From NCBI GenBank assembly GCA_965205505.1, contig CBDBHB010000009.1, positions 3,072,001-3,136,000 of the forward strand: a stretch of DNA of 64,000 nt, in the 5' to 3' direction. Below are positions 1-64,000 of this stretch, piece by piece (position 1 is the stretch's first letter; every line of letters begins with the position of its first letter). The notes beneath the pieces are model-generated. The model searched no databases. It saw only the letters and a program-made list of their open reading frames with translations, and was not told the origin of the DNA. Position numbers and translations under genes: made by a program. This DNA comes from Acidobacteriota bacterium (GTDB lineage Bacteria; Acidobacteriota; UBA890; WLXD01).

Positions 1-767
1 ATGGCCACCTGAACGCTGATCGTCGCTACCAGGTACACCAAGCAGGCCAGCGGCGCCGCGGCAAGAATCGCTCGTGGAACGGTGCGGCGCGGTTCCTTGA
101 TCTCGTCACCCATGAACGACACCGCCTCGATGCCGGTCAGGGCGAACGTGATGGCGGACCAGAAGATCAGATCCTTGATGCTCGATACCGAGACCATCGT
201 GTCGAGCGTGAACTCGGTGGCGGAGCCGAATGTCGACCACGCCGCGAGCCCGATAGCCGCGAGGATGAGCACCGCCAGCCAGCGCGCCATCGCTCCGGCA
301 TTGTTCAGCCATTTGCCGACGTTCATGCCGACCACATTCATGAAGGTTGCGACACCGAGCAGGGCGATGGCCGTCAGAGTCATGAACGTCTTGTTATCCG
401 ATAGCCGTAGCCAGTCGTCGCCGCCGATAAACAGGGCGTTTCCGATCCCGAAGAAGAGCACGCCGGGGAAATACGGCAAGCTGGCCACCCAGAAGCACCA
501 ACCGGTCATGAAGCCGCCGAAGTCTCCGAACGCCTTCTTGGTCCAGAGATAGATACCCCCCTCCTGCGGGTAGCGGGAAGACAGCTCGATCACCGCCAGG
601 GCCAACGGCACCATCATCATGGCGAAGCCCAACAGCCACAGGGCGATGGCCTTGGGTCCGGCACCAGCCGCTGTCGCCACCCATTGCAGGTTGACGGATG
701 CCGTGACGAGAAAGAACACCACGTCGCGGTAGCCCATGACGCGGCGGAGTCTGGGGGCGTCCGGCAC
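1..767 (-). CDS. APC-family amino acid/polyamine permease (3' end runs off window)
   Basis: Manual translation, absent from ORF track: GTG at 767 after GGAGG; MPDAPRLRRVMGYRDVVFFLVTASVNLQW...ELSSRYPQEGGIYLWTKKAFG...FALTGIEAVSFMGDEIKEPRRTVPRA, typical APC/GadC-like motifs. Confidence 0.9.
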   Translation of the reverse strand, partial: MPDAPRLRRVMGYRDVVFFLVTASVNLQWVATAAGAGPKAIALWLLGFAMMMVPLALAVIELSSRYPQEGGIYLWTKKAFGDFGGFMTGWCFWVASLPYFPGVLFFGIGNALFIGGDDWLRLSDNKTFMTLTAIALLGVATFMNVVGMNVGKWLNNAGAMARWLAVLILAAIGLAAWSTFGSATEFTLDTMVSVSSIKDLIFWSAITFALTGIEAVSFMGDEIKEPRRTVPRAILAAAPLACLVYLVATISVQVA

Positions 768-947
768 CTGGATGTCCTCCGTGGGCTCCTCGGGATCGGC
801 GATTGCGGGGCAGGGTCCACCCCGTATCGGTGCGCCCCTGTGAGCGCGGTCCGAAAGTGTGCCAGAATTCGGCACGCAACCCGGCGGAGGGCGGTTCAAC
901 GCAGCTGCCGGGAACAACGAATTCCATCGCGCCAAGGAGCAGACACA

Positions 948-2957
948 ATGAAGAAGTCCGATCGTGAGCTCGGCATGGGCCGCGACATTACCCGCCGCGA
1001 CTTTCTCAACGGCGCCGGCGTGGCGATCGGTGGTGCCGGTGCGATTGGCGCAGCGATGGGGACGCGAGTGACACTCGCCAACGAGCCGCCAGTGAATCGC
1101 GCCCAGAGTCCTGGGCCCTTCGGCTCCGACGAGTACTACCCGCCCAAGCTCACCGGAATGCGCGGCAGCCATCCGGGCTCGTTCGAGGTGGCGCACGAGA
1201 TGCGCGACGGCAAGACCTGGGGCGAGGCCGCGGACACCGGCGAGAGCTACGACCTGATCGTCGTCGGCGGTGGGCTGAGCGGCTTGGCCGCCGCCTACTA
1301 CTTCCGCAAGGCGTTGCCCGAGGCGAAGGTGCTGGTGCTCGACAACCACGACGACTTCGGCGGCCATGCCAAGCGCAACGAGTTCATGCTCGGAGACCGG
1401 CAGATCATCGGCTACGGCGGCACGATGTTCATCACCGGGGCGTATACCCCCGAGGGCGTGACCCTATTCGACGACATCGGGCTCAACGCCGAGCGCTTCA
1501 ACGCCGCTACTGGGGGCGCCACGGACGACTCCGACCCGCTGGCCAGATACGACCTCCAGCCGGGCGTGTTCTTCGACCGCGAGACCTTCGACGAAGACCG
1601 ACTGGTCGTTGGCACCCCAGACAACGGCTGGGGTGGCGCTAACGCGGCATCGATAACGTGGTCGGAGTTCCTATCGAAGACGCCGCTGAACGAACAGGCG
1701 CGGCACGACATCGCCCGCCTCTACGACGATCAGAAGGATTATCTCGAGGGCCTCTCGGCGGACGAGAAGATCAGCCGGCTTCGCAAAATGAGTTACGAGG
1801 ACTACCTGCTGAACGTCGTCGAGGTAGATCCCCAGGTCATTGCCTACTTCCGGTACAGCATCGATCATAACGGCGCTGCCGGAATCGACAGCATCAGCGC
1901 ATACGGCGCCTTCCGCTCAGGCTGGGTGCCGGGGTTCGACGGCCTGGGGCTAGGACGGCCGTCGCGCAATTGGCTCGAGGAAGCTGGCATCGACAACCCG
2001 CTCGAAGGCATCCACTTCCCGGACGGTAACGCCGGCGTTGCCCGGCTGATGGTTCGTTGGCTGATCCCCGATGCCCTGCCCGGGTCGACGATGGAGGATT
2101 CTGTCGCCACACGGGTGCGCTACGACGCGTTGGACAGGGACAGCAACGATGTCCGCATCCGCGTCAACAGCACCGTCGTGAACGCCCGCCATAGCGGCGA
2201 GCCACGCTCCGCGGACGAGGTGGAGGTGACCTACGTCCGCGCTGGCAAGGCGTATCGGGCTCGCGCCGCAACCTGCGTGATGGCCTGTTACAACGCCGTC
2301 GTCCCCTACCTCTGCCCGGAGATCCCCGACGCGCAGCGGGCCGCGCTCAAGCTCGCGGTTCGCAAGCCCTACGTCTACACCAATGTCGTCGTGCGCAACT
2401 GGACGGCGTTCCACGAGCTCGGCGTCTCGAGCATCAGCAGTCCCGGCAGCTACCATCAATCCGTCATGCTCGACTGGGGCGTGAGCCTCGGGAACTACAC
2501 CTGCTCGCAGACTCCCGAGGATCCCATGGTGGTGCACATGCAGCGGGTTCCGATCATGCCGGGTTTGCCGGCGAGAGATCAGTTCCGCGCCGGGCGCGAG
2601 GATCTGCTGGCAACCTCGTTCGAGACCTTCGAGCGCAACGTGCGCGATCAGCTCGGGCGTGCCCTGGCCAACGGTGGATTCGATCCGGCGCGCGACATCG
2701 AGGCGATCACGGTCAATCGCTGGCCGCACGGCTATGCTGGTGCGCCCAATGACCTGTACGACCCGGAGTGGAGCTATGACGAGGCGCCCTTCGTGGTCGG
2801 CCGCAAACGCTTCGGACGCATCACGATAGCCAACTCTGACGCCGCCGCTGTGAGCCTGACGTCGGCAGCGTTCGACCAGGCGCATCGTGCCGTGCAGGAG
2901 CTGCTGACCGACGTGATCCGACCCGAGTTCCAGTATCCTTGGGCCGAACGCACCTAA
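948..2957 (+). CDS. Spermidine dehydrogenase (SpdH)-like FAD oxidoreductase with Tat leader, paralog 1
   Basis: AAGGAG before ATG 948; ITRRDFLNG; YYPPKLTGMRGSHPG; VVGGGLSGL FAD motif; DNHDDFGGHAKRNEF; HFPDGN; NRWPHGY; ends EFQYPWAERT. Confidence 0.88.
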   Translation: MKKSDRELGMGRDITRRDFLNGAGVAIGGAGAIGAAMGTRVTLANEPPVNRAQSPGPFGSDEYYPPKLTGMRGSHPGSFEVAHEMRDGKTWGEAADTGESYDLIVVGGGLSGLAAAYYFRKALPEAKVLVLDNHDDFGGHAKRNEFMLGDRQIIGYGGTMFITGAYTPEGVTLFDDIGLNAERFNAATGGATDDSDPLARYDLQPGVFFDRETFDEDRLVVGTPDNGWGGANAASITWSEFLSKTPLNEQARHDIARLYDDQKDYLEGLSADEKISRLRKMSYEDYLLNVVEVDPQVIAYFRYSIDHNGAAGIDSISAYGAFRSGWVPGFDGLGLGRPSRNWLEEAGIDNPLEGIHFPDGNAGVARLMVRWLIPDALPGSTMEDSVATRVRYDALDRDSNDVRIRVNSTVVNARHSGEPRSADEVEVTYVRAGKAYRARAATCVMACYNAVVPYLCPEIPDAQRAALKLAVRKPYVYTNVVVRNWTAFHELGVSSISSPGSYHQSVMLDWGVSLGNYTCSQTPEDPMVVHMQRVPIMPGLPARDQFRAGREDLLATSFETFERNVRDQLGRALANGGFDPARDIEAITVNRWPHGYAGAPNDLYDPEWSYDEAPFVVGRKRFGRITIANSDAAAVSLTSAAFDQAHRAVQELLTDVIRPEFQYPWAERT

Positions 2958-3018
2958 GCCGTCGGCTCCAGCGTGGCGATCGGCCTACTCCAAAAAGGCG
3001 AGGTTGGGCAGCAATCTC

Positions 3019-3567
3019 ATGCGCAAGAAGCTCCGTATCCGTTACCCGTATCTGATAATGACCATTCTTACGGTGGGCACCCTGGCCTGCTCGTCGTCAC
3101 AGCCTCCCACAACGACCCCCATCCCGCCGTCCGCAACGCCGGTGGAACTGGAGCCGCGCGACGTTCGGGCCGAACCTGTCGAGCCGGCCATGCCGGAGCC
3201 CCCGGCCACAGCCGGGGCGGCCACTTCGGTCATGGACGGGGTGTATACCGTCGAGCAGAGCACCCGCGGCGAGGCCGCATATCGTCTCGCCTGCCAGAGT
3301 TGCCACAGGCCCACCTTGCGAGGCGGAATCGTCATCCCGACACTGGTGGGAGAGGATTTCATGTCCAAATGGGGTCGCATGTCGGCCGGCGACCTGTTCG
3401 AGAAACTACGCACCACCATGCCGCCTTCCGCGTCGCGCAGGCTCACCCGCGAGGAGTACGCCGACGTGGTGGCCTTCATCTTCAGCAAGAACGAATTTCC
3501 GCCCGGAGAGCAGGAGCTTGGCACCGACTTCGCCGAGCTCAAGGACATCCAGATCCAGCCGCAGTAG
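3019..3567 (+). CDS. Monoheme c-type cytochrome, probable lipoprotein
   Basis: Lipobox-like TLAC, Pro-rich linker, DGVYT..Q..RG, CQSCH heme motif, distal TMPP Met ligand. Confidence 0.85.
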   Translation: MRKKLRIRYPYLIMTILTVGTLACSSSQPPTTTPIPPSATPVELEPRDVRAEPVEPAMPEPPATAGAATSVMDGVYTVEQSTRGEAAYRLACQSCHRPTLRGGIVIPTLVGEDFMSKWGRMSAGDLFEKLRTTMPPSASRRLTREEYADVVAFIFSKNEFPPGEQELGTDFAELKDIQIQPQ

Positions 3568-3654
3568 GTGCCGGGAGGCACCCGTGCGTAGATCTGGTAG
3601 GCAAGCGGCGCTCGTACTCGGGTCCGGCGAGGCGTCGACACGGAGGATAGAACG

Positions 3655-5001
3655 GTGTCTTGGTGCAACAGGATGAAAACTCTACAAGCCACCGGAGTCG
3701 TGCTCGCCGTCGCGTGCGCTGCCGGCTGCGCACCCGTCGACACGGCCGCTAGAACGGCGGAGGCTAGCACCGACGCAGCGCCGTTCGAGTCCGCCTCGAC
3801 GGTGGCCGAGACGCTACGCTGGCACCGCGATCTGCCGACCGACCGAACCGCCTGGTGGGATGTGGTGGGGGAACAACAAGCGTGGAATTTCAAGAACGTC
3901 CATCAGATCGCCCCTACCGTCAACGTTTACCGCGACGGGCCGGTCAGCGAGCTCAGCCGCCGACCTATGGACGAGATTGCCGAGTTCTCTGTCGAGACCC
4001 CCGACGGCCGGATGAGTTACCTCGATTTCCTGCACAGCGATCACTCGACGACGATGGGCCTGGTGATCGTTCATCATGGGGAGATCGTCTTCGAGACATA
4101 TCCGCGGATGGAGCGCTACCAGAAGCCGATCTTCTGGTCCGTTACCAAGGCCTTCGTCTCGACCGTGCTGGCGATCCTCGAGGACCGTGGCGAGGTTGAC
4201 GTCGGCAAGCCGCTGGAGTTCTACATTCCCGAGCTCGAGGGCTCGCAGATCGCTGGCATCACGGTACGTAACGCGCTCGACATGGCGTCGGGACTCGACT
4301 GTCCAGACGACTACGCCGACTCGCACGCCTGTTATAACCATTTCGAATCGACGCTGGGCGACGGGCTGCCCATGGAGACCCCTGAGGACAACCCGTACGA
4401 CATGTTGGTCAACTTCAACTACGGCTATTGGAGTGAGCAGGGAGTCGGTTTCGACTACTCGGGGGTCAACACGTTCCTGGTTGGCTGGGTGGTCGAGAAG
4501 ATCACCGGCATGCCGTTTCAGGACGTCCTCACACGCGAGGTATGGAGGCACATGGGCGCGGAGTCGGATGCGTCCATCTTCGCGGGCCGCAACGGGATTC
4601 CGCTCACCAGCGGCGGCCTTCTGGCGAACGTGCGCGATGTGGCCCGCTTCGGGGTGCTGTTCACCCCCAGCCACGCGGTCGTATCGTCGCGGAAGATCAT
4701 CTCGGACCGCTACGTCGAGCTGATCCTGCACGGTGGCCGGCCAGAGCTTTTCGAGAACGCCCGCAATGGCGGCCGTCGCCCAGGTACGCGACACAACGTT
4801 TACCAGTGGGACGTCGTGTTCGACAACGACGACATCTACAAGGGCGGATGGGGCGGCCAGGGCTTGTTGATCAACCCGGAGCGCGACTACGTGGCGGCGT
4901 ATACCGGCTACTTCAAGGACCGCGAGCACAGCGAGATGAGCGCCCTGCCGGTGCTCCGTGATGTGCTTGAGGGAGTGTTCGGATCAGGGACAAGGCCTTG
5001 A
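3655..5001 (+). CDS. Serine hydrolase (class C beta-lactamase fold, NylB-like), lipoprotein
   Basis: GGAGG before GTG; AAGC lipobox; WSVTK (SxxK), LDMASG, FDYSGVNT, KGGWGGQ. Confidence 0.85.
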   Translation: MSWCNRMKTLQATGVVLAVACAAGCAPVDTAARTAEASTDAAPFESASTVAETLRWHRDLPTDRTAWWDVVGEQQAWNFKNVHQIAPTVNVYRDGPVSELSRRPMDEIAEFSVETPDGRMSYLDFLHSDHSTTMGLVIVHHGEIVFETYPRMERYQKPIFWSVTKAFVSTVLAILEDRGEVDVGKPLEFYIPELEGSQIAGITVRNALDMASGLDCPDDYADSHACYNHFESTLGDGLPMETPEDNPYDMLVNFNYGYWSEQGVGFDYSGVNTFLVGWVVEKITGMPFQDVLTREVWRHMGAESDASIFAGRNGIPLTSGGLLANVRDVARFGVLFTPSHAVVSSRKIISDRYVELILHGGRPELFENARNGGRRPGTRHNVYQWDVVFDNDDIYKGGWGGQGLLINPERDYVAAYTGYFKDREHSEMSALPVLRDVLEGVFGSGTRP

Positions 5002-6335
5002 TTCCAGGCTCTCCGTTGCGGCGGCTGGGTGTAGTAAGCGCGGCATTTTGCATGGCCGCCTGCGGTGCCTCCGCACAGGAACCGGCCCTTCCCTCTCCTT
5101 CTCCCGAGCCCGAAGCACTCGAAAAGTTCGAGCCAGCCTCGACGGTCGAGGAGACGTTCCGCTGGCAGCGGACCGTACCGACCGATACCGCCTGGTGGGA
5201 CGTGGTCGGCGAGCAGCTCGCCTGGAGCCTCAAGAACGTTCATCAGCTTTTCCCTACCGTCAATATCTACCGGGACGGGCCGGTTCGTGAGCTCGACTAT
5301 CGGCTCGACGAGAGGATTGCGAACCACCTAGTGGAGACGCGCGACGGCCCGCTGCGCTTCGCGGATTTCCTGCAAAGCGATCACACAACCACCATGGGAA
5401 TGGTGATCTTGCATCGCGGAGAGATCGTCTTCGAAACCTATCCCCGGATGCAGTACTACCAGAAGCCTGCCTATTGGTCGGTCACGAAAGTGCTGGTGTC
5501 GGCCGTGGTCTCGATACTCGAGGATCGCGGCCTGGTGGACGTCGACCAGCCGATCGAGCGCTATGTTGTCGAGCTGAAGGAGTCGCAGTTGGCCGGAATC
5601 ACCGTGCGCAACCTGCTCGACATGGCCTCCGGGATCGATTGCTCCGACAACTATGTCGACTTCGAGTCCTGTTACTACCGGTTCGAGGCGTCGATGGGCG
5701 ACGCATACCGCACCGAGACCAGCCCCGACAACCCGTACGACATGATGATCGACTTCGATTACGGGTACTGGGCCGATCAAGGCACCGGCTACGACTACTC
5801 CGGTATCAACACCTTTCTGCTCAGATGGCTAGTCGAGGAAGTCACCGACATGCCGTTCCAGGACGCGTTCACCGGCGAGATCTGGCGCCATATCGGTGCC
5901 GAGGCCGACGCGTCGATGTTCGCGGCGCGCAACGGGATTGCTCTCGAGGTAGTGATCGCCCGCCTACGAGACCTGGGCCGGTTTGGCTTGTTGTTCACGC
6001 CGAGCTACGGCGTGGTGGCTGATTGCAAGATCATCTCCGATCGGTTCATCGACGTCATCGTCAACGGTGGCCGGCCGGAGCTGTCGGTCAACGCGCGGTT
6101 CGGGCCGCGGCCGGTCGACATGAAGCACACCGTGTACCAATGGGATGTCTACGACAACAACGACTTCCACAAAGGTGGTTGGGCCGGTCAGGGACTGCTG
6201 GTCAACGCTGAACGCGACTACGTGGCGGTCTACGCCAGCTACTTCAAGGATCGAGAACACAGCGAGATGAGCCTATTACCGGCGCTGCGGCAGGTGCTCG
6301 AAGGTGTCTACGGAGGCGCTCCGACGTCGCCTTAG
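4998..6335 (+). CDS. Serine hydrolase (NylB-like), tandem paralog of 3655-5001
   Basis: TTGA start/stop overlap; WSVTK, LLDMASG, YDYSGINT, KGGWAGQ; colinear with upstream gene. Confidence 0.85.
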   Translation: MIPGSPLRRLGVVSAAFCMAACGASAQEPALPSPSPEPEALEKFEPASTVEETFRWQRTVPTDTAWWDVVGEQLAWSLKNVHQLFPTVNIYRDGPVRELDYRLDERIANHLVETRDGPLRFADFLQSDHTTTMGMVILHRGEIVFETYPRMQYYQKPAYWSVTKVLVSAVVSILEDRGLVDVDQPIERYVVELKESQLAGITVRNLLDMASGIDCSDNYVDFESCYYRFEASMGDAYRTETSPDNPYDMMIDFDYGYWADQGTGYDYSGINTFLLRWLVEEVTDMPFQDAFTGEIWRHIGAEADASMFAARNGIALEVVIARLRDLGRFGLLFTPSYGVVADCKIISDRFIDVIVNGGRPELSVNARFGPRPVDMKHTVYQWDVYDNNDFHKGGWAGQGLLVNAERDYVAVYASYFKDREHSEMSLLPALRQVLEGVYGGAPTSP

Positions 6336-6365
6336 AGCTCACAGCTGTACGGAGATTTCCCAACC

Positions 6366-7238
6366 GTGCTCCGTCTAACGGCCGAACACCACGCGCGCTT
6401 CAAGGCGGACGGGTTCGTAGTCGTCGACGACATCCTCGATCCTCAGACGGTGCAGGCTGCAGTAGCGCGCTTCGCGCCACTCTTTCGCGGTGAGTTCGAG
6501 ACCGGCCTCATGCCGGACGAGTGGAAGTGGCGGGAGGGCCGCGATGCGGAGCACCTCACGCGCCAGATTTGCAACGGCTGGAAGTCAGACCGCGTGGTGG
6601 CGTCGGTCGTTCTGCATGCTGACATCGGTCGCGCGTGCGCCGAGTTGATGGGATGGCCCGGTGCACGGCTGAATCAGGACAACGTGCTTTGGAAACCCCC
6701 CGGCGCTGCGGCGCTGGGACACCATCAGGACGACAGCTACGAGAGCTGGATCGTTCCCAGAGAAATGGCCACCTGCTGGATGACCTTGGACGCCACCAGC
6801 ATCGACGGCGGGACGATCGAGTACGTGCGCGGCTCTCACCGGTGGGGTCTGTCGCCACCGATCTCCCAGTTCCACGCGCCGCCGGATCACCAAGTCGAAA
6901 TGCGCCGGGCGGCGGCAGCGGCCGGCGTCGAGCCCGACGTCGTGCGCATCGAGTGTGCCGCCGGATCCGGTGTCCTGCACCATGGCAGGACGTGGCATGG
7001 GTCGGCCGCCAATCGCAGCAATCGACCACGCCGATCGCTCGTTGCCCACTGCATGTCGTCGGACGCGCAGTTCCACCCCACCAACGTCAGCGCTGTCTAC
7101 GGGCGCTACATGCATCCCGGCGAGCTATCGATGGACGAAAGCTTCTTTCCGATTCTGTGGGCTCAGGAAGGCCACCGCACCGAGTTCCTCGAGGAATACG
7201 TCGCCGGCCTTCCTCGAGGCCGTGAGCCGGGCTACTGA
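6366..7238 (+). CDS. Phytanoyl-CoA dioxygenase (PhyH) family Fe(II)/2OG dioxygenase
   Basis: F..DGFVVV start, HQD iron motif, TCWMTLD, GSHRW, WHGSAAN.S.RPRR. Confidence 0.88.
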   Translation: MLRLTAEHHARFKADGFVVVDDILDPQTVQAAVARFAPLFRGEFETGLMPDEWKWREGRDAEHLTRQICNGWKSDRVVASVVLHADIGRACAELMGWPGARLNQDNVLWKPPGAAALGHHQDDSYESWIVPREMATCWMTLDATSIDGGTIEYVRGSHRWGLSPPISQFHAPPDHQVEMRRAAAAAGVEPDVVRIECAAGSGVLHHGRTWHGSAANRSNRPRRSLVAHCMSSDAQFHPTNVSAVYGRYMHPGELSMDESFFPILWAQEGHRTEFLEEYVAGLPRGREPGY

Positions 7239-9352
7239 TCGTCGCGGAACCCTGAATATAGGGGATCCACGGGCTCACCCTTGACGTACTTGTCGAACCA
7301 CAAGCCATAACGTCGTAGACGATCTGCCTCGTACGAAGGCACACCGAACCCGTGGCTCTGCCCCGGGTAGACGATCAGGCCGGTCTCGACATCGAGCACC
7401 CGCAGGGCGAGATACAGGTGCTCCGATTGGCTCAGCGGATCGCGGTAGTCCTCGCCGCCGTGGATGAACAACGTCGGGGTGACCGCGTTCTTGATGTACG
7501 TTGCCGGCGACACCTTGCGGTATAGGTCAATGTTGTCCCAGGGCGTGCCGAACTCGTGGATCCACAGCATTCCCCAATCGTCGGTACCGAAAGCGCCGTA
7601 GTAGTCGGAATCGCTGGCGGCGGAGACCGCTCCTTTGAATCGGTCGGTCTTGACGATCACGTAGTTCGTGAGAATGCCACCGTAGCTGTATCCGCCAACG
7701 CCCATGCGGTCGGGATCGACGTAACCGCGGGCGATCAACGCGTCGACGCCCGCCATTACGTCGTCGTAGTCTGGCCCGCCCCAATCGGCAAAGATGGCGC
7801 GGCTGAACTCCTCGCCGTAGCCGGTGCTGCCGCGTGGATTGACCAGCAGCACGACGTAGCCGAGCGATGCCAGGTACTGGTGGGTGAGGTTGAAACCGTT
7901 GGTGAACTGCCCCACGGGTCCGCCGTGAATCCACAGGATGAGTGGGTATTTGCGGGCCGGCTCGAATCCCGGCGGCTTGATAACCCAGGCGTGGACCGGC
8001 GGGCCGTCGGCAGTTTCGAACCACATTTCCTCGCTCGAGTTGAAGTCGAGCTCGGCGAGGTGATCCGCGTTGGCCCGACTGAGATCCCGCATAGCGCTTT
8101 CCGGAACCGGTATCTGGTCGAGCGGAGCCACATAGATCTCCGCCGGCCGGTCGTTGCGCGTGTACCGCAGCACCACGCGATCATCGCCCACCAACGCCGT
8201 ACCCACGTTGCCCTCCACAATCCGGGTTACCTCGCCATCCAGGCTTCCTCGCACGAGCGGAGTGCGACCCTCATCGGCCAGGCTGACGTAGATCGAACGC
8301 GAGTCCGGCGCCCAGACGGGGGCGCCGCGCGTCCAGCGATCGAGATCGCCCGTGAGGTTGCGGGCGGCCCCACCCGATGACGGCACGGCCATGACCCTCG
8401 GGGTCGGGTACATCGACCACTCGGGGTCGGCGCTGATATAGGCAATCCAAGCACTATCCGGCGAGAAGACTGGGGATCCGTCACTGCCCGCGTAGTCGGT
8501 CACTCGCACCGTCCGCCCGGAGGCCACCTCCACCTTCCAGATATCGGTGTTCAAGTTGCTGTCCGGCTCAGCGGTACGGTTGGATTCGAAAGCGATCCAC
8601 CGACCATCGGGCGCGAACGACGGGTTGCTGCTGTCGTAGGCGCTGTCGGTGAGTCGCGTCGCGTCACCCCGATCCATCCCCCGGCTATCGAGTGCCGGGC
8701 CCGTCGGGAGGATGTGGATTTGGGACCGGCGGTCGTCCAGATAGCCGAGTCCGTCGTACTTGTGCTTCAAGCGCGTCACCACGATGGGCACCGGCCTACC
8801 GACGGCGTTTTCCTGCGGGCCAGCTTTCGGCGGCATCGACACCACGGCTAGCTGTGTGCCGTCGGGTGACCAACGGTAGGAGCGCACACCGCCCTCGACT
8901 TCGGTCACCGGGAAGGCCTCGCCTCCGCTCACCGGCATGACGTAGACCTGCCCACGGGCCGCGACCTCTTCGGCCAAGCCCCAGGCCGACGCGTCGCGGC
9001 TCGAGACGAACGAGATCAAGCGCCCATCGGGCGAGAACGCTGGCGACGAAACGCTATCGTGGCCGTGCGTAAGTGGTCGCGCCGCGCCGCCGTCGATGGC
9101 AACGCGCCACAGTGTCCTGACCTTGCTGTCGGTCGCTCGATCGGCATGGGTGACGACATACACCACGCTGCGCCCGTCGGGCGAAACCGCCGGGCTGCCG
9201 ACCGAGCGCAGAGCGTAATAATCGCCCAACGACACGGTTTGAGCGGCGCCCGAATGACGAGCCCCCGCCACCCGCCCGGCCGCCGGGACGGGCTCGATCA
9301 GCGGGATGGCGATCAGCCCCAACAGGGCAACTAGCCGAGACCTGTAACGCAT
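7232..9352 (-). CDS. S9-family peptidase (dipeptidyl/acylaminoacyl peptidase), secreted
   Basis: Signal peptide, PD40-like SPDG repeats, IHGGP, NPRGSTGYG, GYSYGG nucleophile, HGGED, SHG. Confidence 0.92.
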   Translation of the reverse strand: MRYRSRLVALLGLIAIPLIEPVPAAGRVAGARHSGAAQTVSLGDYYALRSVGSPAVSPDGRSVVYVVTHADRATDSKVRTLWRVAIDGGAARPLTHGHDSVSSPAFSPDGRLISFVSSRDASAWGLAEEVAARGQVYVMPVSGGEAFPVTEVEGGVRSYRWSPDGTQLAVVSMPPKAGPQENAVGRPVPIVVTRLKHKYDGLGYLDDRRSQIHILPTGPALDSRGMDRGDATRLTDSAYDSSNPSFAPDGRWIAFESNRTAEPDSNLNTDIWKVEVASGRTVRVTDYAGSDGSPVFSPDSAWIAYISADPEWSMYPTPRVMAVPSSGGAARNLTGDLDRWTRGAPVWAPDSRSIYVSLADEGRTPLVRGSLDGEVTRIVEGNVGTALVGDDRVVLRYTRNDRPAEIYVAPLDQIPVPESAMRDLSRANADHLAELDFNSSEEMWFETADGPPVHAWVIKPPGFEPARKYPLILWIHGGPVGQFTNGFNLTHQYLASLGYVVLLVNPRGSTGYGEEFSRAIFADWGGPDYDDVMAGVDALIARGYVDPDRMGVGGYSYGGILTNYVIVKTDRFKGAVSAASDSDYYGAFGTDDWGMLWIHEFGTPWDNIDLYRKVSPATYIKNAVTPTLFIHGGEDYRDPLSQSEHLYLALRVLDVETGLIVYPGQSHGFGVPSYEADRLRRYGLWFDKYVKGEPVDPLYSGFRDDQ

Positions 9353-9356
9353 CTGC

Positions 9357-9857
9357 TCAGCCCTCCGGAGTGTAGTTCCAGATGTCGCGCGCCACCCTCC
9401 AGCTGTCGTCTGCCTGTCGTCGAAATACGTACACGCCCTTCCCGGTCTGCCGAATCGGCTCGCCGCCGTCGAGCGGCGTAAGTGTCCAGCGGAAAGCGTA
9501 GGCCTCGAATGCAACATCGCCGGCTAAGCTCACATCGGAGCTCGTGTATTCGAGATCGGTCTCGTAGGCGGCGAAGAACGCCTCGAGCCAGGCTCGGATG
9601 GCGTCGTGGCCGCTCACCGCCGGCTCGTCGGGCGGCATGATCACCATGTCCTCGGTGACACTTGCCAGGAAGCCGTCGGGATCAGCGCCGATAAAGGACG
9701 CCGCGAAACTGTTCAAGCGCGTGGCGCGGATCGCTGCGATGTCTTCTGCCTCGGACGGCCCCGTGACTACCGCTGCCTGAGGCGCCTCGGCAGGCTGGGT
9801 GCATGCGGCATTCGCCACGAGTGATAGGACGATAAAGCACTTCGCGAGCCTGTCCAT
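9357..9857 (-). CDS. NTF2-like/SnoaL (DUF4440) lipoprotein
   Basis: GGAGG RBS, NAAC lipobox, MPPDEPAVSGHDAIR, C-terminal GKGVYVFRRQADDSWRVARDIWN. Confidence 0.8.
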   Translation of the reverse strand: MDRLAKCFIVLSLVANAACTQPAEAPQAAVVTGPSEAEDIAAIRATRLNSFAASFIGADPDGFLASVTEDMVIMPPDEPAVSGHDAIRAWLEAFFAAYETDLEYTSSDVSLAGDVAFEAYAFRWTLTPLDGGEPIRQTGKGVYVFRRQADDSWRVARDIWNYTPEG

Positions 9858-9953
9858 TCGTTGCCCTCCAGCTGAATCGATGAGCATACGCGTCGGTTAG
9901 TATCACGTGTCCGCCGCGATAGCACGGAGTGACGATGGCACGGAGCGACTCGT

Positions 9954-12254
9954 GTGATTGAGAATCCCGGACAGCGAGTCGTAAGACCGGCACCCTCCAG
10001 CAGAGCGGGTTGCTCCGCCGGGCTGCTCTGTATTCTCCTGTGCACGAGCCTGCCGCTGACTGCAGGCGCGGCGACGCCGGGACACCAGGAAACCACGATC
10101 GACCCCGCAGCGCCAGGATCATCGACACCGTCCTCCGCCAAGTTCATGCGGGCTACGCGAACTGCCTCCGGCCCGGTCCTCGATGGCGTACTCGACGACG
10201 AGGCGTGGGACGCCGCCGAGGTGATCAGCGACTTCGTACAGCGCGAGCCGCAGGAGCGCGGCACCCCGTCGGAGCGTACCGAGGCTCGCGTCTTGTACGA
10301 CGACGAACATCTCTATATCGGTTTCGTGCTCTACGACAGCGACCCGGGGGCCATACGCGCAACGCAGCTGCGCCGCGACAGCCTGCGAATCCGTCTTCCG
10401 GGTGTCCGTCGCAACAGCGGCGCCGGGTCCGACGACATCGTGAGCGTCGTGCTAGACACGTTTCACGATCACCGCAACGCCTTCCTCTTCACCGTGAACG
10501 CGCTCGGGACACGCAGCGACGCGACCATCCGAAACGAGCGCGAGGTGAACCAGGATTGGGACGAGCGCTGGGAGGCTGCGGCACAAATCACCGATCGCGG
10601 TTGGGAGGCTGAGTTGGCGATCCCCTGGTCGATCCTGCGTTACTCAGGCGACAACCCTACCTGGGGATTGGATTTCCGGCGCGAGATTCGCCGCACCAAC
10701 GAGGAGATCATCTGGAGCAACTCCAGCCTCGACTATTCCTTCATCGCCGTCTCGCAAGCAGGCGAGCTCCAGGGACTTACGGGCCTCACGCTCACCGAGC
10801 GATTTCGCCTACGGCCATACGTAACCGGCGCCGCTAGCTCGTTGGAGCAACGTGACGATCCGATCTCCGAGCGCAACACAGAACTCGGTATCGAGGACCT
10901 GAAGATCAAGCTGACGTCGAATCTGACATCACAGTTCACCTACAACACCGACTTCGCTCAAGTGGAGGTCGACGAGCAGCGCGTCAACCTAACACGCTTC
11001 TCGCTTTTCTTCCCCGAGAAGCGGGAGTTCTTTCTCGAGGCGGCCAACAACTTCACCTTCGGCAACACCGCGGGTCGATTCGGGTTACCGCCGCCCACGC
11101 GTCTCTACTTTTCGCGCCGCATCGGGCTGGCCGACGATGGAACACCGCTGCCGATCGACTTCGGAGGGAAGCTGACCGGCAAGATGGGCCGCGGCAATCT
11201 GGGACTACAGCACGTACGGACTGGCGACTCGCCGCTTGCCCCCGGTCGTGCCTACACGGCGCTACGCTGGCGCCAGGATATCCTGGCGCGTTCCAGCGTC
11301 GGCGCTTACTTCTCCAACGTGGAAGGGGCGGCGGGCGACTTCAACCGTGTCTTTGGCGTCGATGCCAGTTTCATTCTCTACGACCACCTCAATATCTCCG
11401 GTTTCGCGGCGCAATCGCAGGACGACGAGGTTGACGGCGACGCCTGGATCGGTGAGGTCCGCGCCATCTGGCAGACGGATTTGTGGGAGGCGGAAGCGCA
11501 AATCGTCCAGATCGACGAGGACTTTCGCACCGAGCTGGGCTTCATACCACGTACGGACATCGTCAAGAGAACGGTTGCTGGCCGCTGGAAGCCGCGTCCC
11601 GCCGCGCGCTGGCTCCGTCAGATCGATATCAACGGCTACCTCGATCACACCATCAACCACGCCGGTGAGCGCGTAGCCCGACAGAGCGGCGTGTTCATGC
11701 GGTTCGGTATGGAGTCGGGGGATTCGTTCACCGCTGGTTTCCGCACCAACTTCGATCGCCTGGAGGCGCCGTTCGAGGTCAGCCCTGACGTCATTGTTTC
11801 GGCCGACGACTACGAGTTCATCGAATGGTCCGTCGGATACCAGACCTATCCGGGCAGAAAGCTCAGTGGTGGGTTCTCCATACTGTCGGGCGGGTTCTTC
11901 GACGGTATGCTGACGCGCGTGAGTCCGCGGGCCACGCTGCGCCTCAACGAGAGCGTCAGCCTGCGGCCGAGCTACAGCTTCAATTACGTCAAGCTCCCGG
12001 GTGGCACATTCTCGGTCCACCTGGCACGCCTGCGCGCGGAGGTGTCGTTCTCCGAGCGATGGCTGACCGACGCCCTGGTCCAGTACAGCAGCGCTGACGA
12101 GGATTTCTCGGTGTTCGCGCGCTTGCGCTACCTCTATCGTCCCGGAGACAATTTCTACCTCGTCTATCGACAGAATCGCTCGTACGGTGGCGAGTTCTCC
12201 GGACTGGACGATCGCTCCCTTACCGCCAAGATGACCTACACATTCCAGTGGTAG
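9954..12254 (+). CDS. CBM9-like domain plus DUF5916 exported protein
   Basis: PVLDGVLDDEAW, FVQREP, GWEAELAIPW, NTDFAQVEVD...NLTRFSLFFPEKREFFLE, aromatic C-terminus; start uncertain. Confidence 0.82.
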   Translation: MIENPGQRVVRPAPSSRAGCSAGLLCILLCTSLPLTAGAATPGHQETTIDPAAPGSSTPSSAKFMRATRTASGPVLDGVLDDEAWDAAEVISDFVQREPQERGTPSERTEARVLYDDEHLYIGFVLYDSDPGAIRATQLRRDSLRIRLPGVRRNSGAGSDDIVSVVLDTFHDHRNAFLFTVNALGTRSDATIRNEREVNQDWDERWEAAAQITDRGWEAELAIPWSILRYSGDNPTWGLDFRREIRRTNEEIIWSNSSLDYSFIAVSQAGELQGLTGLTLTERFRLRPYVTGAASSLEQRDDPISERNTELGIEDLKIKLTSNLTSQFTYNTDFAQVEVDEQRVNLTRFSLFFPEKREFFLEAANNFTFGNTAGRFGLPPPTRLYFSRRIGLADDGTPLPIDFGGKLTGKMGRGNLGLQHVRTGDSPLAPGRAYTALRWRQDILARSSVGAYFSNVEGAAGDFNRVFGVDASFILYDHLNISGFAAQSQDDEVDGDAWIGEVRAIWQTDLWEAEAQIVQIDEDFRTELGFIPRTDIVKRTVAGRWKPRPAARWLRQIDINGYLDHTINHAGERVARQSGVFMRFGMESGDSFTAGFRTNFDRLEAPFEVSPDVIVSADDYEFIEWSVGYQTYPGRKLSGGFSILSGGFFDGMLTRVSPRATLRLNESVSLRPSYSFNYVKLPGGTFSVHLARLRAEVSFSERWLTDALVQYSSADEDFSVFARLRYLYRPGDNFYLVYRQNRSYGGEFSGLDDRSLTAKMTYTFQW

Positions 12255-12283
12255 CTGCCTCGAGGAGCACGGCGTCGCTACTC

Positions 12284-12391
12284 ATGTCAGCGAACACCCG
12301 GGTAACGCCGAATGTATTCAGCACGCTCGAGGAGCTCGATCGAATCTGTGGCGCCGTCGAAGACGGAAGGCGCCTCGGAATCGGTGCCTGA
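12284..12391 (+). pseudogene. 35-codon remnant resembling a class V aminotransferase C-terminus
   Basis: MSANTRVTPNVFSTLEELDRICGAVEDGRRLGIGA*; RVTPNVxxTLEExDR resembles the terminal motif of class V PLP enzymes (recalled, not searched). Confidence 0.45.
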
Positions 12392-12471
12392 TGACACTGG
12401 CCCATTTCTGTGGTTTGCTGCAAAGTACCGATGAACAGGAACGACCGGCTTGAACGACAGGAGTCAGACGG

Positions 12472-12771
12472 GTGAGCGACCAGCTAAGAGAAACCAAAGG
12501 GCTGTACCGGACGGTGGAGTTCGTAGCCACTGCGGAGAAGCAGGAGGGTGGCTGGCACCCGACCTACAAGCTAGCTAGCGGTATGGGCGGACGACCCGCA
12601 GGCGAGCTTCAGGAGAGCGCCGAGGCAGCGCTCGTGGAAGCCACGATCGGCGCCGTTCAGATGGTTCGATTGATCTTCGACGATCGCCCCGAGCCCGATA
12701 CCGTGAACGTCCAGGAGTCCAGCATCCACGACGCTGTACAGGAGCGGCTCGACGCTCTCGAGGAAGCCTGA
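12472..12771 (+). CDS. Hypothetical 99-aa acidic protein
   Basis: CAGGAG before GTG, coding-like composition, fills the intergenic space. Confidence 0.55.
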   Translation: MSDQLRETKGLYRTVEFVATAEKQEGGWHPTYKLASGMGGRPAGELQESAEAALVEATIGAVQMVRLIFDDRPEPDTVNVQESSIHDAVQERLDALEEA

Positions 12772-12804
12772 CTGACCGGCCCGGCGGGCGCCGGATCGAG
12801 CCTG

Positions 12805-13806
12805 CTAGGCGGTATCGGGATCATTGTTCTCCGCACGCTCACTACGACCGAGCCGGTGCTTCTGGCGATCGATGAGCACTGCGGCGACGATGATCGCTCC
12901 GGTCATGATCTCCTGGACGTAGTGAGGCACCCCCAGCATGTTGCTGCCGTTGCGCAGCACCGCCATGATCAGCGCGCCGGCGACCGATCCCATAGCGCTC
13001 CCCTCGCCGCCGCCTAACGACCCGCCGCCGATCACCACAGCAGCAATGACGTCGAGCTCCAGCCCGGCGGCGGAAGTAGGATCACCGACCGTAAGGTAGG
13101 CACACTGCATCACGGCCGCAACGCCGGTAAAGGCTCCGCACAAGGCGTAGATCTGGATCTTCACGAGCTCCACCCGCACGCCGCACAGTCGCGCCGTGCG
13201 CTCGCTCGAGCCGATCGCGAAGACATAGCGCCCGAACCCGGTGCGCGTCAGAATGACGGTCGAGATTCCGAGCAGCGCGGCTGCCACCCAGACGCCGGGT
13301 GCGAAGATCAACCAGGCGGGGCGCGGATCGACGAGCATCAAGTCGTTGAGCCAATTGCCGGGGATCGACAGCGTCCCCTCGCGGGCGAGCCATTTGGCCA
13401 CGCCGCGGGCGATCTGCATCATGCCCAGGGTGACGATGAACGGGATCACGTTGAACCGCGTAATGAGCACGCCGCTGACCGTGCCCACCGCCACACACGC
13501 CGCCACTCCAGCCAGGGCGGCCAGCAACGGCCCGGTGAACCCCGGGCCGAGCGCGTTGATCACGAGCCCGGTCACCACGGTCCCCATGGCGATTTGCGAG
13601 CCGACGCTGAGGTCGATGCCCTTGGAAACGATGACGAACGTCATGCCGAGCGCCGCGATCCCGACAATGACGCTCTGGGTGAGGATCGTCTTGAGGTTGT
13701 ACAGCGACTGAAACGCCGGAGGGGTGATCAAGGCGAACAAGGTCACCACCGCGGCCAACCCGATGAACGGTCCGAGCGCCGCCAGGCGCCGGCGCGAGAT
13801 CGCCAT
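12805..13806 (-). CDS. Sugar ABC transporter permease (RbsC-like)
   Basis: GMTFVIVSKGIDLSVGS, PFIVTLGMM, ELDVIAAVVIGG; TGATG overlap with upstream gene. Confidence 0.93.
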   Translation of the reverse strand: MAISRRRLAALGPFIGLAAVVTLFALITPPAFQSLYNLKTILTQSVIVGIAALGMTFVIVSKGIDLSVGSQIAMGTVVTGLVINALGPGFTGPLLAALAGVAACVAVGTVSGVLITRFNVIPFIVTLGMMQIARGVAKWLAREGTLSIPGNWLNDLMLVDPRPAWLIFAPGVWVAAALLGISTVILTRTGFGRYVFAIGSSERTARLCGVRVELVKIQIYALCGAFTGVAAVMQCAYLTVGDPTSAAGLELDVIAAVVIGGGSLGGGEGSAMGSVAGALIMAVLRNGSNMLGVPHYVQEIMTGAIIVAAVLIDRQKHRLGRSERAENNDPDTA

Positions 13807-15341
13807 CACGCCGTGCTCGGCCCGATGCTCCGCAAGGGCGGGCCACCGATGCCGGAGGTGGCGAATTGCATCACCTTCTCCAGCGTCCATCCTTCGACCG
13901 GGCGTGATTCGGAGACCACACCCCGGTGAACGACGGCTAGCGTGTCGCACACACCGAACAGCTCGGGCAGGTACGAGCTGGTCATGAGGATCGCCTTCCC
14001 AGATTCGGCGAGCGCGTGCATGAGCCGATAGATGTGGGCCTTGGTGGCGATGTCGATGCCGCGAGTAGGCTCGTCCATCAGCAGCACGTCACCGTCCTGA
14101 TGGAGTAGGCGGGCCAGGCAAACGCGCTGTTGGTTGCCGCCCGACAACGTTGCGACCGGCGCATCGGGGTCATGCGCCTTGATGCCCAGCCGCCGACCCC
14201 AATCGACGGCGCTGTCGCGCTCGCGCTGCCGGTCCAGCAATCCCCATCTACGGTAGCGACGTAACCCCGACAGTGTGATGTTGGCCGAGATCGACAAGCC
14301 GAGAGCCAGCCCCTCCACCTGCCGATCCTCACTGAGCATGTCCACACCCTGCTCCAACGCGCTGTACGGGGTGAGCTGGCGGACGCGCAACTCGGGCTTG
14401 CCGGCGATCGCCAGGCGTCCACTGACCGTAGGGTTCAGCCCGAACAGGGCCCGCAACGTCTCGCTACGACCGGCGCCGACGAGGCCCGCCAATCCCAGGA
14501 TCTCGCCCCGACGGAGGTTGATATTGGCCCCAGCAGGCATCCCCTCACGCCCACTCAGATCGCCGACTCGAACGAAGACGTCGCCAAGCCGATGGCGCGA
14601 CTGCGGATACAGCTCCCCGACGTCGCGACCCACCATATGGCGGATCAGCTCGTGATCGGTAACGGCTTCAACGGATCCATTGGCGACCGCGCGACCGTCG
14701 CGTAGGACTGCGAACCGATCACAGAGCCGTCGAACCTCCTCGAGGAAGTGGCTGACGAATATGAAGGCCACGCCACGATCTCGAAGCCGGCCCACAACCT
14801 GAAACAGGGTGCGCGCATCCCTCGCCGAGAGGGCACTGGTAGGCTCGTCCATCACCACGATGCGGGCGTCGGCAAATAGTGCTCGCGCGATCTCGACGAC
14901 CTGCTGCCGACCGATGCTGAGGTCTCCGACAGCTGCGGCGGTGTCGATGTCGGCGTGTTCCAACATTCCCAGCACCTCGCGAACGCGGCCGTGCTGCGAG
15001 CGCAGCACACCGAGTCGACGCGCCTCCCTTCCGAGGGTGATATTCGCCTCGACGCTCAGGTGTGGAGCGAGGCTCAGCTCCTGGTAGATCGCCGCGATAC
15101 CGACGCGTAGTCCCTCCAGCGGAGACGATGGCGCGTACCGTTGGCCAGCCAGGTGCATGCCGCCGCGATCGGGCCGGTACACGCCGGCGAGCACGTTCAT
15201 CAAGGTGCTCTTACCGGCACCGTTCTCGCCTATCAGGCCGAGAACTTCCCCCCGATCCAGGCGCAGAGACACTCCGCGCAGGGCGCGCACGGGCCCGAAC
15301 GACTTTTCGATTCCTTCGAGCTGGAGGAGTGCCTCAGCCAA
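13806..15341 (-). CDS. Sugar ABC transporter ATP-binding protein (RbsA-like, two domains)
   Basis: GENGAGKST, MDEPTS, LSGGNQQ, DEPTRGID. Confidence 0.95.
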   Translation of the reverse strand: MAEALLQLEGIEKSFGPVRALRGVSLRLDRGEVLGLIGENGAGKSTLMNVLAGVYRPDRGGMHLAGQRYAPSSPLEGLRVGIAAIYQELSLAPHLSVEANITLGREARRLGVLRSQHGRVREVLGMLEHADIDTAAAVGDLSIGRQQVVEIARALFADARIVVMDEPTSALSARDARTLFQVVGRLRDRGVAFIFVSHFLEEVRRLCDRFAVLRDGRAVANGSVEAVTDHELIRHMVGRDVGELYPQSRHRLGDVFVRVGDLSGREGMPAGANINLRRGEILGLAGLVGAGRSETLRALFGLNPTVSGRLAIAGKPELRVRQLTPYSALEQGVDMLSEDRQVEGLALGLSISANITLSGLRRYRRWGLLDRQRERDSAVDWGRRLGIKAHDPDAPVATLSGGNQQRVCLARLLHQDGDVLLMDEPTRGIDIATKAHIYRLMHALAESGKAILMTSSYLPELFGVCDTLAVVHRGVVSESRPVEGWTLEKVMQFATSGIGGPPLRSIGPSTA

Positions 15342-15380
15342 GGCGCGCCCGGATCCCCTGGCCGAGCCCCGATCCTCGTA

Positions 15381-16442
15381 TCACTCGCCGAGCCAGGTTT
15401 CCAAGTCGGGTGACAGTAGCTCGCGCGCCACCGGCTCACCCATGTTCTGTGGCGTGATCATCATCAGGCGGGTCTCCACGTACGCGTCGTGCTCGAGCCC
15501 CCGAGCCGCGGCGGCGGCCGTCTTGACGCCCAGATACCCCATCGCAAAGGGATCCTGGACCGCAAGCCCGTGAATCGTCCCGGCGTCGAGGGCTGCGATC
15601 AGCGTCTCGTTGGCGTCGAAGCCGACCAGACGCGTGGTACCGGCGCGACCGCTCGTTTGCAACGCGCGTAGCATCCCTTGAGTAGAGGTTTCGTTGGCCG
15701 TGAAGATTCCGTCCACAGCGGGGAACCGATTGAGTAGATTTTGCGATGCTTGCAAGGCAGTTTCCAGCGTTGCGCCGGCGCGTTGATTGTCGCTGACTAC
15801 CTCGATATCCGCGAACTCGCCCATGGCGTCGAGAAACCCCCGCTCCCGAGCCGTGGTGCTCGCGTGCCCTTCCATGAAGCGCAACATGAGGACGCTGCCA
15901 CGCCCGCCGATGACCTCGGCCAGCCGGCGGCCGCAGCTTCGCCCACCCTCGTAGTTGTTGGTGGCGATGAAGGCTGCCTGCACGGTCGAATCCAGTCCTG
16001 AATCGACGATCACCACCGGGATATCGCGACCCGCCGCCGCCTCGACCGGTCCCACCAGGCTACGAGAATCGAGCGGTGCCAGAACGATGGCGTCGACCCG
16101 GCGGCTTATGAAGTTCTGCACCACCTGGATCTGCATCTGACGGTCGTCTTCGCGTACCGGTCCCTGCCACAGCACTTCGACGTCGGCCTCGATGCCGCCC
16201 TTGATCGCGCCGGCGTGGATGCTCTTCCAGAACTGGTGAGTGGAGCCTTTGGGAATGACCGCGATCTGCAGTCGGCTCTCGCCCCCGGCAGTGTCCGGCT
16301 CAGCGCACGCCGCGGACAACAGCATGGCGACGCCAAGCCATGAGAGCGTCGCCGCCATGGGCGAGCGCCGATCAGCGCGCCACGAGCCTGCGCCAGGGCG
16401 GTTACCCTGCCGCCGGCGCGGCAACGCCGCCACCACCATCAC
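15381..16442 (-). CDS. Sugar ABC transporter substrate-binding lipoprotein (RbsB-like)
   Basis: IAVIPKGSTHQFWKSIHAGA, ATNNYEGG, QDPFAMGYLGV; alternative start at 16358 before LSAAC lipobox. Confidence 0.9.
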   Translation of the reverse strand: MMVVAALPRRRQGNRPGAGSWRADRRSPMAATLSWLGVAMLLSAACAEPDTAGGESRLQIAVIPKGSTHQFWKSIHAGAIKGGIEADVEVLWQGPVREDDRQMQIQVVQNFISRRVDAIVLAPLDSRSLVGPVEAAAGRDIPVVIVDSGLDSTVQAAFIATNNYEGGRSCGRRLAEVIGGRGSVLMLRFMEGHASTTARERGFLDAMGEFADIEVVSDNQRAGATLETALQASQNLLNRFPAVDGIFTANETSTQGMLRALQTSGRAGTTRLVGFDANETLIAALDAGTIHGLAVQDPFAMGYLGVKTAAAAARGLEHDAYVETRLMMITPQNMGEPVARELLSPDLETWLGE

Positions 16443-17860
16443 GGCTCGGTGGGCGGCATGGTGATCACGCCGACGCCGTCCTCGAATCGCACCTCGGTCC
16501 CAAAGGGCGCGGACAGGCGTGCCAGATCATCGATGATCTTGCGGCCAAGCTCCAGGCCCGCCAGCATCGGCCGCCCACGACGTGATCGCGGCGTGTCGTA
16601 GCCCAAGGTCACCGGCGCCAGCCGGATTTCCCTCAGAAGGCCCGCCTCGAATCTCGGCAGAGCTATTACTGTCTCCCAGAACCAAGCATCGAGGGTGAAA
16701 TAGCCTCCTTGCGTACGCTGACGGTAGTCGTAGTAGTCGACCGTTCTGCTATCAGCGGGCAAGTCGACGCCACGATACTCGGCCGACGGCCGGTAGCGCA
16801 CGGTCTCGTTCTCGAAGAAGAAATTGCCCAAGCTGTAGAAGATGGGACGCCCCTTGTAGATTTCGATACCCCGCAGCACGTGCGGTCCGGTGCCGGCGAA
16901 GACGTCGGCACCGGCGTCGATCGCGGCGTGGGCATACTCGACCAGGAAGTCCGCTGGCAGTTCCCGCCGACCGCCGCTCTCGTGCGTATGGGTGGCAACG
17001 ATCACCCAGTCGGACTGTCGATCGGCGGCATCGATGCTGGCGAGGATGCGCTGCAGATCCAGCGGGTCGGCGGTCGTTGTTACCCTGGCTTCGTCGCCCA
17101 GCGCGAAGGACTCACCGGCAAAGTCGAGACCCACGGCGTCATCTTCGACGCTCTGTCCCAGGTTTCGCGCGATCATCTGTAACGCCGCGAACTCCACCGA
17201 CGGCAATGTGGTCGTACGGTGGTAGCGGATCGGGTTGAGGCCCGGGGTTGCCCGGATGTCGGGACGCTGTGGCCGCGCCGGGTGGAATGTGTCGAAGCTC
17301 GACGCGGTGGAGATCAGCGCCACGCGCCCGTTTCCTGTCTGTACGTATACAGCCTCGTCGGCAAGCGCGAGGTTCTCCCCTACCCCGGCATGCGCAACTC
17401 CGGCTTCGTCGAGCGCACGACTGGTGGCGCGCATGCCATCCCAGCCATAGTCGAGCGCATGGTTGTTGGCCCTGCTGACGACATCGAAGCCCGCCCACGC
17501 CAGCTCCTGGGCGATGCCCGGGTCGGCGAACATGTAGCTTTCCCTATCCGACACCATCGGTGTCAGCTTCTCGACCGTCTGTAGCGCGATCTCGAGGTTG
17601 GTGAACGCGAGGTCGGCACCACGTATGGCGTCGACCATCGCAATGAACTCAGGCTCGATGTACGCAGACATCGGACGGCTGATGATGGAGTCGCCGGTAA
17701 GCGCGAACGTGATGTTGCCTTTCGCTGCCTCGTAAGGGGTCTGGCCATACGCGAGCATGGCGGGGAGCATCAGGCCCACTACGGAACCACGCCTCACCCC
17801 TGTTCTCACGGATGACCGGCGGCGCTCTTCGCGGCCACATCTCTGGGGCTGGGTAAACAT
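16439..17860 (-). CDS. CapA/PgsA-family metallophosphoesterase-like protein
   Basis: GGAGG RBS; LTGD, TNLE, ANNHALDYG, THTHE, GPHVLRGIEIYKGRPIFYSLGNF. Confidence 0.88.
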   Translation of the reverse strand: MFTQPQRCGREERRRSSVRTGVRRGSVVGLMLPAMLAYGQTPYEAAKGNITFALTGDSIISRPMSAYIEPEFIAMVDAIRGADLAFTNLEIALQTVEKLTPMVSDRESYMFADPGIAQELAWAGFDVVSRANNHALDYGWDGMRATSRALDEAGVAHAGVGENLALADEAVYVQTGNGRVALISTASSFDTFHPARPQRPDIRATPGLNPIRYHRTTTLPSVEFAALQMIARNLGQSVEDDAVGLDFAGESFALGDEARVTTTADPLDLQRILASIDAADRQSDWVIVATHTHESGGRRELPADFLVEYAHAAIDAGADVFAGTGPHVLRGIEIYKGRPIFYSLGNFFFENETVRYRPSAEYRGVDLPADSRTVDYYDYRQRTQGGYFTLDAWFWETVIALPRFEAGLLREIRLAPVTLGYDTPRSRRGRPMLAGLELGRKIIDDLARLSAPFGTEVRFEDGVGVITMPPTEP

Positions 17861-18058
17861 CGGTACCTCCGCTGGCGCTCTCATGCGCACCGGTTGCCCG
17901 AGGTTGAATCTCTGGTGCGGGGCGCGTTTGCGCAGGATACCATCGCCTCACGCCCGTCGAGTCAGGAGCACGAATGCCCGGGAATTGCCTCCCAGATCGC
18001 TTGATCAACGCCGACGGCGCCACGTTCAGCTCCGGCACAACGAACTACCCTGGGTACA

Positions 18059-18874
18059 GTGGTGGAGCCTAAGACGCTCGTCGGCGGCCTGGTCCTTGTC
18101 GCCTTGTGGCTTGGCGAGACGTGGGTACCGTTCTATGCGCAGTTTCGTGACGATCGAACCGAGCGTGTTCGACACGACCTCCGCAATCTCTTCATCGGCG
18201 TTCTCAACTCCATCATCGTTGCTGTGGCGTTCTCCGGGTTGGCGGTCATCGCCGAGGTCTGGGGCGCCGCCAACGGATACGGGCTACTGCGTATCTACGA
18301 GCTCCCGGGCTGGGCAGCCGCCCTGGTGGCCATCGCTCTGTTCGATTTCTGGATGTACCTGTGGCACCGCGGTAACCACGCCATCCCGATCCTCTGGCGC
18401 TTCCACCGGGTACACCACGCCGACCCGAACATGGATGCCACCACCGGAGTGCGATTCCATACGGTCGAGGTCGTCCTGTCGTTCTTCACGAAAATTGCCA
18501 TAATGCAGCTCATCGGGATGTCGATCTGGCATCTGGCGCTCTATGAGGCGATCGTCCTGCCGGTCGTGCTGGTCCACCACTCCAACGTAGCGCTGCCCCG
18601 GTGGATCGACCGTGGGCTGCTGTTCCTGATCGTTACCCCGGCGATGCACCGAGTTCATCACAGTCGACTGCGGGCCGAGACAGACTCCAACTACGGCTCG
18701 TTGTTCCCCTACTGGGACTACGTGCTGCGCAGCCTACGCCTGCGCGAGGACGTCCACGCCGTGCACGTCGGATTGGACGGTTTTGACGCGGACGATTACC
18801 AGACCCTCCCGGGAATGATTCTCCGTACGCCGAAGTCGTCGGTCCGATCGAGCGCCCGAAACGAGCACTCGTAG
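18059..18874 (+). CDS. Sterol desaturase/fatty acid hydroxylase family membrane protein
   Basis: His boxes WHRGNH, FHRVHH, HHSN, HRVHH; NYGSLFPYWD. Confidence 0.88.
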   Translation: MVEPKTLVGGLVLVALWLGETWVPFYAQFRDDRTERVRHDLRNLFIGVLNSIIVAVAFSGLAVIAEVWGAANGYGLLRIYELPGWAAALVAIALFDFWMYLWHRGNHAIPILWRFHRVHHADPNMDATTGVRFHTVEVVLSFFTKIAIMQLIGMSIWHLALYEAIVLPVVLVHHSNVALPRWIDRGLLFLIVTPAMHRVHHSRLRAETDSNYGSLFPYWDYVLRSLRLREDVHAVHVGLDGFDADDYQTLPGMILRTPKSSVRSSARNEHS

Positions 18875-18945
18875 GCCTGTCGTAGTCCGCCGACCGATGC
18901 TCTTCGCCGCAGCGGGCTGGCCCGCCACACTCCCACCACGGCCTG

Positions 18946-20496
18946 TTAGCCGTAGCTTCGACGTAGCCCCTCGGGGATGACCAGTCGATCGACCAGCTCG
19001 AAGCAAGCATGGATCACGAGCGCCATCACGGCAGCCGGCACGGCGCCGGCGAGGATTGTCGGGATATCGTTGAGGGCCAAACCCCGAACGATCAAGGTCC
19101 CGTAGCCTCCGCCGCCGATGAAGGCTGCCAGCGTCGCCGTCCCCACGGTGAGGACTGCTGAAGTCTTGATGCCCGCCATGATATTCAGCGACGCAAGCGG
19201 AAGCTCGATGCGAGTCAATCGCTGCCGCTGGCTGAGCCCGAGTACGCCGGCGATCTCCAGTAGCTGACGGTCGAGGCCGATGAGCCCGGTGTAGGTGCTC
19301 CTCACGATCGGCAGCAGCGCATACAGAAACAGCGCCACAAGCGACGGCAGCCGTCCGATGCCGAACAACGGGATCATGAAGCACAACAGCGCCAGCGAGG
19401 GAATCGTCTGCAGGATGCCAACTGATACCAACGTCGTCTGACCGAGACGGCGAAACCGCGCGGCCACGATGCCCAGCGGGATGCTAACCAGGGTTGCCAG
19501 GCCGAGCGCGACGACCACGAGGAGGGCGTGGTCGAGTGTCAGCCTGAGGATCTCGTCTCGGATCGAGACGCCGCCCTGGGTACCGGGTTGCCCGTTCGAC
19601 AGGAACGCTGAGGCGACCTCACGCGGTGTCTGGCCGTCCAGATCTGCGAGAGCGTTCAGGGTCGACATCTCGCCGTCGTCCAATCGACGTACGAGGAGCT
19701 CGTTGAGCCGTTCCCAGATACGCGGGTAACGGTCGATGAAGTCCTGCCGCACCAGCATCACAGCTTCGTACTTGGCGAAGAACTCCAGATCATCGACCAG
19801 AACGCGGAGATCGAATCGATCGATCTTGCCGTCGGTCGAGTAGATGTCGATAACATCGACCTCGCCACGCGACACCGCCTCGTAGCTCAGGGAGTGCTCG
19901 ATCACTCGAACTTCCGAAAAGCTAAGGTCATAGCGTTGCTGCAGTCCCGGCCATCCGTCGGCGCGGTCGATGTACCCAGCACTGAACGCCGCTTCCATCT
20001 CCGGGTGGCGTTGCAGGTCGGTGATCGTCCGCAATCCGAGACGCTCTCCCACATCCTCGCGCACAGCCAAGGCGTAGGTATTTTCGAATCCCAACGGATC
20101 GCTCACCGTCAAACCCAAGCCGCGCAGCCGCCGGCGAAGCTCTGCCACGCCGATCGCCGACGAATCCTTCAGCAGCGCGTAGCTCAGCGTGCCGGTGTAC
20201 TCAGGGTAGATGTCGATCTCGCCGGTCGAGATGGCTCGGAATGCGATTGCCGCAGCACCGAGACCCATCTTGCGCTCGACCACTGCTTCGCCGGCACCCT
20301 CCACGATTGCCGCGATCAGCTCCCCGAGAATGAAGCTCTCGGTGAACGACTTGGACCCGACACGGACGACGCCTGCATCACGCGGTGACGCGGGGGCACA
20401 TGCAGCGCCCGACAACAGCAATACGGCCACCGCGCCAACGCACACATAGACCTCACGGGTCACCCTCAACGCACGCCTGGAAGTGTCGCCGCACAT
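18946..20496 (-). CDS. Osmoprotectant (glycine betaine/choline) ABC transporter, fused binding protein and permease
   Basis: VGSKSFTES, IDIYPEYTGT, GFENTYAL, QTIPSLALL, ATLAAFIGGGGYG. Confidence 0.9.
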   Translation of the reverse strand: MCGDTSRRALRVTREVYVCVGAVAVLLLSGAACAPASPRDAGVVRVGSKSFTESFILGELIAAIVEGAGEAVVERKMGLGAAAIAFRAISTGEIDIYPEYTGTLSYALLKDSSAIGVAELRRRLRGLGLTVSDPLGFENTYALAVREDVGERLGLRTITDLQRHPEMEAAFSAGYIDRADGWPGLQQRYDLSFSEVRVIEHSLSYEAVSRGEVDVIDIYSTDGKIDRFDLRVLVDDLEFFAKYEAVMLVRQDFIDRYPRIWERLNELLVRRLDDGEMSTLNALADLDGQTPREVASAFLSNGQPGTQGGVSIRDEILRLTLDHALLVVVALGLATLVSIPLGIVAARFRRLGQTTLVSVGILQTIPSLALLCFMIPLFGIGRLPSLVALFLYALLPIVRSTYTGLIGLDRQLLEIAGVLGLSQRQRLTRIELPLASLNIMAGIKTSAVLTVGTATLAAFIGGGGYGTLIVRGLALNDIPTILAGAVPAAVMALVIHACFELVDRLVIPEGLRRSYG

Positions 20497-20499
20497 GGC

Positions 20500-21245
20500 T
20501 CAGAAGTGGCCCTTCATATCAGGGGGCGGCTTCTGGGCCTGAAAGAACGCGGTCACGAAGTCACTTGCAGGCTGCGTCACGAGGTCGAGAAATGTCCCCT
20601 GTTGGACCAATCGGCCTTCGGTCATCAGGCTGACGGTCTGCCCGAGCATCGCGGCCTCTCGAATGTCATGGGTAACGAGGATCACCGTCTTGCCCAGGGC
20701 GCGAAAGATCTCCGGCAGCTGCACCTGTAGTCCGTGGCGCACCAGTGGGTCCAGAGAACCCAGAGGCTCATCCAGAAGCAGGATCGGTGGATCCAGCAAA
20801 AGCGCCCGCATCAGGCCGACTCGTTGTCGCTGCCCGCCGCTGAGCTCGTGTGGATACTTCTGCATGATCGGCGCATCAAACCCGACGAGCGCCATCAGCT
20901 CGTCAATACGCTGGGCCGTGCGATCGACCAACCACCCCCGCGCCTCGGCGGCGAGCGACACATTGCTTCGCGCGCTGAGGTGCGGGTACAGCCCCCCTCC
21001 TGCACGACATAACCCATTGTCGCGAGCAGTTCCTTTCTGCTGTCCGTATCCATGGCCCTGCCATCGACGCGAACGGAGCCACTGTCGGGAGCTATCGATC
21101 CGAGGATGAGCCGGAGAATGGTCGATTTTCCACAACCGCTCGAGCCCAGAAGGACGTGCGTCTGTCCGCGGCTGAACTCGCACGAGAGGTTCTCGATCGC
21201 GACCACCGAGTCGAAGAGCTTGGTCACGCGGTCGAGAACGATCAT
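20500..21245 (-). pseudogene. Osmoprotectant ABC ATP-binding protein (OpuA-like), frameshifted
   Basis: Walker A GSSGCGKST in one frame; LYPHL...LSGGQRQR...DEP in another; one base missing in the C6 run at 20992-20997; may be a sequencing error. Confidence 0.85.
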
Positions 21246-21249
21246 TCGA

Positions 21250-22261
21250 TCAACAGGCCGGGGCGGCTCGTCGATCGAATACGACACCCGAGCGTCCTGC
21301 TCGCACCGCGTCCCAGATCGCCTGATAGAGCCTCATGGTCTCGACTGCATCTGCAATGCTCCCCACCGGCTCGCGGCCCTCGCGGATGGCTCTGACCCAC
21401 TCGACCAGACATGGACCATCCCCGGTGAGCTCACCACTGCGCTCATCGCTCCAGTTCTCGGTGAAGGTGTTCTGCTCCTGGGCGTAGTGCTTGATCGACC
21501 AGAGGTCGTCGAGAACGAGGTACTCGTTCTTTCCGGTGATCTCGATGCGATCGTAGTTCCGCCACCAGAGTCGCTGGCTGTTCAGCTGCAGAGTTCCCAC
21601 GGCACCGCTGACGAACTCCAAGCCGACCGCCAGCGCCACACCGCTTCCGTCCTGTCGGTGAAACAACGACAACTGCCGGATCTCGCCGCCGAGGAATCGG
21701 GCGATATCTAGATAGTGCGGCGCGAAATCGAGGATGTAAGCATGAACCGGATCGTCGTAGTCACGACCACGGACCTCATCGAAGATCCCGCTGCAGAACG
21801 AGCCGAAGAACTGGGTCATCGTTCCAAACGACTCCGCCGCCATGATCTCGCGGGCCTTGGTCACGCCGAAGCAGAAGCGGCGCTGGAAGTTCACCATCAA
21901 GATCCTTCCGGCGCGACTTGCCGCCTCTGCCAGCTCTTGCGTGGCGTTCAGCGAGGCCGCTGGCGGCTTGGGGATGAAGACGTGATAGCCGGCCTCTAGC
22001 GCCTCCAGTACGATGCGCTGCCGCGGCCGCGGATGCATCTGCACGATCACCGCCTCGAGGTCTTCCGTCTCCCACATCTCCCGGTAGTCGGTGTACCAGC
22101 GCCCGGGCCCGAACTTCCCGGCGGTATCGCGGGCCAGGGCTTCGTCACGATCGCAGAACTGCCTGCAGATGGATCGGTGCGAAGTGCAACGACGGATACA
22201 CCTGCCACGTCGCCATGGCGCCGGCGCCGACGAAGCCGACCCGCAGAGGCTCCAGCCGCAA
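21250..22261 (-). pseudogene. Gfo/Idh/MocA-family oxidoreductase, frameshifted
   Basis: TTG 22261 gives MRLEPLRVGFVGAGAMA...HLQAV; extra base near 22157; continues CDRDEALAR...YTDYREMWE...HVFIPKP...NFQRRF...PHYLD. Confidence 0.82.
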
Positions 22262-22263
22262 TG

Positions 22264-24219
22264 CTACTCGGCCGACTCGCGCAGCGAGAACGCGATCCAC
22301 TCGGCCGGATCGTCGTTGCCGCCGACGGCGACGACGATGTACTGACGTCCCTGGTGCATATAGGTGATCGGCGCTCCGGTAACGCCTGCTGACAGCTCGG
22401 TCTCCCAGAGCTCGGTGCCGTCGGCTTTGTCATAGGCGCGGAACTTGTTGCCGTTGACTTGGATGCCGAGTATCGCGTCGCTGCTCTCGCCGAGAAACAG
22501 CAGGGTCTTGGTGAGCATCGGTGCCGGACGACCAAGCATTCCCAGCGGCGGAAGGTCGAGACCCTCGAGCAGCGGATGGTCGAGCGGGCCGTCACCGTTG
22601 GCCGCCATCCAGACTTTCTCGCCGCGGTTCATATCGTAGGCGGTGATGCGTCCGTACGGTGGCTTGAAGATCGGTAGCCCGTCGAGGGTCGGAACTCCCG
22701 GACCCTCGCCCCACTCGTAGGCGAGCGTCGCCTCCGGATCGGACGGCTCGGAGAGCGGATAGACGTTCGGCATCGTGTGCGAGACGGCGTAGTAGAACCC
22801 GGTCTCCGGGTCGAACGCACCGGTGTTCCAGTTGCCCGACCCCCAGCCGCCGGGGAAGATCAGCGTGCCCTGTTTACTTCCAGGGTCACTGCCAACGACC
22901 GACGGCGGCGTGAACATGGGCCCCAGCAAGAGGGGCTCGATGAGCTCCAGAGCTCGTGCCCGCAGCTCCGGGGTGAAGTCGATCAGGTCGTCTTCGCTGA
23001 AACCCTGCATATCGAACGGCGGTGGCTTGGTGGGGAAGGGCTGCGTCGGCGACAGCTGCTCGCCGGGCACCTCCGACTGCGGCACCGGGCGCTCCTCGAT
23101 CGGCCACACCGGCTCACCTGTCTCGCGATCGAATACATAGAGAAACCCTGTCTTGCTGGGCTGCATCACCGCCTTGATTCGCTTGCCCTCCACGGTGATC
23201 TCGCCAAGCGTCGCCGGGCCTACGGTGTCGTACTCCCAGACGTCGTGATGCACCATCTGGAAGTGCCAGACGCGTTTACCGGTTTTGGCATCGAGCGCCA
23301 CGAGGCTGTTGGAGAACAGGTTGTCGCCCGGTCGATGTCCCCCGTAGTAGGCCGCCGTCGGCGCCGTCAGAGGTACGTAGACGTAGCCGAGCTCCTCATC
23401 CGCCGTGGCGCAGCACCAGGACCCCAAGTCGCCCGAGTACTTCCAGGAATCGTCTCCCCAGGTGTCGTTGCCGAATTGCCCGGGCTTCGGAACCACGTTG
23501 AAGGTCCACAGCAACTCGCCGGTGCGCACCGAGTAGCCGCGCACATCCTCGGGAACGGCTTCCTTGCGATTGCCGCCGTCGCCGGCGCCGCCCGTGATCC
23601 CGGCTATGACGATCACGTCGCCAACGACGATCGGGCCCGCCGACCAGCGGTAATTACCGGCCCGCTGGTGGGCGATGTTGAGGTTGAGCCGGCCCCGATC
23701 GCCGAAATCGGCATACGGTTCCCCGGTCCGTGCGCTGAGTGCGTAGAGGTAGTCGTTGCGCACCAGGAGCAGCCGTCGATCCGACCCCTCGCCCCAGGTA
23801 TCGATACCGCGCGGGCTCCTGCCCCTGGCCTCGCTCAAGGTCGGCGCAAATGGCTGCTGTTCCCAAATCGTCTCCCCGGTTCCGGGGTCCAGGGCACGCA
23901 GCAGCCCGACGCCGTTCGGCGCCAGCAACATGCCGTCGAGCATGATCGGCGTCGACCTGAAATAGCCGGGAATCCGCACCTCGGGGTAGGCGTCCTCGAA
24001 CGCCGGGTCTACGGCCGGGCGACGCCAGGCAACCCGCAGGTCGGTAATGTTGTCGCGATTGATCTGCGCCAGCGGAGAGTAGCGTGTAAACGCCTTGTCG
24101 CCGCCGAAGTAGGGCCACTCGCCGGGCGCCCGTTCACCCTGGGCGTGCGAGGCGATCGGCCCGCCCCCGACCATCATCAGGAGCACGCCACCGCCTATCA
24201 GCCGTTGCAAACTGGACAC
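22264..24219 (-). CDS. PQQ-dependent dehydrogenase (quinoprotein glucose dehydrogenase-like, signal peptide)
   Basis: TRYSPLAQINRDN, YYGGHRPGDNLFSNSLVALD, WHFQMVHHDVWEYD, PIEERPVPQS, KPPYGRITAYD. Confidence 0.9.
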   Translation of the reverse strand: MSSLQRLIGGGVLLMMVGGGPIASHAQGERAPGEWPYFGGDKAFTRYSPLAQINRDNITDLRVAWRRPAVDPAFEDAYPEVRIPGYFRSTPIMLDGMLLAPNGVGLLRALDPGTGETIWEQQPFAPTLSEARGRSPRGIDTWGEGSDRRLLLVRNDYLYALSARTGEPYADFGDRGRLNLNIAHQRAGNYRWSAGPIVVGDVIVIAGITGGAGDGGNRKEAVPEDVRGYSVRTGELLWTFNVVPKPGQFGNDTWGDDSWKYSGDLGSWCCATADEELGYVYVPLTAPTAAYYGGHRPGDNLFSNSLVALDAKTGKRVWHFQMVHHDVWEYDTVGPATLGEITVEGKRIKAVMQPSKTGFLYVFDRETGEPVWPIEERPVPQSEVPGEQLSPTQPFPTKPPPFDMQGFSEDDLIDFTPELRARALELIEPLLLGPMFTPPSVVGSDPGSKQGTLIFPGGWGSGNWNTGAFDPETGFYYAVSHTMPNVYPLSEPSDPEATLAYEWGEGPGVPTLDGLPIFKPPYGRITAYDMNRGEKVWMAANGDGPLDHPLLEGLDLPPLGMLGRPAPMLTKTLLFLGESSDAILGIQVNGNKFRAYDKADGTELWETELSAGVTGAPITYMHQGRQYIVVAVGGNDDPAEWIAFSLRESAE

Positions 24220-24268
24220 CGCAGTCTCCTTGATCGCACGAGCAAGAAGCCCGCTGTTCAGTTTCCGC

Positions 24269-24757
24269 CTATTCCTGCGGCTCGGGCATCACCTGGAAAT
24301 GAAGGTGGACGATCGTCCAGCTGCCATTGCGCTTCACCAACGTCGGCGACATCTGGTAGATCACCGTCGGGGCTGCCTCGCCAGGATTGGCCCGGCTGAC
24401 CGTCAAAATATACGACGCGACTGCCAGATCACCGCTCGGAGCCACGGCAATCTGTAGGTCAGAGTTCTCGGCCGACGCCAGGCCACCGGTGGAATCGATG
24501 TACTCCGTCCAGTACGTCCTATACGAGGCCTTGTCCCAGCGACCCGACGGGCCCCACCAGGTCAACTCGGGCGCGTAGAGCCCGAAGTAGCCCTCGATGT
24601 CGTTGACCGCATACGTCGCGGTCAGTTGCGCCACAGCATCGGCCACCTCCTGTTCGAGCGCGGCGGCGTCCTGTGCGGTCGCTCCCGGGGCACCGATCGT
24701 GGCCACTGCGACAACCGCCAAAGCCAAAGCAAAAGCAAAACTCACGATATTTCGCAT
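24269..24757 (-). CDS. NTF2-like/SnoaL (DUF4440) secreted protein
   Basis: GAGGAGG RBS, signal peptide, C-terminal LVKRNGSWTIVHLHF. Confidence 0.8.
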   Translation of the reverse strand: MRNIVSFAFALALAVVAVATIGAPGATAQDAAALEQEVADAVAQLTATYAVNDIEGYFGLYAPELTWWGPSGRWDKASYRTYWTEYIDSTGGLASAENSDLQIAVAPSGDLAVASYILTVSRANPGEAAPTVIYQMSPTLVKRNGSWTIVHLHFQVMPEPQE

Positions 24758-24780
24758 CTCGTCGACCTCCTCGCTGACCG

Positions 24781-25287
24781 TTAATCGGCGGCGGTGACGG
24801 GGTTCCAGTGGAAATGCGCGATGCTCCACTCCCCGTCGCGCTTGAACCAAGTCGCCGACATCTGGTAAGTGGCGTTTACTCCTTCGGGATCGTCCGTGAT
24901 GCGCTTGACGTTGAGCAGATAGGACGCCACCGCACCGTCACCGGCGGGCGATGTGTGGATCTGCAGATCGCTGATGTTGGCCTCTGTGAGACCGCCACCG
25001 CCGCCGACAACGCCGCTCCACAGCTCGTGGTACTCGTCGCGCGTTACCCGTCGGCCAGGCCACCACTGCGTCCCATCCGCCGCGAAGGAGCCGATATAAC
25101 CCTCCACGTCGTTGGAGCCATACGCGGCCACGAACTCCATCATCCGCTCACGCACCTCGTCTTCTGCTGTCGCCACGGGATCTTCGGCTACCGGTTCCGG
25201 CGCCGGCTCTCCACCTCCGCAGGCTGCGGCGAGTACTGCCAGGACGATCAGCCAAACGAAGTTCCTTCCTCCCAGAACATTGCGCAT
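24781..25287 (-). CDS. NTF2-like/SnoaL (DUF4440) lipoprotein, paralog of 24269-24757
   Basis: GGAGGAGG RBS, LAAC lipobox, WFKRDGEWSIAHFHW; shares SDLQI..P.GD.AVASY.L and YQMS.T. Confidence 0.8.
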   Translation of the reverse strand: MRNVLGGRNFVWLIVLAVLAAACGGGEPAPEPVAEDPVATAEDEVRERMMEFVAAYGSNDVEGYIGSFAADGTQWWPGRRVTRDEYHELWSGVVGGGGGLTEANISDLQIHTSPAGDGAVASYLLNVKRITDDPEGVNATYQMSATWFKRDGEWSIAHFHWNPVTAAD

Positions 25288-25462
25288 GTTGCACCTCCTC
25301 CACTGCTGTGCTGTGCTGCAGACCTCTTGAGCGTTGTACAGGGTTTCCAATCCGGCGCCAGAAGTCCAGTCGCGCAGCGAGTCCCTTCCTCAACCGCGCT
25401 GTTTTCTGCGACACGGGGAGCGACCTGCAACGCCAATGGAATCCGCTCCGAAGACCGTTGAT

Positions 25463-25492
25463 TTGCGCGCGGGCCGCGTGCCGTGATACTCA
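25463..25492 (+). promoter_or_regulatory. Putative sigma70-like promoter upstream of SpdH-like paralog 2
   Basis: TTGCGC-N16-GATACT; same TTG...CGTGATACTCA pattern and spacing at 29378-29407. Confidence 0.35.
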
Positions 25493-25566
25493 GGCAAAGC
25501 GTCGTGGCGCAGAGATTTCGCCGTCTTCGCCGGACAGAACTGGGATCCGAACCGAGGAGAGAGACA

Positions 25567-27524
25567 GTGAAGAAGGGCGACAAGCATCTCGGTATGGATC
25601 GCCAGATCACTCGGCGTGACCTCCTCAATGGCGTCAGCGTGGCCATCGGGGCCTCAACCACCGGCGGGCGCCTGACTGCCGAGTCGCCCGAGGTTCGGCG
25701 CTACGCCACCCAGGAGACCCCTGAGGACTACTCTACCCGCCACGGCTGACCGGAATGCGAGGCAGCCACGAGGGCTCCTTCGAGGTGGCGCACGAGATGC
25801 GCTTTGGGAAGACCTGGGACGGCGCCGACGAATCCGGCGAGCACTACGACCTGATCGTCGTCGGCGCTGGGTTGAGTGGCCTCGCGGCGGCCTACTACTT
25901 CCGTAAGGCACTCCCCGAAGCCAAGGTCTTGATCCTCGACAACCACGATGACTTCGGCGGCCACGCCAAGCGTGTCGAGTTCACCGTCGGCGACCGGCAG
26001 CTCATCGGCTATGGCGGCACGCAGTTCATCACCGGTTACTACCCAGCCGAGGCCAAGCAGCTGCTGGACGACATCGGAGTGAGCGCCGAGCGCTTCCCGA
26101 GCGGGACCGCAACCGATCTTTATCGCGAGCTGGGGCTTGAAGGAGGGGTGTTCTTCGATCGGGAGACCTTTGGTGTCGACCGCCTTGTGGTCGGCGAGCC
26201 ACGCCGGGCGCGTGGACCGCAAGCAGAGCGCCGATGGACGGCGTTCCTCGACAAGACACCCCTGTCCGATGCAGCCAAGGCGGGCATCCTCCGGCTCTGC
26301 ACCGAGGATCGCGACTACCTGCCAGGGCTGACCGACGACGAGAAAATCGCCCGCCTGCGGAGGATGAGCTACCAGAGTTACATTCTCGACGTTGTAGGCG
26401 TCCACCCGGATGTGATCCCGTACCTGCTGCGGCGCGGCGATCCGAACGGCGCCGCCGGTATCGACTCGTACAGCGCCTGGGGTGCCCTACGAAGCGGCTC
26501 GTTCCCTGGTTTGGGCGGGCTCGGGCTCGATCGTCCAGCTCGCAATGCGGCGCCTGGCGACAACCCCTTCCAGGGCATCCATTTCCCGGATGGCAACGCC
26601 GGCATCGCCCGTTTGATCGTCCGCTGGCTCCTCCCGCGAGCGCTGCCGGGAGACACGATGGAGGACTCGGTTACTACGCCGATCCGCTATTCCGAGCTCG
26701 ACAAGGCGGGCGCCCCGGTGCGAATCCGGCTCAACAGCACGGTGGTTGGAGCGCGTCACGCCGGCGAGCGGCGCACCTCCAGCGAGGTCGTCGTGACCTA
26801 CGTCCAGGACGGACGGGCGGTTCGCGTGCGCGGCGACAACTGCGTCATGGCTTGCTACAACGCCATGATTCCCTACCTGTGCCCAGAGGTCCCTGAGGTC
26901 CAGAAGGAAGCGCTGAAGATGGCGGTGCGCAAGCCCTACGTCTACACGCAGGTGGCGATCCGCAACTGGACCTCGTTCGTTAATCTCGGTGTCGGTGCTA
27001 TCCACAGTCCCGGAGGTTTCCACGAGTTCATCGACCTCGATTGGGGCGTCAACGTCGGCGACTACCAGCACTCGGCGTCGCCGGACGAGCCGATCCTGCT
27101 GTGGTTGCAGCGCCTACCCATTCGACCAGGCCTATCGGCGCGTGACCAGTTTCGTGCCGGCCGCGAGGAGCTGCTGGCAACGTCGTTCGAGACCTACGAG
27201 CGCAACATCCGCGATCAGCTGGGCCGCGCCCTCGGCGAAGGAGGCTTCGATCCGGCTCGCGACATCGCCGGAATCACCGTGAATCGCTGGCCGCACGGCT
27301 ACGCAAGCGGTGGCAACGATCTCTACGACCCCGACTGGAGTTACGACGAGGCGCCCTGGGTGGTCGGCCGACAACGCTTCGGGCGGATCACCATCGCTAA
27401 CTCGGACGCGGCAGCGATCTCGTTGACGCAGGCGGCATTCGAGCAGGCGCACCGCGCCGTTCAGGAGCTACTGACCGACGTGATTCGCCCCGAGTTCCAG
27501 TATCCGTGGGCAGAGCGCACCTGA
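25567..27524 (+). pseudogene. SpdH-like FAD oxidoreductase paralog 2, frameshift near 25732
   Basis: GAGGAG before GTG 25567; (M)KKGDKHLGMDRQITRRDLLNG...EDY, then TAC TC TAC CCG shifts into YPPRLTGMRGSH; remainder intact to EFQYPWAERT. Confidence 0.85.
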
Positions 27525-27735
27525 GGCGAGGTGGTGCGCCGATCGCCGAGGGCAAAAGAGGGAGGGAGAGCTCGTCCATTGCTGGTGCCTCCCTGCAAGC
27601 CTACAATTCGATGGGAAATTGTAGTTTCTTGAGCACGAAGCGCGCATACGACGCGGGGCGGGGCGCAAGCGCTGGCGAGTACGTAGATTTCCGAGGTCAG
27701 ATCGACCGCGTTCCGATCGGTGAAGGAGTAGTGAG

Positions 27736-29259
27736 ATGAGCAAGAAAGACGATCACGACGAGAACGGCGGCCCGCGCGTAAGCCGCCGAGCCTTCGCAAA
27801 GGGCTCGGTCGCCGCAGGCACCGCGGCGGTGGCCCTTCCCAAGTCGCTGTTCGGCGCCACTCCGGCGACGACAGCCGCGACGACTAAGACCAATGGCCGT
27901 GCAGCGCGCGTGGAGATGCGCACTGAAACCGCCGCCTACGGTGGCAGCGGTGCGACTCCGCTGACGGCGCCGGTTGCCAAGAAGCCTGGCGTCAGTGGCT
28001 GGACAGAAGGCCTGACCATTCCCCACGAGTACTACACGGAGCCGCAGCACTTCGACGCCGACGAGGCGTTCGTGGCGGAGAATTTCTGGCAGTACACCGA
28101 TCAGGCGAGCCGTATTCCGGATCCGGGCGATTTCTACGTGTTCGAGTTCGGTCGCTCCGAGTCCATCCTCATCGTGCGCGGTCAGGACAACGAGATAAGA
28201 GGCTTCTACAACGTCTGCCGCCACCGCGGCTCGCGACTCTGCCGTCACGACGCCGATGCCAAGCCGAGCGACCCACGCCTGTCGGTCAAGCAACTCGGAC
28301 AGTCCGGTAGCTCACCGGTGTTCCGGTGCCCATATCACGCATGGACGTACGACACCGAGGGCAGCCTGATCTACGCCTACGGCATGCAGGACGACTTCGA
28401 CCCGGCCGACAACGGCCTGCTCCCGTGCCACACGCGGGTCGCCGAGGGTCAGGTCTTCGTCAATCTGTCGAAGTCAGAGACCCCACCGGACTTCGAGTCG
28501 GTGGTAGCTCGCATGCGCGCCCTCGCTCCGAAGTACAGCTTCAAGGACCTGAAGGTTGTGGCCCGTGAGTACTACCCAATCAACGCCAACTGGAAGCTTG
28601 CCCTTGAGAACTTCAAGGAGTGCTACCACTGCGGGCCGTCGCATCGGCCGCTGGTGACCACCCACAACTGGGATCACGACATCAGCGCCGAACAGAAGGC
28701 TGAAAAGGCCGCCGCGGTCGCCGATTGGGTGCCAGAGGAACACCGGCGGCGGCGACGCGGTAACCAGCAGCAGGGCGGCCAGGGCATGAGAGGCGGTATG
28801 AGCGGCGCCGGCGCCGAGTCGCTCCAGTTGACGGGACAGCTCAATCCCGGCTTCGTTACGGGCACCATAGACGGTAAAGCCGCGTCGATTCTGCTGCCCA
28901 ACATCGACGACTGGCACCACGAGACCAACGTCGCCACAACAGCCGAGTCAACCGGCTACTGGCAGTGCTACGACGATCACGTCGCGGTGGCTCGTTTCAC
29001 GCCGCGGGCGGAGAACTTCACCGATTGCGAGATCGTCTGGTTGGTGCACCCCGACGCCGTCGAGGGTCGCGACTACGACCCCGACAACGTCAAGGCGCTC
29101 TGGCACGTCACCATCCAGGAGGACATCTGGGTCACCGACAACAACCACGCCGGTATCGAGTCGAGTGCGTACACCGCCGGTCGATACTCGATCATCGAGG
29201 GCAGCCCGGCCCGCTTCGTGGGCTGGTACATGAAGGAGGTCGTCAAGGCGGGCAACTGA
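27736..29259 (+). CDS. Rieske non-heme iron oxygenase alpha subunit (GbcA/Stc2-like) with Tat-type leader, paralog A
   Basis: AAGGAG RBS; SRRAFAK; CRH...CPYH; NWKLALENFKECYHCGPSH; QED; YTAGRYS. Confidence 0.9.
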   Translation: MSKKDDHDENGGPRVSRRAFAKGSVAAGTAAVALPKSLFGATPATTAATTKTNGRAARVEMRTETAAYGGSGATPLTAPVAKKPGVSGWTEGLTIPHEYYTEPQHFDADEAFVAENFWQYTDQASRIPDPGDFYVFEFGRSESILIVRGQDNEIRGFYNVCRHRGSRLCRHDADAKPSDPRLSVKQLGQSGSSPVFRCPYHAWTYDTEGSLIYAYGMQDDFDPADNGLLPCHTRVAEGQVFVNLSKSETPPDFESVVARMRALAPKYSFKDLKVVAREYYPINANWKLALENFKECYHCGPSHRPLVTTHNWDHDISAEQKAEKAAAVADWVPEEHRRRRRGNQQQGGQGMRGGMSGAGAESLQLTGQLNPGFVTGTIDGKAASILLPNIDDWHHETNVATTAESTGYWQCYDDHVAVARFTPRAENFTDCEIVWLVHPDAVEGRDYDPDNVKALWHVTIQEDIWVTDNNHAGIESSAYTAGRYSIIEGSPARFVGWYMKEVVKAGN

Positions 29260-30257
29260 TCCCTAGCAGGAGTCGATCTACGGGTCGGCTCCCGTGTTGT
29301 TCATTGGATGCCGCGCGGCGCGCCTGAGCCCGTACCCGCCGACCACAGGGCCGAAGTGAAGGAACCCGGCGCGCCTATTGTCGTACCGCCTGCCAACGTG
29401 ATACTCATGCAGTCGGGTGACTTCGCTGGGGTGTGCGTTGAGATTGTCGCGCGATGTCCGAGCGCGACTGACCCGAACGATTACCGACGAATTTGTAGCG
29501 GCTTGAGATCGATCAGATCCAACTGGCGAGGCAAGTACAGATGAGCAAGAAAGACGACCACGACGAGAACGGTGGCCCGCGCGTAAGCCGCCGAACCTTC
29601 GCCAAGGGCTCGGTTGCGGCGGGCACCGCTGCTGTCGCCCTCCCCAAATCGCTCTTTGGCGCCACCCCGGCGACGGCCGCCGCAACGACGGCTACCTACG
29701 GTCGCGCGTCGCGCGTCGAGGCGCGCAACGAGAACATCGGGTACGGCGGGCGCGGTGCGGCTCCGCTCACCGCGCCCGTCGCCAAGAGGGCCAGTGTCAA
29801 CGGCTGGAAAGAGGGCCTCACTATTCCCGCCGAGTACTACATCGAGCCGAAGCATTTCGAGGCCGACGAGGCGTTCGTCGGCGAGAACTTCTGGCAGTAC
29901 ACCGATCAGGAGAGTCGTATTTCGAACCCAGGCGACTTCTATGTCTTCGAGTTCGGGCGTTCCGAGAGCATTCTCATCGTGCGCGGGAAGGACACCGAGG
30001 TGAGAGGCTTCTACAACGTCTGCCGCCACCGCGGCTCGCGACTCTGCCGTCACGACGCCGATGCCAAGCCGAGCGACCCACGCCTGTCGGTCAAGCAACT
30101 CGGACAATCCGGTAGCTCACCGGTGTTCCGGTGCCCGTACCACGCTTGGACGTACGACACCGAGGGCAGCCTGATCTACGCCTACGGCATGCAGGAGGAT
30201 TTCGACCCGGCCGACAACGGCCTGCTCCCGTGCCACACGCGGGTCGCCGAGGGTCAG
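28198..30257 (+). repeat. Near-identical ~255-bp tracts in Rieske paralogs A (28198-28452) and B (30003-30257)
   Basis: Manual alignment: first 104 bp identical, 6 mismatches in 255 bp. Confidence 0.8.
29378..29407 (+). promoter_or_regulatory. Putative sigma70-like promoter upstream of Rieske paralog B
   Basis: TTGTCG-N16-GATACT; shares the 11-mer CGTGATACTCA and spacing with 25463-25492. Confidence 0.35.
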
Positions 30258-31052
30258 ATCTTCGTCAACCTGTCGAAGTCCGACACGCCGCCGGATTTCG
30301 ATTCGGCAGTCAGCTCGCTCACGGCTCTGGCTCCCGAATACCACTTGAAAGACCTAAAGGTCGCGGCCCGCGAGTACTACCCGATCAACGCTAACTGGAA
30401 GCTGGCGTTGGAGAACTTCAAGGAGTGCTACCACTGCGGCCCGGCTCACCGGCCGCTGGTCACGACGCACAACTGGGATCACGACCTCAGCGATCAGCAG
30501 AAGACTGAGAAGGCCGCGGCGGTTGCCGCGTGGGTCCCGGAGGAGAGCCGCCGGCGACGTGAAAACGAAGATGCAGGCATGGCCGGCGAGGGCATGGACG
30601 GCACGCCCGGCTACGACCGCTTGACCGGGCTGCTCAACCCGGGCTTTGTCACCGGGACGATCGACGGCACCCAGGCGGCACCGTGGCTGCCTGGGAGGAA
30701 GGGAGACGACCACCGGACGGTGATCGCCACCACCGCAGAGTCGACCGGGTACTGGCAGTTCTACGACGATCACGTCATGGTGGTGCGGTTCACCCCGCGC
30801 ACGGAAAAGTTCACCGATGCCGAGATCGTCTGGCTGGTGCACCCCGACGCAGTCGAGGGTCGCGACTACGATCCCGAAAAGGTCAAGGGCCTTTGGCACG
30901 TCACGATCCAGGAGGACATCTGGATCACCGACAACAACCACGCTGGGGTCGAGTCGAGCGCGTACAGTGGCGGTCGCTACGGCACCCTCGAAGGCGGCCC
31001 GTCGAGCTTCGTCAACTGGTATATGAAGGAGATCGTCCAGGCCGGCGATTGA
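29541..31052 (+). CDS. Rieske oxygenase alpha subunit with Tat-type leader, paralog B
   Basis: SRRTFAK; same Rieske and mononuclear-iron motifs; colinear with paralog A. Confidence 0.9.
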   Translation: MSKKDDHDENGGPRVSRRTFAKGSVAAGTAAVALPKSLFGATPATAAATTATYGRASRVEARNENIGYGGRGAAPLTAPVAKRASVNGWKEGLTIPAEYYIEPKHFEADEAFVGENFWQYTDQESRISNPGDFYVFEFGRSESILIVRGKDTEVRGFYNVCRHRGSRLCRHDADAKPSDPRLSVKQLGQSGSSPVFRCPYHAWTYDTEGSLIYAYGMQEDFDPADNGLLPCHTRVAEGQIFVNLSKSDTPPDFDSAVSSLTALAPEYHLKDLKVAAREYYPINANWKLALENFKECYHCGPAHRPLVTTHNWDHDLSDQQKTEKAAAVAAWVPEESRRRRENEDAGMAGEGMDGTPGYDRLTGLLNPGFVTGTIDGTQAAPWLPGRKGDDHRTVIATTAESTGYWQFYDDHVMVVRFTPRTEKFTDAEIVWLVHPDAVEGRDYDPEKVKGLWHVTIQEDIWITDNNHAGVESSAYSGGRYGTLEGGPSSFVNWYMKEIVQAGD

Positions 31053-31076
31053 TCTTCCGACAAGCCGCTATGAACG

Positions 31077-31112
31077 CGCGGGAACCGATCTGCCGGTCGG
31101 TTCCCGCGTTTT
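31077..31112 (+). terminator. Rho-independent terminator
   Basis: CGCGGGAACCGATC-tgcc-GGTCGGTTCCCGCG 14-bp stem (one G-U) followed by TTTT, 25 bp after the stop. Confidence 0.75.
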
Positions 31113-31183
31113 GCTAATAGCTACGTGAAGGCGTCATGCAGCGCGCGGCGACCTAGTCGCACCTCGGACGGCGGAGCGAGCTG

Positions 31184-31672
31184 ATGTCGAAGAAAACTCC
31201 GGACGGGATCAACGGACCGAAAGTAAGCCGGCGGACGTTCGCCAAGTCGTCCGTCGCTGTCGTCACGGCAGCCGTGACTCTGCCCGATTCCCTGTTTGGT
31301 GCGCCGCCTCGTGCACCCGCAGCGACAACGCCGACACACCGGACAGTTCCGCGGGCGGAGTTGCCCGGGGAAGCGCCGGGCTACGGCGGCAGGGGTGCGC
31401 CGCGCGTGCCCATTACGGTCTCCGAGAGCAGCGGCGCCAACGGCTGGAAAGAGGGCGTCCATCCGGATGCCGTCGACGGTCGCGACTACGATCCCGACAA
31501 CGTCAAGGCGCTCTGGCACGTCACGACGACGGAAGATATCTGGCTTACCGATAACCACCACCTCGGCATCCAGTCAGGCGGCTATAGCTCCGGTCGCTAC
31601 GCCACCCACGAGGGCAGCCCGGCCCGATTCGTCAAGTGGTACATGGAACAGTTCGTCGACGCCGGCGATTGA
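31184..31672 (+). pseudogene. Internally deleted Rieske oxygenase paralog C (in-frame, 162 aa)
   Basis: Leader SRRTFAK...NGWKEG joined directly to VHPDAVDGRDYDP...EDIW...; about 340 aa including the Rieske motif and iron-binding His residues are missing; junction 31456/31457. Confidence 0.85.
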
Positions 31673-31777
31673 ACTTCGAGCTCCGTTGTGGGCTCGCGAA
31701 CGCCACCATCTGGAACCGTCCGGAGATCTCTGGCACCCTTGTCGGCGATCTCGCACCGACCGGACCCGAGGGACACG

Positions 31778-33769
31778 ATGACGAAGAACGATCGACAGCT
31801 CGGAATGGACCGCGACATCACGCGGCGTGACTTCCTGGGTGGCACCAGCGTTGCCATCGGTGGCTCGCTGCTCGCCGCCGGAACCGTTAGCGCATCACCG
31901 GCCGTGCCTGGAACGTCAATAGAGCAGACAGCGGTGTCCTACCCGGCGACCTGGAAGGTCGGCGACTACTACCCACCCAGGCTCACGGGCATGCGCGGCA
32001 GCCACCCCGGCTCCTTCGAGGCGGCGCATGCGGTGCGTGACGGCAAGCGCTACGACAACGTCACCGACGTCGACGAGACCTATGACCTGATCGTCGCCGG
32101 CGGTGGGCTCAGCGGGCTGGCGGCCGCGTACTTCTTCAAGAAGGCGCTTCCGGAGTCGAAGATTCTGATTCTCGACAACCACGACGACTTCGGTGGCCAC
32201 GCCAAGCGCAACGAGTTCGAGGTTGATGGCCGTACCGTTGTCACCTACGGCGGCACGGTGTATCTCACCGGGGCCTATACGCACGAGGGCGAAACACTCC
32301 TGCGCGACATCGGTCTCGACTGGGATCGTTTCAACAACAACACCGCCTCCAGCCGTGATCTATACGAGGGCATGGGCCTTCAACGCGGCGTGTTTTTCGA
32401 TCGGGAGACCTTTGGCGAGGACCACCTCGCTATCGGCGAACCCCGATCCGGGGCCAGCGCTGCGGACTGGGAGCAGTTCCTCGCCAGTTCGCCGCTGTCG
32501 ACGGCGGCGAAGCGCGACATCACGCGCCTATATACCGAGAATGCTGATTACCTGCCTGACCTCGGTCGGGAGCAAAAGATTGAGAAACTGCGCCGCATGA
32601 GCTATCAGGACTACATCCTCAACGTCGTCGGCGTGACGGTGGATGTGGTCCCCTATCTCCTGAAGCGGACCCTCGGCGGTCCCAACGGCGCTGCCGGCAT
32701 TGATTCGCTCAACGCGTATGCGGCGTTCCGGCACAACTCGCTCCCCGGGTTAAGCGGCCTTGGACTCGGGGATCGTCCGGATCGCAGCTGGCTCGGCGAC
32801 ACCCACAACCCCCTCGAGGGTATCCACTTCCCCGACGGCAACGCCGGACTCGCACGCCTGATGGTGCGGTGGCTGAACGCCGACGCGCTGCCGGGTAACA
32901 CGATGGAGGACTCGGTCACCACGCCGGTGCGCTACGAGACGCTGGACCGGCCCGACAACGACGTCCGCATCAGGCTCAACAGCACCGTGATCGACGTCAC
33001 CCACATGGGCGAGCGGCGCACCGCAAACGAGGTAGCGCTCACCTACGTGAGCGGTGACAAAGCGTACCGGGTACACGGTAGCACCTGCGTGCTGGCCTGC
33101 TACAACGCTGTCATTCCCCACCTGGTGCGGGATCTTCCGCAGGATCAGAAGGAGGCGCTCCACATGGCGGTGCGCACCGCCCGGGTATACACCAACGTGC
33201 TAATCCGCAACTGGCGGGCGTTCCACGAGCTCGGCCTCAACGGCATCCACTGTCCAGGTGGATTCCATCAGAGCATGACCCTCGACTGGTCGACGAAGAT
33301 CGGCGACTATGGCTTTCCCGAGTCACCCGACGAACCCATCGTGGTGCGCATGAACCGCGATCCGATCATGCCGGGCCTCAATGCTCGCGACCAGTTCCGC
33401 GCCGGACGCGAAGACATCCTCGCGACCTCGTTCGAGGACTTCGAGCGCAATATCCGCGATCAGCTCGACCGCGCCCTCGGGGCGAGCGGCTTCGACGCCG
33501 CCGACGACATCCTGGCGATCATCGTCAACCGCTGGCCGCACGGCTACGCCGGTGCCGCCAACGACCTCTACGATCCCGACTGGGGCTACGACGAGCCACC
33601 GTGGGTGCAAGGACGCAAGCGCTTCGGCCGCATCACGATCGCCAACTCCGACGCCGCCGCCATATGCCTGACCCAGGCGGCGTTCGACCAGGCGCATCGG
33701 GCGGTGAACGAGCTGCTCACCGACGTGCTGCGCCCGGAGTTTCAGTACCCGTGGGCGGAGCGGACCTGA
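31778..33769 (+). CDS. SpdH-like FAD oxidoreductase paralog 3
   Basis: MTKNDRQLGMDRDITRRDFLGG; same motifs as paralog 1; ends EFQYPWAERT. Confidence 0.88.
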   Translation: MTKNDRQLGMDRDITRRDFLGGTSVAIGGSLLAAGTVSASPAVPGTSIEQTAVSYPATWKVGDYYPPRLTGMRGSHPGSFEAAHAVRDGKRYDNVTDVDETYDLIVAGGGLSGLAAAYFFKKALPESKILILDNHDDFGGHAKRNEFEVDGRTVVTYGGTVYLTGAYTHEGETLLRDIGLDWDRFNNNTASSRDLYEGMGLQRGVFFDRETFGEDHLAIGEPRSGASAADWEQFLASSPLSTAAKRDITRLYTENADYLPDLGREQKIEKLRRMSYQDYILNVVGVTVDVVPYLLKRTLGGPNGAAGIDSLNAYAAFRHNSLPGLSGLGLGDRPDRSWLGDTHNPLEGIHFPDGNAGLARLMVRWLNADALPGNTMEDSVTTPVRYETLDRPDNDVRIRLNSTVIDVTHMGERRTANEVALTYVSGDKAYRVHGSTCVLACYNAVIPHLVRDLPQDQKEALHMAVRTARVYTNVLIRNWRAFHELGLNGIHCPGGFHQSMTLDWSTKIGDYGFPESPDEPIVVRMNRDPIMPGLNARDQFRAGREDILATSFEDFERNIRDQLDRALGASGFDAADDILAIIVNRWPHGYAGAANDLYDPDWGYDEPPWVQGRKRFGRITIANSDAAAICLTQAAFDQAHRAVNELLTDVLRPEFQYPWAERT

Positions 33770-33928
33770 TCGCATCACGGAGGGCGGAGGGACTCGGCAT
33801 GCTCCCTTCGGCCAGCGGTCACCGCTTGGGGGTCGAACGGCTCCTCTGCTCACGCATCATGGCTTCAGGGTGATGAGCGCCGTGCACGCGAGGCTGCTCG
33901 AAGGGAGCATGCCGACTGGAGGTACACC

Positions 33929-35944
33929 GTGAACACGACTGACCGCCAGCTCGGCATGGATCGTGACATCACGCGGCGCGATTTCCTCAACGGCACCAGC
34001 ATCGCGATCGGTGGCTCGCTGCTCGGCGCCGGAACTGCCGGCGCATCACCAGCCGTACCCGGAACCACGGCAAAGCAAGCGGGGCTGCCCTACCCCAAGA
34101 CCTGGGAAGTGGGTGACAACTACCCACCCAGGCTCTTGGGCATGCGCGGCAGCCACCCGGGCTCCTTCGAGGCGGCGCATGCCGTGCGTGACGGCAAGCG
34201 CTACGACGACGTTACCGACCTCGACGAGACCTATGACCTGATCGTCGTTGGAGGCGGCCTCAGCGGGCTGGCGGCCGCCTACTACTTCAAGAAGGCGCTT
34301 CCGGAGTCGAAAATTCTGATTCTCGACAACCACGACGACTTCGGCGGCCACGCCAAGCGCAACGAGTTCGAGGTCGACGGCCACACGGTGGTGACCTACG
34401 GCGGCTCCGTGTACATGACCGGTGCCTATACGCCCGAGGGTCTGACGATGCTCCAGGACATCGGCCTCGACTGGGACCGATTCAACAGCACCACTTCCAC
34501 TAGCTACGACCTGTATGGAGATGGCTACGGAGGAGTGGGCAAGATGGACCTTCAGGCCGGGGTGCTCTTCGATCGCGAGACCTTCGGGGAGGATCACCTT
34601 GCCGTCGGTGAGCCGCAGGGCCGCGCCAGCGCCGCCGATTGGGAGCGCTTCCTCGCCGGGGCACCGCTCTCGCCGCAGGCCAAGCGCGACATCGTTCGTC
34701 TGTACACCGAGAACGCCGACTATATGGCGGGCCTCAGTCGAGAGGAAAAGATCGCGAAGCTGCGCCGCATGAGCTATCAGGACTACATCCTCGACGTCGT
34801 CGGTGCGACGCCGGACGTGGTTCCCTACTTCCTGAAGCAGACGCTGGGGGGCCCGAATGGCGCCGCCGGCATCGATTCGCTCAGCGCCTACGTGGCGTTC
34901 CGGCACAACTCGCTCCCCGGGCTCCGTGGCCTCGGGCTCGGGGATCGTCCGGCTCGCAGCTGGCTCGGCGACACGTACAACCCACTCAATCGTCTCCACT
35001 TCCCCGACGGCAACGCCGGCCTCGCACGCCTGATCGTGCGCTGGCTCAACGCCGCCGACGCGCTGCCCGGCCATACGATGGAGGACTCGGTTACCACACC
35101 GGTGCGCTACGAGAGGCTGGACCGACCCGATGACGACGTCCGCGTCAGGCTCAACAGCACCGTGATCAACGCTACCCACGTGGGCGATCGGCGCACCGCA
35201 AGCGAGGTAGCGGTCACCTACGTGACCGGCGACACGGCGTACCGGGTGCGCGGCAGCACCTGCGTGCTGGCCTGCTACAACGCCGTCATTCCGCACATCG
35301 TGCGGGATCTGCCGCAGGAGCAAAAGGACGCGCTCCACATGGCGGTGCGCACCGCCCGTGTCTACACCAACGTCCTCATCCGCAACTGGCGGTCATTCGT
35401 CAAGCTCGGCATCAACGGCGCCCACTGCCCGGGGAGCTTCCACCAGTTCTTCAGCCTCAGCTGGACCACCCGGATCGGCGACTACGACTTTACCGAGTCG
35501 CCTGATGAACCGATCGTGGTGCGGATGAATCGCGATCCGATTGCGCCGGGCCTGAACGCACGCGACCAGTTCCGCGCCGGCCGCGAGAACATCCTCGCAA
35601 CCTCGTTCGAGGACTACGAGCGCAACATCCGCGATCAGCTCAACCGCGCGCTGGGGGCGGGTGGCTTCGACGCTGCTGACGATATCCTGGCGATCATGGT
35701 CAACCGCTGGCCGCACGGTTACGCCGGTGCCGCCAACGAGCTCTACGATCCCGACTGGGGCTACGACGAGCCACCGTGGCTGCAGGGACGCAAGCGTTTC
35801 GGCCGCATCACGATCGCCAACTCCGACGCTGCCGCCATATGCCTGGCCCAGGCAGCATTCGACCAGGCGCATCGGGCGGTGAGCGAGCTGCTCACCGACG
35901 TGCTGCGCCCGGAGTTCCAGTACCCGTGGGCGGAACGGACCTGA
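33929..35944 (+). CDS. SpdH-like FAD oxidoreductase paralog 4 (closest to paralog 3)
   Basis: GGAGG before GTG; ITRRDFLNG; long near-identical stretches with paralog 3. Confidence 0.88.
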   Translation: MNTTDRQLGMDRDITRRDFLNGTSIAIGGSLLGAGTAGASPAVPGTTAKQAGLPYPKTWEVGDNYPPRLLGMRGSHPGSFEAAHAVRDGKRYDDVTDLDETYDLIVVGGGLSGLAAAYYFKKALPESKILILDNHDDFGGHAKRNEFEVDGHTVVTYGGSVYMTGAYTPEGLTMLQDIGLDWDRFNSTTSTSYDLYGDGYGGVGKMDLQAGVLFDRETFGEDHLAVGEPQGRASAADWERFLAGAPLSPQAKRDIVRLYTENADYMAGLSREEKIAKLRRMSYQDYILDVVGATPDVVPYFLKQTLGGPNGAAGIDSLSAYVAFRHNSLPGLRGLGLGDRPARSWLGDTYNPLNRLHFPDGNAGLARLIVRWLNAADALPGHTMEDSVTTPVRYERLDRPDDDVRVRLNSTVINATHVGDRRTASEVAVTYVTGDTAYRVRGSTCVLACYNAVIPHIVRDLPQEQKDALHMAVRTARVYTNVLIRNWRSFVKLGINGAHCPGSFHQFFSLSWTTRIGDYDFTESPDEPIVVRMNRDPIAPGLNARDQFRAGRENILATSFEDYERNIRDQLNRALGAGGFDAADDILAIMVNRWPHGYAGAANELYDPDWGYDEPPWLQGRKRFGRITIANSDAAAICLAQAAFDQAHRAVSELLTDVLRPEFQYPWAERT

Positions 35945-36038
35945 TCGCGTCCTCGCCAACGCCGACGCGCTGGCACCCACCGAAGATCTCTGTCAGGCTT
36001 CGCGCCGACCGAGGCTACGCTGCTATCGAAGGACTGCC

Positions 36039-38033
36039 ATGAGCGCGAAAGACCGAGAGCTTGGGATGGACCGGGACATCACCCGGCGGGACTTCCTCAA
36101 CGGGGCGAGCATCGCGATCGGCGGGAGCGCCCTCGGTTCTAGCAGAATCGCGGGTACTTCAACGAAAGCGGTGACAGCAAGGCCTTCGGGCGGCGCGCCT
36201 ACGCAGCCCGGCGAGTACTACCCGCCGCGGCTGACTGGGATGCGGGGCAGCCATGAGGGCTCCTACGAGGTGGCGCACGAGATGCGCTACGGGAAGACCT
36301 GGGGCAACGCCGAGGACACCGGCGAGCGCTACGACTTGATTGTCGTCGGGGGCGGGTTGAGCGGTCTGTCGGCGGCGTATTTCTTCCGCAAGGCGTTGCC
36401 GGCGGCGCGGATTCTGATTCTCGACAATCACGATGACTTCGGGGGGCACGCGAAACGCAACGAGTTCGAGGTCGACGGCAAGCTGGTGATCGGCTACGGC
36501 GGCACGATGATGATCCATGGCGCCAACAGCTACCCGCATGAGGCCAAGGCGCTGCTGGAGGACATCGGGATCGACAAGCCGCGGTTCCTGAAAACAACCG
36601 CGCGCGATCGGAGTATCTACCGCGAGATGGGGCTCCAGGCGGGCATCTTCTTCGACAAAGAGACGTTTGGCTCCGACCACCTCGCGGTCGGTGATCCAGC
36701 TGGCTGGGGAGCGGTTCGTAGCACGCTCACATGGACGCAATTCCTTGCCGACACACCGCTTTCCGATGGCGTGAAGCGCGACATAGCGCGTGCCTACGAT
36801 GACAAGACCGACTATCTGGCCGGTTTGACCTCCGAGGAGAAGATCGCGCGACTACGGAGGATTAGCTACCAGGACTACCTGCTGAAGGTCGTCAAAGCGG
36901 ATCCCGGCGTCATGCCGTTCTTCATGCGCCGTGCCGAAGGCGGCTCCAACGGTGCCGCCGGGATCGACTCCTACAGTGCCTGGGGCGCGTTTCGGTCCGG
37001 TTGGCTTCCGGGCTTCGATGGGCTCGGCCTCGAGCGGCCGCCCCAGAGCTGGCTCGGCCCGGGGAACGACTTCGGCGACGACATCCATTTCCCCGACGGC
37101 AACGCCGCTGTGGCGCGACTGATCGTAAGGTGGTTGATTCCACGCGCCCTTCCCGGCACGACGATGGAAGATTCGGTGGCGACGCCAGTCAACTATGCTG
37201 CCATCGACGACAGCGGCAGCCCGGTTCGGATTCGCTTGAACAGCACGGCCGTCCACGTCAGCCACGTCGGCGAGCGGCGCTCCGCAGGCGAGGTTGAAGT
37301 GACCTATGTGCGCGGCGGCAAGGCGCACCGGGCACGCGGCGCCACCTGTGTAATGGCCTGCTACAACGCCATGATCCCGTATCTCTGTCCCGACTTTCCC
37401 GAGGAACAGAAGGCGGCGCTGAAGATGGCCGTACGCCAACCGCTCGTCTACACCAGCGTCATGGTGCGCAACTGGCGAGCGTTCCACGAACTCGGTATCA
37501 ACAGCTTCTACGGCCCGGGTTGCTACCACGGCAGTGCGATGCTGGACATGGGACGAAGTCTTGGGGGCTATACATGTGCGCGCACGCCTGACGACCCACA
37601 GCCCCTTCACCTGCAGCGAATGCCGGCCAACAAGCCCGGCCTTCCGGCTCGGGACCAGTTCCGGGCTGGGCGAGAGGAGCTGCTGGCCACGTCGTTCGAG
37701 TACTTCGAGTACCGCATCCGCGACGAGCTCGGACGGGCCCTGGCGGGCGGCGGCTTCGACCCTGCCGAAGACATCGGGGCGATCACCGTCAACCGCTGGC
37801 CGCACGGTTACGCGGGCGGCGCCAATGACCTTTACGATCCGGACTGGGGCTACGACGAGGTCCCCTGGGTCGTAGGCCGGAAGCGCTTCGGCCGCATCGC
37901 CATCGCCAACTCGGACGCCGCCGCCACCAGCCTGACGCACGCCGCCATGGACCAAGCGCATCGCGCCGTTCAGGAGCTCCTCGGTGACGTGATCAGACCG
38001 GAGTTTCAGTATCCCTGGGCTGAGCGGACCTGA
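36039..38033 (+). CDS. SpdH-like FAD oxidoreductase paralog 5
   Basis: MSAKDRELGMDRDITRRDFLNG; FAD motif; NRWPHGY; ends EFQYPWAERT. Confidence 0.88.
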   Translation: MSAKDRELGMDRDITRRDFLNGASIAIGGSALGSSRIAGTSTKAVTARPSGGAPTQPGEYYPPRLTGMRGSHEGSYEVAHEMRYGKTWGNAEDTGERYDLIVVGGGLSGLSAAYFFRKALPAARILILDNHDDFGGHAKRNEFEVDGKLVIGYGGTMMIHGANSYPHEAKALLEDIGIDKPRFLKTTARDRSIYREMGLQAGIFFDKETFGSDHLAVGDPAGWGAVRSTLTWTQFLADTPLSDGVKRDIARAYDDKTDYLAGLTSEEKIARLRRISYQDYLLKVVKADPGVMPFFMRRAEGGSNGAAGIDSYSAWGAFRSGWLPGFDGLGLERPPQSWLGPGNDFGDDIHFPDGNAAVARLIVRWLIPRALPGTTMEDSVATPVNYAAIDDSGSPVRIRLNSTAVHVSHVGERRSAGEVEVTYVRGGKAHRARGATCVMACYNAMIPYLCPDFPEEQKAALKMAVRQPLVYTSVMVRNWRAFHELGINSFYGPGCYHGSAMLDMGRSLGGYTCARTPDDPQPLHLQRMPANKPGLPARDQFRAGREELLATSFEYFEYRIRDELGRALAGGGFDPAEDIGAITVNRWPHGYAGGANDLYDPDWGYDEVPWVVGRKRFGRIAIANSDAAATSLTHAAMDQAHRAVQELLGDVIRPEFQYPWAERT

Positions 38034-38141
38034 TCGCGTGACCGACTCCCTCCACGGTGACGCGTTGACTACGCCGCACAGCACACGCAGGTGCTCCACC
38101 CTGGCGTAGGTGCGTGCGTGACCGCCAATGCCACCGGCCTG

Positions 38142-40271
38142 CTACCGGCGACCGGCCTCCGCATGCCGTCGGCGCAACTGCTCATAGAGAGAGCGCGTCT
38201 CTTCAACCCGCTCTGCCAAGGCCGGCAGCTGCAGGTCCCACTGCTCGATCAGCAGGTCCCCGGTCTCGAAGGATTCGAGATCCTCCGACGGGTCGATGGG
38301 GGTAGAGAGGAGCTCCTGCAGGTGCTGCAGGCGCTCGTCGATGAGCTGTGGCACAGACTCCGTGTTCCACGTGGGCTGATCGTCGACAACCACGTAGAAA
38401 GGGGCGCTGTGGGCCACGGTCGTGTACCAGCGCTCGGCATTTACCCCGTAGGCGCGGACGGCAAGCCACATGCTCCGGTCCGCGACCAGCGTGGTTTGTA
38501 GGTGCGCACGATCCTCGCCGGATTCCACCGGGACCTCCTCCACCACATCACCGAAGACCACCAGCTCCAACCGTACGAGCGGCTCGATCTCGGGGTTCAT
38601 CTTTGCCGTCGCCACGATACTCAGGGGGGCCCCGGCCGCGACATGAATCTCGGCGCCCATGGGCTGGCCGTTGACCGTGGCGTCGAGAAACGGGCCGTTG
38701 GTGACATACGTACGTCCCTCGCCGAACGCGTCGAACCAGGCGTCAGCGCTGAACGGGCCGTCGAGTTGTACGTACGTTCGCTCCACGCCGGGCAGCGTGG
38801 GGCCGAAGTAGGGGTAGTCGGCGCCAGCGGCCGGCAAGATGCGATATCCGAGGTTGAGGAAGTCGTACCAGAGATCGGTGTACAGACGACCGCCCTGCAG
38901 AACCTCGATGAAGTCGATCAGTCCATATGGAATCTCGAGGGCGAGACCGCGCTCGCCATTGAACAACGACCCCAGGTGCGCGTAACCGGTGATGCCCCCG
39001 TCCGCACGGGTCTGCTCGAACACCTTGTGGTACTCGTAGAACGCTGTCGCATCGGCATGCGTCGGCCGCCCGATGTTCCAGTGCAGCGTGTGGCCGCGCT
39101 GACCGGTTCGCGGGTCTTCCTGACCAGACACGAGCACGGTTCCGTCGCGAGCAAAGCGACCATCGTTCCCCCACGCAGGCTGGGTGAAATAGGTTCCGCC
39201 GATATTGCCCATCTCCACCAAGTTGGCCACATGCAGGTCTTCCGCGGCGATCTGCGACCAGACGTCTAGATCGTCGACGCGATCGCGCTGTAGATGAATG
39301 TGCGAATCGCCCGAAAACCAACCGCGGCTCGGCAGGTCGTCGTAGCGTTGCAGCAAGACGGCGACTTCCGTGGTCTCCCCCGCCCCGACCTCGAAGGTGC
39401 CGTAGTAGGCGTGGTACTCGATGCCGTGGGTTGCCGCGAGCTCGTAGCTGCCTACCGGTAGCCGCGCCTCGTAGGAGCCATCGATATAGAAGGCCTGACG
39501 GTTCTCGGAGGGCCACATGGTGCGGCGGTTCAACCAGTGGCGACGAACCTCGTCGATGAACCTCCAGACCGGAATCGCGTCGTCAGATGGTAGCGGCGCG
39601 CGACCGGTGGCATCAAAGATGCCCACCCTTGCCGGCATCGTGCTGCTCGTGTCAGCATCCTCTACGGTAAGCTGCACGACTCCGAATTCCGTCGCCGCCC
39701 GTGTGGTCCCGCTACGCTCGATCGATACATCACAAAGCGCCACGGTGCCACGGTACACGCCCACCGCGAGATCGGTTTCTTGGGCACCGAGCCCCGCCAG
39801 CCGCGCCCGGTCAAGCGTGACCGTGGTCTCGCGGAACGTGGCACCCGGCTCCACGTCGATGTCCAATCTACCGTGGCCGTCACCGCCGTTGCGGTCCCAG
39901 ATCACCTGAAAAGGAGAGGCAGTGGTGAACTCCGGAGCGTACGTCAAGGTCAGAGTAGCGGCCTCATCGATGTCATAGGCGTAGTCGTCGTCGACGTCGA
40001 AGGAGACCATGTTGCCGACTACACAGTCCCTGCCGTCGATGGTGCGCATCTCGGCATGGGCCACATCCATCTCCATGCCGAGCTCCGGATACCCCAGGCC
40101 GATGACCTTGGTGAAGTGCTCCTTGTTCCAGGGAACCGGCTCGATGTAACGGGCTTCGCGGCGGTCGAGTGCCGCTGCCTCTCTTGCCGGCGCGGGCGCT
40201 CCATTGGTGCATGCGGTTCCCAGGATGGCGACGGTGAGAGCTGCACCCGTAGCTCTGGCGATACGGCGCAT
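38142..40271 (-). CDS. CehA/McbA-family (PHP-like) metallohydrolase, lipoprotein
   Basis: GTAC lipobox; GWFSGDSHIH, SGQE, GH, YAH, WYDFLNLG, GADYP, GRTYVTNGP. Confidence 0.82.
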   Translation of the reverse strand: MRRIARATGAALTVAILGTACTNGAPAPAREAAALDRREARYIEPVPWNKEHFTKVIGLGYPELGMEMDVAHAEMRTIDGRDCVVGNMVSFDVDDDYAYDIDEAATLTLTYAPEFTTASPFQVIWDRNGGDGHGRLDIDVEPGATFRETTVTLDRARLAGLGAQETDLAVGVYRGTVALCDVSIERSGTTRAATEFGVVQLTVEDADTSSTMPARVGIFDATGRAPLPSDDAIPVWRFIDEVRRHWLNRRTMWPSENRQAFYIDGSYEARLPVGSYELAATHGIEYHAYYGTFEVGAGETTEVAVLLQRYDDLPSRGWFSGDSHIHLQRDRVDDLDVWSQIAAEDLHVANLVEMGNIGGTYFTQPAWGNDGRFARDGTVLVSGQEDPRTGQRGHTLHWNIGRPTHADATAFYEYHKVFEQTRADGGITGYAHLGSLFNGERGLALEIPYGLIDFIEVLQGGRLYTDLWYDFLNLGYRILPAAGADYPYFGPTLPGVERTYVQLDGPFSADAWFDAFGEGRTYVTNGPFLDATVNGQPMGAEIHVAAGAPLSIVATAKMNPEIEPLVRLELVVFGDVVEEVPVESGEDRAHLQTTLVADRSMWLAVRAYGVNAERWYTTVAHSAPFYVVVDDQPTWNTESVPQLIDERLQHLQELLSTPIDPSEDLESFETGDLLIEQWDLQLPALAERVEETRSLYEQLRRRHAEAGRR

Positions 40272-40306
40272 CTCCGGTCTCCTGGTTGCGGCGGAGTTGT
40301 TCGAGG

Positions 40307-42208
40307 CTACTTCAGCCCGTTTGCCAACATCAGCTCCTGGACGGCTCGATCCGCCTGATCGATGGCGACGTTGGTGTACGCCGCCGCGCCAGCGTCGGCG
40401 TTGGCGATGGCGATCTTTCCGAAGGGCTTGCGGCCGAGCACGTGCGGACGCTCGGCATCGGGCACGTCCGGGTCGGCAAGCGTATCGTAGGTGTAGGCAT
40501 AGCCGTGCGGCCACCGGTTGGCGGTGATCGCCAGGATGTCCTCGACCGGGTCGAAGCCGCCGCCCGCGAGGGCGCGCGTCAGCTGATCACGAATCTCCAG
40601 CTCGATGGTCTCGAACGGGGTCATCAGCATATCGAGCATGCCGGCGCGCTGCTGGTCCTTGCGCGGCAGGCCAGGCTCGTTGGGGTTGCGCACCATGTGC
40701 AACACGATGGGCTCGTCGGGAGACTGTGTGCATTCGTAGCCCCCCATCGACACCGGATAGTCGAGGCTGCAGGAGCTGTGGTACATGGCCGGATAGCTGA
40801 TACGGGAGACTCCCAGCTCCTTGAATGCCCGCCAGTTTCTGATGAACACGTTGGTGTACATCATCGGTACCTTCACCGCGTAGCCGAGCGCCTCTTTCTG
40901 CGTTTGCGGAAGGTCGGGGACCAGGTATGGAATAACGTGGTTCCAGCAGGCGAGCAGACAGTTGCGGGCTCGTACCCGCACCATCTTGCCGTCCCGCACG
41001 TAGGCGCCGCGCACCCAGTCGGCGTGTTCGGGCGCGCCCTCGTGCTCCACCCGTACGACGGTGCTGTCGAGGCGCAGCCGCACCGTAGCCCCTTGCTCGT
41101 CGAGGCGGTCGTAGCGCAGCGGGGCTTTCAGCACCGACTGCATGTCGTGGTCGCCGGGCAGCGCGGCGGGAACCAGCCGGTTGATCAGCAGGCGCGCTAT
41201 GGTGGCGTTGCCGTCCGGGAAGTGGAAGCGGTAGGCCCGGCTGCCCGGCCAGCGCGGCTCGAGCCCGAGGTCGAGGCCGTCGAATCCGGGCGCTCCGCCC
41301 TTCGCCGCCTCCAGCGCCGGCAGCGTATCGACCCGCTTGTTGTTTCGGTAGCCGCGGCCGAGGAAGAACTTGATCGCCTCCGGGCTGACCTTTGCCACCT
41401 CGAGCAGGTAGTCCTGGTAGCTCGTCCTGGCGAGGCGGGCGCGCTTTTCGACGCGGCCCACGCCGGCCATGTAGTCGCCGTTGCTGGTGTGGATCCGGAT
41501 CAGATCCTGGCGCGCCTGCTCCGAGAACGGTGCTTTGCGGAAGAACTCCTCCCAGGACGCGTCTCCCGGCCCGACCACCAGCCGGTCGGCGCCGAAGGTC
41601 TCGCGATCGAAGAAGGTCGCCGAGCCCAACCCCGCGTAGACATTGCTGTCGACAAACTCGCCAGCACGCGCGACCTCGATGCCCAGATCCCGCACCAGAG
41701 CCTTGGCAGCATAGCTGTAGGGGAACGGTGAAACGATGCTCTGGGTGCCGCCGTAGCCGATCCAGGTCCGCTCCTTGTAGGTGAACTCGTTGCGCTTGGC
41801 GTGTCCACCGAAGTCGTCGTGGTTGTCGAGGATCAGAACGGTCTGATCGTTGCCGAGCGCTTGACGGAAGAAGTGGGCGGCCGACAGTCCCGAGAGCCCG
41901 CCGCCAACCACCACCAGGTCATAGACCTCGCCGGTGTCCACGGCGTCAGACAAGCTCTCGTAGGCGCCGTCGCGCAGACGGTGCCCCGCCTCGAACGAGC
42001 CCTCGTGGCTGCCGCGCAGCCCGGTGAGGCTGGGCGGGTAGCTGGTAGCTACACCCTCCGGCGTGAGGTTCGACCCTTTGAGCCCGCGCAGCGCGCTGCG
42101 TGTCGCCGCCCACGCGCCGACGCTGCCCACCGCGAAGCCGTTGACGAAATCACGCCGCGTGATGCCGCGGCCCATGCCGAGCTGGCGTGCCTTGACCCGA
42201 TCTACCAT
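40307..42208 (-). CDS. SpdH-like FAD oxidoreductase paralog 6 (divergent, no PWAERT tail)
   Basis: AGGAGG RBS; ITRRDFVNG, YPPSLTGLRGSH, YGGTQSI, NRWPHGYAY, AIDQADRAVQEL. Confidence 0.88.
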   Translation of the reverse strand: MVDRVKARQLGMGRGITRRDFVNGFAVGSVGAWAATRSALRGLKGSNLTPEGVATSYPPSLTGLRGSHEGSFEAGHRLRDGAYESLSDAVDTGEVYDLVVVGGGLSGLSAAHFFRQALGNDQTVLILDNHDDFGGHAKRNEFTYKERTWIGYGGTQSIVSPFPYSYAAKALVRDLGIEVARAGEFVDSNVYAGLGSATFFDRETFGADRLVVGPGDASWEEFFRKAPFSEQARQDLIRIHTSNGDYMAGVGRVEKRARLARTSYQDYLLEVAKVSPEAIKFFLGRGYRNNKRVDTLPALEAAKGGAPGFDGLDLGLEPRWPGSRAYRFHFPDGNATIARLLINRLVPAALPGDHDMQSVLKAPLRYDRLDEQGATVRLRLDSTVVRVEHEGAPEHADWVRGAYVRDGKMVRVRARNCLLACWNHVIPYLVPDLPQTQKEALGYAVKVPMMYTNVFIRNWRAFKELGVSRISYPAMYHSSCSLDYPVSMGGYECTQSPDEPIVLHMVRNPNEPGLPRKDQQRAGMLDMLMTPFETIELEIRDQLTRALAGGGFDPVEDILAITANRWPHGYAYTYDTLADPDVPDAERPHVLGRKPFGKIAIANADAGAAAYTNVAIDQADRAVQELMLANGLK

Positions 42209-42432
42209 CGTCCCCTCCTGCACAGATCTAATGGGCCCAGGCGCTCGCTGTCAACTTGGCCTGCTAGCGCGCCAGGCCGATCCAGGCTCCCCCCAAATCC
42301 TCTGTGAACCGGTTGTCTTTGCCGTTTGGCATCGGTAGAGTCCGGGCCGTCACTGTCAAACTGCAATTGGACAGGCGCATGCGCTCCGGCTGACGAACCC
42401 GATAGCCCGCCTGTCGAGGGAGGAACAACAAG

Positions 42433-42813
42433 ATGCAAGGTAAGTGCCTGTGTGGAGGCGTGCAGTACGAGGCCAGTGATTCTCAGCTCATGGCCCATTG
42501 CCATTGCTCGCGATGCCAGCACAGCAGCGGAACAGCGCATGGCACGGTAGTGATGGTGAAGCCTGAGAACTTCAAGATCACGCAAGGCGCCGAGCTCGTG
42601 CACAAGTACGAAGAGGATCCGTACACTGCTCGCGTGTCGTGCTCCAACTGTGGCGGCAACCTCTACCACGGCGAGGTCTTCATCGAGGCCGGCACGCTCA
42701 TCGGGGATCCAGGCGTGCGTCCCACGATGCACATCATGGTCGACCATAAGGCGCCGTGGCACGAGATCACCGACGGCCTGCCGCAACACGGGGAGTGGCC
42801 ACCGAGCGACTGA
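42433..42813 (+). CDS. GFA (CENP-V/GFA) family Zn-binding protein
   Basis: GKCLCGGV, HCHCSRCQ, CSNCG, PTMHIMVDHKAPW. Confidence 0.9.
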   Translation: MQGKCLCGGVQYEASDSQLMAHCHCSRCQHSSGTAHGTVVMVKPENFKITQGAELVHKYEEDPYTARVSCSNCGGNLYHGEVFIEAGTLIGDPGVRPTMHIMVDHKAPWHEITDGLPQHGEWPPSD

Positions 42814-42856
42814 GCGTCGCCGGTTACCTGTCGCAGCGCTGACGAACTCGACGTTT

Positions 42857-42890
42857 GCGCCCCGACGCCCGGGTTCGGCGGGGCGCTTTT
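42857..42890 (+). terminator. Rho-independent terminator
   Basis: GCGCCCCG...CGGGGCGC stem followed by TTTT, after the GFA gene. Confidence 0.65.
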
Positions 42891-43018
42891 CTCATTGGGC
42901 GAGGTCTGCGAGCTCGCCGTGTGCCGGCTCGCCCTCCATCAGCGTCAGTATCACCTGCGCGTCCGAAAATCACGCCGACACACTCAGGGGCCAGTCCGCA
43001 ACGCGAGGAGAACGTAGC

Positions 43019-43092
43019 ATGAAGATGCAGGAGCTTCTGAAACCGACGTCATCCAACCGGAGTTCCAGTATCCCTGGGCCGAGCGAACCTGA
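43019..43092 (+). pseudogene. Collapsed SpdH-like remnant (RBS and start fused to the last ~20 codons)
   Basis: GAGGAG-N8-ATG AAG ATG, then CAG GAG CTT CTG [AA] ACC GAC GTC ATC CAA CCG GAG TTC CAG TAT CCC TGG GCC GAG CGA ACC TGA = QELL/TDVIQPEFQYPWAERT*. Confidence 0.85.
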
Positions 43093-43175
43093 TCCGCGTA
43101 TCCGGAACGTCGACTTGAGGCGACCCGACACTGGTTGCTAAATTCGCGCAGCCTCCAAGAAGAGAATCGCGGGAC

Positions 43176-43958
43176 ATGACGTGGACGAAGCACCGTTGTT
43201 GGCTCTGGCTGTTGGCCTGCGTCTCGCTGATCGCAGCTGCGGGCCCGGCCGAGCGGGGGCAGAATCCGTACGCCGCCGCGAGCGACGTCGCCGCCGGCGA
43301 GCAGTTGTTCTTGAGGAATTGTTCGTCGTGCCACGGTGGGAACGCCACCGGAGGACGAGGGCCTAACCTCCGACGTCGCCCGTACCGCAACGGCAACGAG
43401 GACGCGCAGGTCTTCTCGATCATCCAGAACGGGCTGCCCGGGATGCCCTGGAATGGCCTCAACGACAGGAGCGTGTGGAGAATTGTCGCCTATCTGCGTT
43501 CATTGAGCAGCGGTGTGGTAGAGGTTGCCGGTAATCCGACTCGGGGGCGCGATTTGTTCTACGGCAGAGCCGACTGCGCCTTGTGTCACATGGTGAACGG
43601 TGCAGGCGGCCGCCAGGGACCGGATCTGAGTTGGGTGGGATGGCGACTCGCCCCCGATGCTCTGCGCACGGCGCTCTTGGAGCCTGGCGCCGAAGTGGAG
43701 CCGCGATGGTGGAGAGCTGCCGTCTCCACCCGGACCGGTCAGCAAATCGACGGCTACATAATCGACGAGGATCAGTTCACGATTCGTCTCCTCGACGGCA
43801 ACGACGGGTTGCATGCCCTCAGAAAGCGCGACCTGAATCGACTCGACCGGAAACTCGACTCACTGATGCCAGCCTTCGGCCGGCTGCTGACCGACGACGA
43901 GCTCACCGACGTCATCGCGTACCTAGCCGGCCTCAACGGAGCGGAGAGCGGTCCATGA
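43176..43958 (+). CDS. Diheme c-type cytochrome
   Basis: Signal peptide; CSSCH and CALCH; GPDLS, SLMP, DVIAYL; ATGA overlap with the PQQ enzyme. Confidence 0.88.
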   Translation: MTWTKHRCWLWLLACVSLIAAAGPAERGQNPYAAASDVAAGEQLFLRNCSSCHGGNATGGRGPNLRRRPYRNGNEDAQVFSIIQNGLPGMPWNGLNDRSVWRIVAYLRSLSSGVVEVAGNPTRGRDLFYGRADCALCHMVNGAGGRQGPDLSWVGWRLAPDALRTALLEPGAEVEPRWWRAAVSTRTGQQIDGYIIDEDQFTIRLLDGNDGLHALRKRDLNRLDRKLDSLMPAFGRLLTDDELTDVIAYLAGLNGAESGP

Positions 43959-45628
43959 GATCCCGCGGCGCGACCCTTTTGCTGGGTTCGGGGTTGCTGG
44001 GGTTGGGTTTGTTCATGGTGGTTGTTGCGTTCTCGCTACATGAAGGGGCTACCGCTGCTGCGGCACAAGCACCAGGCGCAGCAGCTCCGGTGACTGCCGA
44101 GCGCCTCGAGCGGGCGGCCGATGAGCCACACAACTGGCTGATGTATACGGGCTCGTACGCCAGCAATCAGTACAGCGCGCTGGCACAGATCGACCGCGAC
44201 AACATCGCCAACATGCGCGTCGAGTGGGTTCACCAGTTCCGCACGCTGTCGACCGTCGAGACTTCCCCCGTCGTGGCGGATGGGCTGATGGTCATCACCG
44301 AATCGCCGAGCAACGTGATCGCCCTCGACGCGGCCACAGGCCGACCCTACTGGAAGTACACGCACCCCGTGCCCAAGAAGCTCACCATGTGCTGCGGCCT
44401 GAACAACAGGGGCGTCGCCATACTCGGCGATTCAGTCTACGTCGGCACCGTCGACGGACGGCTGCTGGCGCTCGATCTCAAGACCGGGAGCGTGATCTGG
44501 AACGCTGAGGTCGCCCGTCCCGACGCCGGGTACAGCATCACTGCTGCGCCATTGATCGTGAAGAACAAGGTCATCACCGGCGTGGCCGGCGGCGAGTATG
44601 GCATTCGAGGCTTTCTGGATGCCTACGACGCCAAAACCGGTGAACGCCTGTGGCGTTTCTACACGATCCCGGGCGAAGGCGAAGTTGGCAACGACTCTTG
44701 GGGCGGCGACTCCTGGCGGCGTGGCGGCGCCCCGACCTGGTTGACGGGATCGTACGACCCCGAGCTCGACCTGCTTTATTGGGGAACCGGCAACCCGAGC
44801 CCGGATTGGAATGGCGACGTCCGACCGGGTGACAACCTCTACGCCAACAGCGTCGTCGCTCTCGATCCCGAAAGCGGACAGCTTCGCTGGCACCACCAGT
44901 TCACGCCACACGACACCCACGATTGGGATGCTAACCAGACCATGGTGCTGATGGATGCAACCGTCGACGGCGCCCCGCGCAAGCTGCTGCTGACCGCCAA
45001 CCGGAACGGCTTCTACTATGTCATCGACCGCGAGAGCGGCGAGTTCCTTCGGGCCAGGGCCTACGCCAAGCAAACTTGGGCGTCAGGCATCGATGAGCAG
45101 GGTCGGCCGATTCTCATTCCCGGCCTCGAACCCAACGAAGAGGGTGTGCTCGTTTACCCGGGCTGGACGGGCGGCACCAACTGGTGGTCGCCTAGCTACA
45201 GTCGCAGCTCGGGTCTGTTCTACGTGCGGTCCATCGACGCCGCCGACGTGTACTACAAGCGCGAGGAAGAATACATCGAGGGTGATCTGTACTACGGCGG
45301 CACCACTGAGGCGGCCGACCACATGGAGAACGTCACGGCTGCGATTCGCGCCCTCGATCCGTTGACCGGTGACCTGCGATGGGAGTATCCGATCACTCCT
45401 TCAGTCTCCTTCGGTGCTGGAATTCTGACGACGGCAGGCGGTCTGCTGTTCTCCGGCACCGTCGACGGGTATCTATTCGCCCTCGACGATCGCACCGGTG
45501 ACGTCCTCTGGCACCTCAGCGCCGGCGGAACCGCGCACGCCGCCCCCATGACTTACAGCGTCGAGGGCCGCCAGTTCATCAGCGTCGCGGTGCAGAACTC
45601 GCTACTTACCTTCGCGCTCCCAGAGTAA
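43955..45628 (+). CDS. PQQ-dependent alcohol dehydrogenase (methanol/ethanol family)
   Basis: Vicinal CC (MCCGLNNRG), GGEYGIRGFLDAYD, YWGTGNPSP, TPHDTHDWD, GGTNW. Confidence 0.92.
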   Translation: MRSRGATLLLGSGLLGLGLFMVVVAFSLHEGATAAAAQAPGAAAPVTAERLERAADEPHNWLMYTGSYASNQYSALAQIDRDNIANMRVEWVHQFRTLSTVETSPVVADGLMVITESPSNVIALDAATGRPYWKYTHPVPKKLTMCCGLNNRGVAILGDSVYVGTVDGRLLALDLKTGSVIWNAEVARPDAGYSITAAPLIVKNKVITGVAGGEYGIRGFLDAYDAKTGERLWRFYTIPGEGEVGNDSWGGDSWRRGGAPTWLTGSYDPELDLLYWGTGNPSPDWNGDVRPGDNLYANSVVALDPESGQLRWHHQFTPHDTHDWDANQTMVLMDATVDGAPRKLLLTANRNGFYYVIDRESGEFLRARAYAKQTWASGIDEQGRPILIPGLEPNEEGVLVYPGWTGGTNWWSPSYSRSSGLFYVRSIDAADVYYKREEEYIEGDLYYGGTTEAADHMENVTAAIRALDPLTGDLRWEYPITPSVSFGAGILTTAGGLLFSGTVDGYLFALDDRTGDVLWHLSAGGTAHAAPMTYSVEGRQFISVAVQNSLLTFALPE

Positions 45629-45651
45629 GCCGGACGCTGCCCGAGGCCGAG

Positions 45652-46026
45652 ATGACCACGAATCCACCGGGCGCTTCGCGCAACGCTGACCTTCAGCTTC
45701 GGCGAGAAAATCTCGATTCCCCAGCAGTGCAGAAGCTCTTCGCCGCCCTGAACGCCGAAGTCTCGAAGCGCTATCCGGAGGAAGGTGATAGTCACTTCCG
45801 ACTCGACGCGGAGGAGATCGTGGACGGTAGCGGAATCGGAGGCGAGTTGCTGCGTTCGCTCGAAGCAGAGGCGCACGATCTGGCCGTGCACCGCATCCTG
45901 CCGGAGTCCGGCAAGCGCCAGGATGCCGCCCTGGCCATGTACGAGCGGGCCGGATTCCGGCGTGTCGCCAGGTTCGGCGAGTACGCTACCTCGGCACTCA
46001 GCGTGTGTCTGGCGAAAGACATCTGA
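45652..46026 (+). pseudogene. GNAT acetyltransferase, apparently internally deleted
   Basis: N-terminal ALNAEVSKRYPE...LDAEEIVDG joined to SGIGGELLRSLEAEA...ESGKRQDAALAMYERAGF; the central FLVA...GCG...E.KRMYV...RG segment usual in this subfamily is absent. Confidence 0.6.
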
Positions 46027-46042
46027 CGATAGGAGCTGCGCC

Positions 46043-48235
46043 ATGATCGAAATCGGGTTCACGAGTCAATTGAGCTTCGCCGCCGTATCGCGCACGGCGC
46101 TGCCGCGGCGGGTCCTTAGCAGCGTCCTTTCCGTCGCCGTGCTGGCCGTCCTGACATCGGGCTGTGTCGCAAGCACGGCGAGCACAGATGCGGATGCCGA
46201 TCGATCGGAGCAAGTCGACGCTCTGTTCAGCCGCTTCACGGACGGGGCTCAGCCCGGCGTGGCGGTAATGGTGATCCGGGATGGTGAGGTCGTCCACGAG
46301 GCCGGCTACGGCTACGCAGACGTCGAAGGGCAGGTTCTGCTGGCACCCGATACCGGGGTACGGCTGGGATCGGTCACCAAACAGTTCGTCTGCATGACGG
46401 TGATGATCCTGGCCGAGCGCGGACTGCTCGATTATGACGATCCGGTCAGCAAGTACGTTCCGGAGATCTCCGAACGTTATGGCGACGAGATCACGGTGCG
46501 GAACTTGATGAACCACACCGGTGGGCTGCCCAACTACTACCCGGCATTGGACGAGTACGTGCCCGACCGCACGCCGAACAACGAAGATGGTGCGGCGGCC
46601 TATGCGCGCTGGGGAGAGCCGGTATTTCCATCCGGAGATCGGTACGAGTACAGCAACTCCGGATACGAGATCCTGGCCCTCATTGTGCAGCGCGTAGCCG
46701 GTGAGCCCTTCGCCGATTTCATCGCAGCGAAGGTCTTCGAGCCGCTGGGGATGGCCGGCGCGATCGCCTGGGACGACGCGGCCAAGGTGATTCCCAACCG
46801 TTCCTTCGGCTATTCGCCCACCGAGGGCAGCTTCGAGCTCAACGACGACCACCGCATGAACTTCATGATGGGTGCCGGAGGCATCTACGCCAGCCTGCAG
46901 GACATGTATCGGTGGGACCAGGCCCTGTATACCGAACAGCTGGTGAGCAAGGCGACACTGAAGCAGGCGTTCACCCCCGCACTGGCGCGTTTCGAAGACA
47001 TCGGGTATGGCTTCGGCTGGCGCATCGGTGCGTACCAGGGCCACCGACGCATCTCCCACGGCGGCAGTTGGGTCGGCTTTCGCACCGCCATCGCGCGCCA
47101 TCCCGATGCCCAGTTCAGCATCGTCCTGCTGTCCAACCGCGCCGATTTCGACAGCAGCGAGTTTATCGATCCGATTACCGACATCTACCTCGATCCGCTC
47201 AGCGCCGAGGAGCGGGTCGACAACATTCTGGGCTTCATAGACAGAGCCGCCCAGCCTGGAGCGGCGGTGCTTGTCGCACGAGACGGCGAGATCCTCTACA
47301 GCGGCGGGTACGGCCTTGCCGAGGTGGCCGACAGCATCCCGATCGACGCCGATACGAACTTCCGGCTGGGCTCGGTGTCGAAGCAATTCGTGGGGATGGC
47401 GGTCATGATCCTGGCAAAGGACGGCAGGCTGGGACTCGACGACTCGATCGCCGAGCATCTCCCCGAGCTGCGGCGGTTCTCCGACATCACCATCCGCCAC
47501 TTGCTGGTACATACCGGCGGACTGCCCGAGTATTACGACGAGATCGAGCGGCGCTTCTCCGGGCAGCGGCCCGGCAACGAGGAGGCTGTTTCGGTGCTCG
47601 CCGACTGGGGCGAGCCGCTCTTTGAGCCAGGTGAGCGGCACCAGTACAGCAACCCGGGCTATGACACGCTCGCTGGCCTCGTAGCACGCGTGTCGGGGCA
47701 GCCGTTCAGTGAGTTCGTCGACGAACGCATCTTCACCCCGCTGGGCATGACCCGATCATTCGTTCCCGACTACGCCGGCAGCTGGCCGTCGGGGCCCGAC
47801 GATACGCTGCCGCAGATCGACAACCGCGCCATCGGTCACTCCCGAACCGGTGCCGGTTTCGAGGTCGATGACGACCACATGCTGAACTCGATCGTCGGTG
47901 CCGGCGGTGTCTTCTCCACGGTGGCGGATCTACTCCGCTGGGACCAGGCGCTCTACACGGACCGGCTGGTGAGCCACGCTGCCCTCGACGAAGCGTTTAC
48001 CTCCGGCGTACTCAACGACGGCAGCACGTTCGGCTACGGCTTCGGCTGGGGTGTCGACTCGCATCGCGGCCATCGACGGATCTCGCACGGTGGTGCCTGG
48101 GTGGGGTTCCGGACGGTGATCGTTCGCTACCCGGAAATCCGCTTGACCGTGATTGTCCTGACCAATCTGTCCACACGCAATCCGAGCACCCTGGCCGACG
48201 AGATCGCCGTGTCGTTCTTCGAGCCAACGGATTGA
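46043..48235 (+). CDS. Serine hydrolase with two tandem beta-lactamase-like domains, lipoprotein
   Basis: AGGAG RBS; TSGC lipobox; domain 1 SVTK/HTGG/YSN/HGGSW; domain 2 SVSK/HTGG/YSN/HGGAW. Confidence 0.88.
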   Translation: MIEIGFTSQLSFAAVSRTALPRRVLSSVLSVAVLAVLTSGCVASTASTDADADRSEQVDALFSRFTDGAQPGVAVMVIRDGEVVHEAGYGYADVEGQVLLAPDTGVRLGSVTKQFVCMTVMILAERGLLDYDDPVSKYVPEISERYGDEITVRNLMNHTGGLPNYYPALDEYVPDRTPNNEDGAAAYARWGEPVFPSGDRYEYSNSGYEILALIVQRVAGEPFADFIAAKVFEPLGMAGAIAWDDAAKVIPNRSFGYSPTEGSFELNDDHRMNFMMGAGGIYASLQDMYRWDQALYTEQLVSKATLKQAFTPALARFEDIGYGFGWRIGAYQGHRRISHGGSWVGFRTAIARHPDAQFSIVLLSNRADFDSSEFIDPITDIYLDPLSAEERVDNILGFIDRAAQPGAAVLVARDGEILYSGGYGLAEVADSIPIDADTNFRLGSVSKQFVGMAVMILAKDGRLGLDDSIAEHLPELRRFSDITIRHLLVHTGGLPEYYDEIERRFSGQRPGNEEAVSVLADWGEPLFEPGERHQYSNPGYDTLAGLVARVSGQPFSEFVDERIFTPLGMTRSFVPDYAGSWPSGPDDTLPQIDNRAIGHSRTGAGFEVDDDHMLNSIVGAGGVFSTVADLLRWDQALYTDRLVSHAALDEAFTSGVLNDGSTFGYGFGWGVDSHRGHRRISHGGAWVGFRTVIVRYPEIRLTVIVLTNLSTRNPSTLADEIAVSFFEPTD

Positions 48236-48257
48236 CCGCGCGAGAGGAGCGCTTTCG

Positions 48258-49022
48258 ATGCGAGGTTTGAGGGGGAAGAACGTCCTGGTCACCGGCGGCG
48301 CCAGCGGTATTGGGCAGGCCACCGCGAACCGCTTTCTGGAGGAGGGCTGCGCGGTTTGTGTGCTCGATCGCAGCGCTGAGGCACGCGAGCGGGTGGCCGG
48401 GGAGCTACCTACGCTGGCGGGCGTGATCGACGCAGATGTCTCGCAGCTCGAGCAGGTGCAAGCAGCGTTCAAGGAGGCCATCGAGCGCATGGGGTCGGTA
48501 GACGTGCTGATCAACAACGCCGGGATCAGCATCCGGCACGACTTCCTCGAGATTACTCCCGAGGAGTGGGACGAGGTGTTGGGGGTCAACCTGAAGGGCG
48601 TTTTCCTGGTGGCACAGACGGCGGCACGCCACATGATGGAACGGGGCTCGGGGGTGATTCTGAACACCGCTTCGACCGGCGGAAGCACCGGCTACCCGCA
48701 CTACGCCGACTACAACGCCAGTAAGGGCGGAGTGATCGCGCTGACCCAGTCGATGGCGCTCGAGCTTGCCCCGAAGGTTCGCGTCTGCGCCATATCACCG
48801 GGCTACGTGCTGACACCCATGCAGCGCGCCGAGTACAGCGACGCCATGTTCGATGCGGTCAACCGCAAGATCCCGTCCGGCCGCCACGCGAAGCCCGAGG
48901 AAATCGCCGCTCTGTTCGCCTTTCTCGCCTCGGAGGACGCGGCGTTCACTACGGGCCACGTGTACGTGGTGGACGGTGCCGAGACCACCGGCGGTCTCTG
49001 TAGCCAGTGGAGCCACGATTAG
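48258..49022 (+). CDS. Short-chain dehydrogenase/reductase
   Basis: TGGASGIG, NNAG, YNASK, SPG. Confidence 0.93.
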   Translation: MRGLRGKNVLVTGGASGIGQATANRFLEEGCAVCVLDRSAEARERVAGELPTLAGVIDADVSQLEQVQAAFKEAIERMGSVDVLINNAGISIRHDFLEITPEEWDEVLGVNLKGVFLVAQTAARHMMERGSGVILNTASTGGSTGYPHYADYNASKGGVIALTQSMALELAPKVRVCAISPGYVLTPMQRAEYSDAMFDAVNRKIPSGRHAKPEEIAALFAFLASEDAAFTTGHVYVVDGAETTGGLCSQWSHD

Positions 49023-49046
49023 TTGCCCGCCATGTACGAGGATCCG

Positions 49047-50189
49047 ATGAGCGAGGGACAAGCCATCGAGGACCCGACCGGCGGCCGGGACTGGACTCGC
49101 CGAAAGCTGCTGATGTCGGCTGCTGGAGTGGCGATCGTCGCTCCGTTCCTCCGCGGACGGCGAGCCAGCACCGAAGCGCCTTACATCATCCGCTACACCT
49201 CGCACGTGCCGCGCTCGCATGGCCTCTACACCGAGGGCTTCGTCCCTTTCCAGAAGTTGGTCGAGGAGGAGATGGGAGATCGCCTTCTCCTGGAGGGCTA
49301 CATGGACAAGCTGCTCCATGGTGCCCTGGACGGGTTCAAGGCCTCGGTGACTGGCATCTCCGACTACACGCACGGTTACGCCGGATACCAGCCCGGTAGT
49401 TTCCATCTACTGCACGCGCTGCAGTTACCGTTCCTGTTTGCCAGCCCGCCCGTCGGCTCGCTGGTGGCCGAGGAGCTCTACCCGAAGCATTTCAAAGCCG
49501 AGTACGAGCGCATGGGCGTGTATCTGGCCCACTACGACACCACCAGTCCCTACAACATCATCTCCAAACTACCGATTCGCACGCTCGAGGACATGCAGGG
49601 CATCAAAATGCGCGTCACTGGAGGGCTGACTGCACAGGTCTTCGCGGAGCTCGGGGTGGTCCCGGTGGTGATGGCGGCGGGCGAGACCTACACGGCGTTT
49701 CAGCGCGGCATTCTGGATGCCGTGGCGCTCGGGGCGCCCGACATGGCGACCTACCGTCTCTACGAGATCGGGCGTGCCTTCACGCGCGTGGACGTCAACA
49801 TGCTAGCGCTGCAATACTGCCTGAATCGACAGACCTTCGATGCCCTGCCCCCCGATATCAAGCACGACTTCTACCGGCTACTGCGAATCCGCAGCCAGAT
49901 GGCCTGTCAGAACTACTACTCGGGCCCCCGCGCCGATCGCGCCATGACAACCATCCTGGATGCAGGGGTAGAGCTGATCGAGCTATCGGAAGACGAGACC
50001 CAGCGCTGGCGACAGCGACTGGTACCGCTCAAGGAGCGCTTCATTGCCGAGAACGAGGCCCTGGGGCTGCCTGCGAGGGAAGTCGTGGACGATCTCGAGC
50101 AGCTGGCGGCACAGTACGCCCACCTTACCAACGCAGAGATCCTGCAACGTGTGACCGAGCATCCGGTGGAATGGATCATTGATTTCTGA
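49047..50189 (+). CDS. dctP: TRAP transporter substrate-binding protein with twin-arginine leader
   Basis: WTRRKLL leader; LPFLF, PIRTLEDMQGIKMR, ETYTAFQRGILD. Confidence 0.85.
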   Translation: MSEGQAIEDPTGGRDWTRRKLLMSAAGVAIVAPFLRGRRASTEAPYIIRYTSHVPRSHGLYTEGFVPFQKLVEEEMGDRLLLEGYMDKLLHGALDGFKASVTGISDYTHGYAGYQPGSFHLLHALQLPFLFASPPVGSLVAEELYPKHFKAEYERMGVYLAHYDTTSPYNIISKLPIRTLEDMQGIKMRVTGGLTAQVFAELGVVPVVMAAGETYTAFQRGILDAVALGAPDMATYRLYEIGRAFTRVDVNMLALQYCLNRQTFDALPPDIKHDFYRLLRIRSQMACQNYYSGPRADRAMTTILDAGVELIELSEDETQRWRQRLVPLKERFIAENEALGLPAREVVDDLEQLAAQYAHLTNAEILQRVTEHPVEWIIDF

Positions 50190-50210
50190 CGGCGTGCTGG
50201 GAGCGATCCG

Positions 50211-50717
50211 ATGCTCGAATTGACCGATCGCTGGTCGGCTCGCGCCTCGCTGTGGCTGTATCGGCTCGGCGTGTACGGTGGGCTGCCGGCGCTGGTGGCG
50301 CTCGTTACCGTCGACGTGTTGCTGCGCTACCTGTTCAACGCCCCGCTACGCTGGAGCCGCGACGCCAACGGGCTGCTGCTGTTGGTCTCACTCTTCGGCG
50401 CCCTGCCTCACGCTTGGGATCGGGGCTTTCACATCCGCATGGAGCTGGTTCATTCGCGGCTGGAAGGGCGGCGGCGACAGCTCGCCGATCTGCTATCGGC
50501 GCTCTCGGGCATCATCGTCTTCGGTGCGTTGGCAGCACAAAGTACTCGGTTCGTTCCCTACATGGCCGCCACCTGGGAAACCGGCGAGGACCTGATGTTG
50601 CCGCTGTGGCCTTTCATGGGGTTCATGGGTGTCTGCAGCTTGGTGTTCGTGGGGCGGCTGCTGTCTAATCCCGAGGGCAAGCCGACCGATGGGGAGGCGG
50701 ACAGCGATTGGATGTAA
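50211..50717 (+). CDS. dctQ: TRAP transporter small permease
   Basis: DVLLRYLFNAPL, HIRMEL, four TM segments. Confidence 0.85.
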   Translation: MLELTDRWSARASLWLYRLGVYGGLPALVALVTVDVLLRYLFNAPLRWSRDANGLLLLVSLFGALPHAWDRGFHIRMELVHSRLEGRRRQLADLLSALSGIIVFGALAAQSTRFVPYMAATWETGEDLMLPLWPFMGFMGVCSLVFVGRLLSNPEGKPTDGEADSDWM

Positions 50718-52009
50718 CGATCGTCGGCTTGCTCGGGATCGCGCTCCTCCTCACTCTGCTGATCGTAGGAGTGCCGATCGCCCTGGCCATGGCAGTGACC
50801 GGCGTCGTCGGGCTGTGGGTTCTCGAAGGGGCATCGGCCACCCTCGCTCATGTCGCCCTGATCCCTTGGGACGAGGGGCGCAGCTTCGTGATCGTGACGA
50901 TCCCACTCTTCGTGCTCATGGGCCAACTGGTGTTCCATACCGGCCTCGCTGCCGACCTCTATGATGGCGTGCAGAAGTGGATCGGCAGAGTGCCGGGTGG
51001 CCTGGCGATTACCTCCGTGCTGGCGTGCGCCGGCTTCGGCGCCGTGACCGGATCGAGCATTGCCACGGTCGCCACCATGGGCTCGATCGTCATGCCCGAG
51101 ATGCGACGACACGGCTACGACGCTCGGCTTGCCACCGGGGCGCTGGCAGCATCAGGGACCCTCGGGATCCTGATTCCGCCGAGTGTCATCTTCATCTTCT
51201 ATGGCGTGATGACGGAGACTTCGATCGGCGCGCTGTTCATCGCCGGTATTGTCCCCGGCATCCTCACCGCCCTGACGTTCTCGGCGATCATCTTGGTCCG
51301 CTGCGCGCTGCGGCCCGAGCTGGGGCCCAAGGGTCCCCCCTCGACCTGGCAGGAGCGGTTGCGGGCGGTCAACCGAGTGGCGCCGATTGGCAGCCTGTTT
51401 GTTCTAGTGATCGGCGGAATCTACGCTGGAATCTTCACGCCTACCGAGGCTGCCGGCATCGGATGCATGGGCGTAGTTGTCGCGGCCGCGTTGCTCCGCA
51501 AGCTGACCCTGACGGCACTTTCGCGCGGTCTCTGCAGTACGGCGCTCATAGCCTCGATGATCTTCGCCATCATCATGGGCGGCTACCTCATGGCCCGCTT
51601 TCTGGCAGTCACCGGGCTGACCCAGGACATCGTCAGCTTTCTCGTCGATATGCAGCTCGGGCGGGTGTCGTTTCTGCTGTTGTTGGTCGTGCTGTTCCTG
51701 ATCCTGGGGGCGATGCTCGACGTCTTCGGCATGCTCGTGCTCACCATCCCGTTCGTCGTGCCTGTGATTGAGGAGCTCGGCATCGACCTCATCTGGTTCG
51801 GGGTCTTCGCCGTGATCATGGCCGAGCTTGCCTTGGTAACTCCGCCGATCGGGGCAAACGTCTTTGTCATGCGCCGTGTAGCGCCCGAGGTGCCAATGGG
51901 CGACATCTTTCTCGGTGTCGCGCCGTTCGTTGCTGGCGTCTTGGGGGTGCTCGCGTTGTTGATCGCGTTCCCGGAGTTGGCGCTGTGGCTACCGCGGCAG
52001 ATGGGGTGA
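50708..52009 (+). CDS. dctM: TRAP transporter large permease
   Basis: IPLFVLMG, GFGAVTGSSIATV, GTLGILIPPS, FTPTEA, TPPIGANVF. Confidence 0.93.
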   Translation: MDVTIVGLLGIALLLTLLIVGVPIALAMAVTGVVGLWVLEGASATLAHVALIPWDEGRSFVIVTIPLFVLMGQLVFHTGLAADLYDGVQKWIGRVPGGLAITSVLACAGFGAVTGSSIATVATMGSIVMPEMRRHGYDARLATGALAASGTLGILIPPSVIFIFYGVMTETSIGALFIAGIVPGILTALTFSAIILVRCALRPELGPKGPPSTWQERLRAVNRVAPIGSLFVLVIGGIYAGIFTPTEAAGIGCMGVVVAAALLRKLTLTALSRGLCSTALIASMIFAIIMGGYLMARFLAVTGLTQDIVSFLVDMQLGRVSFLLLLVVLFLILGAMLDVFGMLVLTIPFVVPVIEELGIDLIWFGVFAVIMAELALVTPPIGANVFVMRRVAPEVPMGDIFLGVAPFVAGVLGVLALLIAFPELALWLPRQMG

Positions 52010-52071
52010 TTGCGCGCGCCGCCGGGACCGTAAGAAGGATCCCTCAGGCAGCCCCACGGCCCTCCGGTAGC

Positions 52072-53952
52072 CTATTCAACGATCGGTAGGATGACGTGCG
52101 ACGGGTACTCGGCCGAATGGTGAACGCCGTTGTGCGCCAGTACCCATTCGGTCTCGTCGTAGTTGTTGCCGCCGGTGTTCATGTTGCGGCTGAAGCGCGG
52201 GAAGTTGCTGCTCGACACCTCGAGTCTGACACGGTGTCCGGAACCGAAATAGTTGCTGGTGGCGTGCAGGTCGAGGCGGGCCTCGTAGACATCGCCGGCC
52301 TGCATCCATACCTTCTTGTCGAACCCTTCCCTGTAGCGCATGCGTAGCGCGCCCTCTTGCACGTTGAAGGCTCTTCCGTCGGGGTAGACGTCGATCAGCT
52401 TGGCAGTGAAATCCGTGTCCTTGGCGGACGAGTCCACATAGAGCACGACCTCCAACGGCCCGGACACCTCTACGCCTTCGTCAAGCGCCTCCGATGTATA
52501 GACGAGCACGTCCTGTCGCATCTCGTTCACCGATTGATCGTATCCGCCCTGCCCGGTGCTCATGCCCGTGCAGCATGCCTGGCCGCCTAGCGACATCACC
52601 GGGGTGGCGGGATCGTAGGTGAATCGATCTGCTGGCTCATCGCCCGGCGGCGCGGCACTCAGCAACCCGTCGCCGAGTCGACTGTTGGCGCGGCCACCGC
52701 TATGCAAGTAGAGCTTCCTGTAGCTCGTACCGGCAGGCGGCCATGTATCGGCGGAGCGCCACTCGTTCATTCCCATGAGGTAGTAGCTCACGTGCGGCAT
52801 GTCGGTGACGCTGTTGTCGATTCCCTTCAGCCAGTAGTCGAACCAGTCGAGATAGAGATCGACGTAGCCCTTGCGCGCATCGCCGAGATCGCGCTCGCCG
52901 ACGATGGTGCGCTCGGCAGCAGCACTGTGGCTGCAGTGGGTCGTCGGGGCGACGATGAGGAACTGGTTGTCGCGCGCCCTTTGGCCCACCGAGCTCTCAC
53001 GCATCTGGTTGAACAGCATGAGCGTCTCGCCGACGGCGAAGTCGTACCAGCTGTCCACATACAATGCCGCTGTGTCGAACCTGTCGTCGGCGCGAACGAA
53101 ATCCAGCTCCTGAAAATACTCCGCTTCCGGAGTATTCGAGGCGTAGTCTTCGTAGTCGGTCTCGGCAGCGCCCGACTTCTTCACCACATCGATGATCGGC
53201 AACGTCCAGTAGAGCCCGAGCCGATCTGCCCGCTGACGTTCAGGGCCGGTGCGGAAGAGTTTGGCCTGTTCGGATCCGAACCACTCTTCGCGGTCGACCC
53301 AGTCGGGAGGCCCGTAGAAGAGTTTGGTCGGGTTGCTGATGAACCAGCCTGCGGTTTGTGCCAGCTCGAAGGCGCCACCATCGAACGACGCCCATGGCCG
53401 ACCGGGTGAGTAGTACGTCCCTGACGGAGCCATCGCGATGGCCGCCACGTGATTGGGATGCTGCGCCGCCATTAGCTCCAGCTGTACCCCACCGCGATAC
53501 GAGCAGCCAAAGGTCGCCACCTTGCCGCTGGACCAGGGCCGCGTGCTCAACCACTCCACGGTGTCGTATCCGTCGTTACGGTCGGTGGCGTGTACCACGT
53601 ATCGACCCTCCGACTCGTAGCGGCCGCGGATGTCCTGCATGGCGACTACATAGCCCTGACCAACGAACGTCTCGACGTCGACCCGGTTTCCACCCTCCTT
53701 GCCGTACGGCGTGCGCACCAAGATCGTCGGCAGCGGCTCCGTCGCCCCCGCGGGGAAGTACAGGTCGGTCGACAGTTCGGCCCCGTCGCGCATCGGCACC
53801 ATGACGCCGACATCGGGCCGAACGGAGTACGTGGCCTCGCGGCTATGGCCTCCGTCCATCTGCGCCCAACCTGTACCGATGGAGATCACGGTGGCCAGAC
53901 TCATACACACGGCGAAGAGAGTGCTGCGGAGCTCTTCACGTCGAATGGTCAT
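52072..53952 (-). CDS. CocE/NonD-family hydrolase, secreted
   Basis: VPMRDG, RTPY, QDIRGRYESEG, GCSY nucleophile, WYD, SSSNFPRFSRN. Confidence 0.92.
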   Translation of the reverse strand: MTIRREELRSTLFAVCMSLATVISIGTGWAQMDGGHSREATYSVRPDVGVMVPMRDGAELSTDLYFPAGATEPLPTILVRTPYGKEGGNRVDVETFVGQGYVVAMQDIRGRYESEGRYVVHATDRNDGYDTVEWLSTRPWSSGKVATFGCSYRGGVQLELMAAQHPNHVAAIAMAPSGTYYSPGRPWASFDGGAFELAQTAGWFISNPTKLFYGPPDWVDREEWFGSEQAKLFRTGPERQRADRLGLYWTLPIIDVVKKSGAAETDYEDYASNTPEAEYFQELDFVRADDRFDTAALYVDSWYDFAVGETLMLFNQMRESSVGQRARDNQFLIVAPTTHCSHSAAAERTIVGERDLGDARKGYVDLYLDWFDYWLKGIDNSVTDMPHVSYYLMGMNEWRSADTWPPAGTSYRKLYLHSGGRANSRLGDGLLSAAPPGDEPADRFTYDPATPVMSLGGQACCTGMSTGQGGYDQSVNEMRQDVLVYTSEALDEGVEVSGPLEVVLYVDSSAKDTDFTAKLIDVYPDGRAFNVQEGALRMRYREGFDKKVWMQAGDVYEARLDLHATSNYFGSGHRVRLEVSSSNFPRFSRNMNTGGNNYDETEWVLAHNGVHHSAEYPSHVILPIVE

Positions 53953-54007
53953 CTGGATCTCCTGATCTGCATTCGCACTCGATAGCCTGGCTGGACAGCC
54001 ACCCCTG

Positions 54008-55972
54008 CTAGACAGCCACCCCTGCCTTGAGCCCTTCGAAGACCGCTTCCTCGGCGGTACGCGGGCAGAGACAATCACCAATGGCGACGACCTCACCGTC
54101 GAAGCCCACCAGCTCGGCCTCGAGATCGTTCACGGCAGCGTGCCCCATGGCCAGCACGAGCGTATCGCAGCCCGCGTACGTAACCTGTTCGCCACTCGTC
54201 GTGTGCACGAAACGGATCGTGCCGTCGGCCGCGGCTCGCGCGAGCCGCAGGAGCGGCACGACCTCGACTCCCAGGCGATGCACCGCGCCCACCATGAGGT
54301 CGCGCACGTACTGCTGGATGGTCTCTCCGGGCATGGTGCCGTTGACACACAGCCGCACCGGATGCCCGGCGAGGGCGAGCTTCTGGGCGATCCCGAGACC
54401 AACCCAATCGCAGCGCCAATCGGCGACGACAACAGAGCCATTGACTTCGACCTCGTCCCGCAGGATCTGCCAGGCAGTAACTGTGTGCGCCTCGTCAATC
54501 CCCGGAATCTCCGGTATGTACGGCTTGGCTCCGGTGGCAAGAACGACAACATCCGGCGAGCGCTGAGCGATCAGCTCGCCGGTGACGTCGACGCCGGTGA
54601 TGAGCTCCACGCCTGCGGCCTCGACCTCGCGCACCAAGTTCCGGGTCATGCCGCCGATCTCGGCACGTTCTGGGAGTGCCGCGGCCAGCAGAAGTTGCCC
54701 TCCGAGCTCCGGCGAACGCTCGCAAAGAACCACCTCGTGGCCCCGCTGGGCCGCCACCGCTGCTGCTTTCATGCCCGCCGGCCCCCCGCCGATGACGAGG
54801 ATCTTGCGCCGCACATCGGCCGAGCGTAGCTCGCCGTAGACCAGCTCGCGCCCGCTCTCGGGATACTGGATACACGAGATCGGTACTCCCATGTGCATGT
54901 GTCCTATACAGGCTTGGTTGCAACCGATACAGGTTCGAATCTCGTCCAGACGACCCTCGCCGGCCTTGTTGGGCATCTCCGGATCGCTGATCAGCGCCCG
55001 CGTCATGCCGCACAGATCGGCCTGGCCTGCCACCAGGATGCGCTCGGCATCGACGGGATCGACCGTCCGCCCGGTTACGATCACCGGCTTGCCCACCACA
55101 GCACGCACTGCCGCGGCATGGGGTGCCACAGAGGATCTCTTGGTCTCCATGGGCGGCACTATGTGGGCGGAGCTTCCCAGCGTCGTGGAGGCCCCTGTCA
55201 CGACGCTGAAATAGTCGAGCTCGCCATCGGCGTCGAGTGTCTGGCAGATATCGACTACCTCGTCAGCGCTCAGGCCGTCCGGGTGGAGCTCGTCGGCCGA
55301 GATACGCAGTCCGATGACCATGTCGCCGATTCGGGCCCGTACTGCCGATACCACTTCGCGAACGAGCCGGAGGCGATTGGCGAAGCTGCCGCCGTAGTCG
55401 TCGTCGCGCCGGTTCACCCGCGCGTTGAGGAATTGGGCGATCAGGTAGCCGTGACTGCCGACGATCTCGACTCCGTCGAACCCGGCTCGCTGCAAGCGCT
55501 CGGCACCATCGGCAAAGCCGCTGATGATCTCGTCGATAAGACCCTTCGACATCGCCCTGGGCATGACGTGAAAGCGCTCGTTCGGGACCGCCGACGCCGA
55601 GTACGCCACCATCGCGCTACCGTCCTCGGTCTTGGGGAAGATCTCTCGTCCAGGATGGAACAGCTGACCGAATACGGTGCAGCCGTACCCGTGGCATGCG
55701 TCGGCGATCTTGCGAAACCCTGGGACGCAGTTGTCGCTGGTCGCCATGATGATGCGCGGGGTATACCGCGAGCTGTCGTGGATCCCGGCGATCTCGGTGA
55801 TGATCAGCCCGACCCCGCCTGCCGCACGAGCGGTGTGATAGGCAGCGGTGGTGTCGCTGGGCACACCGTTCTCGGCCATCATCGTGTCGTGTCCGGTCGA
55901 CACGATGCGGTTCTTGACCGTGACGTTGCGAATCGTCAGCGGCGAGAACAGCTCCGGGAGGGCACTTCTCAT
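54008..55972 (-). CDS. Old-yellow-enzyme-barrel/4Fe-4S flavoenzyme (TMADH/DgcA/StcD-like)
   Basis: KNRIVSTGH, QLFHPG, GSHGYL, CIGCNQAC, IGGGPAG, IGDCLCPR. Confidence 0.85.
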   Translation of the reverse strand: MRSALPELFSPLTIRNVTVKNRIVSTGHDTMMAENGVPSDTTAAYHTARAAGGVGLIITEIAGIHDSSRYTPRIIMATSDNCVPGFRKIADACHGYGCTVFGQLFHPGREIFPKTEDGSAMVAYSASAVPNERFHVMPRAMSKGLIDEIISGFADGAERLQRAGFDGVEIVGSHGYLIAQFLNARVNRRDDDYGGSFANRLRLVREVVSAVRARIGDMVIGLRISADELHPDGLSADEVVDICQTLDADGELDYFSVVTGASTTLGSSAHIVPPMETKRSSVAPHAAAVRAVVGKPVIVTGRTVDPVDAERILVAGQADLCGMTRALISDPEMPNKAGEGRLDEIRTCIGCNQACIGHMHMGVPISCIQYPESGRELVYGELRSADVRRKILVIGGGPAGMKAAAVAAQRGHEVVLCERSPELGGQLLLAAALPERAEIGGMTRNLVREVEAAGVELITGVDVTGELIAQRSPDVVVLATGAKPYIPEIPGIDEAHTVTAWQILRDEVEVNGSVVVADWRCDWVGLGIAQKLALAGHPVRLCVNGTMPGETIQQYVRDLMVGAVHRLGVEVVPLLRLARAAADGTIRFVHTTSGEQVTYAGCDTLVLAMGHAAVNDLEAELVGFDGEVVAIGDCLCPRTAEEAVFEGLKAGVAV

Positions 55973-55999
55973 TTCAACCAACCAAAGCCTGGTTCGTCA

Positions 56000-57460
56000 T
56001 CAGTACGGTGCCTCGACATCGCCCATCTCTACGTAGACGCTCTTGAGCTGCGTGTAGTGATTGAGGGTGGTGAGGCTGTTCTCCCGACCGATGCCGGATT
56101 GTTTCGTGCCGCCGAACGGCATCTCGATCGGCGTGATGTTGTAGTTGTTGATCCAACAAGTGCCGGCCTCCAACTGCGCCACCACTCGATGGGCGCGTTG
56201 AATGTCGCTGGTGAACACACCGGCAGCCAGGCCGTACATGGTGTCGTTGGCCCGTTCCACCACCTCGTCCTCGGTCTCGAAGGCGAGTACCGCCATCACC
56301 GGGCCGAAAATCTCCTCCTGAACGATCTGCATGTCGTCGCTGCACCCATCGAAGACGGTCGGTTCAACGAAGAAGCCGTTGGTCAGTTCCGGATCATCGG
56401 GCGGTCCACCGCCACACAGTAACTTGGCTCCATTCGCCTTACCGGTCTCGATGTAGCTGATCACCCGGTCTCTGTGCTCGGCCGAGATCAACGCCCCGAC
56501 GTGCGTCCCGGGGTCGAGTGGATCACCGATCCGCATCCGTCCGACGCGCTCCAGCAGACGATCGAGGAACTGACTGTGGATACTGCTCTCGACAAACACG
56601 CGTGTGCCGTTGGAGCAGATCTCCCCCTGGGTATAGAAGTTGGCCATGATCGCCGCCGAGACGGCGTTCTCGAGGTTGCTGTCGGCGAAGATCAGCAGCG
56701 GCGACTTGCCGCCCAGCTCCATCGTGACGTGTTTGAGCGTACTGGCGGCATCGGCCATGACGAGCTTCCCGGTCGCGACCTCTCCGGTAAGCGACACCTT
56801 GGCGATCCCTGCGTGGCGGGTGAGAAGCTGGCCCGTCCGCGCGTCACCCTGCACTATGTTGAACACACCATCCGGTACCCCGGCCTCGGTAAATATCTCC
56901 GCCAGCTTCGGGGCGGTGAGCGGCGTGAGCTCGGCCGGCTTGAAGATCATCGCGTTGCCGCATGCCAACGCCGGCCCCGACTTCCAGCAGGCGATCTGCA
57001 ACGGGTAGTTCCAGGCGCCAATACCGGCACACACCCCGAGAGGCTCGCGGCGCGTGTAGGCAAACGACGTGCCCAGATCGAAATGCTCGCCGTGCAGGCT
57101 GGCCGCAAGGCCGGCGTAATACTCGATACAGTCGGCACCCGATAGCACATCGACGACCGAGGCCTCCTGAATCGGCTTGCCGGTATCCAGAACTTCCAGA
57201 TGCGCCAACTCGTCGTTGCGCTGCCGCAACAGCGCCACGGCGCGGTTGAGGATCCGTCCGCGCTCCGCACCGGTCATCGTCGACCATTCCTCGAAGCCCG
57301 CGCGCGCCGCGGCTACGGCGCGATCCACGTCTTCGGCGCCGGCCTGTTGGATGCTGCAGAGCACCTTGCCGGTGGCGGGATTGATGGTCTCGAACGACTC
57401 ACCGCTGGTGGCGGCCACGTACTTTCCACCGATGTACAGCTGTTGATCAGCAATTGTCAT
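56000..57460 (-). CDS. betB: Betaine aldehyde dehydrogenase-like ALDH
   Basis: [63 protein letters not shown]. Confidence 0.85.
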
Positions 57461-57472
57461 CAGTGCGTCCCT

Positions 57473-58159
57473 TTACTCCGCCTCGACGAACTCATCGACC
57501 TCGTCGTCGGGCATTGCCCCGCCGTCGCTCGAGAGGAGCTCGGCCGGATAGTGCTCTGCCCAAACGGCGATGATCTCGTCCAGCGGCACATCCGCATAGT
57601 GACCACGGTCGTGCACGTATTCCATATAGCGATTGCCGTCACGGTCGGACTGTTGGAACAACGAGTCGTTACGACCATCGAACGACATCGGCTCGACGTT
57701 GAAGCGCTCACAGAGTGAGGCGTTGAACGCCGGCGTGGCCTTGACCCACCGGCCGTCCAGGTACAGCTCCGCGTAGCCGTGGAATACGAACAGGTCGGTT
57801 TGCATCTCGCGCTTCAATCGCTCGCTGGCGAGATGGTTCACGACGTCGCCGAACCCCAAGCGACTAGGGATTCCGTGCACGCGCGCCGCTGCTGCGAGCA
57901 GCGTCGCTTTGCTGATGCAGAACCCGAACCCGTTCTCGAGCACGGCGCTCGCGCGCATACCCTCGACGGTTAGGTCGATCGTATAGGGGTCGTAACGGAA
58001 ACTGTCCCGCACACGGTCGTGCAAGCCAACGGCCTTATCAATGTCAGTGTTCTCCAGGCCGACGCTCTCGCGAGCGAACTCGATGACCGCAGGGTGATCG
58101 CTGTCGATGAAAGGCGTCGCCACCGAGTATTGGTCGAATTGGCTGTGCTGCTCGCTCAT
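57473..58159 (-). CDS. Transglutaminase-like family protein
   Basis: VRD..RYDPY, GFCISKA (Cys), FHGY (His), WVKATPAFN. Confidence 0.85.
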   Translation of the reverse strand: MSEQHSQFDQYSVATPFIDSDHPAVIEFARESVGLENTDIDKAVGLHDRVRDSFRYDPYTIDLTVEGMRASAVLENGFGFCISKATLLAAAARVHGIPSRLGFGDVVNHLASERLKREMQTDLFVFHGYAELYLDGRWVKATPAFNASLCERFNVEPMSFDGRNDSLFQQSDRDGNRYMEYVHDRGHYADVPLDEIIAVWAEHYPAELLSSDGGAMPDDEVDEFVEAE

Positions 58160-58969
58160 GCGATCACTCCCTGGCCTAGACCGCGTATCTGGTCGATGTA
58201 TTCCTGCGGAAACACCATATTCGGCGCGCAGTCATAGCTGAACACGGCGATCATGCGCGGCCTGGATCCAACGCCTATTTCGGTCACTCGATGAATCGAC
58301 TCATCGCCCCTGAACAGGGTAAACGTGCCCGCCTGTATCGCCGGGCGCTTGGCGAGCTGTTCTGGTCGCGCGAAGATGTCGGCTAGCGCCTCGTAGTTCT
58401 CGTTGCCCTCGTCGCGAACGTAGGGAACATATTCGAACTCGCCGCCAGAGTCGGCCTCGCTCAGCAGCAGAGAGAATACCGCGGCATTGCCGTCGAAGTG
58501 CCAGCCGTTGCAATCGCCCGGGCCGCCCACGTGCACGGTGAGTGCCAGATGCGGGCAGGCGCTTCGAAACAGCGTCTCGTACCCGAGCACCTGTCGTACG
58601 AACTCGGTCAGATGCTCGGAAAGGTACAGCTGCCGGATAAGGCTGTCGTTGGGAATCTGATGGTTCAGAACCTGATGATAGCGGCAGTCGTGCGTTGCAG
58701 TTCGCGGATGGCCCGGCGGCCATTCCATGTCGTCTGCGTCGTAAGCGGGGCGCGCGCGGTCGAACCGGAACGCTTCACCGCGGAGGGCCCTCCACTTCTG
58801 CGACCATACGTCGCACAACGTCGGGTCGGACGAACCCCGGCAACAAGCAGAGCGCGCCCTCGTCCAAGTCGGCGCCGCACTCGGCGACCAGGGCGCGCAT
58901 CCGATGGCTCTCGGGCTCGTCGAGCGGGTAGCGGTCGAAATCCAGCAGTTGTCGCAGCGCACTGTCCAT
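58156..58969 (-). pseudogene. Fe(II)/2OG oxygenase (BesD/HalD-like fold, HxD), frameshifted near 58786
   Basis: MDSALRQLLDFDRYPLD...LPGFVRP...EVEG, one extra C, then LRGEAF...GWHFDGN...GGEFEYVP...FRGDESIHRVT. Confidence 0.75.
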
Positions 58970-59088
58970 CGGGCCTGTCTCCCGTGGTAGGTTTCGTTCT
59001 CGGCCGGCCCAGACATTGGACGTTCGGAAAAACGCGAGCAAGCGCCGTGTCGGCGATCCAGGCGCGTAAGGGTGCCGTAGGAGACAAG

Positions 59089-60540
59089 ATGAACGACAAG
59101 TCGGGACATTCTGGTGATCGCAGCAACGCCTCCAAGGTAAGCCGGCGCGACTTCGCGCGCTCGTCGGTGGTTGCGGGCGCCGTGGCAGTGACTCTCTCCA
59201 CCCCGCTGCGTGCCAACACCGTCGAAGCGGCAGGCCGGAGTCTCGAGCAAGGGGGCGGCAGATTCCCGGATGGCTGGAGTCCGGGCACGACCATCCCCGC
59301 TAAGTACTACCTGGACGAGGAGATCTACCTCAAGGACGAGGCGATCATCAAAGACAATCTCTGGTTGCTAGCCGATCACGAGAGCCGCATTCCCGACGCC
59401 GGAGACTACTTCGTTTTCGCGTACGGGCGTGGCGACAGCATCCTCGTGGTACGGAACAACAAGGGAATGGTCAACGCGTTTCACAATGTCTGTCGCCATC
59501 GCGGATCACGTCTCTGTCGTCACGATGCGGACTCGGTTCCGGCCGATCCGCGTCTCTCCGTCAAGCAGCTGGGCCAGGCAGGCAGCTCCCCGGTGTTTCG
59601 CTGCCCATACCACGCCTGGACCTACGACATCGATGGCAGCCTGATCTACGCCTACGGCATGCAGGACGACTTCGATCCGGCCGCAAACGGCTTGCGGCGA
59701 TGCAATATCAAGACCTACGAGGGCCATATCTTCCTGCACCTCGGCGAGGGTGAAGCGCCCGACTTCGAGCCAACGGCGCAGAGCATCCGTCGGATTTGCC
59801 GGCGTCACGGCACGGCGCAGCTCAAGGTCGCGGCGCGACGCCAGTACCCAGTGCGCGGCAACTGGAAGCTCGCCGTGGAGAACTTCCTCGAGTGCTATCA
59901 CTGCGGACCGGCTCATCGGTCGCTGGTGACGGCCCATGACTGGGACTATGCGCTCTCACCCGCACAACGCGCCGAGATCGAGGAGGAACTGGATACCTGG
60001 GTCACTGGCGAGGCTCGCCCCGGAGACGGCGGAGGAGGAATGGGCGGTGGCAGCATCGCCGACGGATTGCGAAACAACGTTGGCGTTGGGCGGGGCTTCC
60101 TCAATCCGGGCGTCCAGACCGGATCGCTCGATGGCAGGCGAGTGGCGCCACTGCTGCCGACGTTCGACAAGGCAACGCATGGGTTCAGGGAAGCTGAGAC
60201 CGGATGGTCGAGCGCCTACTGGGCCGCCTACGACGATCACGTCGCGATTGCGCGCTTCACACCGCGGGACGTGGAGCTCACCGACTGCGAGATCCTGTGG
60301 CTGGTGCATCCGGACGCGCAGGAGGGCCGCGACTACGATGTCGAAGATCTGATTGCCCTGTGGCACGTGACCATCCAAGAGGATATCTGGATCGTCGAGA
60401 ACAACCATGCCGGTGTGCGATCGGGAGCATACGGAGCCGGACGCTACTCCATTCATGAGACTTTCAGCGGGGGCAGCCCTGGAGGCTTCGTGCGCTGGTA
60501 CATGGGGGTTCACCGTGGTGACGATCCCGGCCCGGTCTAA
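59089..60540 (+). CDS. Rieske oxygenase alpha subunit with Tat-type leader, paralog D
   Basis: AGGAG RBS; SRRDFAR; CRH-x34-CPYH; ENFLECYHCGPAH; QED; YGAGRYS. Confidence 0.9.
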   Translation: MNDKSGHSGDRSNASKVSRRDFARSSVVAGAVAVTLSTPLRANTVEAAGRSLEQGGGRFPDGWSPGTTIPAKYYLDEEIYLKDEAIIKDNLWLLADHESRIPDAGDYFVFAYGRGDSILVVRNNKGMVNAFHNVCRHRGSRLCRHDADSVPADPRLSVKQLGQAGSSPVFRCPYHAWTYDIDGSLIYAYGMQDDFDPAANGLRRCNIKTYEGHIFLHLGEGEAPDFEPTAQSIRRICRRHGTAQLKVAARRQYPVRGNWKLAVENFLECYHCGPAHRSLVTAHDWDYALSPAQRAEIEEELDTWVTGEARPGDGGGGMGGGSIADGLRNNVGVGRGFLNPGVQTGSLDGRRVAPLLPTFDKATHGFREAETGWSSAYWAAYDDHVAIARFTPRDVELTDCEILWLVHPDAQEGRDYDVEDLIALWHVTIQEDIWIVENNHAGVRSGAYGAGRYSIHETFSGGSPGGFVRWYMGVHRGDDPGPV

Positions 60541-60647
60541 ACGTGGCGTGCCGGAGGCGCCTTCCCTACTGATGAAAGCTGCTGTAACGGAAACGGTGCG
60601 TTCACCGTTCGCGCCCTGCTAGTCCTGTAGCGCTGAGGAGTCACTGC

Positions 60648-61116
60648 ATGAAGAAGTCCGACCTCGACCTCGGGATGAATCGCCCGATCACCCGCCGCGA
60701 TTTCCTCAACGGTGCGAGCGTCGCCGTTGGTGGCGTGGGCGCCATCGGCGCCGCTTCGATGCCGTCAGGCGGAGTCGACGCGACCGAAGCAGGCAGCACC
60801 CACCAGGGCCCGGGTCCCTTCGGCGACGAGTACTACCCGCCATCCGGACCGGGATATCGAAGCGATCACCGTCAACCGTTGGCCGCATGGTTACGCCGGA
60901 GCCGGAAACGATCTGTACGACCCGGAATGGAGCTACGACGAGGCGCCGTGGGTCGTCGGTCGCAAGCGCTTCGGTCGCATTACCATCGCCAATTCCGACG
61001 CGGCTGCAGTGTGTCTGACCTCGGCCGCCTTCGATCAGGGGCATCGCGCTGTTCAGGAGCTACTCACGGACGTCATTCGGCCTGAGTTCCAGTACCCCTG
61101 GGCGGAGAGAACCTGA
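60648..61116 (+). pseudogene. Internally deleted SpdH-like paralog
   Basis: MKKSDLDLGMNRPITRRDFLNG...DEYYPP fused out of frame near 60842 to PDRDIEAITVNRWPHGY...EFQYPWAERT; about 1.5 kb missing. Confidence 0.9.
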
Positions 61117-61314
61117 GCGGGATTCGGAGCATCCGGCTCCCGGGAGTGCCCGCGGAGATAAGCGCAAGGACGGGCACGCAGTCGTAGCGACGTGTAGTCG
61201 TGCTGACAGGAGCACCGGCCAAAACGCTTGGGCTCGCTGTGCGTTCGCATTAGCTTAGTAGTGACAACGGAAAAAGCTCCCCTCGGCACTCGATTCACGA
61301 ATGGAGAGTCGGCC

Positions 61315-62458
61315 TTGACCCTCGACGCCTCGCTACGTATCGCCGCTTTGGTGACGCTCACGCTGCTACCGGCCAACGCTGCTGCCCAGTGCCTCGTCTC
61401 GGAAGCCGACATCGTGAGCGGCGCCGCGCGCGACGCCATCCCTGCGCTGACCAACCCGGAGACGATTTCCGCCGCCGAAGCCGACCTCCTCCTAGCACCC
61501 ACCGACACGGTGCTCGGCGTGGTCCGAAACGGCGAGGCGCCCGAACGTCGCTGAGTCTATGGTCGCAGATGATGGTGAGCGGCATCTGCGTCGTTGACGA
61601 TCTCGTGCCACCACAGAACGCGCATCGGATACGCTCGCCGGGTCGTACATGATGAGGTTGTTGTCGAACAGTAGACCGGACGTACCGAAGATCATGTGCT
61701 GGCCGTCGAGGACGGGGTCGTATACCAAGCTGCTGCCCGGTGAGCGGGCAATAGCTCACCGCGATCGGGACTGTTCACCAACCTCATCATGTACGACCGA
61801 ACGTCGCTGAGTCGCCGAGGACGTCGGGTCGTACATCTCGCACCGGCCAAGTCTCTACCCTGTCACGGAGACCACATGGGCAGGCTGGAAGGCGATGCAT
61901 CCCGACACCACGGCGATCAGCTTCGACACCGGCTACTCGCGCGACTACGACCGCTATCCATACGGCGACTACGATACCGTCAGCAGTACACGGCTCCTTT
62001 TCCCTCACAGCTTCATCGACGACCGTCTCCCGCTCAAGGCGCTGGTACACGGGATCGCGCACGACGGCACGGCGCGGGCCTATCCGCTCGACGATCTGAC
62101 CGCCTCGGAGAGTCGCGTGGCGTTGAACGATCAGATCAACGGGCGTGCCTTGCTGGTGGTAGTCGACCGCGTCCGCGGTATGGTCGTCTCCTTCGATCGC
62201 CGGGTTCGATTCCGTAACAAGAAGGGAAAGTGGAAAACGAAGAAGTTCTTCTTCGATGTCGTCGATGGCGAAGGGTTTCCGTTTCTCCTCAAAGACCGCC
62301 AAACGGAGTCTACCTGGAACCTGCAGGGTGTGCCCGTCGGCGGTGAGCTCGTCGACAATGTGGAGGACGGAGGCCTGCCGCGAATCGCCGACGCATACAA
62401 CGCGTTCTGGTTCGGCTGGGCGTCGTTTAATCGCGACACTCAGATCTACGAGCAGTAG
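61315..62458 (+). pseudogene. DUF3179-family exported protein with a scrambled/inverted internal segment
   Basis: N-terminal RDAIPAL.NP and C-terminal TTWAGWKAMHPDT...YPYGDY...AFWFGW on +; RAYPMRVLWWHEIVND and SYCPLT..GTSGLLFDNNLIMYD on - within 61591-61773. Confidence 0.8.
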
Positions 62459-62466
62459 TGGGCGTA

Positions 62467-62895
62467 TCAAACATCATCGGTGCTCAGGACGTCAGCGTCG
62501 GCTATGGCCAATTGCTGTCCGCTCCGTAGGCGGCGATAGTCGTCGCGATCGACGACCAACACCGGCAACTTGGTGTCGTAAAGCTCTCGGGCGATCATGG
62601 CCGCCACCAGGATGGTGATGTTGGGCTCCGGCAGAATCACGGCGGCGGGGCCGTTACCGAGCTGAATAGCGTCGGCCAGCGCGCCTGGGGAGCTGGTGCT
62701 GCCGCGCGTGCCCGGCATGACCAGGATTCTCCCGGCGACACATTCGCCAAGCTGTGGATGATGCTCATCGACGATGCGGCCGGATTTGGGATCGAGGCCT
62801 CCCCAGAAGCTCAGCGGCTCTTCCAGGACAAGCGTCTCACCTCCACACTCGCCGTCGAGGAGGATCTCGGTGGCGCGCAAGACCTCAGCAGCCAT
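62467..62895 (-). CDS. Aconitase X small (swivel, DUF126) subunit
   Basis: EPLSFWGGLDP.SG.IVD.HHP, PGTRGSTS, GPAAVI. Confidence 0.88.
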   Translation of the reverse strand: MAAEVLRATEILLDGECGGETLVLEEPLSFWGGLDPKSGRIVDEHHPQLGECVAGRILVMPGTRGSTSSPGALADAIQLGNGPAAVILPEPNITILVAAMIARELYDTKLPVLVVDRDDYRRLRSGQQLAIADADVLSTDDV

Positions 62896-64000
62896 CGGCC
62901 CAGAACTCGGTATCGGAGGTAATGCGGCCGCTCGCAGCGGCTCGCACACAGTCTTCCAGGCTCGCGAACGTCGGCCGCGATCCCAGTCCACCAGGTGCGT
63001 AGTAAGCCCACTTGGCGGAGTTGGTCACCACGCGCCCGTCGCAGCCCGAGACCAAGGGAGCGTAGTAGGTGCATCGCCCGGTCACGGGCGTCGCCCCGGC
63101 GGCACGCAGCAGATCGAGCCAACCGCGGTCCTCGATCTCCCCGAGTACATGGTCGCTTGTCGATATGTAGAACTGGACGCCTTCAGCGACGTGAACCCTC
63201 TCGAGCAACGGCATCAGCTGTTCGAACTCGGCGAGCGAGAAGTGCGGTGTCCCGAGGCACACCGCCCCGACGTGTCCGCGGCCACCAGCTCCGAGCTGCT
63301 CGGCCGCCGCCCGGAGGTCGTCCGGGCCGACACAAACCCGAGAGCTCGCGGGTCGTCCCTGGGTCGCTTCTGCCAGCGTTGTGGCTTCCGGCGTAATGCC
63401 GACGGCGTGGAAGAGCTTCAGCGAGCCTGAAGCCGCACCGGCAGAACCGATGGCTCGGAGCTGCTCGGTGCTCGCAGTCGACGGCAAGCCGACGATCGCC
63501 GGGATTTGATCGCCGACAGTTCGCCCGACGAGAAAGCCGAGCACGTGAAAGAAGCGGTCGTCGCCGAGCCAGGTCGCGGGGAGATGCTCCAGCTCCACCA
63601 CAACGGTCGCACGGCGGTTCTCCGTCCGATGCAGCCCGGTGTCTGGAGCACGACCGGTGATCGCCGCGCACATATCCAGGAACTCGACGTAGGCGTTCGT
63701 CCGCGCGCCCAGAATCGAGTTGGCATAGGCCACCGCGCTCGACTCGGTCCATGCGACGTGCTCGCCTCGCTTGGGCTCGGCCCGCACGTGATAGGGAGCA
63801 CAGGTCATCGTGGGGCGACAACCCATCTGCTCGTAGAGCTCGATCAGACGGAGGCTCGCATTCCTGTCGGCCGGCTCGGAGTCCGCGAATCGTTGCAGGT
63901 TCAAGGAGCAGCTGGTCAGCGTGGTCGGCACGGCAACCCGCGTACCGAGCTCGATGAGCTTTTCCGCAAAGTCGATGTTTGCCTGGCCATTATTGTAGGA
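62885..64000 (-). CDS. Aconitase X large (catalytic, DUF521) subunit, 5' end off window
   Basis: VAVPTT, TCAPY, WTESSAVAYANSILGART, FHAVGITPEA, LGTPH, TNSAKWAYY. Confidence 0.9.
   Translation of the reverse strand, partial: SYNNGQANIDFAEKLIELGTRVAVPTTLTSCSLNLQRFADSEPADRNASLRLIELYEQMGCRPTMTCAPYHVRAEPKRGEHVAWTESSAVAYANSILGARTNAYVEFLDMCAAITGRAPDTGLHRTENRRATVVVELEHLPATWLGDDRFFHVLGFLVGRTVGDQIPAIVGLPSTASTEQLRAIGSAGAASGSLKLFHAVGITPEATTLAEATQGRPASSRVCVGPDDLRAAAEQLGAGGRGHVGAVCLGTPHFSLAEFEQLMPLLERVHVAEGVQFYISTSDHVLGEIEDRGWLDLLRAAGATPVTGRCTYYAPLVSGCDGRVVTNSAKWAYYAPGGLGSRPTFASLEDCVRAAASGRITSDTEFWADGC

Follow-up and report, generated by a model that had tools for sequence, protein, structure and literature searches.

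The locus raises the question of why many copies of a normally cytoplasmic oxygenase bear an export signal here, beside exported-type amine-oxidising enzymes and a small cytochrome c, and what could supply such oxygenases with electrons. The window, i.e. the whole 64 kb stretch of DNA that was analysed, had been described in a first-pass annotation as carrying a co-oriented array, SpdH2-RieskeA-RieskeB-RieskeC(remnant)-SpdH3-SpdH4-SpdH5. All genes of this array were found where they had been placed, on the plus strand (Table 1). The second Rieske-SpdH pair, reported at 59089-61116, is also present and its RieskeD is intact, but the SpdH member is a remnant. The nearest relative of RieskeD, in locus L004, is followed by an SpdH gene. 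Two further SpdH-like genes of the window, SpdH1 and SpdH6, lie beyond the earlier description; the cX gene starts 46 nt downstream of SpdH1.

Table 1. Rieske, SpdH-like and cytochrome genes of the window (positions counted from its first letter)
Feature	Assignment	Coordinates	Strand	Basis
SpdH1	SpdH-like FAD/haem b dehydrogenase, RR leader	948..2957	+	Pfam NAD_binding_8; 879 bits to SpdH4; ITRRDF motif; start MKKSDRELGM...
cX	Small monohaem c-type cytochrome, CxxCH and conserved Met-Pro	3004..3567	+	Pfam Cytochrome_CBB3
SpdH2	Frameshifted SpdH-like gene	25567..27524	+	Leader 25567 to ~25731; body 25734-27524
RieskeA	Tat-leader Rieske oxygenase alpha subunit, 507 aa	27736..29259	+	Pfam Rieske and Ring_hydroxyl_A; SRRAFAK leader
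RieskeB	Tat-leader Rieske oxygenase alpha subunit, 503 aa	29541..31052	+	Rieske ligands, iron site, 17-aa insert
RieskeC remnant	Leader with linker, fused in frame to the final ~70 residues	31184..31672	+	In-frame internal deletion
SpdH3	SpdH-like FAD/haem b dehydrogenase, Tat leader	31778..33769	+	Profile and sequence matches, RR motif
SpdH4	SpdH-like FAD/haem b dehydrogenase, Tat leader	33929..35944	+	H84 and H596 align with SpdH haem ligands
SpdH5	SpdH-like FAD/haem b dehydrogenase, Tat leader	36039..38033	+	Profile and sequence matches, RR motif
SpdH6	More distant SpdH-like paralogue, RR leader	40307..42208	-	549 bits; GITRRDF motif
RieskeD	Intact Tat-leader Rieske oxygenase	59089..60540	+	Closest to the Rieske gene of L004
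SpdH7 remnant	Middle of gene deleted	60648..61116	+	Leader starts at 60648; C-terminal ~90 aa, from 60853, in another frame

The oxygenases of the array match Pfam Rieske (PF00355) and Ring_hydroxyl_A (PF00848, E 1e-25 to 1e-28). Using an alignment of 40 sequences, we found that the Rieske ligands of RieskeB (C161, H163, C198 and H201) and its iron site (H298, H303 and D459, with the acidic E295) are invariant. All these residues align with the corresponding motifs of Stc2, whose iron ligands we take to be the residues at these positions. The proteins thus have the 2-His-1-carboxylate iron site and the bridging acidic residue that define the alpha subunit of a Rieske non-haem iron oxygenase. 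They also have the [2Fe-2S] motif CxH...CxxH, with a spacing of 34 against 16-19 in leaderless relatives. The best NCBIfam model for them is NF058607, the equivalog of the glycine betaine monooxygenase GbcA, but their scores of 218.7 and 233.0 bits lie below its curated cut-off of 670, which rules out GbcA itself and leaves them as relatives of GbcA.

A strongly conserved insert of 17 residues occupies positions 171-188 of RieskeB, within the loop that binds the [2Fe-2S] cluster. Of 120 database homologues, 119 have a distance of 34 between CxH and CxxH. Among 49 long-spacing sequences, taken from this genome and from the fetched loci, 45 show the same value and four have 42-44; in 78 leaderless relatives the distance is 16-19. 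In a tree, the 43 insert-bearing sequences make up one side of a branch with an SH-aLRT support of 100, and this did not change when the loop columns were dropped. Judged by sequence, the Rieske proteins of the window are a distinct, lineage-specific clade of Stc2/GbcA-type oxygenases, marked by an invariant RR leader together with the loop insert. The genome carries 18 such exported-type Rieske genes and one leaderless Stc2-like paralogue (C8:682919-684172). The AF2 model of RieskeB has a pLDDT of 72, with low confidence at residues 1-90 and 162-192.

The flavoproteins match PF13450 with its FAD motif, and in a PDB search they were aligned with the spermidine dehydrogenase SpdH of Pseudomonas aeruginosa over residues 61-654 (31-619 of SpdH) at E 1e-126. 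H84 and H596 of SpdH4, invariant in 36 sequences, align with His54 and His562 of that enzyme. According to the available part of PMC12564564, these two histidines hold haem b in Pseudomonas SpdH, the haem b is exposed on the surface of the solved enzyme, electrons pass from FAD to haem b, and cytochrome c is reduced in vitro as an acceptor. On these alignments, the flavoproteins of the array are true SpdH homologues in which both haem b ligands are kept. The genome holds 28 SpdH genes, and identity among family members is about 45-96%. Since the 28 paralogues have diverged, a single substrate common to all of them is unlikely.

No reductase had been seen in the 64 kb by the first-pass annotation, and for the families that we searched this is so: PF00175 and PF00111 have no match in C9:3072001-3136000. 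The window does contain an Oxidored_FMN/Pyr_redox_2 flavoprotein at 54008-55981 on the minus strand, which is not of the GbcB type. Over the whole genome (96% complete), the same two models gave 2 matches to PF00175 (NAD_binding_1) and 13 to PF00111 (Fer2). Neither PF00175 match is near any of the 13 Fer2 matches or next to a Rieske gene, and no fused FNR/[2Fe-2S] reductase like GbcB was found with this pair of models. The 96 neighbours examined around the 18 Rieske paralogues are mostly secreted-type hydrolases (peptidases and amidohydrolases) and include no ferredoxin or reductase. Thus, the arrangement of the GbcA/Stc2/CntA systems, in which a cytoplasmic oxygenase is served by an NAD(P)H-dependent FNR/[2Fe-2S] reductase, is not what we found for these RR-leader proteins within PF00175 and PF00111. 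Some cytoplasmic reductase is likely to be present in the genome, because the leaderless Stc2-like paralogue exists.

We then compared the positions of Rieske and SpdH genes. A co-oriented SpdH gene lies within 700 bp of 6 of the 18 Rieske genes of the genome, where 0.18 would be expected, and is absent at this distance from the other 12. None of 5000 random placements reached six neighbours, although tandem duplicates are not independent events. The adjacency of Rieske and then SpdH recurs in other genomes and metagenome contigs. An SpdH homologue is present in 6 of 9 insert-type loci of genome contigs, compared with 1 of 71 leaderless loci, and in 10 of 15 metagenome loci scoring above 400 bits. 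In 10 of 11 adjacent pairs the Rieske gene comes first, and in nine of these ten the gap is -19 to +187 nt, often with an overlap. Across 10 pairs from four pair lineages, the two partners co-diverge (Mantel r 0.87, p 1e-4). An exported-type Rieske gene is also present in G038 (100% complete), G347 (92%) and G410 (84%), which belong to one genus, and no SpdH homologue was found in these three genomes; therefore an obligatory partnership with SpdH is not supported.

The small cytochrome cX (PF13442) has a CxxCH motif and a Met-Pro that is conserved in an alignment of five orthologues, as in class I c-type cytochromes; this Met is probably the sixth haem ligand. Its orthologues adjoin exported-type Rieske genes in nine loci (L005, L007, L094, L116, L117, L118, L122, L123 and L124). 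In all six genomes outside the genus of the window that the genome search returned (G038, G347, G410, G417, G418 and G254), cX is immediately beside the Rieske gene, and in G254 and G418 SpdH, Rieske and cX form one gene run. In a scan of the phylum, the top three cX matches beyond the genus are precisely the ones that adjoin Rieske genes. The genome under study has only one high-scoring copy, which stands beside an SpdH gene rather than a Rieske gene, and both G069 and G130 retain this SpdH1-cX pair.

We tentatively propose, at a little below an even chance, that the window encodes, in several copies, a periplasmic module for amine dealkylation in which the oxygenase is fed by haem proteins (cX and SpdH). 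Its parts would be an exported Stc2/GbcA-type Rieske monooxygenase, a Tat-borne SpdH-type FAD/haem b amine dehydrogenase and the small monohaem cX. By analogy with Stc2, GbcA and CntA, the oxygenase would hydroxylate the carbon next to the nitrogen of a quaternary or tertiary amine and release an aldehyde. The SpdH-like enzyme encoded downstream may then oxidise the next C-N bond, loading its surface haem b. The two electrons for each oxygenase turnover would come from periplasmic haem proteins and not from an NAD(P)H reductase. The most conserved candidate is cX for the electron partner of the oxygenase, and where SpdH-type dehydrogenases are present they may be one electron source for cX. 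If this is true, an oxygenase is powered outside the cytoplasm independently of NAD(P)H, which we suggest is undescribed. cX has the His/Met pattern, which in a c-type haem usually means a positive potential, and we take the motif CxH...CxYH of this clade to be that of a low-potential oxygenase centre. Together with the onset potential of SpdH on an electrode, given as -0.14 V vs Ag/AgCl in the available part of PMC12564564, this means that transfer from SpdH or cX to the Rieske centre of a typical oxygenase would run energetically uphill unless the centre of this clade is shifted.

It is also possible, though in our opinion rather unlikely, that the neighbouring genes encode only consecutive catabolic steps. 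The exported Rieske enzyme and then SpdH would act on the same amine family, as Stc2/StcD or GbcA/DgcAB do in the cytoplasm; SpdH would pass its electrons to the respiratory chain, and some other donor would reduce the oxygenase. In many of 23 loci, the leaderless cytoplasmic relatives directly adjoin Oxidored_FMN/Pyr_redox_2 (StcD/DgcA-like) or DAO-GCV_T (DMGDH-like) genes, i.e. amine flavoproteins of the next catabolic step, and an FNR-type reductase was found among none of their 58 neighbours. Thus, adjacency alone is no proof of electron transfer, and the linkage to SpdH does not need it. Adjacency together with co-divergence is what consecutive steps would give, since a co-evolving substrate specificity would make the pairs diverge in parallel. 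The three genomes with a Rieske gene in which no SpdH was found agree with this explanation. However, it leaves a periplasmic oxygenase without a reductant, and it does not account for cX directly adjoining Rieske genes in nine loci, which include these three genomes.

The first-pass annotation had proposed that the SpdH-like enzymes oxidise amines outside the cytoplasm and may give electrons to the Rieske oxygenases directly or through cytochrome c. In the direct version, which we consider unlikely, each SpdH-like protein would dock on the oxygenase encoded next to it and hand electrons from haem b directly to its [2Fe-2S] centre, and cytochrome c would be only the respiratory outlet. The tight, often overlapping pairs and the co-divergence of four pair lineages could be explained in this way, as could the conserved clade-specific insert beside the Rieske centre and the surface position of haem b in the solved SpdH (PMC12564564, as far as available). 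Against it are the three genomes with a Rieske gene and no SpdH found, and the 12 of 18 Rieske genes that have no co-oriented SpdH inside 700 bp. As to SpdH as an electron source in general, the leaders, the linkage, the co-divergence, the haem ligands and the search for a fused reductase agree with the proposal; that SpdH is obligatory does not hold, and the like adjacency in cytoplasmic relatives weakens the argument. The route through a cytochrome c has gained a concrete candidate, cX, which would serve as the carrier in the haem-fed module that we favour.

A twin-arginine leader had been noted on every member, and by motif this is correct (SRRxFAK in Rieske proteins, ITRRDF in SpdH-like proteins). 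The Tat-type motif can be read directly in the Rieske leader as SRRTFAKGSVAAGTAAVALP, followed by a segment of mild hydrophobicity and an end that resembles A-x-A. R17 and R18 are invariant among the 40 aligned sequences, and 111 of the 120 best database homologues, with identities down to 48%, carry the RR motif, as do all 17 full-length Rieske paralogues of the genome whose N-terminus is present. This leader and a disordered linker make up the ~90 extra N-terminal residues. The genome encodes a Tat translocase: TatC was matched over its full length twice (221 and 167 bits) and once as a fragment. These features suggest that the Rieske proteins are exported in the folded state via the Tat pathway. 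The NCBIfam model TAT_signal (TIGR01409) scores 18.0, 16.6 and 16.7 bits on SpdH3, SpdH4 and SpdH5 against a cut-off of 16.7. For SpdH itself the leader is not new: a table in the available part of PMC6085387 lists PA3713 of P. aeruginosa as a Tat substrate, marked 'This work'.

Quite improbable, in our view, is that the Rieske proteins are not exported, their RR N-terminus being inactive or otherwise used, and that as cytoplasmic enzymes they share an unlinked reductase. None of the Rieske leaders was listed as a match to the TAT_signal model, and the database members P0024 and P0071 have the insert but lack a leader, beginning directly with the mature domain. The genome also has the two FNR-like genes and 13 Fer2 matches, and its leaderless Stc2-like paralogue presumably needs a reductase too. 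However, the RR pair, the hydrophobic stretch and the A-x-A-like end are conserved across 111 of the 120 homologues, the loop insert is found wherever the leader is, and the conserved neighbours, a Tat-leader dehydrogenase and a c-type cytochrome, are both presumably periplasmic.

We also assessed the state of the array. The leader and body of SpdH2 are in different frames, with a shift near 25731. A contig of the independent run X4 (depth 2) has 2 bases fewer at this point, which would restore a common frame; the window is matched by run X1, which may be the source sample. The SpdH2 orthologue in the same-genus genome G118 is in a single frame. The RieskeC remnant had no matched counterpart in the same-genus locus L119. 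One could read the array as recent duplicates in decay that now have little function, and the one frameshifted gene, the two internal-deletion remnants and a gene content that varies among same-genus genomes would agree with this. However, such a reading is extremely improbable, as most copies are intact with invariant cofactor residues, SpdH copy numbers are kept in the genus (25 matches in G130, 28 in G069), and three short metatranscriptome contigs match RieskeA, RieskeB and SpdH3 with zero differences, the last point being weak because such libraries can contain DNA.

Among known systems, the mature part of the Rieske proteins (residues 91-498) is homologous over its full length to the stachydrine demethylase Stc2 (PDB 3VCA, 4QUP) and Ruegeria 3N0Q, with E about 1e-53. 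The Rieske and iron-site motifs are shared with these enzymes, which belong to the wider GbcA/BmoA/CntA group of N-demethylating Rieske monooxygenases, and the genes, like those of the cytoplasmic relatives, have a neighbour that encodes an amine-oxidising flavoprotein. The known enzymes of the GbcA/Stc2/CntA type use NAD(P)H reductases. Compared with this group, the window proteins add the N-terminal extension and the 17-residue loop insert, fall into a separate tree group and neighbour predicted periplasmic haem proteins in a genome where no fused GbcB-type reductase was found. With P. aeruginosa SpdH (PA3713; PDB 7D9F-7D9J) the flavoproteins share the FAD motif, both haem b histidines and a Tat-type leader motif; the difference is that one genome here has 28 paralogues, a quarter of them directly after a Rieske oxygenase gene and one before cX. 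Methanesulfonate monooxygenase MsmA is a Rieske oxygenase which also has an unusually long spacer between the halves of its cluster motif, but this enzyme works in the cytoplasm with a reductase and a ferredoxin of its own. Among Rieske proteins exported by Tat is the small subunit of arsenite oxidase. The Rieske subunit of cytochrome bc1, named as a Tat substrate in the available part of PMC6085387, likewise carries a [2Fe-2S] Rieske centre and works with c-type cytochromes. Both are small carriers with a high-potential centre and no oxygenase domain, whereas in the proteins of the window an intact catalytic domain of the mononuclear-iron type shares one polypeptide with the Rieske domain.

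The array of Tat-leader Rieske oxygenases and SpdH-like flavoproteins described in the first-pass annotation, together with a second Rieske-SpdH pair, was confirmed, with a frameshift in SpdH2 and an SpdH remnant in the second pair. The four array frames other than the Rieske genes carry the FAD Rossmann motif (Pfam) and match the P. aeruginosa SpdH structure over nearly the full length (E 1e-126). Two bases at 25731 of SpdH2 are absent from a contig of the independent run X4 (depth 2), where leader and body lie in one frame. Run X1, which is possibly the source of the assembly, is the same as the window at this frameshift. In G118, a genome of the same genus, the SpdH2 orthologue is in one frame, the array order is SpdH2-RieskeA-RieskeB-SpdH3-SpdH4, and no remnant was matched. 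Three short contigs (195-256 nt) from the RNA run X20, which contained 0.07 of the sampled words, match the window without differences (29113-29307, 30832-31085 and 32551-32806). They give only a hint of expression, since contigs give no transcription level and the library may contain DNA.

Features of the window discussed in the text (positions in nucleotides)
Feature	Position	Strand	Description
SpdH1	948-2957	+	SpdH-like; cX begins 46 nt after it
cX	3004-3567	+	Small c-type cytochrome after SpdH1
ABC ATPase frame	20895-21287	-	Spans the first half of the domain only
Two PQQ-dependent dehydrogenases, dihaem-type cytochrome c, glutathione-dependent formaldehyde-activating enzyme	22264-24219, 43176-43958, 43583-45628, 42433-42813	-, +, +, +	Flanks of the array
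Array	25567-38033	+	Seven co-oriented reading frames
SpdH2	Leader from 25567, body from 25734	+	Different frames, gene broken
RieskeA	27736-29259	+	Pfam Rieske [2Fe-2S] and Ring_hydroxyl_A
RieskeB	29541-31052	+	Pfam Rieske [2Fe-2S] and Ring_hydroxyl_A
RieskeB linker	29646-29810		Residues ~36-90, after the leader
RieskeC remnant	31184-31672	+	162-residue frame; Pfam: end of catalytic domain
Frame between SpdH5 and SpdH6	38142-40514	-	790 residues, signal-like N-terminus
SpdH6	40307-42208	-	SpdH-like
Flavoprotein	54008-55981	-	Oxidored_FMN/Pyr_redox_2
Aldehyde dehydrogenase	56000-57460	-	Adjoins the flavoprotein
RieskeD	59089-60540	+	Intact, first member of the second pair
SpdH7	Leader from 60648, last ~90 residues from 60853, to 61116	+	SpdH remnant of the second pair; different frames
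DUF3179 gene	61228-61554 and 61895-62458	+	Apparently split in two frames

In RieskeC, the leader and linker are fused in frame to the final ~70 residues. SpdH7 is a remnant of the same type: both keep the leader and the C-terminal end and have lost the middle, by a deletion that preserves the reading frame in RieskeC but not in SpdH7. Such remnants look like the outcome of recombination between tandem paralogues. The split DUF3179 gene and the partial ABC ATPase are further signs of gene decay in the region. The frame between SpdH5 and SpdH6 has no Pfam match at E 1e-4. The PQQ dehydrogenases, the cytochrome c and the formaldehyde-activating enzyme on the flanks could serve aldehyde handling or be extra electron sources; PQQ dehydrogenases also lie near a Rieske-cX pair in two fetched loci (L005 and L007).

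The flavoproteins of the array are ordinary members of the SpdH family, and this side of the array is known biology. According to PMC12564564, His54 and His562 of P. aeruginosa SpdH hold a surface-exposed haem b, electrons pass from FAD to haem b, and cytochrome c is among the acceptors. The same paper describes direct electron transfer to electrodes with an onset of -0.14 V versus Ag/AgCl, which we convert to an onset near +0.06 V for the haem b. H84 and H596 of SpdH4 align with the two haem ligands and are invariant in 36 homologues. The RR motif was found in 116 of the 120 best SpdH database homologues. A Tat leader was already known in the SpdH family, since PA3713 and its RR signal peptide stand among the P. 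aeruginosa Tat substrates marked 'This work' in the list concerned (PMC6085387).

The unusual part of the array is the Rieske proteins. Over the mature part (residues ~91-498) they show homology to stachydrine demethylase Stc2 and related enzymes (E ~1e-53). GbcA scores best among the NCBIfam models, but its 219-233 bits stay below the cut-off of 670. All 40 aligned sequences keep the Rieske ligands and the iron-site residues E295, H298, H303 and D459, so that by sequence the proteins look like working oxygenases. The N-terminus is ~90 residues longer and consists of a basic stretch followed by ...VSRR(D/T/A)FAK(T/G)SVAAG(A/T)AAVALP..., in which R17 and R18 are invariant in the 40-sequence alignment. 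The short TAT_signal model gave no listed match on these leaders. Residues 1-90 have no confident structure in the AF2 model (pLDDT 72), as would be expected for a signal peptide and linker. Of the 120 best database homologues, 111 have the RR motif, with identities reaching down to 48%. Among the other nine, six are truncated gene calls whose start falls within the hydrophobic stretch or shortly behind it, one is a fragment, and two begin at the mature domain (P0024 and P0071).

A conserved 17-residue insert, HDADxxPxDPRLSVKQLG (residues 171-188), lies in the cluster-binding loop; Stc2 and 3N0Q, in contrast, do not have it. The CxH-to-CxxH spacing is 34 in 119 of the 120 database homologues and in 45 of the 49 long-spacing sequences from the window's genome and the fetched loci (42-44 in the other four), and 16-19 in 78 leaderless relatives. 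Three short-spacing sequences scored as having a leader are regex matches upstream of Pelagibacter genes, and six spacing-34 sequences lacking the RR motif are truncated, frameshifted or leaderless. A tree built from 106 sequences has a branch with SH-aLRT 100 that separates the 43 sequences with the insert from all others, and this holds after removal of the loop columns. Thus, leader and insert mark one clade. This clade is widespread in metagenomes: of 8000 candidates scored, at least 2133 are homologues with an E value of 1e-20 or lower.

The two database proteins P0071 and P0024 belong to the insert-bearing clade and start directly at the mature domain. P0071 was found on 12 contigs, and two SpdH genes lie within 8 kb of it in L085 (L085/L086 7542-9221). 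These proteins may be cytoplasmic or hitchhike with an exported partner. The linker of RieskeB and its homologues is of low complexity, and many members have a semi-conserved ...YGR..RV......GYGG.GA.... Locus L010, in a record titled uncultured Woeseia sp., holds a Rieske gene that is cut off by the contig end and shares 48% identity with RieskeB, and P0200 (Woeseia sp.) is an SpdH homologue 55% identical to SpdH4. As Woeseia belongs to the Gammaproteobacteria, the module may extend beyond Acidobacteriota.

The window's genome (5.98 Mb assembly, 96% complete) contains 18 full-length exported-type Rieske copies, 17 with the RR leader and one cut at the N-terminus, and 28 SpdH-like copies. Two other genomes of the genus have 28 (G069) and 25 (G130) SpdH matches, and where the Rieske clade occurs in genomes of other families, there are one or two copies. 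Two full TatC genes are present. A third TatC is truncated to the first ~97 of 208 profile positions (contig C9, 2059140-2059433; L115 2892-3287, -) and lies ~800 bp downstream of a doubled Rieske-SpdH pair at C9:2060265-2068085. The first-pass annotation had noticed that the window encodes no GbcB-type reductase, and this agrees with the whole-genome search: no fused reductase was found with PF00175 (FNR-type NAD-binding domain; two matches, both 290-residue frames) and PF00111 (13 matches), the closest PF00175-PF00111 distance being 37 kb. One leaderless short-loop Stc2-like paralogue (C8:682919-684172) makes some cytoplasmic reductase likely in this genome. The flavoprotein next to the aldehyde dehydrogenase in the window is of the kind that neighbours cytoplasmic Stc2-like genes, which indicates that the genome also has cytoplasmic amine-demethylation parts.

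Of 96 genes next to Rieske paralogues outside the window, most encode peptidases (S9, S15, M28, M24), Amidohydro_3 proteins and beta-lactamase-family hydrolases, and the set also includes a nitrile hydratase, a creatininase, an amine oxidase and a TonB-type receptor; no ferredoxin, reductase or cytochrome c was found among these 96. By CxxCH count, no regular cytochrome c neighbour of the SpdH paralogues was found in the genome apart from cX of the window, in a gene list that had passed a GC3 and overlap filter which left out cX and RieskeD.

The linkage of exported-type Rieske genes to SpdH, which the first-pass annotation proposed to test across genomes, was found in part of them. In the window's genome, 6 of the 18 Rieske genes have a co-oriented SpdH within 700 bp (0.18 expected; none of 5000 random placements reached six), a count in which tandem copies are not independent events. 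Across 80 genome_contigs loci, an SpdH homologue lies within the fetched flanks in 6 of 9 insert-type loci versus 1 of 71 leaderless ones. Among metagenome loci above 400 bits, 10 of 15 hold an SpdH homologue, two of the loci being near-identical and one match weak. Adjacent pairs are ordered Rieske then SpdH in 10 of 11 cases, with a gap of -19 to +187 nt in 9 of 10. The identity matrices of the two families correlate over 10 pairs (r 0.87, Mantel p 1e-4, 10000 permutations), orthologous pairs from different genomes contributing to this value. The informative part of the co-divergence is that paralogous Rieske lineages stay with their own SpdH lineages; four pair lineages are ~47-58% identical to one another in both families.

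The Rieske clade (E 1e-100 or better) occurs in 8 of 401 sampled genomes of the phylum, namely every one of the five in the window's genus plus three from elsewhere, and a scan of one of the other families added three more genomes (5/29). In the three genomes of genus g47 that have the Rieske gene, no SpdH homologue was found: G038 (100% complete) and G347 (92%) were searched by protein query at 1e-50 and by family alignment at 1e-3, where Rossmann-motif matches of at most 25 bits were all that turned up, and G410 (84%) by protein query at 1e-30. In 23 loci of leaderless relatives, the Rieske gene often directly follows an Oxidored_FMN/Pyr_redox_2 gene (StcD/DgcA kind) or a DAO-GCV_T gene (dimethylglycine dehydrogenase kind). 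A Pfam scan of 58 neighbours in these loci detected no FNR-type reductase; a motif scan of the 80 genome_contigs loci found no fused FNR/[2Fe-2S] reductase, with a pattern too crude to inform. An amine flavoprotein neighbour is therefore, in this Rieske branch, a normal sign of consecutive demethylation steps, which would lead equally to adjacency and co-divergence. Both this habit and the failure to find SpdH in g47 count against a simple Rieske-SpdH redox couple. A complex prediction for SpdH4 (63-654) and RieskeB (100-503), each with an alignment, scored 0.00 in both runs, with controls not folded, so that the score weighs neither for nor against a complex.

In loci lacking SpdH, the Rieske neighbour is a 156-203 aa monohaem cytochrome c (Pfam Cytochrome_CBB3). 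It is clearly orthologous to cX of the window, sharing the mature domain with CxxCH and a conserved Met-Pro. With a five-copy profile, cX was found directly beside Rieske in nine loci: L005, L007, L094, L116 (G038), L117 (G254), L118 (G347), L122 (G418), L123 (G410) and L124 (G417). These are all six Rieske-bearing genomes found outside the window's genus and three other loci. The order is SpdH-Rieske-Rieske-cX on one strand in G254 and SpdH-like-Rieske-cX in G418. The only high-scoring copy in the window's genome follows SpdH1, and this SpdH1-cX pair is kept in G069 and G130. The cytochrome domain as such is no rarity among the sampled genomes of the phylum, where 51 of 401 have it at 1e-15, yet the three cX matches that score highest outside the genus are precisely the Rieske-adjacent ones (139, 125 and 125 bits versus at most 111 for the rest). 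Against solved structures, cX gave weak matches (at most 35 bits) to the dihaem cytochrome c subunit of actinobacterial bc1 complexes. Charge complementarity between cX and the acidic-looking Rieske insert was rejected, as four of five mature cX domains are acidic too (pI 4.8-5.1; the fifth 7.7).

The evidence bears out part of the earlier proposal that SpdH electrons may reach the Rieske oxygenase directly or via cytochrome c, and moves it towards a system of three parts whose most conserved partner is the cytochrome. The most economical account would join three periplasmic parts: the exported Rieske monooxygenase, cX and, where present, SpdH-type dehydrogenases. An oxygenase can only accept electrons, so a dedicated cytochrome c in its operon is probably best explained as its donor, including in the genomes where SpdH was not found; SpdH-type enzymes reduce cytochrome c and would pass electrons to this carrier as well. 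A quaternary nitrogen is out of reach for a flavin amine dehydrogenase but open to attack by an oxygenase of the Stc2/GbcA type. The flavocytochrome b would oxidise an amine and release two electrons, which would pass through cX to the Tat-exported Stc2-like monooxygenase. The latter would use them to dealkylate a quaternary or tertiary precursor of that amine, so that its product would, by analogy, be the substrate of the flavoenzyme. The two electrons released would equal the two needed, and periplasmic breakdown of methylated amines would need only O2 and no NAD(P)H. The weak point is thermodynamics. The Rieske centre of known oxygenases has a potential well below zero, and a His/Met cytochrome c and a haem b with an onset near +0.06 V would have to reduce it. 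Possibly the clade's conserved insert, which adjoins the [2Fe-2S] centre, is an adaptation to the new electron donor.

Full-text searches of literature outside subscription journals gave no title on an exported Rieske oxygenase or on SpdH-Rieske coupling, and judged by these titles the putatively exported clade and its haem-protein neighbourhood appear undescribed. The enzymes could serve as reductase-free demethylases or as electrode-driven ones, because SpdH already shows direct electron transfer to electrodes (PMC12564564). If the account is true, oxygenase chemistry on organic nitrogen can occur in the periplasm. The account would also explain why a genome of 6 Mb has so strikingly many genes of both families, 18 for Rieske and 28 for SpdH. 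That this is the first extracytoplasmic Rieske oxygenase fed by a c-type cytochrome, with electrons running from SpdH through cX, methylated amines degraded on O2 alone and the insert adapted to that donor, we hold to be possible and rather doubtful. To our knowledge, the Rieske oxygenases characterised so far all draw on NAD(P)H or ferredoxin within a cell or an organelle; an exported clade with haem-protein partners would, if true, be a new way to drive oxygen activation.
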